A stretch of 64,000 nucleotides of DNA from contig OZ037769.1 of NCBI GenBank assembly GCA_964035545.1, forward strand, positions 6,429,929 to 6,493,928. Reading direction: 5' to 3'. A program made the translations under genes and the position numbers. The notes below the pieces were generated by a model. That model was not told where the DNA came from. It worked only from the letters and a program-made list of their open reading frames with translations, and searched no databases. The stretch's first letter is position 1. Every line of letters starts with the position of its first letter. Shown piece by piece: positions 1 through 64,000 of this stretch. Origin of the DNA: Bugula neritina (taxonomy: Eukaryota > Animalia > Bryozoa).

Positions 1-210
1 TTAGGTTTTTTGGCAGGAGAATGTGCGAAGCATAGCAGTCAGCCGTCAATTCTTTTTCAATAGATTTTGCGGGAGCACATATATAAGTTCATAAGATTAA
101 GTTTAACATATCAAGTAGGTGTTATGAGCCTACCAGAACCAGATTCTAAAGTGGTCTGCAAGTACAGAGTGATTTTAATGGAATTGGAAGCGGGTAATCA
201 TGATGTGAGT

Positions 211-452
211 CATTTTTATCATATTATAGCAATGAAAGTAAGGAAGAAGTTTAGATAATAGCAATGAAAATAGGAGTCCAATGTAAATTTCCTCTCCAAG
301 CACTTATAAGCACTGCTATAACTAGTCAACTTAAAAATTTGACTAGTTATAGCAGTGCTTATATGCGCTTGGACAGGAAATTTTCATTGGACTGTATTTT
401 CATTGCTATCATCTAAGCTTCCTCCTTACTTTCTAATGTGATAGCAAAAATG
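211..452. repeat. Imperfect ~240-bp palindrome / foldback (MITE-like)
   Basis: Left arm GAAAGTAAGGAAGAAGTTTAGATAATAGCAATGAAAATA...AAGCACTGCTATAACTAGTCAA is the near reverse complement of TTGACTAGTTATAGCAGTGCTT...TATTTTCATTGCTATCATCTAAGCTTCCTCCTTACTTTC. Short AT loop at ~330-338. Confidence 0.85.
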
Positions 453-800
453 TTGCCTGAAATTGGATATATTTTTATAACGCCAACACATGCTTAGGTA
501 ACCATTAGCTTAAATTTGTTAGTTCTGTGATAGTTCACCTGCTCAGACTGATACCCGGTGTTAGTTTTTCTGGTATACTCAATCAGTCTAGATTCTAAAA
601 CAGCTTGTCTTAGTTTTCTAATAAAAAACTATTATTATAACTCAGCTGACAATGGAAAAACTCAGGTGTCTCTTTGTGATAAGGAAGTATAAATATATGA
701 GCAGTATGTCAGTGAGAGGTTGTAACTGAAAACAAGTGTATTCCAAAACTTAAAACTTTGCTATTTAATTTTCACACAAACATCCTCTACTTTTCTACAG

Positions 801-901
801 CTCAAGGCAAGTTTGTCAGCTCTCTTATTACAAGTTGTAAGACACATCTCTACGTACTGTTTATGATACACAGATTACTGCAGTGAACTGTTCAGCACCT
901 G
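801..901 (+). other. Probable non-coding 5' UTR exon of the NTase-TPR gene
   Basis: Acceptor TTTTCTACAG ends at 800 and donor G|GTAAGT follows at 901/902. All three frames contain stops. Confidence 0.45.
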
Positions 902-934
902 GTAAGTTACAACTTATAACAGTATTGATAAAAC

Positions 935-1269
935 TGTGGTGGCTCGTGGAGCTACCAGCGTAATAACGGGGAAATGTTATTTCCCCCATGAGTGCAGCAC
1001 GGGGTCAATGAGATGACCCGGAACAGCAGACAACCAATCAGCAGGACTGACAGTTTTTAGTAGTTTTAGTTAGTTGAGTTCAGGCTGGTGACTTGTATAG
1101 ACCGTATCAATTAGCTGAATGTATTTGTGTTACTGTAGTTTCTTGTGATGTATTCTTGTGTATAAAATATGTTAGTATTAACTCGAATTATCCTGGCGAA
1201 GTTTCTCTAGCATAGTAACTAAGACTCTCTTGATTGCACACCAACCCACAAATTCTGGAAATTACAACA
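935..1269. mobile_element. Possible solo LTR
   Basis: GC-richer 335-bp block bounded by TGTGGT...ACAACA (TG..CA, imperfect terminal inverted repeat). Flanks AAAC/ATAC match only imperfectly as a TSD. Confidence 0.3.
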
Positions 1270-1492
1270 ATACTTCTAACTATTCTAACCTTAAAACAAG
1301 AAATGGTGTTTCTCTAAGATAAATTTAACTATAGCAGCTAAATTCTTCAACTTAAATATAATACAGTCCAGCAATAGAATAAAATAATTGAACAGTTCTT
1401 TGTAATTAAAATTGAACTATTAATATGTTACCTTTTAGATTGTCAAGTTTAATTGCTACTTAGGATAAATCTACAGAACATTTTCTGAAGAA

Positions 1493-4400
1493 ATGGAAGA
1501 CCAATATGTAGTAAGTCACTATATTCAATCGAAAAAAAAATAGTTTAAATTATCCATGGCTTGAGATATTTGAACTGAAAACACATGCACTCATGAACCT
1601 ATAATAGTTTAGAATAACATAAAATAAAGATTTTATATCAACTTTCACAAATAGTTGGCAAGTTGCAAGATAGAAATGTTTCTAAAGTTGAATAGAAGAA
1701 AATTTTCTGAATTCTGCATACATGTATATACAATTATATTTTCTTGATTGCAAAACCCAACCCTAAACTTTGCAGTTTGTTTTTGTCTGTTTGAATATAG
1801 TGAGTTTAATAAAAGATCACTACTTACAGTTAAACTCAGTGTAAGTTTTTCAACCGAGTCATTATAGGATATTTTTATAAAATTTGATTTGCGTACCAAT
1901 ATAATGCTATGCTAGTGCTTACTTTATAAGCTTATATTTACAATTACTTTATGATTATCCTGTACATACACCTATTGTAGATCACAGTAGAAGAGTTGAA
2001 GGAGTTCAAAATAGCCTACTGCCGTGCACCTGGTGGAAAATATAACCTAGAAGCCCCAATACCTTTTCTGAAAAAGTTAGCTGATGGATATCTAGACAAA
2101 TATAATACCACTGGTGATTGGACGGATATTCTCAAGGTAGTAAGCAAACAGAAGAAACTGAAAAAATGTATTTTGCATTAAAATCTCCGCAAACAAAACC
2201 TACAATTCCAGTATTTGCTGCAGTATGCATACAAATATTATTTTAACAACAAAGGAAACTGAGGATTATGTTTCTTTTGGCACTGGTACTGGCAAAATTG
2301 GCACATGTAAAAATGGCACAGGCAACAATGGCACTGGTAATAAGTGCACAAATGGAAAAGTAGAAAAAAATGGCACACTGATGTCAAATTTTCCCAAACC
2401 CCCCCCCCCCCCGAACACAAACCTTCAACCATTAAATCCCAACCCCAAACTAAAATCCCTATTCCCAAAGCTAAACCCTCATCTTAAACACCCAACCTTA
2501 CCCCTAACCCTAATATTGGAAATGTGCCATTTTCACTTACTTTGCCATTTTTACCAGACACCCTTATGTATATGATAGTCAGAAAAGTATCCTTAGACTT
2601 TTATTTTACTATGTATTTCAATTTTTTTAGGCTATTGACACTGATTGATAAGAAAACCTATAGCTTTGTCACTGTAATATATCACTTTTCAAATTCATTT
2701 TAGAGCCATGCTTTGTGTAACTCCATCTCTAAGCGAAAGGCTGGTGAAGCTGAATTGTGGAATAGAAAAGCTTTTGAAGCACAAAAGGCTTATTGGAAAG
2801 AAAATGGAGTTTGGAGCTACGAGATTCAACAATATGTGACTAGTCAACTAGTTGACCAGCTAGAAGAAATAAGGGAAGAGTGTAGAATGCAGATTAATCA
2901 TATTGAACGCTTAGTTGCACAGTATGATGACAACAAGATAACTCAATCTAACTTTACTGAGCAGTTTGTTTCCGGCGTCAAACAAATTTCGCTGAGTAGT
3001 TCTCAGAAAATGGCAGCGTTTGCAAAAAAGGTGTTTGAGTTCAGTGTCGCTAGTCTGTCCATTCTTCCACCTTGTAATTTTTGTGTAGTGGCACTGGGTT
3101 CTCTAGCTAAAGGCGAAGCAACACCCTACTCAGACTTAGAGTATTTGTTTCTAATTAAATCTTCCAATTGTGAAACAATCGCTTATTTTGAAAAACTTGC
3201 TCTTTCAAGCTATTTCATCATTGGAAACCTACAAGAAACAGATTTAGGGTACATGTCGATAGCAGAGCTGAAAGGGTGGTTTGATGACACACAAAAAAGT
3301 GGTTTCAAAATTGACGGCTTAAAAGATGGAGCTGGAAACATTCCAACTGGCAATGGATCTACTTCTCAGCAAAACCATTTTATCGTTACTCCAATGTCTC
3401 TAATTCACAAATACAAATCAGTTTTAGATGACCCTCAAAGTGATGCTATTGTTGGAGATCTTACTGCTAAATTACAGTTCACCAGACTAGTATACTGCCA
3501 CGGAGACGGTGCGGAAAAACTCTTGGAACAATTCACAGAACAAAAGCTTATGCTACAGCCTAATGACAGAAGGCAGGAAGTCAACAGAGAAATGTTTATT
3601 GCTGATGCAAAGAAATATGGCTTTACACCTACGGAAGAAATGATAAATAATGGATTTTCAATCAATACAAAAAAGGAGCTATATCGATATCCATCAATAT
3701 TACTTTACAACATTTTGATATTATTCAACATATCATTAACACATTCATGGGAAAGCTTGAACAACCTCAAAGAAATGAATCATATTTCTGTCTCTATACA
3801 CGAGCACATTCTATTTTTGTTGGCATGCGCATGTTACCTAAGACTTTCAACATATCATTTTTATGATTCAGCTGAAGAAAGCTTGTCGGTGCTTTCAGTG
3901 AACTATTTTACTTACCATGATGTTCAGAAGACTAGCATAGCAGAGATAAAAACTAGAAAAAAATGGTTCCTTCCGCAAAAACTGTTTAACCTGCATTGTG
4001 AGTATTCAATACCCTTAAAGAAGCACATTAGTGCGTGCAAGATTGACAATATCGAAGATGCTATAAGAGCAGCTGTGCAACAACCTAATTGGTTAGTGAG
4101 ATTTCAAACTTTTCATTGTTGCAATCGTTGGTCCAAAGGACAAGGTCTTCTTCGAGAACACATTAATTTAGAAACAGTTTTAAGAAATCCCGAGCAAACC
4201 ATCGACACAATTTACAGTTTAGTGAACTATGGCTTTGAAGAGTTGTGGAACACCATCAGGGCTTTAACTTATTCGTTAAGTCAAGAAAGAAAAAACAAAG
4301 AAGCCCTGGCTTACCACTTGATCATTCAAACAATGATAGAATCAGATTTGAGTGAAAAAAGCAATGGAGAGCAACAGTTAACCATGGCTGAGTCAAAAGC

Positions 4401-5583
4401 AGAGGCTGGTATGTGCTTTTATGGGTTGACTGATTTCAACAAAGCTATAGAGGAATATAAAAGTTCACTGCAGATTCGAAGTGCGTTTTTATCAAGTAAC
4501 CATGAGCAGTTGGCAAAGATGTACCTCTGCCTTGGAAGATCTTACTTAATGCTGTACAGATATCAAGAGGCTCACACTCATCTTTTCATTGCGCTGCAAA
4601 TCTGTCATAATCAAGCATTGAAGGAAGTTGAATACAACTACTATGGTGAAATTGTACATTCAGAAACTCCAATTCAACCTGTAGTTGGTCTCTTGAAAAA
4701 AAGTCCACAAGACAGGCTTCGTTATTTGAACAATTCATCTATTCTACTCGCCCATGTTTTGTGGACCATTGGATTGAACTATTTTTACACAAAGTACTTT
4801 GAGCTTTCGTTTTGTTATTTTAGCAAAGCCCAAGAGATGTTTTATGCTTGTTATGGAAGCAGAGCTTGTCATAGAGACATTTCCCATCTATTTTATGCTT
4901 TGGCTTGTGCTAGTTCTATGTTGGGACATCATGACGAAGCTGAGGAATATTTCAAACGGGGGATTGCAATGACAATTCAAATCTTTGGAAAAACAAACCG
5001 ATTCAAAGCTGCTGTATTACATTATTTTGCCATGAATGATTCGAAGATTTACCATAAAATTATATTCAGGATGTTTTTTAGTCTACCACGCTACCGCGTA
5101 GCACACTCTGAGTCTGCAACAGTTATAAGTCGATATGGATTGCATCTCACACACACTGGTGAGTATCCTCTAGCTGAAAATGTACTAAAAATAGCACTAC
5201 AGATGTACCATGCCAGTGCTAATGTTGGAAATAGCAAATATCCAGCCGGGTACATTTCTGTCACATTATCACATTTGGCTTTAAACTACTGGAAACAAGG
5301 AAAGATTCAGCTTGCCAAGAAGACTTTTGAACAATCTTTAGAGCCTCTCAATGAAATCGAGAAACTAATGCCTAATTCTGCTGATCTAGAGAGAGGAGAA
5401 ATCCTTCAAATGATGGGTGCCATGCACTTATCTCTTTTACAATATCACAATGCGATTGTTTACTTCCGTGAAGCAAAACAAAAATTTGTGTCTGCTTGCC
5501 ATGATCCAAATCATCCTAAAATTTATGAGGTTGAAAATCTAATTCGGTCTACATCAAGTCATCTTCAAAACCGAAGACTATAA
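1493..5583 (+). CDS. DUF294/GlnD-GlnE-like nucleotidyltransferase plus helical substrate-binding domain plus C-terminal TPR array, ~1017 aa; exons 1493-1510, 1981-2136 (or 2139), 2704-5583
   Basis: Phase-0 GT-AG joins give MEDQYV|ITVEELKEFK...DWTDILK|SHALCNSISKR... Pol-beta-superfamily NTase motif VVALGSLAKGEATPYSDLEYLFL at ~3085-3150, with a candidate third acid in GFKIDG. Helical KKELYRYP...FLLACACYLRLSTY segment follows, then many TPR-like units (e.g. AGMCFYGLTDFNKAIEEYKSSLQIR, LGRSYLMLYRYQEAHTHLFIAL, LALNYWKQGKIQLAKKTFEQSL). Confidence 0.85.
2278..2563. repeat. Intronic non-autonomous repeat (15-bp GGYAAAAATGGCACA-like subrepeats, C-rich CCCTAA-like core)
   Basis: Tandem AAAATGGCAC units on the left, inverted GTGCCATTTT/TGCCATTTTTACCAGACACCC on the right. 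Lies in an intron of the NTase-TPR gene. Confidence 0.55.
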
Positions 5584-5999
5584 TATTTCGGTATGCAAAG
5601 AGATAACAAATTTTTTAAATGCTTTACTTTTGTGTCTTTATCAGCAATGTAACTTAACATAACATATATTCTGTAGAGTTGGGTCTGTAACAAAATGTAT
5701 TTTTCAAGTAGATATGCATACAACTTTTAAAAAAACATTATGTAATGTTCTATTAAAATTTTACAAAAAATTGTGGCTTTGGAATCACATACCATCCTAA
5801 TCTTGCAGAATATACTTTATTGATATCATAGGATTAAATTTAATAAATTAACAATGTGAGATGTAATTTAATAAAAACATTAAACATTTGCTAACTTTCA
5901 ATAGCGTGAAATGAATAATACGATAGAGTGTAGTGTAGCATTATAGCACCAGGTTTTATAAAAATTGCAGAATAATGTTTAGCCTTAGGCCCTCATATT

Positions 6000-8900
6000 T
6001 TAGTGAACATTCTGGAAGGACTCAGCCGGGTCATCCTTGTTTACACTACTCCATTCAGGGAACTTTATGCAACAGTCTGAACAGATTTGGTCGAGCTTAG
6101 GTAGAAGTAACTGTGCTAACAAGTTGCCACCTTCAGTAGCTAAGTGTAACCCATCTAAATTTACATACTTCTTCCAATCCTAACAAGTAGAACCAAATAA
6201 ATTGCAACTATAAATGGGTCATTGCATTCAAATTAACAAGCAATTACTGTTATATTGCTGGCCTTGTAAGTTGTATAGTTCAAAACCCTAACTTATGGAA
6301 TTATTGATTATGAATAGACTTCTCCTATAAACTTTCATAGTTCTCGTTTTAGTTGACAGTTACACTGCTTGATTTGATTGAATATCAGCAATAATACTGC
6401 AAAATAACTGCACCCACCAGAACTTAAACTGCATTCTTTCGACTTGCAAGGCAGTGTGCTACCCTTATCCACTGTAGCAGCTACTGCAGAACCTCATTAC
6501 CACAAGTGCAGCATACATACTATGATCAAATGATATCTGTTAATTTTAATTTACATTGAAAATTTAAAGTGTGTGCTCGCGGGCGGCCTTCGTGTGTGAA
6601 AATTACTTTATTTTATACATTATATTTTACATGCTATTCACCGAGTGCGTTTATTTTGCACATAACAAGTTTTAATGCTCTCCGCTGCTATTTCAATGGA
6701 ATGACATCAAGTTCCCGACTAGAACTTCTCTTGTATTGTTGAACTGACATGTTTTGATTTTAGCAGAAATTTATAAAATATGTGGAGCTACAAGAATTAG
6801 CCAGTTTTGCTAGATTGGCATTGGCGTGAAAACTTGAGGTTTCGACACCTTTTAGTTTGCCGTCAAATAAACATAAATAATGTCATAATATGACCAACTT
6901 GAGGAAACATAACAAATTATCCGAATTAGGCATTTGTCGAACCTTTCAATACAGCGGAAATAAAATCGCGCAACTCATATGATTTTCTAATATGAGAAAA
7001 CACAGAGCTGTCTAAAACTCTAACATACATTTGTCAAAATTAACTTTTATAAAGTCATCATTGAGAGGGAAGATTTATACAGTACCGAAAGTTGAAGCAA
7101 TATTACGTTACGTCCTAGCATCATATGAATGTACAACTACATTTTGAGCCAGTATGAAAGACCATATCACCAATGGCAATCTATGGTTTTAAATAACACT
7201 CCAGTGTCCCTTACACCTCAACAGCAAAACTGAGATGAAAATATGCGTAAGGAATTTCACGGGTGTTTGTAGCTAAACCTTACATAAAAGGAGTAGTTTG
7301 CTCCTACCTCATGCTTCATCATTTCACTAAAGAGATCAATGCAGGCTACATTGAGCTCACTGGAAACTTCACAGCAAGCCCCTGCATATTTTACTAGGTT
7401 GGTGTTCAACAGCGAGAGCTCAGCAGCTGCAAGTGCACAAAAACAGCACTTAAACAGAACAGCATCACTTAATACTACAGCAGCAGATGTTAGTCAGCAT
7501 GTAACATCTTCAACAAGTTAATGAACGACACCTTTTAAAACATTAATGTGTTTTTTATTATCTTTAACATGTAACTAAGGTCTAAAACCACACTCATTAA
7601 AATACTAATACTAGTGCATAACACTTATGAAAGATACACTTGATTTCCTGTTTGTAATAGTCTGTGAGGACAAAATTGCAGAAAATTTATAAGGAAATTC
7701 TTCAATCAGGATTTTAAGAGTTGAGACTACATCATAGTTTAACATCATTTGACACCTATTTATATCTGTAATTGATTCAAATTGAAGACGTTAAGCAATC
7801 ACATGATATGACAGAGCCATATCAGATTATGCCAAACTATTTCCATTTCTATCTTCTTACGACGGAAATGTGCTTTTAGAGTAGCCTATAGTATGTTAGT
7901 TAGAATCCGCAAGTTCCAAGCCGGACAGTAAAAACCCGTTCGAGTGCACAACTCCCAAGAAAAGCAGTCAGGGTGTGCATGCATTGATTATAATGATATC
8001 GTAATAGGGTGCTTGAAAACCGAAGTCTTAGGGATCTGTCATACAAAGTTCTAATAATACTATCTTACTAGCAGAGCAGCATGATATGCTATAAAATCAG
8101 TAGGCTGTGAAAGCATGGCTGAATATAAAAAGTTTATTATTACATCTTGTTTATTGTTACATCTTGAGAGTGGAACAGACTAGACTTAGACTATATTGGA
8201 AGATACTAACCCGTCAGCTTCTTGCATTTATCCCACAATTCTTCATCAACAGGGGGAGGAGCAACTAGTATTATACACTCTTTTCGAATGCCCAATTTCT
8301 AGAAGTCAAAATATAAAATAAAAATACATGCATAATGATAACTTTGCTGTCTGTGTTCGGGGAGATAACCTTGGCTGTTTACAGAAATTCCATTGCTAAT
8401 AAAAAAAGTTAGCTTTTTGTATTCTTGTTGGCTTCTTGCTGTATTATTGCTGGCTATAAATGCAAAACCCATAGTTTATAGTACAAATACAGCTTCTTGT
8501 TATTGTTCAGTTCTTGTTACCAAGAACATGTTCAAGGGAGCTGATATTTAGTGCAAATCAAAGTCAAAGAAACAAATCCAAAACTAATGGATTTAATATT
8601 ATCCTTGTTGCTAATCCACTAGAGCATTTCTGGCACAATCTGAGACGTGAATTTTAACTAATTTGATGAAACTGGCGACAGAATTTAACTGTAGGTAGCA
8701 AAAACTTCTTGCTATAAGATGTGTACGTATATATAAGTTATAACTTACTTACTATAAGATGATGCACCATGTACGTCAGCGCTGATTTGTACTCTTCTAA
8801 TGGCACATGCTGCTGGGGGTTCATATCCTTGCGGTTGGCATCATTTGAGCCAAGAAAGAGTGTGACGGCAGCACATTCTTTAGCAAACTCTAAGACATGA

Positions 8901-11018
8901 GATTAGTATTGACAGCATTGGTCAGACAGACATAAGGAAAGAATACTGCTACTAGAAACACATATCATGGTCAGTACACTACTACTAGAGGTCTAATTAT
9001 ATTGGGAACAAAAAGTTATTAGGTTTCATCGAAACATGATTCAATGGTAAGAGGTTTGATGGTAAAGGCTTGATGGTAATTATTAAATATATAAATCATG
9101 GTTGGTCAATCACCATCTGGTCAGCATGGTGAAATACTTGAAGTTTTATGCTGATCAAATACAGTAATTCTTTTGAGTGTCTCCAAATAATGAAAGAATG
9201 GTCCCAAATAACACAACTAAATATATATGCTACATCAATCAAAAATAACACGGAAATTAAGCACATCTTAAAAAAATCCTTTCAAGTTGGAATGTTTGCA
9301 AGACCTGTAAATTATCTGAATATTTGTAGGAAATGAAACTTTGTAGTTAGACATATAAGACATGAGTGAATTAAAATACATGCATGATATTATCTACAAC
9401 AAGGATACAGTAACACAAACCTTCATCTATAAGTTTGGGTATCATTTCTTTCAGCCATCTACTGTTATATCCAGAGAAGCCACGGTTAATTACATCACAT
9501 CTCCTACAGGACACCAGAGTGAATTAGTATGTAAAATTTTGAACAGCAAGACTCAACAGCTGAGCAAAATTTTTTTACAGTTTTTCATACATGAATAACT
9601 TATTTTAGCAGAAAATTAACGATATTTTGGAAAGTGCTACAGAAATAAAACACATTTACCTGCTAAAAAATGGTTTGTTTGTATCTTGCTAAATTGACTA
9701 AAAATCCTTTGAATCAAAGTTATTTTGTGAAATAGTTGTGGGCTTCTAATCTTGATGAGAAGCCTATACAATATTTATATACAAAACCCGAAGGAGAAAC
9801 GAAATGCATACTATTACTAATTTTATGGAAGACCATTACTGGCTAACCTTTGAAAATGACTGGCCAGTTTAGAAACCCAAGAACTTTCCTCATTAAACCC
9901 ATACTAAAACAGAAAAACAGTATTAGATTGCGCACTGATAGGTAAATTAAAGTTATTAAACAACAGTTTTTGTATAAGAAATAAATGTATTACGGTCATG
10001 ATTTCCTGAAATTTACGTCCAAGTCAGTCATTGTAATTTGAAGTTTTCAAATAAAATACAATCATAAAATAAAGATCCCAACTCCAAAATGTAACATCTG
10101 CTAAGAAGCTAGTGCCTTTTTATACATAGAGTAATGGTATTCAATCTTTCAACCAGATGCCTGGTGCCACAAACAGATAAAATATACACCAAGAAATATT
10201 GTCACACTTCACTATATTTAATTAATTACAAACTAACAACCAGCAAGCAACAGAGTAACATGGAACTCTTTGATTGAGTTGGCTATGCAAAACCCAGTAA
10301 CTTGCAAGGACTAAAATGGATACCACGAGAAATCACCAATAGCAGCCAACAGTAAGTAAAGTTACAAATAAACTTAGGTTGTAGCATTAGAGTCATCACA
10401 AGGTACCACCGAGGAACTTCAAATAAATTGTTGGAACAAAGTCTGTCAGAGAAAAAAAAGTAAAAAGCTCCTAAAATTATTACCATAAAAAACATTTGGA
10501 AACAGCAATGTTAAAAGAGAGATGTTTTCGTAATTGCATCGCTTTGAAAATAAGTTGCTCTATAAATTAATGGATTTTTGTGGTGACAAATTACTTTCTT
10601 TCAATAAACAACAAAACATGCATCAATATTGTAGACTTTTGCTGCCCAAATAGGACAGAGCGGAGATAGGTGAGGTAAGAACTGTAGACTTTCGCTATGA
10701 GTCAATTTGGTTATTCTAAAAAAAGTTAACAGACAGGCATTTGGAAGTCATTGCTAGATTTCATAAATTTTTCATTGAGTGCAAAATAATAGTTAAACTT
10801 TCAAGCAAAATACTCAAGCATGTGCATACACAAGCAGTTGAAGATGTAAATATAACATGCCTACACAGGCATGCATGTACACCTACACACACAATGACCG
10901 AAAGTTAAAAAATAGCCAGTCATTGCCTTATGGTTTATTAAACTACCTGAGTTTGAGAATCTCCGAGCAACAGAATTTTTGGCCACCTCACTAGTGTTGA
11001 GCTAGCTTGCCTCGACAT
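6000..11018 (-). CDS. IAH1: IAH1-like SGNH/GDSL esterase, 244 aa; exons 11018-10947, 9903-9848, 9503-9421, 8889-8753, 8298-8211, 7426-7308, 6179-6000
   Basis: Spliced translation [24 protein letters not shown]|[19 protein letters not shown]|[16 protein letters not shown]...|...[28 protein letters not shown]...|...[10 protein letters not shown]...|...[21 protein letters not shown]...|[13 protein letters not shown]...FPEWSSV...*. All four SGNH blocks (GDS, RG, GxND, DGxH) are present and all joins are GT-AG and in phase (735 nt). Confidence 0.93.
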
Positions 11019-11559
11019 CTGTTAATTTAAAAAACACAGAGCTGCTGCAATTAAAGTATAAACAAACTATTTAAGAAATAATTAATCCAATTCCAGTTCT
11101 ATTAGTATTACTATTAGTTTTACTTTTAGTTTTACTATATAACATTGCAGCTTACTACTACTTAGTATATTATTCACTGATTTTCATTTTGATTGACATA
11201 GTATCAAACATAGTGTTTAAAGCTCTTGACTACTAGTACTACTACCAGAGTAGACTAGTAGTACTAGTAGTAACACTAACTAGTACTAGTACAACTAACT
11301 AAACTAGTAAATAAACTACTAGTCTACTCTAGTACTAGTAGTAAACTACAGTTCGAATATACAGCTTATACAGTTATACTTATAGTTATAGTTATACTTG
11401 CAGCTACGCTTGCACAGTTATAGTATACATCATAGTTAAAAACTAGAGGACGTAATGATAATCATAATTATTAATAACAATAATTATTTTATCTATTAAA
11501 TTATCAGATGAGTACAAAGAGTTAGGCTTAAAAGTTAAATGGCATATGATATATTAATT

Positions 11560-11790
11560 ATTATACATAACTGATACGAACATCACCCGAAAGTTGGTCG
11601 AAGCAGCACCGAGTTGGTGGTCACTGAGTGAGATTTGCCATTGGTTGGAGTAGCGATTGGATTTTGACGTTTGAGGTTCGAAGTTCGAACAACTGTCTAC
11701 CCGAATTCTGCACTTAGTAACCCTCAATTTGGTGCTGCTTTTAGCAAGGCTTTCCTCGCAATAGGACAGGCCTGAAAAATTCCTAGCCTT
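11560..11790. promoter_or_regulatory. Putative bidirectional promoter between IAH1 (-) and the orphan gene (+)
   Basis: Local GC/CpG rise between divergently oriented genes, with ATTGG (CCAAT) boxes at ~11640 and ~11656 and a TGACGT CRE-like site at ~11665. Flanked on both sides by TAG/TAC/TAA low-complexity tracts. Confidence 0.4.
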
Positions 11791-14065
11791 AGCCCTGTTT
11801 TAATAAATTAACCACTGAAGTAGAAGTAACGTTTTTCCCAGTTCATTGATTTCTGCGTAGTTATCTTCTATGAGTAATTAAAAGCATACGCTATTTCATA
11901 TATAACTGCAACCCTATTGTAAAATATTATACAGAAAAGATAACTCTATATTGAAATTGCAAGCATCATAGTCTCCGTAAAGCTATTTTATAAAATCATT
12001 GACTATTAAAATATATCATTGGGTAACTATAACATTAACATCTCCCTATAATTAAATGTTGCGTCATTCCATATTAAGCTACTAGATTCACTGCATGTCA
12101 CATTTAGCTGCAAATTGCACCAGTGCAGAGATATAATTTTTTTTTATATGTACAGTTGCTGTTGGTTAAGAGTGATCAACCACGGTTTATAAGTACTACT
12201 ACTACTAGTAGTACCTGTACTATCTGTGTAAGTATTGCATCGGTATGTTACTGTTAACTCTAACTGTCGAGTGTTAGGTTTTCGTAATGCGGTAATCATT
12301 ATCATAATGATAATGTAAATCATAATGTTAAACTTGAAGTTGAAGTAAAACTAAAAATGATAATCATAATCCAAATCGTAATAATAATGAATATGATGGT
12401 CATAACGATAATATTAAATTTAATATAGTTGAACTTGATACTGATACTAATGTAATAGTAATAGACAATAGTAATACTAATAGTAATACTAAGAGTAAGT
12501 CTAATAGTATTGCCTATTGGGTATTACTATTAGTATTACTATTACTATTAGTATTAGTATAAGTATTAGTAGAAGATTAAAGTTAGGATCAGCATTACAC
12601 TAATCAGCTCTGCTGCATCTTGATCTGCTTTTTGTTCTTGCCCTAAACTTAAAAGCTAAAAGTAAAAAAAGATGTGTAAGAAAAAGATAAAACTCACAGT
12701 CACTCCAACTTAAATTGAGAATCTAACTAAAATGAAAGGAACACGTTTGGAAAATATCTTACTATAAATATCTTATTAACTTTAATAGCTTCCAAATTGA
12801 AATGAATCTGATTTCAAAGTGAGTGAATATCATGAGCGTCATGTTTGCTTTAGATCTTAAGGGAGCCCACCGAGTCACCTTGAACTTTTCCACATAATAT
12901 AATCTATATAGTGCTATACTGTAGTTAATATCTATAGTTTCTAATATTGGATCATATGCACATAATACAGTAGACCATTACTATATGTATAAACTAAAAT
13001 TTGCCACTACGACAAATCTTGACTTCCTTTCCATGTTTCTTATTTTAGAACTTTATCAGAGGTCAGAGTAACAGTGAATTGGGATTGATCTGAAAAGCTG
13101 TTTTAAAATTGTTTGTGATCGTGATCATCATCTTGATTTATGTCACATTTAAACCCGGAGTTGCTCTCAGGACCTAACACGCAGTGTGTCACAAGTGGAG
13201 TAAAAGCTTTACTACTACACTGAATCTGAATCAAATGAACAAAACTGAATCTCAACGTCCCGGTACTCTAGAACTAGTGTTTGAACACTAGTCCATTTTG
13301 ATATTGAGACTTCTGTCAAAAGTAGTTCTAGCAATAACTGTAAGTAAATAATTAAATGCTCATTTTATTCTGAATATCACTATTGATGAGTAAATTGATG
13401 AATCATTAAATGGCAATTTTCATTGGTATTGTGATTATAGATTTATCATAAACATATAGTTATAGATAGATTAGTTCAATAAACAGAAATCACTAAAAGT
13501 AAGTAAGTCTAAAGATGCTGTTGCTACTACAAAGTAAAAATTGCACTACAAGTTGTTGCTCCCTGTGAACTATAACTAGAACATACACAGCACTTGTAAC
13601 ACTGATTACACTGGTAAGCACAGTTATTAGAATTCTAATCTGCTAGCAACTTGTAAACCTTTTACAGAAATTTAGTGAACCGGGGATTGTTTATTGTGAA
13701 TAATTAGTTGTTTGAGTCATTGAGAAAAATCTAGTGTTATAGCATGTTTCCTTGATGGGATCAACTGTGCATTGAAAAATAGTCTGTGATTGTTTGCAAA
13801 ACTTATATTTTGCTCCTGTAGGGAATGAGATCTTGATATGAACTACAAGTCCTAGATAAGCAAAACTTGCAAGTCATAAAAGCTTGTAACTGTCATACTT
13901 TTACAACTGCCTTCTTAAACTTCAATGGTTGAAGATGACTGAAACTTTTTGCTTATTACTTCAGGGTTCCAATCAAATGGGAAGGGGTTGTTTGCATTAT
14001 CCAAGTAGCAGAAGGGTAACCTAGCTAATGAATGTTCCTAATATCTTATTCCTCTCCAATTATAG

Positions 14066-15147
14066 ATTTACGAAATGAAGCGCTCGTGGCGAAGCAGTCA
14101 GCACAGTGGTTCTAGTGAACCAGAGCGATATCTTCTGAAAGATATTATCAATGGAGCTGAGATTTTCAAAGAGATGGAAAACTGTCACCAGCAACTACTA
14201 GTCCAGCTGCAAGCATTCATCAATAAAAGAGTTCCATGGAAACTGTGGACTGTGGGAGAAGTAGTGGATATGTGGCATAAAGTGATTAACAATAAACCTA
14301 TAGACTACGTAGTGCACAAATATGCAGGAGGTAAGGGTACATTTTTTATAGAGCAGGGCAGTAACTTTTCAACAAGTGGACGAAAATCTTTAGTTCACTT
14401 GATGCTAAAAGGAAACTTAGGGGATTTAGTTTTACATAGAATTTTCTTACAAAACGTCTGGGAAGCAACATTTCTGCTGGCTATGGTAACTGCAATTGAG
14501 TTGTTCTTTTTAATAACTAGGAAACTAGTTATGCAATTTTCTACAATTCATTTAACATGTGTCTATTATAGCTATTCATGCTCTCTTTATGTCTTAAATA
14601 TATTATTTTAAATAAAATGTTGCATCTAGTGCACTTGAAATTATGCAAAAATTGGAATCTGTGATCACCTAAAACTTAGTCAATTGTGGCTGGTGAAAAA
14701 ATCTATTAAAATGTTGGCTAGTTTTTGTGTGGAAATGTTGCTCATTTCATTATTTTTACTTCCCCACAGGATTCAAAGTTCCTTCAGTGTCATTAACACA
14801 GACTACTACTCTCAGTTCAGTCATGCCCTCTACTTCAAACTGTCCATACTGGGGAGATTTCACAGGTGCTGGTGCACCAGCCGCTAAGAGAAAACGGCCG
14901 GAACACAATTTCTCTGTAGAAGCCGAGAACCTGCACACAGATGCAGTAGTTGTAACTCCAGCTAAACGTTCCTGTAAGCACCATATTTAATGATATTGCT
15001 ATTTTATTTGCTATAAGCTTTGTTGAAGAAATAAATATAATTTTAATGGTGAATAAAACTGGTGTACTTGCAGCTGGCTCCAGACATGCTGCCCCAACTC
15101 TAACTGCTGTTACTGATATGGATCTGGAAACCGAATCCCATCTGTAA
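14066..15147 (+). CDS. Small spliced protein of unknown function (~180-195 aa); exons 14066-14330, 14770-14973, 15074-15147, possibly an upstream exon 13977-14015
   Basis: Good GT-AG sites and consistent phases: IYEMKRSW...VHKYAG|GFKVPSV...PAAKRKRP...VTPAKRS|SGSRHAAPTLTAVTDMDLETESHL*. NLS-like AKRKRP. No family recognised, and the start codon is uncertain (14075 or 13977). Confidence 0.6.
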
Positions 15148-15898
15148 GAATGCCAAAGAAGGAAATTTGAGAACTTAACTTTTCTGTTCTTTAATCATGT
15201 TCATTCTCCTGTGTATACTTGTAATATATTGTAAATATTATTTATAAGAGTTTCTCTGCTGTAAATATGTTAAAATCTCATGTCGTTTCCTGCTATTATA
15301 TTTTGCTGCAATCTTGTTCATTACAATTGTGCAGTTGGCCTATTAGATAACCTGTTATAATTATTTATATATATAGGGTCAAGAAATTGTTTAGTGCTTG
15401 TGATAATCTGTTACTTTCTCATGTGCAAAGATAATGTTCTATCAACTTTAGGAGTTTTTTCTCTTAATTCATTTTTAGTCTCGATTTTATTTTAAAACAT
15501 TTTTGTTATATAAATCTTTAGCGGCAAATACTACTGACGCATCAAATATACACCTAGTAATGCTGTAGCATAGCAAGATGCATTGCAGTATTAACTACCA
15601 AGTCTTTTTCCAGTGTATGAAAGTTAATCAATAAGTAGATGAAGTAGCATTGGACAGATACTGTATGCTTATTTATTGTATAAAATAAATGTAAGAGTAA
15701 TATTAGTTTACTTCTGTATTTTATAACCATAGTATTGTACTTCTACTCTTTCAAACTCAGGAACTGTTAGAATTAGTTTCCTATTACAAAACAGGAATAA
15801 TCATTTTAAAATAAGAACAAGATTTGAACTATAATTCCTTTAAACCAGTACAGAGCACATCGATATTGCACACATGTTGACTGAGGATACTAACTGGT

Positions 15899-18800
15899 TT
15901 ATTCTACTGTCAGTTTAATTTTAATATTTACTGCTGCCAGTTCTGCTGCCAAATATCTGAAGCTGAAAGGAACGTCAATGTGAGAAATATGGTCGGCAGA
16001 GTCACAAACTGAGCAGTGCCAGCGTTTCCTGCCAACTTGTTCAGTGGTAGCTGATGTATTGGCAGTACTTCCTGCGAGGTGTGGAGACAGCAAGCTGCCA
16101 CACTTTCGACATATCGGTGCCTACAACACACAGTATAAATGGAGCAGGCATAATGATTTATGTTTGCTTGGTATTTGATGCTTCCAGTCGTCATAGCACA
16201 CTACGTAAATTACTCGTTACATAATTTTGTACATAAACCATCAATTATCCACTTTATATAACTAATGGCTGAAAAGTTTTTACACAAATTTGATTAAATA
16301 TAATTTTATCGATTCAGAGATGAACAGACTAAGAAAATCTAATGTTAAATTCATTCCGACAAACTTTAGAGCACAACTGTATATTTCTTTAAATGAGATG
16401 CTGTGAATATCCTTTGGCTACTGACTGCAAAACCTAGTCACAACACAAAACAATAGATGATTCACCTTGCTCAAGTCGGAGCAGGTCTGAAGACGGTCTT
16501 GCAGGAGGAAAGCAGATCCATGTGATAGAAGTCCATCTCTCTCCATTTCACCGAATCGCACACCACCACCTTTAGCTCTGCCCTTCACCGGCTGCCTAGT
16601 GAGAGGGTCCCTGGCTCCAGTAGTACGCACCTGAGTTGTGATAATTTATTGCTCATTTGTTAATTTAGTAAAATGGTGATAAGATGTCTTGAGCTAAATG
16701 ATTGGATGATAATGATCAGCCTTGATGAAATTATCTATGAACAGCACGCTGAAGAATCTTGCAGAATAGCTAGCATTAATCTAGAGAAAGATATCTGTTT
16801 GGTTTCAGAACAACTCAAGTCCTAAGAGATGATTAAATATGAGAAGTAATCTTTCTTTCAAATATATACAGCCCCTCCTCCAGTGAAGGGCAGCCCTAAC
16901 ACTAAACTAAAAACGCCAACACCACTACAGCAGTTTAATAGTCCAGAGATGCAGTGCACACAACACAGATTTTTGAGTTTAACTTCATAAAACTCAAAAC
17001 TGCCCATCATTTGCAGAAATAATTCAAAACTACATTCGACCACTGGGTTTATTTAAAACTTGGCAACATTTGACTTGTGTGTTCGAGAAGTTTCACGGAG
17101 CACAGACCATACCAAACTCTCACAATTCAGAAAGTATTAGCTTTAGAACCTTACTTGGAACTTGTCCGAGACCATGTGACGGAGTCTCTGGTAATAGACA
17201 ACGCCCATAAATATGTCTGCTTCCATCTCTAGCCCAGTCTCACCAGAATACAGCCGCTCAGTGCCATAATAATTGTATCCAGCTGAATAAGAATGTTAAC
17301 AGCAAAGTTTTATACGTTGAGAATGCAAAAATAATTTGCAAGGTCAAACAATCATATAACTTCAAGTCTGGGAAAGAGTCACTGTTTAGTAGAATTCTTA
17401 GAGCCAAAACTTAGCAACACTGAGTGAATATCTAGTAATTCAGCAACAAGTGAATGGAAATTCAATTGCATGCACCTGCATGAATGTGTGTGCATAGGGC
17501 TTTAGGGAAGCACTAATAAAACTTAGTCACTCAAAATGATCTGACTTGAAGGTTATATATGAATGCCAAGTACCTGCAAACTTTAAATGATTCTCACTAA
17601 AGAGATATAAACTATTTTTGTCCATCAAGATTAAAATAAAGTGTCAAAAGCATTCTTAATTATGAAGGAAACTCTTTAACCATTCACGCATTAAAAACAC
17701 AAAAATCAACACACAGTGTAGGCTTCACATTCATAGTAGGCTATCAACTTCTAGTGAATCAATATGAGATCTGCAGTTTATTGAGAGAAGACAACTACCA
17801 ACTAAAAACTATAAATTTTACAGCCTATATGAGAAACAGCATTGAGTTATTGTCATCACAAAATGGAGTTACACTAATATCTGTTGTGGTATAACAGACT
17901 AAGCCAAACATGTTCTACTAGTAAAATGTCCTACAAGACAGAATGTGTTCCTGAATAGAACACAAGTAAAGTTTCAGAACTAATAGCAAAACAAGGACAG
18001 TTGGTATAGTAATAATATGATTCAAATTTTGAATAAACTTCAAGAAAGCTTGCTGCGAAGGTCATTTAATTGTCCAAGTTGTGCCCTAGCAATTTAATTT
18101 TCTATCTTATAGTTTTACATTAGCATTCACAATTAACACTTTTGATATTTTCAAAAATTACTGCTGATGAATCAATAAAAAATTTCCATTCGCAACAGAC
18201 GTATTGCAGGTATGCAGCTAAGATAATTTGTCAAATGTGATAAAACTTTTCTGAGACTAGTAACTTTCTGTGCGGATGTGGTAGAGCCTACAAGTATTTA
18301 TTGTTGCACATGAAGTAGCAAGTAGATAAACTGACAAACTTGTTACTGTAGGTTATACCTTTGAGCAGAGTTTTGCCGAAAAAGTCAACAGCCGAATCCT
18401 TCTCTGAGAAAGTGAACGGAGTGGCGTCAAAGGGAATCCCGTGACAGGCGGAGGATTTGCCAGCCATGGTCTCCACCATCATACCTGTAAGGAGTTGTGT
18501 GACAAAAATAACATAATAAATACCTTTATAATATGTCAGCTTGAACAATGAAGGATTATAACAACGTAGATATCTGCTGTGATAAAAGTAGTTGTTGGAG
18601 TTTAATTTACCTCCAGTGAAACCAAACTGTTGCAAGAGCAAATAACTTCTCAAAACAATCAAAAATCAGAAAAGTTAATTTGTCCCAACATACCAAATCA
18701 TTCATCAATATGTTAAATGGCATATTAGTAATGGCTACACTCTCCATGTACACAACAGTTTCTAAGTGCATAGTGTATATATTGTACATAAAAAGAGGAG

Positions 18801-21800
18801 TTATCCACTCTTGGCGCCTATTTGATACATGTGACACTCTCTATTATATCCTATCAGAAGGCATCTGACTACTTCTGCTGCTACTACCACTACCCCTACC
18901 CCTACCGCTACCCCTACCACTACCACTACCCCTACCCCTACCGCTACCCCTACCACTACCCCTACCACTACCCCTACCCCTACCACTACCCCTACCACTA
19001 CCCCTACCACTACCCCTACCACTACCACTACCACTACCCCTACCACTACCACTACCGCTACCCCTACCACTACCACTACCGCTGCCACTACTTCTGCTGC
19101 TACTACCCCTACCACTACCCCTACCACTACCCCTACCACTACCCCTACCACTACCACTACCACTACCCCTACCACTACCACTACCGCTACCCCTACCACT
19201 ACCACTACCGCTGCCACTACTTCTGCTGCTACTACCCCTACCACTACCCCTACCACTACCCCTACCACTACCACTACCCCTACCCCTACCACTACCGCTG
19301 CCACTACTACCACTACCCCTACCACTACCACTACCGCTACCCCTACCACTACCACTACCGCTGCCACTACTTCTGCTGCTACTACCCCTACCACTACCCC
19401 TACCACTACCCCTACCCCTACCACTACCACTACCACTACCCCTACCCCTACCACTACCGCTGCCACTACTACCACTGCTACTACTGTAGAAATTATTTTA
19501 GAAATTTTCATATGACATGTGAAAAAAATTCAAAGATCAACTTTTTGCCCCCCAGTGCATATTTCAGACAATGTACTGCTAAGCAACGTCAGTTGTGAAC
19601 TATTGACATAGTCATAAGCTGTAGGAGCTTAGAGTATAAAAAAAATGTTATTTTTGTTTGCCCAGAGTTTAAAACTGAATTAAAGGTAAATACCTATAGT
19701 CATACGAGAAGGGTAGCCATGAGGGTTGAACAAGATATCAGGAGTGATTCCAGATTCTGAAAAAGGCATGTCAGCAACTGGCCACAACTGACTGCAGATT
19801 CCCTTTTGCCCGGCTCTACTTGCAAATTTATCACCAATAATGGGATTTCTCTGCAACACAATATTGGAACCTTCCAGAACCAAGTATTATAGATCACAGA
19901 GATGATGGTGTATGCAGGTCATTCATTTACCTAACTCGGCATCTTCCAACACACTCTGCACGCATTTCACCAACAGTAACAGACATCAAATACCCCACTA
20001 TCATTAATAAAACTAGTGAATAGTTTAAACAAGGAGTTGTTTGCTTAAATATAATGGTGATTCTAAAAAATCCCATGAGAACATGCTAGCTAAGTAATTT
20101 AGTTACACATAGAGTTACAGAGTTACACATACGAACTACAGAAGGCTATCTCAGTAGCGGGACTATTAGCTTACAACTAAGAGTTACAGAGTTACACTAT
20201 CTCAGTAGCGGGACTATTAGCTTACAACTAAGAGTTACAGAGTTACACTATCTCAGTAGCGGGACTATTAGCTTACAACTAAGAGTTACAGAGTTACACT
20301 ATCTCAGTAGCGGGACTATTAGCTTACAACTAAGAGTTACAGAGTTACACTATCTCAGTAGCGGGACTATTAGCTTACAACTAAGAGTTACAGAGTTACA
20401 CTATCTCAGTAGCGGGACTATTAGCTTACAACTAAGAGTTACAGAGTTACACTATCTCAGTAACAGGACTGTTAGCTTACAACTAAGAGTTACAGAGTTA
20501 CACTATCTCAGTAACTGGACTATTAGCTTACAACTATTCGATAAGTAATGGAAATCTTTGTCAACTTCTGGTCTCCATTTTCATGTCCTAAAAGTTTTAC
20601 CGTATCCACATAGGCTGGTTCATCATTCTTGTACTTCTCTACCCATAGCTGTCCAGTTAGCAGGTTGCAGTAACTGAAACAGCAATATCAATAAGAAACC
20701 ATAAAAATGAGGATGCTTTATTAACTGATATAACATTTCGTTAGTTCACAAAGTTTTACAGTGGCTAGAAAATTGCAGATTCTATTCTAACAAAAAATAC
20801 GTTTAAAGTTCTATTTATTATCCTATGTTCTCATGCATATTAAACAGCTCATTGCATACCATCAGCTGAGTAACGTAAACAAATAAGATCATTTATCAAA
20901 CCGGTGACATCACCTGTCACATAGTCTATCACCAGACACAACAGATGCGTGACATACTATATTTCCTAATTACACAAGAGAGAACACAACTCCACTGTAT
21001 CTGCAGCACCTGTACAGAGGGCATCCAGACTCTAGATATACACCGACATGAGGCAGGCCGTCTTCACCGATATATTTATTCATTTCATCATCAGCTGACG
21101 TGCTGCCGTTGATAAACACGACAGAGTTAGCACTAAGCTTGTCCGTCTTTTCAAGCAGGTCAACCACCTGTAGAACATCGCGTCACTTGCCAACCATTCA
21201 TCAATGTCAAGTCGTGATTAATTTGCATAATTTATTCAAAAGCACAAACTTCTGACAAAAAATGTAGTAATATTTTTACAGATTATTATCGAAAATTATC
21301 AATAATAGCAAATGATTCACTTTTCCTAAACTTTAAAAACAACCTTAAATACTGGATACAACTAATTTTAAAACAAATTCACAATTTTAAAATAATTACA
21401 AGTTGCTAGGCAACTCCTGTCACTGTAATCATGTTGGCGGTGGACAGAGAAGACCATACAGTAGACAGAACCTACCTCTGTTTTTAGAACTGAGCCATGA
21501 GCAAACCCTCGCTGAAATGAGCCCTTATTCAGGATAAAGGCATCTTCCATGTCATAACCCTTGTAAAAATATGGGAGACATTAACTTCAATATGTATAAT
21601 AATTTTATTTGTTGCTTCAACTTATTTAGGTTCATTCGTCAACACTTTATCAGTTTTAGGTAAAAATGAATATAATATATCAGCAGTAAAATTTATATAT
21701 GCATCAATTTCATTTGTTGCTTCAAACTACAGAAAACTAAATTACAGGCCGTAAAATCATAAAGAGTGAAATACTTGTAAATGAAAAGAGAATTATTTGA

Positions 21801-24800
21801 AATAATTTTAAGAAAGTCATCAAGGAAGCCAGAAAAGAAAAACACAGACCTTATAATATATTTTTAAACAAATAAAATTTTGCCAGAAAAGACTAGTCTG
21901 TAAAAAATAACTCTGACTTCTACGATTTTCAAACCAAAAATATGTTATTTACGTTACTTAAAACTGATGTACACCACATAATATACTGTTGGCATACGAT
22001 ATTCAATATTGAGTTCGTTTTTTCTAGTAAACAGACCAGCTACAACACTAATCTATGTATACAACACACTGGACAGATACTAAACACAGCAAGCAACATG
22101 AGAACCGCACATGACTCATACCGTATGGGATATGACCGCCACTATAGCATTAGTGCCAAGAGGGTACTCATCAATGGCGTACTGGTCGTGGGCCTGAGGC
22201 CGAACCAGAGGGCTCTGTGGTGTGCGGATTCGGTAGAGTTTGTTATCAGATCGGTACTGATAAGCATACATTGGTGTCCCCATGGTTTGCTTTCCCATCT
22301 AGAATATACAATTGAGTTGCGGTGAAGGCAAGCATACATTACAGTAGTAGAGGCAGGCATACATTGCAGGGGTGGAGGCAGGCATACATTACAGGGGTGG
22401 AGGCAGGCATACATTACAGGGGTGGAGGCAGGCATAAATTGCAGGAGTAGACAAGTCTTTCTTTAGTTGCAAGTGCAAACACTTGACCGATAATTGGAAC
22501 AGCAAAAACTTGCTTTGCCTTCAACACTTTCCAGAAATAAAAGTGAACTATTTTTTTAGATAATAAAAAAGATGATGTAAATACGCTTCAAAGATTTGAG
22601 TCAAGTAAAAATACATGGTTATGTGAAAATATATATTATCATTTCTACATGTTCAGCATTCAAAGCATGAATAGGGAGTATCTTGAATTGACACAACATG
22701 GTATTATCATTTCGCCATATGCAGCCGCTAAAGCAGTGCACCCAAGCTTGACAAGGTTTTAGAATCATCCAACTGGATGTCTTGCTAGAGAGCGAATAAC
22801 ATTACCCATAACACAATATAATACAGGTGGAGGGTTTTGGATTTTTTAGTGAACCGTAGCTATTTGGAGCAGAGACAGAATACGTTGGTGTTCTGTTAAC
22901 AGGATTCTGTACTGGAATTTTAATCTGATAAATAATTTTGCTGGCCATACCATTAAACGACTGACAATTTTAAGAATAACAACTTACAGATAAAACAATA
23001 ATCAAATATTATAAAATTATGTGAAAATATGAATATATCCAAGTAATTACCTACTGCATGAAACACACAGCTGGCCAGGGATGAGGTTTATGGAAAACAA
23101 TCAAGCAACAAGGAAGGCTAGAACTGATATCAGATGAGCCATAACAGGCGCTTTCTAGATTTAGAATTATTTTCATTGCTGACTGGTGGGATTCAGACAG
23201 CAAAATGGCTCATGTTGCAACATAATATTATTAATTATGATTGTTATAATCAACTTTAACTAATAATGACTTGCTATGAATTAGTGCTGGGACAGTAATG
23301 AAGCATGCTACTATTACATAATACACAGACTAATGATGCTTTCACTTTCCCACCATTTCCTGTCTTCAATCAGTATGTCATTCGAAGATGAAAAAAAACA
23401 AATTAAAATGTAAACACGGCAGCCTATGACCTCAAAAAGGTCAGCAATAACCGTGAAACATGTGACGTTATCGACTTAATTCTTGCAAATTATAAATATA
23501 ACACAATGCCAAAATTTTGTTAAATAATTTCCTCAACTCAACTTTGGCATAAAGTCTCAAGCAAATCAGGCGAAGCCAAACCTGTCTAGAAGAACTTGGT
23601 TGACACACATTCAGCTCAACATATGAACTAGTAAACTGAACAGACTGAGAAATCACTCACCCAAGTCACAAAACTGGCATTCAAGGACATCTCCAAGTGA
23701 TGTGTGGAATCTCAATCAAATAGAATAGGCTAGTTTATTTGTTTTCATTAAATATTTAAAATTAATTAAAATTTCAAAAACATTTAAACCAAAGAAAACC
23801 AGCTATTTGATTAAGTAAGGTTACTCAAGTCTAATAAATTTAAGCATAAAATGACTTGTTTGACTTAGTCTAGTGACTTAGCCCTGTGACTTAGTTCTTA
23901 GGCTTAGCCCCAGGTACCGTTGGCCCCTTACCTGACACTGGTACATATTTCGAGGACTCTGGTTGAAGTCGGAAAAAGGCGTAAGACCGGCGACATAGCT
24001 GAGCATGCTCGTTGGACTACACTCTATGTGTGTGGTGATTGGCTGAGTATCATCTCCTTTCACAATCTCGCTGCTCCTCACCGCTATATCCATATACACT
24101 TGCTCGAAACTACCTGCAGAACAGCCGACAGGAAGTTAATTATTAGGACAGAGTAGGCGATGGGAGATAACTCTTGGAAACAAACAAATCTGAAGTTCAA
24201 ATACACATGCAGCTTGCTTATGGAACAGACATAGCCTTAGCGCTCGAAGCGCAGGGGGTATAGCTATACCCCCTGCGCTTCGAGCGCTAAGGGTATAGCT
24301 CCCACATGGGTCCTCAATGGTAAACATAGGGCACCTACCCACAACAGCTGCTAATATGCTACATTTATTCATTGGGGGTGCATTTAGCACTGTTCAAGTC
24401 AACAGTCCTGGTAAATGGTTGCTCAACAGAATGTTTTTTTAGAAAACTCAGAAATTTTAGATGAGCAGTTTATAGTCAATAGCAATAGCAATAAACAAAC
24501 CAATCAAATTTATTGCCCACGTGATGGAGTCGTGATTTAAGAGAACCCAAAGTGAAGAAACAGGTGAAGAAACTTACCAATCCACTCGGTAGCGCCGTAT
24601 TTCAAATTGACCACAGGCCTCATCATCCTGCCAACACTGGTAAACAGATACACACCCGGATATTGACTCGGCTGGCTCGTCCTAGGAACTGCAGCTATTT
24701 CCAGGAAAGGTGTTATCTACAGAAAACACAACGACCTCTTCACACAGAGCTGCCACAAATGTACTCAATCAAGAGCGCTGCCATCAGTGTTATAGTGTTA

Positions 24801-27800
24801 TATAATACAAACCTTGTATTTAGCTTCAATATTTAGTATAATTATTTTGTTGACTAAACAATGTGGATACAGAGAGTAGAGTATATGCCAACTTTTGATG
24901 GCACGTAAACCTCAAAACTGCATAAATTAATAACATGATGCAACAAATTAATAAAATAATGTATCGCTTCCTGTATTCTCCACTTGGTAACTGTGAGATG
25001 ACAGTGCAACATACCAGTGCATTTCCAGACTCGCCCTTTGGCCCATACTCTATCAGCTTGCACCTTCTCAGCTTGTCCACCATACGCTCTAGCTCCTTGC
25101 TATGTACATATCCCAGCACCTTCCCATCTAAGAACACCTGCAACAACGTGGTAAGAACATGAATAAGGAATTTCAAATAGTTGGAAAATTGAAAAGGATA
25201 AAAGCTAAAAATGGCAGCAAAATTATTTGTATCCATACATTATACTTTAGCCAGAGTCATCAACAGGGGAGATAACTGCTAGATTTTTTTTTGATTATTG
25301 TAATAATAGCTAATCTACTGCAACTCAACCTATTCCTTTGTAGCAAAATAAGAAAGATCCAATTTCGAAACAAAACATGAAAACACTTTTCTCTGCAAAA
25401 GCTTTAAATTTTGCAGAATAAACTAAAAACTTTAGTATTACAACATAGATGCACATTGCAAAATTTTTTTAGAATTAAACATGAAATTCTGCTTCAAAAC
25501 CGTAAAGTGAGTTTATAATTTACAATTGCAGAAAATGGATATGCCCCATTCTTCAATGAAAATCTTCAAATGTTTAAAACGCAAATAGCCAAAAGTAATG
25601 TACACCTATAAGCGAATAAAGTACGGTGCAGCCTCAAACCTCGTAGTAGTTGCTGAGGCTACCTAGCAGAGTATCAGTAGGTGTGAGGAGACCATTGGAT
25701 GCCAAGAATCTCTCCAGAGGCTGACTGGGTCCTGTGGTGTTCACAGCCACGCAGGAGGCTGACAGGTGGTTTAGGAGCCCACAGGGGGTGCCGTCTGGTG
25801 TGTGCACTGGGCACAGGAACCCCCACGCTTCTGGTAACAGCTTACGGACAGCTGTGGATTGTCTGTTGTTAGCAAAGAAGGCACCTCGATGAACAGCTCG
25901 GAAATGTGACAAGTATCTATAAAAATTGAGCTTGTCAGCCATTACACTCAGCGCAGTTTTCTACAAAAGAGGAAGTATATATTTTTATACCGTAAGCTCC
26001 AATTTTTATAACTATACCAGGAAAAATTCTAAGATGTGATGAAACTTCTTTATTTTCATCCTAAAATTAAATCTTGTATAAATTGCTCTCCAGTTTCTTG
26101 GTTTTAAAACTATGTACTTTGTATGAATTCTTAAAAGTGAAAAAGAAACAATGTCACTTTTATCAATATTCTAGCATTTAGTTAAAGAATTTGTGAACAG
26201 CTATCAGCATCTAGATATTAGATATACTCAACAAAAAATGTAGCAACTCCTGGGAGTGAAATAATTCTACCTCAGCCAGACAAAGACAAAGAGCATGTTA
26301 CCCTCCATATGACCAGCACTGTATTAGTTGCTACATATTACCAGCACTGTATTAGTCGCTTCATATGGCCAGCACTGTATTAGTTGCTTCATATGGCCAG
26401 CACTGTATTAGTTGCTTCATAAGGCCAGCACTGTATTAGTTGCTACATATGACCAGCACTGTATTAGTTGCTTCATATGGCCAGCACTGTATTAGTTGCT
26501 ACATATTACCAGCACTGTATTAGTTGCTAGAAAGATCAACACTAGCTATAAAGGTTCTTTTGTCTAGTCTCATCTGAATACAGAAGAGAATCATCTGGCA
26601 ACAGCATCATGTATAAACAACACTGACCTGGGGCAGTCCAAGTGTAGATTTAGACTGGAGGTTTCCAGTGGCTAACAAATATTCGATGGCCTTCCCAACA
26701 TCTGTACCTCTGTTTAGACATTCGTTCAGCACACCTACAGAGTACGTATGCAGCCTTATTTCATATGTGCCTGACGCTCATGAGAATTAGCACAAATGGG
26801 AAATGACTTATAATTAATTACTGCATTATTAAAATAAAATTTGGTGTGAAACAACAGTGAGAAGTGAAAAGGTTATGCTAAAAAGTTAATTTTTGGTTTA
26901 AAAAATAAAAGATAAAATTTTGTAAAAGGATAGAGTTGGGGGGCAGGCAGCCATGATTTTCAATATAGCAGAAAAAACATGTCTCTGAATGAAAATATCA
27001 TAAGAAGTAAAAATCTACTAGTACTCTCCTGGTCCATGCATATGTAATATCTGTATCGTATTTCAGCAGTGATAGCATCTTTCAAATATCATAGATTGAG
27101 ATATAATTATTGTGACTTTTTAGTTTTCCACGGTGTTGAAAACAAACATGTATTGGCCTTCATAATTTCAACAAAATGACCCAATTAAAAATTTACAACA
27201 TCTTGATTAAAAGAGATGGAATAGATAAAATTCTCTTGAAAACCATGTGGAATACTGTGTTGAGGGACAGGCAGTAGCCACATTCTTACAACCACACAGT
27301 TATATAGTATATAACAATCCAACACAGGCAGCGTGGACTTAGGCAGCAGTATACATGATCAAAAGACTTACTGGCGGACAGCTCAAACTTCTCATTAGTA
27401 GCTTTTTTCAATAGGAGATACTTGAGAGAGGTGAGATATACACAGAGTCTGTCAGTGAGGACTGCAGCGTACAGATGGCCAGGCAGCAGAAGCTGTAAAC
27501 ACACAATAACACAATAATATTACATGGTTGTTGACACTCCGAAAGAAATTATTCCAGAAGTAGATGCATTTATTGAAGCTTAATTTGAACATTCTTCCAA
27601 GTTGCAAAATCAATGCTGTAATAGATTATCAAAGCCTCCATTTATTGGGTTATGAAAACTATTTGTAAGTTGTCTCGCCACACCTTTTACTTTGACAGTT
27701 TCATGCCACTACTGATTTAGTTTTTGTCTACACTCTATACCAAATCCTCTTTGTTCATCAAAAACTCTATGATTCAACTGAAATTCAGGCAAATTTAAAA

Positions 27801-30800
27801 GGGCACAAAACAATGTCAAATGCACAATAGGCATAAGGAAAGTTAGTTTCAAGTAATAACTATTCTGTTGACAAAATCAAAAATTTAGTTCATAAATTAT
27901 AACCAAGACATCTTGTGAAATTTTTTTGCAAATTCACAAGCTATTACGCTAGAAATAGGCCGGTAATATGCTTCAGTAGAGGTGAGGTGTTCCATTAACC
28001 CATTGCGTACAAACAGAGAGCATATCATATCTCCAGTTTAAATTCATTTTTGTGAAAAAATTTAACTTTTAAGATGGCAATAAACAGCAATAACACGTGG
28101 TTAGGCTACATACAATACTTTCATTGGCTAACCACGATCACAAATTGGGATCTGACCAATTGGAGAGCTACCTGCCACGCAAGACTACTGTTAAGCCTAG
28201 GGCCACACGGTGCGTATTTTCGCATGCGAAAATTGAAACCGCAAGTAGCAAAGGCGTCCACTGTAGCGTCAGTGATGCGTGATAAATAAAGCTTTCATTT
28301 TTAAATCGCACTCGCTTTCAATAAAACGCAATTTACTGGAATATAGCACTAAATAAAGAAATTGGGCTCGCTGAATAGCTACCAGCCAATTAGGTGACGA
28401 CGACAGAGACGATTCGCACTTGCGTTGAAAATGCAGAGCGACAAGTGCAAAGGTTTTCTCAACGCGCACAGTGGACACCTTTGCTACTTGTGATTTCAAT
28501 TTTCGCATGCGAAAATACGCACAGTGTGGCCCTAGGCTTACAAACAAAAGCTTGTTAGCAAACCATTTATTACCGAGAAAGGTGGGCGGGTGCATTGTTT
28601 GTATATATGCCTGTTAAGACCTATTTTAGTTGCACTTACTTCATCATTGAACTTACTTTATTGGCTAGAAAGAGACATTTTTGTCAGAAGCACTGAGGTG
28701 AGAGAAAAACCTTTACAATCAATTCCTTCAGATAGCATATCTGAATTTAAACTACTTAAGGGGAAGCAACCTGTCGGAATATTGTTGTGACAGGGGTTCA
28801 AGGTCATGGCTCAAAGGCATTCCCACCAGGAAGAAGAGAGAGTTGCTTATAGTTTTCCTACAGTATGCAGGCAGGCCTTATCACAGTTTGCATATTCTGA
28901 CAAGGAGATGGAGCAACTAGCATATATGTGTAGCTACATGGAGACCAACCACAGGGACGTGAAGTTCACAGGGGGAGAAGCACACTATGCTTTTGAAGCA
29001 TATCTGGAGGGGAAGAGACTGGAAGATGTGGTAGAAAACCACGTCAGAAGTTAGTATAATAATAACTAAAAACAGCTCTAGCTTCTAGGATAACTCCTTA
29101 TAGCTTAGAAACCTACTTGTCTAAATTTTACTTTATTTAAGAATACTTTAATTTATTTAAAAATATTTTACTTTATTTAAAGATATTTTACTTGATTTAA
29201 ATGTACTTTAATTTATTTAGGGCAATACTACAGCCCTAAAGTACATGTAAGAGCTGGTGTATATTACTAGAGCTAGTATATATTACTAGAGCTAGTATAT
29301 ATTACTAGGGCTGGTATATATTACTAGACCTGGTGTATATTACTAGAGCTGGTATATATTACTAGAGCTGGTATATATCACTAGAGCTAGTATATATTAC
29401 TAGAGCTGGTATATATTACTAGAGCTGGTATATATCACTAGAGCTGGTATATATCACTAGAGCTGGTATATATTACTAGAGCTGGTATATATTACTAGAG
29501 CTGGTATATATTACTAGAGCTGGTATATATTACTAGAGCTGGTATATATCACTAGAGCTGGTATATATTACTAGAGCTGGTATATATTACTAGAGCTGGT
29601 ATATATTACTAGAGCTGGTATATATTACTAGAGCTGGTGTATATTACTAGAGCTGGTATATATTACTAGAGCTGGTATATATCACTAGAGCTAGTATATA
29701 TTACTAGAGCTGGTATATATTACTAGAGCTAGTATATATTACTAGAGCTGGTATATATTACTAGAGCTGGTATATATTACTAGAGCTAGTATATATTACT
29801 AGAGCTGGTATATATTACTAGAGCTAGTATATATTACTAGAGCTGGTATATATTACTAGAGCTAGTATATATTACTAGAGCTGGTATATATTACTAGAGC
29901 TGGTATATATTACTAGAGCTGGTATATATTACTAGAGCTGGTATATATTACTAGAGCTAGTATATATTACTAGAGCTGGTATATATTACTAGAGCTAGTA
30001 TATATTACTAGAGCTGGTATATATTACTAGAGCTGGTATATATTACTAGAGCTAGTATATATTACTAGAGCTGGTATATATTACTAGAGCTGGTATATAT
30101 TACTAGAGCTGGTATATGTAATTACTTTTGAAACAGTGACAAGGCCCAGGGTTAACTCTACCTATGAATTTTAAAAAGCACTTTTTAGATTACATAAACT
30201 TTTTCACATATTTTGTTTTTCTTTGAATGGAAGCCATAAAAGTAAGGAACCTAAAAAATTCTTTCAATAGTCCTAGAGCCTAATTGCATTTAATAGCTTT
30301 TATCCTAACTTTTCTAGACACTGGACACAAACTATGAAATAGGACATGTTCCAACAGTCTACATAGGAAGTCTTGATAAACCAAGTAGTCAAGTCACAAA
30401 GACAAGTCATTACTTAAAATTAAATCTCTTCTGTTACAAATGTTATGTAAGCCTAGGGCCACATGGTGCGTACAGTGGACACCTTTGCTACTCGTGATTT
30501 CAATTTTCGCATGCGAAAATACGCACCGTGTGGCCCTAGGCTTACTGTAAATCCTAATTCATGTTTAATACAATTCTTAAATGCAAACAAAATTTCTTTG
30601 TCTATTGATTGTCAACATTCATGATGTTTTATGGAATAGAAAAACTCAACTTTGCACCTGCAAGTTGGCAACTATGAATATCCACATATTATATTATGTG
30701 TAGGCCACAGGGCATGCATCTATTTCCGAATTAGGCAAAAAATTAGTATGTAAATGGTTTCTTTTTCTACTATTCTTTTTTCAATATTCATACATTGAGT

Positions 30801-33800
30801 TGAAAAGCTCATAATATATGACTGCAAAAATAAACATGCAATTATGTCAAATTCCACTGAACAAACATAAATTTAAGTAATATGATCTATGTTTTTGTTA
30901 TCTGAGATTGGTATTACTTACAATTTGTTATCTGAGATTTGTATTACTTAAAATTTACTCCAAAACATTCTTGTCAAAGACACAGTTATATATTTTACTT
31001 TCTCATCACAGTTAGCATTTTCACATAATTGTGTTGGCCAACATTTTCCACTCTTGCTGTTTTGGTTGCGATATGATTTCATTGGTTATTGCTAATTTTC
31101 CTTGACATTTTTGCTTATTCATGGTTACTTTGCTTCAGGAACCAATTAGATCTATTACTTAGTCATTTTGTAGACACATTTTAGTTTTTATAGTAAAACT
31201 GTAACATATTGTAGCTCATTATTAGGACTGGACTTTGGTTAAAATAGATACCAAAGTTGATCAAAGTATTGTCATTCAACAACCTAAATGAACTAATGGT
31301 TACATAGTCTTTACATATTCCGATAATTGTTTATGTTAGTGGTGTAACACTTTTATAGAGAAGCTCAAAAGTACAACAGCAATTCAAAACTTGCTGTCAA
31401 ATAGTTGACCTTGCTTGACCTCATCATGGCTCATTGTTAATTTTCAATAGAATAAATAACTCTTTAAAAATCTGCTGCAGGTAAGCTTATTTGAAGTTTA
31501 AAATTTCTAAGGTGTTTTAGTGCAAAATATGTATCTGGATATCTATAGAATATGCTTGAAGCCTTGGAGACAAAAAAGAATAACTTGTGGTGCAATTATT
31601 ACTGTATAAGCTGATGTGACTCAGTAATATCTAGGTTAAAATATGTTACATCTTACAAAAATCTAAAATATTGATCACTTCATTCAGGTTTGGAGAAATA
31701 AATAATTTCTACGAAACAACAGAGCAGATCCTAATAAATCCCATGAACAATTGATTTTGTATAAAAAATCAATATAGAAGACAATGTTGTTTTTTCAATA
31801 TAGTGACTAGATGAGGGTGGTATTTAGATCTTACCTCTTGGTTAGCAGGTGAGTCGGGGTTGTCTACGCAGCACCCGCCAGAAGCAAAGACAAACAGCTT
31901 CCTGGTCATAGAAACCAGTAGATTAACTTTATCCGTGGGTTTGCTAAGATGAGGCAGCACATGCTCACTAAAATACAGTAGCAGCATGTCTTACTACAAT
32001 ACAGTAGCAGCATGTGTCACTACAATACAGTAACAGCATGTGTTACTACAATACAGTAACAGCATGTGTTACTACAATACAGTAGCAGCAGGTGTCGTTA
32101 GAAGGAATCAAAATTTCTTAGGTATTATCCTACACAATTCTGTGCACTTGTTGAATATGATTGAGAATGTTTTATGCTTTCTGGCATAAAATAGAGACTA
32201 CAATAAAGACAAGTTCAGCATGCAACAACAGTATGTTGACTTGGTTTAAAAGAGTTATTATTTCCTAAACAAAGAGCATCTCTGAGCACACAGTGACTAT
32301 TTCTGTTTGCTAACTGGTCTTGTTCTAGCAATGTTTGACTGGTAATGCAGTTTCTCTAACTCACCAGTTTACACAGATGTTATAGTTGTAGAAATACAAA
32401 TAATAGTGAAAGAAAATATCAACACAATAAGTCCTTTTTGTGAAAATCTCAACAATAACCTGGGTTAATTTTAGAAAATACGAGTGTATGTATTTGTGTT
32501 CGATTTTAGAATTAATCTAATATAAATATGCATTATGCATTTTCATTTCTTCACTTTAAAAATGATTGAAATTGCAGCCTGAAGTAAGACGTCAAACTCA
32601 AACCGATATTTCTAAAAGAACCTAACTTTTTAAATTTGTCTTTATTCTTGTCTCTAAACTAACGGAGGACACAACTGTATAATCTTATAGGCCATGCTAA
32701 CATGTGTTGGAAAGTAGGTTTCATTTAATCAGTAAACTAACAGTAACGAAATCAATCTCAAACCTTGCTGAAACATTTAGGCATAAAATTATTTCAATTT
32801 AAAATACATTCACTATCATAACATATATGAATTTGCAGACTACTATGTACAGTACACTAAATACAGAGAGAGATAATATTTGAACACAGCTGAACTGATG
32901 CAAGCACTGTGACAGACTGTACAAGCATAAATTAATAATCTGTTGCTCAACGTACTATCAGCTTGAAAGGTTGTCCACATCAGAACATTTTTGGCAAGCA
33001 ACATTGATACAGAAAAAGTATGTTTAATAGGAGCATGTAAACATGTAATTTTGCAACTGGTCAGTCAATCAAAATATGCCGGTTTTAAAACTACCAATTT
33101 ACCCAGACATTTTCCAACATGCAAACAGTGCTTTGTTTAAAACAACAGCACCACAATTTATAGCAATATTTTTCAGTAAATAGAAAGCAGTATATAGCTT
33201 CAAGCTATACCTCAGGAGGGAGTTTGCCACTTGCACATCTGTATACCAGGGAGGCAACTCCGTCAACTTTATTCTGAAACGTTTACCAATCATTTTCAGG
33301 ACAGAATCTTGTGTGAGTAACCCCTGCTCTGATAACTCTTGCAGCATCATGAATACAGACCTACAAATGAAATGAGTAAGCTACTTTAGTAGTCAGAATG
33401 CAATGAATATAATTCTTGCGATCCTCTACAAGGATGGTTTATTATGAACTTGTCAGACACAAACAAAAGATTTTTGGAGAGGTTTTAGCAACTTCAATGT
33501 CAGTATCAACATTTAGTCCCTGAAAACGCTGTTGAATTATTCTATTTCTAAATTAGAAGCGACTTTTTGAATAAACAAATATTTTTAAATAAAAAAATGA
33601 TCAGTTGAATTTTACATACGTTTTAATTTGATCTACGATGAGGAGCCAAACAGTCAGCTAAAAGATCATTTAACAACAAAACAACAAGCCTTTGTCATTT
33701 AAACAAGTTTAGTGCCATTAAAGCCTTGAGGTCCACTTATTTTTTTAAAACAGAGTTGAGCAAATCATAATTTTAGGATATAAACCAAGGAAGAGCAAAT

Positions 33801-36800
33801 TGCGCCATCTCAACAAAGTATACCTGTACAGGCCTATCCACTCCTTGACTTACAGTCTACATTTGCAAATTTATTAGCAACCCCAAAGCTACCCCACAAC
33901 AATCCTACAACCACCATGCAATAACCTTGCAACCATTCTAAATCAACCTAGCTGTTTTGCAAGACAACTTTTATTTCAATAATCTGGAATTTATTGAGAA
34001 TATTTTACAAAGATATTATAGCTGAAACATCAGAATACCATAATCTGTGCACAGCAGCTGTTTTAGGGTGTGCCAAGCGTTACGAGTGTACGAGAGGAAT
34101 CTCACGTTTTGAAATATTCGTTGGTTTCCTGTCCTTTGACAAGTTGCTGATAGAGAGCGGAATCGTCAGCATTAACAAGAGCTCTAATCAACAAACACAC
34201 TGGGATGAAGAACTGCTCATTCAGGTACGAAATGCAGAGCTCAGCCGCACCTTTCGATAAGTAATGGAGAATAGAAGTCTAAAAAAATTCAAAGTAAAAT
34301 TATAAAAAAAAACATGAAAATCGCCATCAACTTGCTATAGAATAAGAATTTATCACTTGGCTATACTTTTTCCTGTGTCCAGTCTTGCCAATAGCTATTA
34401 TATAATTACTTATCAAATATGCAAAAGGTGCACTTTATTAAACCTTTTGATTTTGGCACATAATCAAACTGTAATAACAAATTATTCAAGTTATTACATT
34501 TTCCAGTAGTGAGCGGCTTGTTTACTTTGACTGAGTTGGATAATTAAAATTCGAAACTCTTAATTTAAACCTGATCAAGTGCCAGCAAAGGGCTTCAACC
34601 TATTAGTGTCCCGTTACGTGGGAGGGACTTACTGAAATAGACATGTCTTGTCTGACACAGGAGATCTGAAGACCGTATTCGGTATAAAATTTGCCTCTTC
34701 TCCTCCACTTGGGACGTCTGATGCACATGGGCTACAACAGTAATGGTAAGTAAATTTATAAATTTGAAGTAAAAATCTCTGATTAAAGGTCAACTGAGTT
34801 TGTGTGATTTCGAAACATATGATAGAATATTTTTTACTGATAATTTGACAATCACTATGGCAACTTTCCAAGAAAGAACTAAATTCTCTAGGTTACCATG
34901 ACATGTTTGTAACCCAAGTACTGCAGAACTTACGAAACTCTTCCTAGGAGTGATGAGTAGCCTTAGCACCTTCTCATTGCCATTCACTATGAAGTATCCC
35001 CCCATCTCCTCCGCCTCCTCACCCCGGGCTACAAGCTCACACGGCTTGAGGTTATACAAGCTGCATGCTGCTGACTAAAACAGCAACAAAACCTGGCCAT
35101 GTTGGCATCAAAGAGGCATAAATCCTTTGCTATCTTGACTCATAGGTAGTGAACCAGAAAGCAGCATAGCATATCTGGTATGCTGCCTCAATAGAATAAT
35201 ATGGCAGTCAAACATGGTAGCATATGCAAAAAAAATTGCAAAAAATCATTTATAAAATTATGTGAAAAAACAACATAAACAGCAACCATTGAAGCACTCC
35301 ACTAAATTTGTCAAAAATTCTGGTGTAGCCTACTTAGCTTAGCAGACATAATTAGTCTAATGAAGTGTTTGACAAGGTGCATTGTTAGTTGTTTACCATG
35401 GAATGCATGTGCTGTCAGAATAATTACTCCAGCAAAACCTAGTTGGGACTTGTAACACACTTTCATGCGGTTATGTAATCACTTGCTTACTAGAACCTTA
35501 TTTATTCTAACTAAGCAACATTTTTAATAAAAAAAAATGATGAAAACAGAGTAGTTTAGCCAAGATCATTCTAGAAGGAATACATCTACATGGTACCAGA
35601 TATAAAAGTCAACAAAAATTTGTTGATAGGCAGCTCACTACAAGCTTTTATGTAATATAATATTGTCTTCTATACCCTACATAATGAATATAGTATACTC
35701 TATAATAAATGGAGCGCTGTTTCCCTATTTTTATTCGGCATTATTTAAACAAGGAAGATGTCCAAATTACCGTAAATTTCTCATAACTTCACAAAAGCAG
35801 GTAAATAAAATCCACATGTCAACAAGTGCCAACAGTAAACTCCATGAGAAAAGTTAAAAGTAGAGCCAAATGGCTTTATTTACCATACATTCAATTTCAG
35901 CTTTTATGAGCATGATTTACTTGCTATGCAAAAAACTCACGCAAGTTTATAGTCCCTATCCCAATAGAAAGGATTTGTTTAAAGCAGGCTATGGGCTGAT
36001 TCATATTTGGCACAGGAGCAACAATGACAAGATCCTCTTCCCAAAATCACCAATGGCCTTTACCCACCCCCCCCAACCCCTTACTTCCTGTTTACTAAGC
36101 AAAACAATCTAACCCTAGACCACGGCTGCTCCTTTTACATGCTATGTAACTCTGATGGATTAATAGAAAAATAGTAACAAAAATTTCGCAAGAGCAAGTA
36201 GGTTGATTGATGTACTCAAATTAATACAAAATACTCATAATTGATAAATACACAGCGACTTTTGACTTTGCATATGACCAGAATAATCTAAATGATGATC
36301 AATCTGAACAAAATAGGTGCAGTGAAATTAGTGTGAGCTAGCTTAGCTATCTTAGCTTTATTGAGAACCTACAAAGAAAAGCTTTCTACAGCACAGCCAG
36401 TGCTAACTAAAGGACCTCTGGCACTTGGCAATAGTTGGTGCTAGTGGACTAGTTGTAATGTTAAGAGAGCAATTTAAGTAAGTCATTTATATTAATTATA
36501 TTGTTTCTTTTTTGTGGATTACAACTGTTCGTAGTTTTCATATTGTGCATATAAGTTTATGCTGAGATTATGTAAGTTTTGAATTGCAATTGTAGTCTTG
36601 CCGATGTCAATAGATGTAAATAGATGCCAATCAGCGTAATGTTAGAGCAATAATACAATAAAGGACATCAGTGAGGATTTATTGCCCAAATCACAGCCTA
36701 GTCAACTATAAAATTCATAGGTGCAAGGTCAAGTGAAGGTAAGTTTTTATCTCTGCTTTGCTGGTTTTACTCAATATCGCATGTTGTTTAGGAAGCAATC

Positions 36801-39800
36801 TAGCCAATCAGAGTTCAGTACTTATGAATCATCAATCTATATATTATTCTGTATTATTTAGAGAACTTTATAAAACATGCACTTGCAGCTGCAGCCTAAC
36901 TATTTGAATAGAATCATTTTGTGGGGCAACTTTAAATTTGTAATTTGCCCAAAAGAACTACAATTTGTTCTAGGAATGACCCAAAGTTGAATATATAACC
37001 AAAAAAGTTTCAACTCTTGACTTCTTTACATTTTCAACATTTTATAAGTTGCTCATACTGAATGGATTTATCAATTATACAAATTAAACACTGGAGAGTT
37101 ACTTTGGGGATATAAAAACAACTTATTGATTGGTATGCCACCATTTACTAGCTTGTGTACATTATTTCATCCCACAACAACATATCATGGCATAATCAAC
37201 CAATTTAGATTTTCTAAATTCAGTATGATGGAATTGTTTTTCACCTCTCCTTAAAAAAATACTTGCATTACTCACAGATTTGAGCCAGCTCACGGATTGT
37301 GAGAATGAATACACGGTCCTACCTTGACCATGATGGGTATTTTTGAGAGAACACGGTCTTCTACAGATATCACTTTGTCATTGACCTTGATGGAGATTCT
37401 GGCCTGTATGGGAGAGCTGTACGTACTGGCAGACATCCGGCACTACAATGTTCAGAATACTAGTTAGTATTGACAGGCAGGGGGACTACTCCAGGAGACA
37501 TCAAACATGGCTAGCAGGGTATACTGTTGGAAACAATACAGTGTACAGTACAGTACAATACAGTACAAAACAGTACAATACAGTACAGTACAATACAGTG
37601 TACAGTACAGTACGACAGATAGTATATTGCCCTTAGCACTTCACAAGCTGTAAAATATATATTAGCATCAGAGGTGAGACAACTCTTTACAACTTCTAAT
37701 GTACAAGAGTCTAGACTCTAGAGTGTGGACCAAAGCATTTCAACTTGGAAAAAAGTAGTTGCTTTTTAAAGCAAAATTTTGCTAAATTTTACAACCAAGT
37801 GGATTTACTTGAAGATGCAACTAGTACTGTGAATTTACTGGTACAAAGAAGAGCTATGAAGCTCAGCTTAAGGAGTAGACAATGGGTAGGTTACTTGTAT
37901 GTACATGGAAATAACTATATTTCCACTTGCTCAGTCTGGTATTGGTAAAAAATCCATCATACATCCATAGTACTTCTTGTTCAATAGTCATGGACAACAG
38001 TAAAGCTGAAGAGTTATTTTTGCCACGCGATTATTAAATGAGGACACAACTCCTAATGATAAAAAATTATAAATTAAACAAAGAAACTTCACACTTCCAT
38101 ACTACAGGATGAACAAGCTACACAAGACAGTGCATAGCATTGTAACCAACCTGATACCTTGACATCTAGAGAAGCTATTTACTACCTTGAGGGTGTTGCG
38201 CACCCTTGGCACACAGGCTAGGCATTAAAATGAGTCATCTCTTTACTGTTAATAGAAAGCCCGGCTCTCACAAATCAGTTTTGCTAATTTTGCTTTATGA
38301 ATGAAGAAAGTTTATCAGGGCATAGTAGGCAAGGATAAAAATAAAATCAACAGTAAAAGCAAATGAAAATGATTCAGCCTGACACTAGCTACATGTACCA
38401 ACCTCAGCTGGGTAGAGTTTGTGGGTCTTGGCATAGATGTTTTTCTCACTCACTTTAGCCACTCCAACGGTGACATTCTACATGTGGAAATATTACAGTG
38501 TTACACACAGCGTCCAGTATGGTATCAAATATCAAATACTTGTATAAATACACATAAATACTATACATATATATACATATGTTATGATCGGTGCGTATGT
38601 AAAATATTTATGTACACGAATACATATACATATATAATACGTGATATAACATTGGCTCAACATCACATGTTTGGGATATGAAACATGTATATTATATATG
38701 GTTATACAGCCAACAGCTTACACAGTGTTTGCAGTGAGTTTATTATCATATCTTTTACATTGGACAATATATGTGACCATCTTATAACACAATACAAACT
38801 TATTATGTTCCATAAATACAATATGCTTACTGTAAACAATTAATATGAATTACAGTACACTTACACTACACCAAGGAACATACACTACCTACACAATGTA
38901 TGCCTATTACCTAATGTATGTATATTAAAAATACATTTATATTTTATATCAATATTGTGCCACGGCACGCTGTTTTTACAGAAAGCCTTAGCTTTTTAAG
39001 TTAAATACTTACACTCATGGAAATTGAAACTCTATCTCCGCTAGGTAAAGCGAATTCCACAGGTTTTAGATTCTAGAGTAACAAAAGAGTTACAGGATGT
39101 TATTAGACAGAAAAAGCAAACAGTAAAACACACTATTGTACAGTTGACCACATCTCAGGCAGTAAAACACAGCATTTTACCATAGACCACACCTCAGGCA
39201 GTAAAACAAGTATAATCAGTCAAATACCTCCAACACAGTTTATTTATCTATTTATTTACAAATAAATCATAAATCATAATCTCAATAAGCATATTCGCTA
39301 TAGAAAGTTCTAAATTTTTTTTAAAAAAATTCAACGCAATACATATTGTATAAAAACAATGACAAGGTTGTCCAGAGCGAAACAGTCATCAAAATGAATA
39401 TCGCTACCTTTTATCCAAATATGTTGTTGAAGTTTTGATTTATTTATTTATTACATATCACAGGCATAAAGACATGTTGTGAAATTCAGTGTAAATACTG
39501 GCCTTAATAAGTAGATATGAACAAAAATGTAAAAAAAATCGGAACTCTACAGGATTGCTTTTTATTGATAGTAAGATGTTAGTTATTGTAAACTTGTTGA
39601 AGTTATGATAGTAAGATGGTAGTTATATAGTGACTTACTGCTGTGGCCCTCCTCAGGCCACCTGCCAACATGTAGTTGAATGAATCAACATGAGCTGCCA
39701 CAGCTGACTGAAGTGTCTACATCATAAGAATCAAGAAGATGAAAAATATATCTATATATGTAAATGAAACAATCATCTAAACATGTATGCAACTGTTTTA

Positions 39801-40000
39801 ACTCGGCATGTCAACTGTACATTATTACTTAATAGACAGCACATCACATTCTAATCAATATATTAGTTCATATAAATCTGAAGGGCTGAATAATAAAAAA
39901 AGTAGGAGAATCATACTACCTCGGTTTGCTCTGCTTTTGGTAGACCAAAGTTGGGGTCTTGGAGATTTTGAAGGGATGGGTACACTGTCCCTTTTGTCAT
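15899..40000 (-). CDS. POLR1B: DNA-directed RNA polymerase I subunit RPA2, ~1153 aa, 25 exons: 40000-39920, 39716-39639, 39072-39013, 38477-38403, 37442-37323, 35074-34934, 34731-34633, 34278-34106, 33360-33211, 31967-31835, 27492-27372, 26734-26628, 25960-25640, 25137-25015, 24716-24578, 24113-23932, 22298-22122, 21559-21476, 21167-21010, 20673-20532, 19850-19694, 18484-18359, 17282-17155, 16630-16466, 16120-15899
   Basis: Conserved motifs in order: [140 protein letters not shown] and a C-terminal C4 zinc site. [13 protein letters not shown] and SRAGQKG are Pol I-type variants. All joins are in phase (3462 nt). Confidence 0.96.
18866..19486. repeat. (CCACTA/CCCCTA)n hexamer satellite with higher-order structure, intronic
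   Basis: Mixed CCACTA, CCCCTA and CCGCTA units punctuated by recurrent CTGCCACTACTTCTGCTGCTACTA blocks. Confidence 0.95.
20146..20535. repeat. 51-bp minisatellite, ~7.6 copies, overlapping a POLR1B 5' splice site
   Basis: Unit AAGAGTTACAGAGTTACACTATCTCAGTAGCGGGACTATTAGCTTACAACT. Period 51 (GACTATTAG at 20161 and 20212). Confidence 0.95.
22326..22445. repeat. 25-bp minisatellite, ~4-5 copies, intronic
   Basis: Unit GGCAGGCATACATTACAGGGGTGGA. Confidence 0.85.
24235..24292. repeat. Perfect 58-bp GC-rich palindrome, intronic
   Basis: CCTTAGCGCTCGAAGCGCAGGGGGTATAG|CTATACCCCCTGCGCTTCGAGCGCTAAGG: 29-bp arms with no spacer. Confidence 0.95.
26305..26529. repeat. 28-bp minisatellite, ~8 copies, intronic
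   Basis: Unit CCAGCACTGTATTAGTTGCTTCATATGG with minor variants. Confidence 0.92.
28194..28538. mobile_element. MITE, 345 bp, ~70-bp terminal inverted repeats, TA flanks
   Basis: AGCCTAGGGCCACACGGTGCGTATTTTCGCATGCGAAAATTGAAA... on the left and ...TTTCAATTTTCGCATGCGAAAATACGCACAGTGTGGCCCTAGGCT on the right, with TA on both sides. Confidence 0.85.
28806..29054 (+). CDS. Candidate 82-aa ORF nested antisense in a POLR1B intron
   Basis: ATG-initiated, purine- and GC-richer than the flanking intron, natural-looking composition. A possible acceptor (GTGACAG) lies just upstream. No homology recognised. Confidence 0.25.
   Translation: MAQRHSHQEEERVAYSFPTVCRQALSQFAYSDKEMEQLAYMCSYMETNHRDVKFTGGEAHYAFEAYLEGKRLEDVVENHVRS
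29250..30117. repeat. 19-bp minisatellite, ~45 copies, intronic
   Basis: Unit AGAGCTGGTATATATTACT with variants (CTAG/CTGG, ATC/ATT). Confidence 0.97.
30450..30542. mobile_element. Internally deleted 93-bp copy of the same MITE
   Basis: Same AGCCTAGGGCCACA...TGTGGCCCTAGGCT ends with TA flanks. The left TIR is cut after ~23 bp and joined to the right arm. Confidence 0.85.
31954..32091. repeat. 26-bp minisatellite, ~5 copies, overlapping a POLR1B 3' splice site
   Basis: Unit ACTACAATACAGTAGCAGCATGTGTT. The first copy (ACTAAAATACAG) contains the real acceptor at 31968-31969. Confidence 0.88.
37536..37613. repeat. (CAGTA/CAATA)n pentamer microsatellite
   Basis: Directly visible tandem pentamers. 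Confidence 0.85.
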
Positions 40001-40689
40001 CTTGTAAATTTCAGCTAAAATTCAAGTCAAATGCCAAATAGATTTAGTCAAAAAATCAATGTTTTAGTGTATTACAAACCACAGGTCAGATTTTTTCATG
40101 AGCTAAATTCAAGTAAAGCCACCTGTGTAAACATTTAAAGACAACCTGAAAAAATTGACAGTAGTAGTCATGACCATACTAAGAATGTGTAAATTTATCA
40201 TAACTGCGCAGTGGTTATCACTACAATTATCATAAAGTCGATAATATTGATAACTGATAAAACAAATTGAAAGCTCTGACTTTATTTTCTTAATTTACAG
40301 CTTCGGCTATTGACAATTATACTCAAAACTGAATAAGCAAAAATGCAAAGGCATACTAAATTAAAAGCAATAAAATCATATTTATAATAAAGATTCCTGA
40401 CAAATTTCACCTAAAATAACAAAATTAAAATAATTTTAGGCTATATTTGTATAACACAATATTACTATTGCTAATATTACAAACTATAAAGGCCAAACTT
40501 ACTCCCAGTGACAAACCAATAGCAATTATTTGATTACTATTACTTCAGTAATGTTTATCAACATAATAATATATACTATAATAGCCACATTCACTTTGAA
40601 TGATTGATACTGATAGTCAGTATCAATATCATGCAAATTAATGTAATAATATTATTAATTATAAAATTGAAAATGATTTATTATTTATA

Positions 40690-43600
40690 ATAAAAAACAG
40701 AAAATGATGTACAAAAACGTCCAATCAAGGTGAGATTTGAGGATGAGCAATCAAAATGGGAGTTCGTTAAAAGGTTCAACAATCAAATACTGAGAGAACA
40801 AGGTATTTACTGCAGACTTGATGAAAGCAAAGAAATCCGAAATCAACAATTCCAGCTGAGAAAGGAAGTTAACAGGCTTAGAGAGGAAAATACATCTATA
40901 GCATTTCGAGTGAGAGACATGCATATACAAGAAAAGCAAGCCTCGGGGGAATGGAAAATAATGAAACAAGTCCAGCAAAAGAGAGTGACGGAATGCTGAA
41001 AGTATTCCTCGCCAACACTAGATCTGTTAAAGGTAAAACCACTGAACTGCAATTTCTCACCACAGATTCTGACATAATTTGTGTCACTGAAACACACCTA
41101 GGTGACACAATACCTAATAGCAATATTCTACCAATCAAGAACAAAACAGTATTTCGTCGTGATCGCAACATTTGTGGGGGAGGAGTTATGGTGGCTGTAT
41201 GCGACCGTTTAAATCCCAAACTAGTAGATCTTAGTGAGTATAGGGAAGAGGTGGTAGCAGTGAAAATTCAACCACGAATGGTCATCTGCTGTTACTACAG
41301 ACCTTATGTACATCTCTCCAACACAGATGTTATAAATGATATTTTGGATTACCTACAAAGAGAGTATCAAAGGCACACTATTTTGTTTGTTGGAGATATG
41401 AACTTTCCAGGGATTGACTGGAATACAAAAGCAGTAAAGCCCTTGACCCCATACAAAAAGATTCATCAGAATTTTCTTAATGTACTAAATAGCCATAAAA
41501 TGACTCAAGTGGTAAAAGGATCAACACACCTTCTTGGTAACACGCTGGACTTAATATGCACCAACCAGCCTAACGTTATATGTGACACTGAGATCATAAG
41601 CCCAGGTCTTAGTGATCATTCATTGATCATTACTCATGTCCAAAGTGCAACCACCGCTACCCTGAGAAAACCACAAACTTTCCGGCTGTACAAGAAAGCC
41701 AATCAAGAAGCATTTCAGGAAGATATGCAAAAAACATCAGAGGCATTAGCAGTTTTGGAGGACCCAGAGGAAATGTGGAATCTCTTCGCGGAAAACTTAC
41801 AAAGAAGTATTGGTCAGCACGTCCCAATCAAGCAGCTGAAATCACCCCACCCCTCTGTCCCAGAGTGGTTCAATAAACAAGCTATGAAAATCAAAGAAAG
41901 AGTAAGGAAGGCACATAGGCGATCCAAAGTCAGCTCAAATAGCTTTGATCGTGAACAGTACAAAAAACTGAGAAGAGACGGGAAGAAAGAGCTGGAAGTA
42001 ATACGAAAAACCTTTTACACAAACAGAATATATCGTCCACTAAAAAGAGGGAACTCAAAGCCTTTCTTCAAACTGCTTAAAGCAGACAAAAACAAAAGAC
42101 AAGAGCTATTGGTACTGAAGGACGATCAAAATATAGTGACGGAAGATCCTGTCCAATGCGCTGAGTTGTTGAACACTTTTTTCCAGAGTCAGTTCCAGCT
42201 GGGCTTTATGGCAGAAGACTTCTCAAGGATCGAAACCGATGCCCAAGATTCTATTGATGTTACACCAGAAGGGGTTGCCAAACTTATCCAAAATTTGCCA
42301 AATGGAAAATCGCCAGGACCTGATGGAATTCGAAAGCCTGACATGCTCATAGACTTGGAGGGTACTGCTAGATGTCTTGCTCTGATCTACAAAAGTTCCT
42401 TAGACACAGGTAAACTGCCAAAACAGTGGAAACTTGCAAATGTCACACCAATACATAAAGGCGGGGGCAGTGAATCTCCAAACAACTTTAGGCCCGTATC
42501 CCTGACAAGTATTCCCTGTAAAATGATGGAGCACATCGTGCTTCATCACCTCAATGAAAAGCTTGACAGTGTGCTTCACCATCGACAGCATGGTTTTAGG
42601 AAAGGACTGTCCTGCCAAACTCAACTGTGTGTTACCTACCATGACCTAGTAAAAGCAGCCGATGAAGGACATACTACCCATGCAGTAGTTATGGATTTCA
42701 AAAAGGCTTTTGACAAGGTACCTCACCTTATGTTGCTCCAAAAATTACAAGAGATACCGGGTATAAATGGATACCTCCTTAACTGGATACTCGATTTTCT
42801 TTCCGACCGACAGCAGTCTGTTGTACTTAGAGGGGCAAGCTCTCAAAAGTGCCGAGTAACCTCAGGAGTGCCGCAGGGATCTGTGCTAGGCCCAATCCTG
42901 TTTTTGTGCTATATAAATGATCTTCCGGATTTGTTGTCATGTAAAGTCAGCCTCTATGCTGATGACACTCTACTTTACCAAACTGTGAACACCACTAAGG
43001 ATGCAGAACTATTCCAAACTAATATTAACGCTGTATATGAGTGGTCTCTAAAATGGAAAGTGCCCTTCAATGAACAGAAATGCCAAGCAATTAATTTTGG
43101 TAAGGTAACCCCTATATCACACTACAAACTCGGTACCACATGCCTTGCGTGGGTACAAAGCACTAAATACCTTGGGGTAACCATCCAGTCAAACCTAAAG
43201 TTTGATTAACACATAAATAACAAGTGTACCAAGTCCCGGAAAATTCTTGGCGGCATCAAGCATTTGATGTATGATGCCCCAAAAGATGCTAAGCTATTGG
43301 CTTATACAAGTCTATGTAGGCCTATACTCGATTATGCGGATGTGGTTTGGGATCCTGCGGCTAGGGGTAAAGTGCATGATATAGAGCTGGTCCAGAACAG
43401 TGCCATACGATTTATAAGCAATATGAAGGGACGTGCTGACAGTGTTTCTGAGGCGAGGGATGAGTTAGGACTCCGGTCGCTGGAAGACAGACGAAAAAAT
43501 CATCGACTGTGTTTGCTGACCCGAATTCTTCAAAATGAGGATCAACACCAGTCTCTATCCAGAGCCTATGACGAAATAATTGAAGGCAGGGAACTTGTAA

Positions 43601-43862
43601 CTGTAACCACTCGAGCGGCTGCCAGAGGAGAGCTTATCTCTATATCATCTAGGAAAAACTTATTCCACACTAGTTTTCTACCACGAACAATTCGTGAAAT
43701 GCGCGGAGAATATAATAACTAATTACAAAACAGCAAATGCTGTAACTAGTGCTAACCCTGGTCCAATGTAAGTTTTCACTAGAGGCTTCCCTATAGACTT
43801 TCCAGTTGCTGCGGAAGTCCTACCTCAACTGAGGTAATAAACTGAGGTAATAATAAATAAAT
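40690..43862 (+). mobile_element. 5'-truncated non-LTR retrotransposon (APE + RT LINE; CR1/L2-group-like, clade uncertain)
   Basis: ORF1 C-terminal remnant at 40730-40999 overlaps the ORF2 start. ORF2 has APE motifs (LANTRS, CVTETHL, GGGVM, YYRP, GDMN, TLDL, SDH) and RT motifs (KSPGPDGI, QHGFR, DFKKAFD, GVPQGSVLGP, YADD, KYLGV). The 3' end is a short tandem tail (AACTGAGGTAATA x2, then ATAAATAAA). The 5' boundary is approximate. Confidence 0.93.
40951..43722 (+). pseudogene. LINE ORF2 (endonuclease-reverse transcriptase) interrupted by one in-frame TAA at 43207-43209
   Basis: ORFs 40951-43209 and 43264-43722 are in the same frame. Reading through gives NLKFD*HINNKCTK...LLAYTSLCRPILDYADVVW, a typical ORF2 C-terminal region. 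Confidence 0.9.
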
Positions 43863-43899
43863 ATTGAAGATTCAACTTGACTTGATATTTCAATCACTA

Positions 43900-44265
43900 A
43901 ATTTAATGTAATACTAATAGTAATACTTATACTAATTTTCTCAATCACTCGTCATTATGATTATCAGATTATGATAATGATACTCATACTCGGTCTCAAT
44001 CACATGGTCCTGGTGATAGTGATACTCATACTCATAGTCACTATCATAGTGATAAACTCTGAGACTGAGTCTGATGTCATAGTGATAGTCATACTCATAC
44101 TGATACTCATAGGGATACTGTTAATGAGTTACTTGATACTGGTAGTGATACTCATACTCATAGTTACACTGATAGTCATAGTGTTACACTAAGACTAAGT
44201 AGAGTAAGTTACTGATACTGATAGTCATAGTGATAGTGGTAGTCAATAAGTCATAGTTCATAGGG
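43900..44265. repeat. Low-complexity (GAT/ACT/CAT/AGT) trinucleotide-mosaic tract
   Basis: Recurrent GATACTCATACTCATAGT and TAGTGATAGT units. Similar tracts occur at ~11090-11450, 12190-12570 and 40540-40680. Confidence 0.75.
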
Positions 44266-45095
44266 CAGCATAGCCATGGATAGAATAGTATATATTGTTT
44301 AGCAAACGTTAATTGAAAGTCAATTATTCTAAAAATGATAACAAACTGCTACTTGCTTTTATAACTACTAGTGCCAGTGCGGTTATTTTAATTTTTTGAT
44401 TATGATTATGATCACGACGGATAATCACGCCGCTTACACAGGATATATAACATTAAAGTGGAAAATGGAAACGCGAAATAAAAAAGTGTGATGTTTTTAT
44501 TTATTAGGAAAGACCTTGAGCTATGTTATTATTTCCATAAACTGACGTAAAGACAACTCCTTCTAATACCTGTTCTATACTTGTAAAGTTATTCAATTTT
44601 ATAGCTGAATGCATGTTATGTAATGAATCCAAGCATAACATTTAGCATAAATACCAGTCATAAGTTCTAGCAGGGTAGGAGCAAATATAGTGTTACCAAA
44701 ATTTAAACATTCTTTTAGGTTTAATGGTAATAACCCAGTATAAGAAACTAACTATAATATAACAACATAACCATTAACCGAGATAAAAGAATGCATGGAG
44801 ATATATATCTCAAAACAGCTTCTGTCCACAAATTGTGATATAATGCTCTATAATACTTTATGCTCAGCAATGACATTCAGTGATTGAGCTCTCTAACCAT
44901 GGCACAAACTCAAGTTGCAGCATTTTACAAAGTTCATGACCTCTAGAGTCACTTGAACTCTCTGGCTTGACTCTACACACGTTTTAAATACAAATGAGTA
45001 GAAACATAAGTTTCCACTGTTGCGAAGGGCAATGATCATGAAACTCTATTCTGTGCTGATCAGGGACAAATCCTGAAACAGCCCGCTGTCCACAG

Positions 45096-45099
<4 letters not shown>

Positions 45100-45128
<29 letters not shown>
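45100..45128. repeat. (TA)n microsatellite
   Basis: About 15 TA units. Confidence 0.95.
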
Positions 45129-45132
<4 letters not shown>

Positions 45133-47307
45133 ACTATGTTATAGATTATAGCATGATTATCTAACTACTACAATAATATGGTCGTGTGATTTTAACTTTT
45201 AGCATATATACACACACTTATTTACTTACCTGCAGTCACTCATACCCTCATCAAGTTGAAAGTTGGTATACCGACCAGATGTTCTTTAGTCAATGTTTCC
45301 ATACTGTAGTATTTTATGACTATGTCTTGTAACTTTTCTACTTTTTTCTGATTATAGGTTAATACAAACATTGCTGATGCTTCTTACGCACGGGACTTCT
45401 GAATATTTCTTTGATTCATTTATACCGTGGAATTGAAACTTCCTTTGCCTCCTTGAACTTTGGTGTCATAATCTACCTGCACCATTGGACTTGGTGTATT
45501 GAGCTCATCTTTTACATTGTATCTAATAGACCTCAGTATGAAGTTGTAGTTAAGTCTTTCATATGAGTTCATCAGCTTCTGCAGGCATTGCTACAAACAA
45601 ATGGAACTCTCATGACGTCATCCATTCTATTCTGTCTTAGATTTCCATGTCGTGTACTGAAAAATAAGCATCAATTATATATTGCTATTATTTTTCTGCA
45701 AGTTATAAATTGCTAATTTATTGGCAAAATCTTATATATGCCCAAACATGCTATATATTTACAACTTCAAGATGTTAGGTCATGCGTAATGCATGTTCTT
45801 TTTTCTAGACAGCTAATTGAACAAGAGTGGTAATGTGACAATATACACAGTGTACTCACCTAATGTGTGTGTTTTTTACTTCATACTTTATACTTTATAG
45901 ATCGTTGTGCAAAATTGTACTGAAGTCTTTTATATATAGCTAATTTAACAGTAATTTTCTCATGTCTATTCCTTGTGATTATAGACTTTATCTGATCCCT
46001 CTTTCGTGCACTGAAAATGAAAACAAAAATTATGATACATACAATTATGGTACTGTAATTTCCAAAATACTCTGATCACTGCACAAAGACCGTTTCTAAA
46101 AAACACAACAGTCACAACATAAAATTTTCAAGTCATAAATATTTTGTAATTTATCTAGTATAGTAGTACATAACATACATTACATACATGTAGAGTATAG
46201 TAATACCATAATATTATAATATACACAGTGTACTTACCTATGAGTAGTTATACGATAGAACAACTACAAACACAACCCAAAATAGTTGGCAGCAAATTGG
46301 TTTGTTTAGGATAAGAACTTCCATAATTTCTAAAAATATCTGCAGTTATTAATTGTTCAGTAAGCAGCTCTGTGGACTGATAATTAAGTGTAACATTTGA
46401 ATACGTTGTGTCAGCGCTATGTCATCAACGATTGTCTTTCTCAATGTAATGCATTCTTCAGAATTCAATGCAGATATAATATTGTACATTATATTATGTT
46501 TAATTATGTATTTTCATTCTCAAGCCTAATTAATGGAAATATAAAAAATTGTCAAATCAAGAGAAGACAACTTCAAAAGTTTTTGAAATTTTTCTTATTG
46601 CTAAACTACACAAAAATACTTTACAGAGTTTTGCTTATTGATATAAATGTGACACAATGCAATAAAATATATTATGTGTACAATATGCAGCATATAACAT
46701 TACGCATGCAGTCAATATTCAAAATATCCGAATGTGTTTTTCTAAAAACTTGGAAAAAAGTTTTTGTGAAGTTTTCTCCAAAGGTAAATTTATCGAAATG
46801 ATTAATTCAAGTCATAGAGTAAGTTTTATTTATTAATGGCATTTGTAGAAGTCAGTGAACGCAGATATTAAGGCATATCAGAGAATTACTAGATGCTAGT
46901 TAACTGCTGATAAGCTCAATATATAAGAGACATGTAAGACAAACATTCAGTGGCACATTTATTGCAATAATTTACTGGGTTGCACAAGTGGACGGATTGT
47001 AAAATAAACTGGGCTAATTAGAATATTAAATATAATACATGCTTGTGCAAAAAAATAATATCAATAAAATATTATTGATCATAATAAAAATACTGAATAT
47101 AGTAGAAAATTATGCAGTATCTAAGGCAACACCTAATATTTACACATTGTGTTGAATAACATATTATCACAAAAATGGTATATGCGTTTCATAAACAAAT
47201 AGTAATAAAACATATATAAACTACTTATATATACAACATAGCAAAGTACGAAAATAGTCCTCATAGGCAGGTAAAATATATACATACTGTATTTTGCAGT
47301 ATGACAT

Positions 47308-50300
47308 TTAAATGGGTTTACGTAATTCAATAACATATAAAATAGCTTCTTTAATGTCAGAGTCGAGTAAATTCTTGGAGGCCATGATAAGGTTGTTTCT
47401 GTAAATCTCTATAGTTTCCTGGTGGTGTGCTGCAGTCTCCTACAAATAATATGCTTATAGTTAACAAAATTAAACAAATACTATAATAATATATCAGTTA
47501 CTAGTTCTCTGAAACACTATATACTAGTTAATAGTGATCTGAAACACATACAAAAGCAGCATAAAAAGAAAAATCATCATGCAGTTCTTCAACTATGTTT
47601 TATCTCATGATGTTAATTAAATAAGAATTTTTACTCTGAAAATTCATAAAGGTAACTCACCGCAAGTTGGGACTGCAGCTTTGCTATCTGCTGCTGCAGA
47701 GACTGCACGGTCTGCTGTGAGTCACGCATCGAGTCCCGTCTCTGTGGAGTTGCTGATAGGTCCTTCAACAGAGAAATCTGCTTCTCTAAACTTTGAATCT
47801 CCTGCTGCTTGAGTTCGTACATCTCCTCGTTACAACTGGACAGCTCAGTCAGTCTTTCAATCTCGTAGCTGAAAGGTCATACAGTACATACTATAGTTCA
47901 GATCATGATCACTCTTCAATGTTTAAAACAGTGGTGTGCTACTAAATTTTACTAACAAATTATATTTAATTATCTAAGATCAAACTCGAAAAAATATAAT
48001 TCTCAGGCTCACAAAATTTAGCTTCTAAAATTAATAACAAAAATTGAGTTGGCAAATAATCACAAATTGAAAAGTAGTTGTCAAGGAAAGTGTTGGATTG
48101 GGATTGAAAAAGTAGTGACTTGGCATATGATATGATTCTGGATGCTTGCGAATTACAAGACAAACAGACAGCAGCATCATAAATGTCCTTCAAGTGTAGA
48201 GTATGTATAGAATATATTGTACAAGAATGTGGCTTTAGAAAGTTGGAATAAACAGCTAGAGTAGAAGACAGTAGCTTACTGCTGGTCTTCATTGAAATCC
48301 TTTAGTATGAGCATCTCTGACTCCAGCTCCTCACACTTCACCATCAGGCTATCTATCTCTTCGTGACTTGACCGTCTCAGCACCTCTGCTGCCTTCTCGC
48401 TCTCTTTCATTCGGCGCACAGACTCGTCCATCTTCTTCATGAAACCTAAAATCATGAGAAAACGATTATATTCTTCCTTCACTTAGCAAGTTTACAAAAC
48501 TGTTATTGTTTTAACTCAAAAAAATAATAGACGTTGAGTAATCAGGTTAGAATAAGATAAATCCTTTTAATTACAATAATGCTAGCAATAGAGGCTTTTA
48601 CGCATTTAGAAAAAAGAAAACATATAGCTTATAATTGTGTTAAAAATGAAATTTGCAGTTACCAATAAAACAAATGACTTACCACATAATTAGTTGACAA
48701 ATTATCCAATGCATAGACCAACAATTTGATATTATTTATCACTAAAAACTTTTCCTTTACTTTACAAAATCTCAATATGTGATTGAAACTCACTTTGTCT
48801 ATCTTTAAGCATCCGCTTCTCATTGGCATCTTTACGCTTTAATCTTTCTTTGACTTTGCGGTACTCTCTGTCATACAACTCGAGTTTCCGACCAAGTCTG
48901 TCTACTTCCTTCTTGTAGGATTTGGTTTGCTCTACGGCCGCCACAGCCTTTTCTTTATACCTGCTATTGCTTTTAACCAGCTCCTCATTCTGAAAATATA
49001 ATGAAATGTGCCAGACAGTGAGGCCTAGTCTGAGTTGGTGACAGTAGGTAATCCTGAGTTTAAAGTCTCACATGTGAATAGTGGTGATAAAAAGACAAGA
49101 TCTATATTTACTTCTTAATGCATATAAATGTTGTATAGACCAATTCTCTAACAGCCATCAAATATTAAGAACTTTAAGACAAGCTTAGTATACAACCTTG
49201 ACTAAACTCATACTAAAGAATAAGCTAGCGTTTATTCTTAGCAACATCATTGACAGGAATCAAGACTTACCTGCTTTGCCAAATCTTCATTCTCTTGACT
49301 TTTAACATCAAGCGTTGATTTGCAGACGTCTAATTCCGAGTACAACTTTTTTCGGCCATGTTCAGATTCTTCATATTTTGACTAATTAGTAACAAAGTTT
49401 ATTTATAAACTATAAAATACTACATATAAAATAATAACACAACAAATAGAATGTACTAGCTTTTCCATGCTATAAATATAAATAACTCTATACTGACTCT
49501 AATCTAACTCTAAACCACGAACCTGCAGTTGAGCGAGATCTTCTGAAATGGAAAGTTTTTGTCTGTCTAATGCTTCGATCTCGGCTTTCAACTTGGCGAT
49601 TTCCCTGTTCTCTTCCTTCAAAGACATCTGCCGCTGCTTACCACTCACTTTGGCTACAGGTTTCACCTCTTCCTTCACCTGCTTCCCTGTGCTGTTGTTC
49701 AACACTAAATAGTGTAAAAGGGATTGTAGGCAGCAGTATGCAGCATGTGTTGTATCATATTCTCAAATAGCGATAATTTGTGTATAATACGAATAATTTC
49801 TGCTACATGTAACATATTTCCATTTAGTGTGGGTTTACATTTTTAATTTTGCATTTTGGTTTAGAACATGAATAATTTGTCTTACGAGCAGGCAACTTTA
49901 TATAATACAGCTATTTGCTATAATTGGCAATTTTGAAAAATCTGCTTCTTAGCATCTACAAAAATCAGTTATAATAAAACTACTTGAAGATGTTTGATAC
50001 AACTTAAAATTGTTGATGTCAAGAGATAGAGTATTTTAGACAATCAGAAAATAAAAATGCAGTAAGGAGTCCTAATAAAGCGAACTTACTACACAAGCCA
50101 GGAAACCCAAATTCGTCGTCTGAATCATCTTCATATTCACCTCCAAAGTCATCAATCCAGTTCATGTTACCATCTGGCAGTGTATCCTGCTACAACAGAA
50201 TATTTGCATTAGTTAGTGCAAAGATGTCAGACCAAATACTTGTGTTTAAAACAGAAATACATTTCATTTGTTACGTATGTAATTGTTAAAGTTTTAAGGC

Positions 50301-53300
50301 TCTTTACACTGTTTTGCACAACTCAAGTTACAGATAAGCGATAAATTCACAATAGTATATATTATCTACAAAAAATACATAACTCATCAACAAACTCACT
50401 TAGGTTAGCTCGTCAATAAAACAGCTACCTTAGTCTCTGATTATTAATAAGCATACAGACACTTGCACACCACATTTAAAGTTACCAGTTACCTTGACAA
50501 TAGACGTGTGTTGAGTTCTATCAGATGCCCCTCCAGCCAGATTCTCTAAAGTTGTTATCTGAGCCAACAGCTGTTTATTCCTAATCCGTTCATCTTCTAA
50601 CTTAGTGGACAGTTCACCCAGCTAGTAATAGAATGCAGAACTTGGTAGCAAATATTTTGAATTTATATATAAATTAGTATACAGAATATATCCAGTAGAT
50701 GGCATAACACAACTTTTCAAAAATTTTATTTTAAAAAAATATACTTCGAAAATAAACAGTTTGCAAATGGACATATCAAAAATAGGACACTTTCAATGGA
50801 TATATAAAAAAATGACATATTGAAAAATTGTCACTTTGAAAATGGGATCAGCTCTAAAATCTAGTTGGGTTCAAATGAGAAACTTTGATTGTAGACTACT
50901 AGGTAAAAAAACTTTTTATGTGCTTCTTTGTGAACTGTCTTTGTAAAATGACATTATTGAAAGATGGCGGAGTTGCCAAATAGATAGTATGGAAAAAGCA
51001 ATATTGTTAAGGCGCTATCAATAGTATGAAAATAATGGTATCATATCTCATACCTGAACCACCATCTCCATACGCTCATTAACCTCCAAGTCTTCTTGAC
51101 TCATCCTTCTTTTTTCTTTCTCTAAATCTCTCAACTTTTCACACATTTTCTCATAGTCAGACTTTAAATTGTCATAGTTAGTAATCAGATCATCATGAGC
51201 CTTCTTTAAATCCTGCTAACAGAATTATGCTTGGAAGTGTTGCAAGGAAAAATTTGAAAACAGCAAACGCTATCAGTTTTCTTGTGTTGATAATGTCAAA
51301 AATAACAATTACACAGAGCAACTTACTGTTGAGGTATTAGAATCAGGTTTGTTAGAGCTGGACTTGTCTACTGAAGCTACTACTGCCATGTCATTACTGT
51401 CATCACTATCACTGGATGACTCAGAGTCACTGCTACTCAAAGATATCCCTTCTGAAGCCATCAAAACATCCACTGGGTTACCAGACAATACTTTATCTAC
51501 AGTTGAGGTCGCTGAAATGTGTTTACCATTGCCTGAGGAACTCGCTGCTTCATGTCTGCCGGCAATGATCGTGTCTTGCGCAACATTACTGGTGGTGTTT
51601 GAGTCAACCTGACACAACACAGTGCCATCTTCAGCATCTAAATCAGTGACCATGATTAACTTCTTAGACTGAGTTACAGAGTTGTCTGTCGGTAGATGTA
51701 GTGCGGGCCCATCCTCTGTACCCTTGCACTGTGTGTCTCCATGTGTTGTAGAATGATTCTCATGGCTACTTCTGCCATGTTTTTCTAAATTTCTAAAAAT
51801 GCAGAACCATATATGTTATGATGCGTATTGAAAATATCTTATTTCTACCAAAACACAAAATTTCTATTAAACTCTAAGCCGAGCTCTCGAGTCATTACGA
51901 ATAACAACTCCAAATTTAAGAAGAATATTTGAAATCCTGCACACCACATATAAATATTAAAGAGTAATTTAAGTACAAATTAAAGTCTGTCTTGCTTGAG
52001 TTTTAACAGTTTGCTCTTCTATATTGTAAATACTAAGTTTTACCTTCAAGCTATAAGGGCCAGGCATATATTCTTAATCTTGACTTAGCAATAAAACTAA
52101 ACGTGTCCACACAATTAATTTAGTATATAGTATAACCTAATTTGAATAACCTATTCAGAAATGAACAAAAATAGTGCCACTAATTCTAAATTGAAATTTT
52201 AAAAGAATTCTTAAATCTTGCTTTATAACATACAATCTCCAATTTATGAGATTCTCCTAAAGTTGTACTCTGGCCCAGTGCCATAAAATTATAGACAAGT
52301 GTGAAAGTTGAACAATTATGTCAGGAAAGAACTTCCATGCGCTTTCAGTATGCTATGTAAAGTCAGCCGTCAGCTATCATATAATCGATACAGTATCACT
52401 GAAGATTAGTTACTCAACCCAACAACTGAGTATTGAGAGAACAGTAGTTTAAATCAGACTTTACATCTTTCACACAAATAGCAGCACAAAGTAAAGCTGA
52501 AAACTCGACAGAAATAGTAATATGTGAACGCACCTGTCACTCGTTTGAAGTTGAGTATTCTGTAAGTCTTTCAACTGAGATGTCACAAAACTGTTGGTAG
52601 CAGTGTGACGAGTTCGAAAAGTCTGGTAGTCAGAAGTATAGAGACAAGTAGCATACAGCTTGCTAATCCAGTTGAGAGTAAATAGAGTAGACTTTATTTC
52701 TCTAGTAAGACATGCACAGATGAACTTATAAAAATGAACTCCAAGAATGAACTGCGAGAATGAACTGATTCGTAAACACAACTGCCTCAGTATTTATAGT
52801 AAACAAAACACTCTAGAACATTCTCAAGCATTCCAGTATAGAATATTCTAGTAGAAAACATTCCCCACATGCCAATACTATTTATAGAAAATCAAAACAA
52901 AACAAAACATTGGAATTTCCATGGTTATTCGCAATTATTGCGCAACACCTTGTTTACATTGCTGGGCAGTAGTTAACATGACTAATGAAAACAATAACAA
53001 TGAACAATGACCCATCTCTTTGATCAGTCTAGAACATTTATGAACATTCGTGTATAATCATTAGGAAAAACCCGGTAAGTCTATTTATAGGTATATGTAC
53101 ACTCAGAATTTGTGACAACCCCCCATTCTAAGAGAAATTATCTTGATCATTTCTCCTAACTACTTAAAATTCTGAGTCAATTCGGCTTAGATAATCAGCT
53201 CCAACATTGTCCTTTTCTTGGATTGACTCCACCTTGATTCTGAAGTCCTGTAAATACATAGCCCATCTCATCACTCTGCTGTTTCTTACTGTACAGGTCC

Positions 53301-56300
53301 AACAAATCATCTTGGCATTCTTCTCTTTCCTTATTGTGATCAATAATTCCAGCACCAGCAGCATCTAGAGTCATCACAGCTCCAACAGTCATAGAGTCGG
53401 TAGGCGTCTCCCGCTCAAAATACTTCTTCAGCATGTTGGCATGGTATGTTCTCCTCTTGCCTCTAATGTTGATAATGTAGTCATTCAGTCTGACTTTCTC
53501 CTCAATATTGAATGGTCCTTGCCAATGCATCAGCAATTTATTTCCATCCGTAGGTAGAAGAATGAGCACTTTGTCACCAGGTCTGAAGTCTCTCTGCTTA
53601 GCTTTCTTGACAAAATAGTGTTTGTATCTTTTTTTGACTGTCTTTTAGCGAAGCTAGTGCCATTTCCATCATGTCATCTAAACGCTCTCTCAATTCAAAA
53701 ACATGTTGATAGCAGGTCTTGACTTCATCGGCAGTGTCTTCTTTTGTCCAAAGTTGTCGCAGGATGTACATTGGTCCACGCACAGTTCTTCCATAGAGTA
53801 ACTCGAATGGGGCGAAGCCTGTTGATTCCTGTGGGACTTCTCTATATGCAAATAGAGCCGCATTGATGAACCGATGCCACTGTCTTGGCTCTTTAGCACA
53901 CAACTTTTTTAACATACTCTTGAGGGTTCCGTTGAACTTTTCCACAAGTCCATTGGCCATTGCATGGTACGGTGAGGTAGGAAGTTGCCGCATGTCAAGT
54001 AATCTGGTAAACTCTTTCATGTAGTCCGAGATGAATTGAGTTCCTTGATCGCTTATCACCTCCTCTGGTATCCCAACACGACTGTATATGTCAAGCAGCG
54101 CTTCAGCTACAGTAGCTGAGTCAATGTTCTTCAATGGTGTAGCTTCAGGGTATCTTGTAGCATAGTCAACTAAAGTTAGAATGTAGCGGTGTCCTTCCTC
54201 ACTTGGAGGGTTAATTGGTCCGATTAGGTCTATTGCACATCTCTTGAATGGGGTGTCAATTAGTGGAGTTTCCTGTACTGGAACTTTCATGACTGAGCCT
54301 TTTTTCACCGTCTTCTGGCAAATGTCACATGATTGACAGAAACGTACGACATCTCCGTTTAGTCCTGGCCAGAAGAAGTTGGAAAGCACTCTATCAGTGG
54401 TTTTCTTTACTCCTAGGTGTCCGCTCATTATGCAGTCATGAGCTTTCTGTAGAACTTCCTTCCTCAGTGAACTGGGTACCATGAGTTGTTTAACAGGTTT
54501 TACACTGGCAGACTTCGAGTCGGTGTACTCACGGTACAGAATCTTATTTCTCACCACAAACCTAGTGGTGCATCCCTTTTTCTCCTTCACTTCTTTTGCA
54601 TCGAAGAAACGCTCCAATGTGGGGTCATCCCTCTGCAGTCTGGCTATTTCATCTTTCCCTATACTTAATGGGTTAGCATTTGAATCAATCATCAGGGGTT
54701 TGTCTCCTGACTTCTCCTTGACAGCTTGAGCTCTTGTGGTTACGGCGCAGTCCTTCCAGTTTTCCAGCGGTTGGTCAGCTGATCTCGCTCCATCCACATT
54801 CCCAATAAGCAGGTCACAAATCGTCTTGTCCATTACTGCAGCTTTGACAACACCATTGTAAAATGGTGAGCGCACTGAGATAAGTGCCCACTGAGCCTCC
54901 TTAACACTTGCATCAGCCATCTTCAGATAAACTGATTCTCCAGTTAAATGTTGAGGTTGCACGTACTTTGCATTGACTACAATGCAACCACAGCCGGTGT
55001 CGCGCATTACAGTAGCTCGTTGGCCATTAACTTCCGCATCAAATATCGCTGTGCCCCCATCTTTGAATTTAGGTCCATTCTTGCAGACAGCAGCGTTGAC
55101 AAACTTTTTACCATTAACTGTGATTTCCGTAGGTTCTTCCACTTTAGATGAGATTCCTGGATCTGTGACCACAGTCTTATTCGGAGTAGTCGCTATTGCA
55201 GCAGCAGCATGCACTGACCTTCCACCATACTTTCTGCAGTCTGAAGTATTGTGGTTGTTCATCTTGCAATGCGAACAGTACTTCTTCCCTCGCCGTGGGC
55301 AATTACGAGCAATGTGTGACTTATCTTTGCAGATGAAGCATGCACCATTGCTTTTACTTCCTTGTTCAGCATTCATGCTATCGGCAGGTGTGTTTTCCAT
55401 CCTTTTTGTATTAGTTTTCTTTGTCTTTGCTAGTTTCCTTCCACGAGCGTGCAAGAACAGTGACGCTGCATCACACATATCCTCACTACTGTTGTAGGAA
55501 CTTTGCTTTAAATGCACAGCTAGGTCGTCTGGGCATGATGATATAAATTGTTCAGTCGCCACTAGTTTGGCTATGTCCATGCCCCCTGAAAGCTCCACCC
55601 ACTTGTGCACATAACTTTCTATCCTAGTGAATAGTTGGGCAGGAGTTTCATCCTCGTAAGCTTCTGCCTCTCTGAGCTTTTTTCTGTAGCCCTCTTGAGT
55701 CAAGTTAAAGCGCTCCAACAAGGCTTCTTTGACTTTTTTATAATCTCTACGATCGGTAGGTGACAACCGGATGTAAGCTTCTGTTGCTGTACCCCTTAGG
55801 TACTGACTGAGATGGTAGGGCCAATCTCCCTTGTCCCAGTTACATCCTTCGGCAACCCACTCGAACCGCTCTAAATAGCTATCCATTTCATCCACCTTCT
55901 CATCAAAGAATGGTATTTTTGGTTTTGGTTTGTTAGCTATTTCTAACCTGGTGCTCTCATGTCTTGAGTGCTCCAAACTTGTGTTAGCTTTCAGCTTTTC
56001 CATATCTAATTCATGTTGTTGTCTTCTCTCTTCTGCCTCCTGGTCAGCTTTTATCTTGAGTGCCATTGTCTCCTGATCAGCTTTAACCTTGAATGCCGTT
56101 GCCTCCTGATCAGCTTTTATCTTCATCTCCATTAAGGCTTTCTCATTCTCTTGCCTGATCTTTTCTGCCTCACGCTCTAATCTACGTTCCTCTCGGTCCT
56201 TTTCTTTTTCTTCTTGTGCAGCAACAATGGGTAGGTTCTTTTCAACAAAAGCTATGAGCTTGTCCTCCACCAACCCAAGGTCTTTACCCATCTGTGTCAC

Positions 56301-59300
56301 TCTCTCCAACAACGCCATAATGTCTCAACAACTGTTAATTAATCCTGTGTATACTCACGTTGTAACTAATAACTTCCCTGTGTGCGACTGAGACTTCCCG
56401 GAGCAGCCCCCAATTGTCACAAAACTGTTGGTAGCAGTGTGACGAGTTCGAAAAGTCTGGTAGTCAGAAGTATAGAGACAAGTAGCATACAGCTTGCTAA
56501 TCCAGTTGAGAGTAAATAGAGTAGACTTTATTTCTCTAGTAAGACATGCACAGATGAACTTATAAAAATGAACTCCAAGAATGAACTGCGAGAATGAACT
56601 GATTCGTAAACACAACTGCCTCAGTATTTATAGTAAACAAAACACTCTAGAACATTCTCAAGCATTCCAGTATAGAATATTCTAGTAGAAAACATTCCCC
56701 ACATGCCAATACTATTTATAGAAAATCAAAACAAAACAAAACATTGGAATTTCCATGGTTATTCGCAATTATTGCGCAACACCTTGTTTACATTGCTGGG
56801 CAGTAGTTAACATGACTAATGAAAACAATAACAATGAACAATGACCCATCTCTTTGATCAGTCTAGAACATTTATGAACATTCGTGTATAATCATTAGGA
56901 AAAACCCGGTAAGTCTATTTATAGGTATATGTACACTCAGAATTTGTGACATGAGACATGGTATAGGAGAGTTCACTGAGTCTTGGTGAGATGGAGCCAT
57001 CCTCTTCATCCGTCTCCGAATCGGAAAGACCGCTTCCCTAAAACCACACGAGTAATATTGTAACAAAATTTATCAACAGGTATGAACTTTTGAAGCTCCA
57101 ATAATGCAATTTTATTTTCAAAAAAGAATTTGAAGCTAACGACACAAACTCAGAGTAACAAATGAGCTTCAGCATAAAACGCTTTGAAAACAACATTAAA
57201 TTCCATAATTCAAACATCGGTTGGCAAAAACTATTATTTCATATTTAAAGCTTGTTTTTATAACTTATATGCAGTAATCAGATAAAATACAATTTTGATT
57301 AAAATGACATTTTCTATGCACAACATTAATCACCAATCTCTCTAGCAGTTTAATTAGCTTTGTTTAAAAAATTATTATTATGTAGAAAGTGTTTTGAAAG
57401 AATCCGGTCAGATTTAAACTAGCAGCTATATTTAATATTTGTGAAATTTCCCATAAAATAGAGAAGATAAATCCTCTAATGTATGAGTCACATTAATTAC
57501 CAGTGACTCATTATCACTTTCTCCACCACTGAGAGCCAGCTCAGCTAGGTCACCATCTATCTCATCCTCACCACTCAAAGATCTCTTCACTATAGCCCTA
57601 GATCTAAACCGTAGCGGTAGCGTATCATCTTCCCCCATCACAGATTCATTCTGAGAAAAAAAATTGGCTAACTTTAAACATAATTAAAAAACAGTGCATT
57701 CGCTGTTGAGATAATTTTTAAAAAGAGAAACAATTTCTTAACAGTTTCAGAATTCCAAGTTGAAGAATAATAAAAACACAGGCTTTGTAAGTGGCAATTT
57801 CATATATTAGACTAAGGACCAGAACTGACCTCTTCAGGTATGGGGGAGTGGAGCCTGTGCCGATCAATATAGTCAGCCTGTTGTAAAAAATATTAAAACA
57901 TAAACTTATACAGTTGTGCATACTCATGGCATGCTGATCACCTCTGTAGACACGCAGTATATGCAGATAACATGTTTAGGAAAATATGTAAAAATAATAC
58001 CAAGTCTAGCTAATAATTATAATACAGTCACAGTAGATTATTTGTGGTTAGAATATAAATTCAGAATAAGATAAGACGATTGAATAACTTCATAGAAAAC
58101 ATCTCACAAATCACAACATGTGACCAAAGGATGTCCAGTACAGTCACAAGATATATCATAATATTTCAACATTAAAATAGATGAAAAGAAAATATGATAC
58201 AAGTAACAAATAATCATTGAAACACTATAAATAGAAGTGAAAGGTCACCTCATTAATTTGAATATGGGTCAGAGGGTCAGATGAACTGTCTGGTTCAATG
58301 GTCTGTTTAACAGACGTGTGCCCAGCATCCATAGCATGCCAGGAGGCTGTGCGGCCCATCTGATCACACAGAGTAATATCTGCTCCTTTTGTCACAAACA
58401 ACTCACTTATCTGTCTGTTGCCTACAACCAGTAAAATTAATCTGCTGCGCAACCGTTTATATATACACACAATAAGTCCTACACTCCACGAAACTGTTGG
58501 AGATGAAAAAATATCAAATATAGAGTCATACAGAAGACAAAGCTAATTTAAAGTGCTACAAATATACTTGATTATGGCAAGATATATTCTATTGAAAGAG
58601 CCGCATAGATTAAAACTACCCATAATACTAAAAATAATACCAATGGCATGTATATATTTATTCATACATATATATTCATATATATATGTACACACCCTCT
58701 GCAATTGTTTAACATGTAAATTCTTATAACATACTCTTTTACAAAAATTACTTTAATTACAAGTCAACAAACTTATGGGTGCCGTGCTAGCACATAGAAA
58801 GTAGAAAGCTTCTTAGAACACATAATATAAAGAGCCGTATTTCATTGACACTAATAAACAAACACTGATCGACAGTAGATAGAAAATGCTTCAGACATGC
58901 TGTCGTAGAGTTGTCTCACCATTTTCAGCAGCGCACATGAGCGCAGTGCGCCCAAACTTGTCCTGAGTGTTGACATTAGCACCACGATCCAGCAGCTCCT
59001 TACATACATTTAGATGACCAATCTGAGCTGCATAAAACAAGGGGGTTCTGCCGTCCTACAAGATGTTATAATTTTTACAAAATACTCGGTAGCTATAAAT
59101 ATAAAACAGGAAACTGGGCTTGAGTATCTGAATTGACATAAGTATTAGTTATTCTATGGGTAAATGTGGAACAAACACATGAGCTATAATGTCAGTAATA
59201 CTGGCATATTCAGTATGGTAAAACATTTTATTTTCAAAATATGTATATGGGAGCAGCCGTGGTCTAGGAGTTAAAGTGTTTGGCAAACACGAAGTCATGG

Positions 59301-61359
59301 GTTCGAACTTCGACAAAGGCTATTAGTGATTTTAGGAAGAGAATCCAATCATAATTGCTCCTGTGCCTCATTTAAATAAGTCCTTAGCTCGATTTAACCA
59401 AAAAACCCTTTTCACCAGGGGTTTCTCACAGAGATGGCAACAATAAAATTGCGTGAGTTTTTTTAATATCTGAGTTTAATTATGGTATATATAACAAACT
59501 TAGCCTATGAATTAGTATGAATCGCCACTGGTGTGCTGTGGTATAATCTTTTATTGTTACTAGGTAATATTACTACACTTTAATAAACTTTTTATAGCAC
59601 AAGCTTGTAACTTCACAACTGCATAAAACTAGTCTAGAGTTCTGTAGATTGTTAAACAGTTTAGTGATTACCGAGTAGAACAAAACAACTTTAAAATATA
59701 AGTAGAATAAGCAGTTGAGGTGTAATGTACATGCTGACTACACATGTAAGATAACACAGGGTGAACTCATTAACCTGAGTAACAACTAATAATATATCAT
59801 CACTAATTTGCCACACGCATAAGTATGTTCATTACACACTTAGCCTATCAACATGTCATGCATAATGTCATCGATTTTATGTAGATTTCTATAGAACTGG
59901 ACAGTTTGTGAATAGATTATAACAATAACAATAACTGTAATGATGTATTAATTACTGTTGACTATTTATTGATAAAATGCTAAGCAGTATAACTGAAATG
60001 AGTCAACATTGTGAATGACGATTTTATACAGCGCATATAATTCATGTATTACAATGTAGGTATGGTGCATCATACAATAGGTTAAGTGTAGAGCAGTTAG
60101 CCAATAAATGTATTGTAAAAAAATCCCAAAGGTAGAGGTACTTGCTGAATATTGTGTGTTTAAGAAGTAGAATAACTGAATACTAATAAAAATTAGCTAA
60201 AACTTTTTTTTAAGATTTCTATGTTGTAAAAATTACGCTCTCACCTCATCAATAGCTTTGATGTCATTTGGGTATTTCCTGATCAAATTGATTACACAAT
60301 CTAAACTTCCTCCGATACAAGCCTGATGCAATGCAGTCATGTTGTTCTCATCTCTCGGCCAATCATCTTCCTTTGACTACGTTCAAATATGAAAAGCACC
60401 AAATAATATTGAATAAACATAATAAAACCAAAAGTTTTATAGTCAGAAGAAGTACCTACTCTATCACCTTGCATTTAACATCAAATTATTATTTTTCACT
60501 TAAGGCAAAGTGACTCAACGTCTTTCCTAACATCACCTAGCACTTGTATAGACTATCGCTATATACTACTTAAAATCAACTCCCAGCATTTAGTGTTTTA
60601 AAACATCTTCACTACATGTAATGTACTTAGCTCAGAATATATTAACTTACGTGACTGAGAACTTCTAATACTTCTGAGGCTCCATGACGGGCAGCACAGT
60701 GAAGTGCCGTTCTACCTTGAAAGTCCACTGCAGTTACATTAGCACTATAGGCAATCAGTAACTGCACAACGTCATACTTGTTTCTCATAGCTGCCACATG
60801 AAGACTACAAAATAGGAGTGTTTTATTTGAAACAAATTAAACAGACAAACATACAGCATTTCTATTAAAACAACATCTACCTCTACTAATAACTTATGTA
60901 TTTAGATTTACCAATGCTGGTAAATAAACTATCCTCAAAAGTTACTACAATAATATGACTACTTACGCCGAGTGACCTTGGGGGTCAAGCTTTGTTGAGC
61001 ACACTTTCTTCTTTTTAAGCAATGATATGATTTCCTGTAATTCGCTTCTTTCAATGTGTTGCATCAGTTTCTCGTCATTCTTATTCCATTCACTCAACTG
61101 ACAAATATTTCAGGAACTGTCAGCATTTTGAGTGAAAGCAGTTCAAATATTTTCACAGTTAAAACAGTCAAACAATAATTTCCTGCAATGTGTATAAATG
61201 AAATTTTGCCAGACCCTTTGATAACCCAGATTATGTCTTATATTTCAGTGCTGTACACAAATCTAAAGTTATATAGATTAGAATAAAAATACTCACATCA
61301 CTGAGGCTTTTCCGAGAAAGCTTTGAAAACAGACCAAGTCCTTTTCCTTTTGAGTTCAT
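47308..61359 (-). CDS. RAI14/UACA/ANKRD24-family ankyrin-repeat plus coiled-coil protein (~986 aa once the LTR element is removed; disrupted in this haplotype); exons 61359-61297, 61097-60967, 60804-60651, 60376-60245, 59055-58920, 58421-58249, 57877-57830, 57650-57501, [57037-56952 + 52575-52534], 51792-51327, 51212-51054, 50621-50493, 50186-50090, 49704-49523, 49381-49271, 48989-48794, 48445-48280, 47868-47661, 47439-47308
   Basis: N-terminus ...RKSLSD|LSEWNKNDEKLMQHIE...LLKKKKVCSTKLDPQGHSALHVAA resembles RAI14/UACA. Ankyrin repeats GRTALHCAA, MTALHQAC, GRTPLFYAA, GRTALMCAA, then an acidic/Ser linker and heptad coiled coil. C-terminus HHQETIEIYRNNLIMASKNLLDSDIKEAILYVIELR matches the family's conserved tail. 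Phases are consistent throughout. Confidence 0.88.
52581..53117 (-). repeat. 3' LTR (537 bp)
   Basis: No mismatch to 56415-56951 seen by eye. Confidence 0.95.
53164..56318 (-). CDS. gag-pol remnant: gag with two CCHC knuckles, aspartic protease, integrase, frameshifted integrase C-terminus, RNase H tail
   Basis: The 906-aa ORF has CFICKDKSHIARNC and CSHCKMNNHNTSDC knuckles, protease MRDTGC, integrase zinc site AHDCIMSGHLG...CQSCDIC and core AIDL/ISDQG/NGLVE. An extra A in an A7 run at 53629-53635 shifts to PGDKVLILLP...WQGPF, which is followed directly by NSRVMRWAMYLQDF...NVGADYLSR. No YxDD RT domain is present. Confidence 0.9.
56415..56951 (-). repeat. 5' LTR (537 bp)
   Basis: Direct repeat of 52581-53117, followed on the minus strand by the PBS. 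Confidence 0.95.
59249..59440 (+). mobile_element. Degenerate tRNA-derived SINE, intronic
   Basis: A-box-like TGGTCTAGGAGTTA and B-box GGTTCGAAC, followed by a non-tRNA body (TTAGGAAGAGAATCCAATCATAATTGCTCCTGTG). No complete cloverleaf. The 3' end is approximate. Confidence 0.6.
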
Positions 61360-61486
61360 TTCTCTTTTTAAGAAATTGCAATCAACGTTCTAGCTACAAT
61401 GATTTTTTTCAACATAGCATATAATATTGTAGAAATGTGACAAAAGTGTTAATTGTTGTAGTGGCATATTGTTGTTTATGCATATA

Positions 61487-63708
61487 CAGTGCTGTGAAAA
61501 AGTTTAAGGACGCTTGCAGAAATTTCTATGTATCTTGTTTAATAGGCATTTTTGGAAGTTCTTAGTATTTTCCTGCAAGTTCTATATATCAAAATAATCC
61601 TTAGAATGTTCACTACAATTTCCATCTCATAAATTTCTACTGCTGTAATGTTTTCTACCCATTTTCGGGCCAACTACACAAGCAGCTAGGAAAGCGCAAC
61701 TCCTGTGTTTTTATGTTTCCAAAATTTATCGCTTCTGATAACCACAAAAGGCTAAACAGTGAAATTTTATATGTGCATGGCATCATGATATCATAAAGCA
61801 TGACTTTCTTCCATAATTTAAAATCTGTCATTCAGTTGTAAGCTTTTACATGGTGTCCACTTGGGTGCTTCGCATAGACAAAATGAGAGCTGTAAATCTT
61901 ACTTCAAAAGCAAGGTTTGTAATAATTTTCTTGCATAACGAAGGTTATGCAATTAGGAAATTATCTGAAAAGGTTGGCAAAGCAAAGACAACTGTACATC
62001 AAATTATCAAGAAGTTTATGGAGACTGGCAGTGTAGCAGATCAACCTGGAAGTGGACGACCAAGAATAAGCACACCCAGAGATGACAAGGTTCTCATTAG
62101 GATCAGCAAGAAGGATCCTCATAAAACAAGTTCTGAGTTGGCAAAGAATGCTCAGAATCAACAGGAACAGCAGCGTCGACATCCCAGATAATGTGAAGAT
62201 TGCTGAGCCGTCGTCTACGTGGCTGCAAAGCAAGAAGGAAGCCTCTACTAACCGAGAAGTAGCAAAAAACCAGCTACGGTGGGCCAAGGAGCATGGTATA
62301 GTTAGACAGTGAGTGCTTAGAAAAAAGTGATTATTTCAGATGAATCCACATTTAATGTGAACAATCATGCTGGAAACTGTTTTGTTAGAAAATACCAGTA
62401 TGAGAAATATAACCCCTTATGTGTTCTTCGAACAATTAAGCACCCTATCGGTGTTATGTTCTGGGGTTGTATAACATCAAAAAGTGTAGGTCGACTCATT
62501 AATTGCTCTGGAATGATGTTAATGCTCAAAAATATATGGAGAATCTCAATGCTAAACTTCTTCCAATCATAAAAAACTACTTTTTAAATGAAATTAACAT
62601 ATTTGAAGATGACAATGCACCATGCCATTGGGCAAAAACTGTTGAAGAGTGGATGAAAAAGCAGAGGGTCTCAACGCTTAACTGGCCAGCACACAGCCGG
62701 GACTTGAACCCAATAAGAAATTCATGGTCAAGAACGGCTAAAATAGTCTCTTCACAGAAACCAACAACTAAGGTGACACTCATAGAGCCTGTAATTCATG
62801 CATGGCATCATGTGGTGACTGAAAACGAGTTAAGTTGCGTTTATACCTTCACGATTTTCGGTCAAAATTTCAATTTGGCCGGGTTGAAATTTCTCCGAGT
62901 TGCATTGCATTGTAAAAGGCACTCGTTGAAATTTTTGTACTGTGATAACTTAATCGGCCAATTTTAGAATAGGAGTAATAACTCCTTGTAAACATCGTTA
63001 TTTAGTTATTACTTTGGCGATTAGACAACGTACTTATACGGTTATAATTATATAGCCTACGCTTTCTCAATTATCGCTTTTATGCTTTCCGCTTCACTAA
63101 TTCACGACGTTTATAAAGGGCATCAAATAGCTATTATGCGAGTCAAATTTCAATTTCAGAAAGTGAGCAGCCGCATCAATATGATTTCAACGAGTTTAAG
63201 TTTGACTATAAAGGGGTACCCGGACAAGCATTATTAACTTAAACTCGGTACTTTTTTCAGCAGAGGTATAAACGCAACTTTAGAGAAGCTGTACGAGTCG
63301 ATGCCTCGTCGCTGCCGACTAGTGATTGAGAATAAAGGCTGGCCAACAAAACATTGATACTAAAATTTAAAGCACTGTGTGTTGCAATGCTGCTATAATG
63401 TGTATAACAATTCACATGTAATATTTTTTTATGTTTCAAGTAAAATATTCTAATATCCTACAGTGCACACAAATTGTGAAAAGATCGAAAAATTCCCATA
63501 TATTCATAGTATCTCATTGTTTCACCCAAATTTTGGAAGGAAGTGAAAAAAGAGACTAATAATTTATATAAATGCAATAAGGAGACCTTAAGGGTCATTT
63601 TGATAGGCACCATGCCTATGGATATGCTTTTGTTATGCCTTGAAATTAGCTTGGAACTTTGCTATTATGGAAAACAGTGAGGCGTCCTTAAACTTTTTCA
63701 CAGCACTG
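61487..63708 (+). mobile_element. Tc1-like DNA transposon, 2222 bp, decayed transposase
   Basis: Perfect 27-bp TIRs CAGTGCTGTGAAAAAGTTTAAGGACGC with TA on both sides. Transposase fragments include an HTH with SGRPRIST, IISDES, FWGCI, FEDDNAPCH, WPAHSRDLNPI and LYESMPRR...KGWPTK, broken by frameshifts and stops. Confidence 0.93.
62833..63279. mobile_element. 447-bp MITE nested in the Tc1 transposase (TTA TSD, PIF/Harbinger-like)
   Basis: TIR AGTTGCGTTTATACCT / AGGTATAAACGCAACT, with TTA at 62830-62832 and 63280-63282. Removing it restores ...ENEL-EKLYESMPRR.... Confidence 0.88.
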
Positions 63709-64000
63709 TAGTTATGTTCTGTTGTATTATTTGTATATGATCAAGCACTGAAGGTGTAGAGCTTAACAATAGTGTGTATAGCAATGTAGCTATACAGTAT
63801 GATAGCTATAACTAGCCTAGAATGTAGATAACCCCAAGGTGCTGATCACTTAGAACTTGACTAGCCGGTGAGTAACTTCAATACAATAACATAACAAAAA
63901 TAAGAATATATTTTACATAGTTTCTTTTTGAAATGCTATACCTACATTCATCAACATAAAACTATATTTCGAAAATATCTATTTATATTTTGTATTTATA

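What the first reader, a model, noticed from the sequence alone, without database searches (positions are those of the whole stretch)
1493..5583. Animal DUF294/GlnD-like nucleotidyltransferase fused to a TPR array: candidate uncharacterised signalling or innate-immune enzyme
Seen: an intact spliced ~1017-aa gene with GS-x10-D-x-E (LGSLAKGEATPYSDLEY), a downstream helical domain and roughly 400 aa of TPR-like repeats. Established: this signature belongs to the Pol-beta NTase superfamily, and the LGS.AR/KGE....SD.D/E form is typical of bacterial GlnD/GlnE/DUF294 protein-modifying NTases rather than of well-studied animal NTases (cGAS/cGLR, OAS, poly(A) polymerases/TENTs, Pol X). Enzyme-plus-repeat architectures are common in immune and conflict proteins. 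Inference: the TPRs sense a ligand or recruit a substrate and switch on protein AMPylation/UMPylation or nucleotide second-messenger synthesis, as a cGLR/OAS-independent NTase system in invertebrates. I recall similar architectures in intracellular bacteria and a few marine invertebrates but know of no functional study; that recollection needs checking.
Basis: partly seen in the sequence, partly recalled or inferred. Interest (0 to 1): 0.88.

Follow-up and report, generated by a model that had tools for sequence, protein, structure and literature searches.

The report
Bryozoan DrrA-type enzyme with TPR array
This moss-animal gene joins a binding scaffold to an enzyme built like the bacterial proteins that attach AMP to other proteins; it is one of about 60 copies of an untested family also multiplied in amphioxus and in bacteria that live inside amoebae, and it would be a third kind of protein-AMPylating enzyme in animals.

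Summary
The gene is intact and spliced (6+52+959 aa); related RNA contigs about 92% identical show both joints. The genome is Bugula neritina or very close. The enzyme part folds like Legionella DrrA (Z 22.4) and both halves of E. coli GlnE (Z 20-21); all other nucleotidyltransferases score 6 or less, and cGAS/OAS do not appear. The catalytic D-x-E and a third Asp are kept in 99% of 478 homologous domains. About nine TPR hairpins follow. The gene ends a 7-copy tandem cluster; the genome has at least 63 loci (53 with a long open exon). The same enzyme-TPR layout occurs in amphioxus, the annelid Owenia, Neochlamydia and Jidaibacter. Best reading: a cytosolic TPR-targeted protein nucleotidylyl-transferase, probably an AMPylase. 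Second-messenger synthesis is unlikely. A defence role is inferred only from gene birth and death: this gene's own clade shows purifying selection throughout, TPRs included (M7/M8 not significant). I found no paper on the animal family. The scan already described this family from another cluster of the same genome (s1-456718).

The parts
801..901 (+). Untranslated upstream exon (3' end supported, 5' end inferred from an AG at 799-800; more exon sequence probably lies further upstream)
   Evidence: Loose end of an RNA-type contig before 1438 matches 872-900; GT donor at 902
1439..1510 (+). Exon with the start codon (ATG 1493; 6 codons)
   Evidence: AG at 1437-38, GTAAGT at 1511; joint skipping 470 nt in runs X1 and X6; in-frame stop at 1466 upstream
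1981..2136 (+). Coding exon, 52 aa, not hydrophobic (no signal peptide or membrane segment)
   Evidence: Found in all 14 paralogue loci tested (51-92% identity) and in Watersipora P0007 (48%); hydropathy; GT..AG joint to 2704
2291..2560 (.). High-copy repeat inside the intron; not part of the protein
   Evidence: Contig depth about 40,000 in a DNA-like run; tandem repeat at 2291-2350
2704..5583 (+). Large coding exon, 959 aa plus stop; holds the whole enzyme and the TPR array
2836..3888 (+). DrrA/GlnE-type nucleotidyltransferase: N-terminal helices, Pol-beta core and C-terminal helical (KNTase_C/HEPN-like) lobe; exon-3 residues 45-395
   Evidence: AlphaFold pLDDT 92.9; Z 22.4 to DrrA 6yx5 over 273 residues, 20.9 and 19.9 to the two GlnE halves
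3097..3141 (+). Catalytic motif G-S-x10-D-x-E (G132, S133, D144, E146)
   Evidence: D144 in 475 and E146 in 474 of 478 domains; aligns with DrrA G98-S99/D110/D112 and GlnE D701/D703
3313..3315 (+). Probable third metal-binding acid, D204
   Evidence: 473 of 478 domains; aligns with the Asp of the GlnE Y-E-V-D strand, D752 in MG1655 numbering, given as D753 in PMC7815794; alignment is weak (probability 3.8%, E 0.011)
3670..3855 (+). Conserved basic residues of the helical lobe (K323, R328, R380) and Y384; likely nucleotide-phosphate contacts (inferred)
   Evidence: K323 472, R328 470, R380 471 of 478; weak match to the K..R and R of DrrA's C-lobe
4234..5577 (+). TPR array, about nine helical hairpins plus a capping helix, with a 40-aa insert at 4621-4740
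   Evidence: Pfam TPR_12/TPR_10; secondary structure of the model; Foldseek hits to TPR superhelices
5584..5900 (+). 3' untranslated region (end not fixed; AATAAA at 5842 and 5870)
   Evidence: RNA-type contigs of X1, X3 and X6 run through it; unique among the seven cluster copies beyond 5662

Best explanation
A cytosolic protein nucleotidylyl-transferase of the DrrA/GlnE class. Shown: intact gene, fold, conserved active site, no signal peptide, multigene family with frequent gain and loss. Inferred from the fold class: three acids (D144, E146, D204) hold Mg2+ and an NTP, most likely ATP, and the enzyme transfers NMP to a hydroxyl (typically Tyr) of a target protein, changing its activity. Inferred from the architecture: the TPR array binds a partner protein or peptide that is either the substrate or an activator, and different paralogues have different partners. 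Inferred from birth-and-death evolution and from sharing with endosymbiont effector families: the family acts in conflict with intracellular microbes or in self/non-self responses. This particular copy belongs to a fixed-length, conserved clade, so it more likely binds a stable (host or conserved microbial) partner than a fast-changing one.
For: Fold: DrrA Z 22.4, GlnE halves 20.9 and 19.9, next unrelated family 6.0; Foldseek E 1e-7 to 1e-6 for the same three; profile search of the PDB puts DrrA first, E 1e-4. The solved members of this class act on protein Tyr-AMP (PMC12409994, PMC8097203). Catalytic residues 99% conserved across bryozoans, amphioxus and bacteria; enzyme core dN/dS 0.15. At least 63 loci, 53 with a long open exon and 10 broken, in tandem clusters. 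Hundreds of amphioxus homologues. Neochlamydia F-box/OTU-DUF294-TPR family of 50 putative host-directed effectors (PMC4209131).
Against: No activity, nucleotide or substrate is shown. Sequence identity to DrrA and GlnE is 11-16%, and a shared fold shows no function. No positive selection in this clade (M7 v M8 p 0.22 and 0.65), which weakens the pathogen-sensor part. No expression data under challenge. The deadenylylating half of GlnE fits equally well.
Confidence: 0.5

Rival explanations
1. Same protein-NMPylating enzyme, but a regulator of the animal's own physiology or development (for example small GTPases or metabolic enzymes), with no defence role; the expansion is drift or dosage.
For: Purifying selection over the whole protein and nearly fixed length (901-975 aa) in 14 clade members; transcripts seen in ordinary RNA runs.
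Against: Patchy distribution, separate large expansions in bryozoans and amphioxus, 10 of 63 loci broken, array length 861-2267 aa in the sister clades, TPR dN/dS 1.25 in one pair of another cluster.
Confidence: 0.2
2. TPR-gated synthase of a nucleotide second messenger or short oligonucleotide, working like cGAS/OAS or Hailong HalB.
For: Pol-beta superfamily active site; sensor-plus-enzyme layout; HalB appears weakly (Z 4.7) and CdnE at E 0.11.
Against: Those matches are at background level against Z 20-22 for protein-modifying enzymes; no Mab-21 or OAS Pfam hit at E up to 1.
Confidence: 0.12
3. A deAMPylase: it removes AMP that microbial effectors put on host proteins, by phosphorolysis as in the N-terminal half of GlnE.
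For: GlnE's removing domain 1v4a scores Z 20.9, tied with the transferring domain at 19.9.
Against: DrrA, a transferase, is the best match; the profile alignment extends to the third acid only with GlnE's transferring half, though both alignments are weak.
Confidence: 0.08
4. Nucleotidylates small molecules (antibiotics or symbiont metabolites), as aminoglycoside nucleotidyltransferases do.
For: ANT enzymes are the next hits (Z 5.8-6.0).
Against: Far weaker than DrrA/GlnE; a 450-aa TPR array points to a macromolecular partner.
Confidence: 0.05
5. Bacterial contamination, or an inactive inserted symbiont gene.
For: Nearest non-animal relatives are endosymbiont proteins; the enzyme and TPRs lie in one intron-free exon.
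Against: Spliceosomal introns seen spliced; lies on a 17.7-Mb contig among animal genes and transposons; orthologues in Watersipora and Bugula annotations; purifying selection.
Confidence: 0.01

Closest known systems
Legionella DrrA/SidM AMPylase domain (PDB 6yx5; Pfam SidM_N)
   Same: Whole two-lobed fold (Z 22.4, 273 residues, rmsd 3.7), G-S-L-A...T-x-Y-S-D-L motif, three-acid site.
   Different: 16% identity; D-x-E instead of D-x-D; followed by TPRs instead of GEF and PI4P-binding domains; host-encoded, multicopy; substrate unknown.
E. coli GlnE (GS-ATase) halves, GlnD and bacterial CBS-DUF294 proteins
   Same: Fold (Z 20-21; ESM Atlas TM 0.69-0.74 to DUF294+DUF294_C and GlnE clusters), catalytic acids align.
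   Different: Single enzyme domain, no paired removing domain, no HD/ACT/CBS domains; TPR array; Pfam GlnE and DUF294_C not hit by this protein.
Neochlamydia NEX2 family (F-box, sometimes OTU, DUF294, TPR; Domman et al. 2014, PMC4209131)
   Same: Homologous enzyme domain with the same invariant residues, C-terminal TPR array, large lineage-specific expansion.
   Different: Bacterial putative effectors with F-box/OTU; bryozoan proteins lack these and sit on a long separate branch; function untested in both.
Branchiostoma and Bugula proteins auto-named 'Protein-PII uridylyltransferase N-terminal domain-containing protein' (often mis-named KLC, TTC28 or OGT)
   Same: Same family and architecture (ESM Atlas TM 0.88 over the enzyme).
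   Different: Only database labels; no paper found that describes them.
Coral TPR-CHAT and glycosyltransferase-TPR expansions (PMC12314368)
   Same: Enzyme plus variable TPR array, tandem expansion in a sessile marine animal.
   Different: Different enzyme; function also unproven.
Animal AMPylases FICD and SelO
   Same: Proposed reaction; FICD also carries TPRs.
   Different: Unrelated folds (Fic, pseudokinase); single-copy; ER or mitochondrial.

Membership tests
Pol-beta nucleotidyltransferase superfamily | G-S-x(9-13)-D/E-x-D/E on the beta core | tested here: met
   strands E126-131 and E145-151 in the model
Pol-beta nucleotidyltransferase superfamily | Third carboxylate clustered with the first two | tested here: inconclusive
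GlnE/GlnD/DrrA/DUF294 class | N-terminal helices + NTase core + C-terminal KNTase_C helical lobe as one fold | tested here: met
   Z 20-22 over 273-283 residues; Pfam DUF294 above cut-off
GlnE/GlnD/DrrA/DUF294 class | Transfers NMP to (or removes it from) a protein tyrosine | not testable with these tools
   Needs biochemistry
DrrA/SidM orthologue | GEF and P4M domains; SidM_N above cut-off | tested here: not met
   SidM_N 14.5 bits v cut-off 27; C-terminus is TPR
GlnD / GlnE orthologue | Full-length match with HD+ACT domains, or paired NT domains | tested here: not met
   TIGR01693 13.7 bits v cut-off 519; one NT domain only
cGAS/cGLR, OAS, CD-NTase | Mab-21/OAS fold or family hit | tested here: not met
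   No Pfam hit at E up to 1; not among significant fold matches
Active HEPN RNase | Conserved R-x4-6-H motif in the helical lobe | tested here: not met
   The window protein has R380-x4-H by chance of sequence, but only 175 of 470 domains have any such His and only 10 at this spacing; PMC3710099 lists this class as lacking the motif
Neochlamydia NEX2 | DUF294 domain followed by multiple TPRs | tested here: met
Neochlamydia NEX2 | N-terminal F-box (most members) or OTU | tested here: not met
   No hit in either coding exon searched; only 58 aa precede the large exon
Diversifying innate immune receptor families (NLR-like behaviour) | Tandem expansion with gene birth and death | tested here: met
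   63 loci, 10 broken, clusters on several chromosomes
Diversifying innate immune receptor families (NLR-like behaviour) | Positive selection in the repeat domain | tested here: not met
   This gene's clade: M7 v M8 p 0.22 (6 genes) and 0.65 (11 genes). One pair of another cluster gives 1.25
Diversifying innate immune receptor families (NLR-like behaviour) | Induced by or responding to infection | not testable with these tools
   Only assembled contigs of unchallenged or undescribed samples were available

The most novel reading that the evidence does not exclude
Sessile marine invertebrates run an undescribed immune receptor-enzyme system, shared by gene transfer with amoebal endosymbionts, in which TPR arrays recognise microbial or non-self proteins and a DrrA-type domain AMPylates host or invader proteins; variable clades act as sensors and conserved clades such as this one as executors or guards.
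Probability: 0.3. Interest if true: 0.9.

Novelty: new variant of a known kind. Interest (0 to 1): 0.68.

Why it matters
Reviews list only two classes of animal AMPylase, Fic and SelO (PMC8097203); the GlnE/DrrA class is described from bacteria only. A transcribed, conserved, 60-copy family of that class in bryozoans, with hundreds of homologues in a chordate, would be a third class and offers many single-exon, easily expressed enzymes to test. It also makes the 50-member Neochlamydia DUF294-TPR family testable as DrrA-like effectors, and raises the question of exchange of effector genes between endosymbionts and animals.

Tried and rejected
The spliced model was searched exon by exon, by reference; the joined protein was not built, searched or folded, so the structure models lack the first 58 residues. 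No homologue in viral contigs or viral structures. PADLOC gave only short motif-level hits (PDC-M70A, PDC-S09), not taken as membership. A pattern scan of 185,579 bacterial and archaeal genomes gave three loci; the patterns were bryozoan-biased, so this does not give the bacterial range. Ten literature searches found no description of the animal family; the library lacks most subscription journals. Active HEPN RNase, cGAS/OAS membership, GlnD/GlnE orthology and contamination were tested and rejected. Direction and number of gene transfers could not be settled: bryozoans form one strongly supported group (100/99), but the branch separating bacteria from animals has only 60/78 support, the tree has no root, no AU test was run, and several 'bacterial' rows were labelled by their grouping, not by a record.

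Full report
Gene model. The sequence has an ATG at 1493 after an in-frame stop at 1466, and coding exons 1493-1510, 1981-2136 and 2704-5583 with canonical splice sites. All searches used single exons by reference; the joined protein was left out. Residue numbers below count from the start of the large exon (add 58 for full length). Contigs of three probable RNA runs skip 2137-2703 with GT..AG ends, two also skip 1511-1980, and one has a loose end that matches 872-900, which shows a further untranslated exon. These contigs are about 92% identical to the window. Their diagnostic letters in the large exon resemble two neighbouring paralogues (29 and 28 of 32), but their exon 2 is much closer to the window than those paralogues are, and they run on through a 3' flank that no other cluster copy has. 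The simplest reading is the corresponding locus in another strain or cryptic species. Transcription of this exact allele is not shown. A Bugula neritina protein matches the genome at 96%, and neighbours in the databases are Watersipora and bryozoan metagenome contigs, so the host is B. neritina or a close relative.

Domains and fold. Pfam gives DUF294 above its cut-off, TPR repeats, and a weak SidM_N hit. AlphaFold models of the whole exon (pLDDT 92.4, pTM 0.92) and of residues 45-395 (pLDDT 92.9) are confident. The enzyme model matches Legionella DrrA (Z 22.4, 273 residues), the removing half of E. coli GlnE (20.9) and its transferring half (19.9); the best other family scores 6.0. Foldseek agrees, a profile search of PDB sequences ranks DrrA first, and the ESM Atlas returns DUF294/DUF294_C and GlnE clusters plus a mostly chordate DUF294-TPR cluster at TM 0.88. 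cGAS, OAS and CD-NTases are not significant matches. Residues about 511-958 form roughly nine TPR hairpins with one 40-aa insert. There is no signal peptide or clear membrane segment.

Active site. DrrA uses G98-S99...D110-x-D112 and D150; GlnE uses D701, D703 and a third Asp (PMC7815794). Here G132, S133, D144 and E146 match the first motif, and D204 aligns with GlnE's third acid in a weak but motif-consistent profile alignment. Across 478 homologous domains, D144, E146, D204, K323, R328 and R380 are each kept in 98-99%, in bryozoans, amphioxus and bacteria alike. The helical lobe belongs to the class that Anantharaman et al. list as HEPN-like without RNase residues (PMC3710099), and the R-x4-6-H motif is not conserved here.

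Family. Two independent queries find the same 66 matches in the genome, which reduce to 63 loci: 53 with an open exon of 861-2267 aa and 10 broken or truncated. The window's gene is the last of seven tandem copies spread over about 85 kb, 86-90% identical in protein; one of them stops at 610 aa. It belongs to a clade of 14 intact genes of nearly fixed length (901-975 aa); the other 39 vary widely in TPR number. A profile finds 2308 representatives at 50% clustering. Named homologues come from Branchiostoma (869 hits to one query, the listed 120 nearly all amphioxus), Neochlamydia and Parachlamydiaceae, Jidaibacter and the annelid Owenia. The Neochlamydia proteins are the F-box/OTU-DUF294-TPR family NEX2 of Domman et al. 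(PMC4209131). In trees the bryozoan proteins form one well supported group on a long branch; relations among amphioxus, Owenia and bacteria are unresolved, so transfer from or to endosymbionts is plausible but its direction is not shown.

Selection. Pairwise dN/dS in the window's cluster is 0.14-0.15 in the enzyme core and 0.22-0.32 in the TPRs. Codon site models fitted here find no class above 1 (M7 v M8 p 0.22 for 6 genes, 0.65 for 11; M8a v M8 p 0.08-0.10); gene conversion was not screened. One pair from the cluster at 15.9-16.1 Mb on the same chromosome gives 1.25 in the TPRs against 0.32 in the enzyme. That single pair agrees with an earlier scan note on that cluster (s1-456718), but the fast-evolving groove does not extend to this gene's clade.

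Mechanism. The characterised members of this fold class add NMP to, or remove it from, a protein tyrosine (GlnD uridylylating PII is from my own knowledge). I therefore take the protein to be a cytosolic protein nucleotidylyl-transferase, most likely an AMPylase, with the TPR array choosing or gating the target. I put protein modification of some kind at about 0.75-0.8, and the full reading with a defence or conflict role at 0.5. The defence part rests on birth-and-death evolution, patchy expansion in sessile or aggregating marine animals, and kinship with endosymbiont effector families; nothing here tests it directly.

Novelty. The enzyme class is known, the architecture is published for Neochlamydia, and databases auto-annotate the animal proteins. 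I found no paper that describes the animal family or tests any member, and reviews list only Fic and SelO as animal AMPylases. This is a new variant of a known kind. The scan has noted the family before in other windows of this genome. Interest 0.68.

Noticed in passing
P0222 / L064:10001-25385: Owenia fusiformis encodes a spliced OTU + two DUF294 + TPR protein, nested on the opposite strand inside a large Sushi-domain gene; the OTU-DUF294-TPR order matches Neochlamydia NEX2 members.
   Followed up: partly
P0122, P0361, P0167, P0426 and others: Several amphioxus and bacterial proteins carry two or three enzyme modules in one chain.
   Followed up: no
L024 and L027 (G000:C5 about 15.96 and 16.11 Mb): TPR dN/dS 1.25 against 0.32 in the enzyme for this one pair; points to diversifying selection in a different clade of the family.
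   Followed up: partly
Alignment: Amphioxus and bacterial members share H170, A202, K212 and H252, where bryozoans have Y, K, N and D; may mean a different nucleotide or target preference in bryozoans.
   Followed up: no
ESM Atlas rows: A DUF294 cluster of 292-aa proteins is mostly eukaryotic with ciliates commonest among the few named; other eukaryotes may hold related enzymes.
   Followed up: no
window 18288-25236 (-): Exons of a second-largest RNA polymerase subunit gene (Pfam RNA_pol_Rpb2_6); a hexamer repeat array of 97 copies lies at 18883-19469.
   Followed up: no
window 40951-43722 (+), 53195-56318 (-), 61850-62967 (+): A LINE with endonuclease and reverse transcriptase, an LTR-retrotransposon gag/integrase frame with a SCAN-like hit, and pieces of a Tc1-type transposase.
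   Followed up: no
NZ_AP017978.1: Eleven places matching the DUF294-TPR family on a 231-kb Neochlamydia S13 replicon filed as a plasmid.
   Followed up: no
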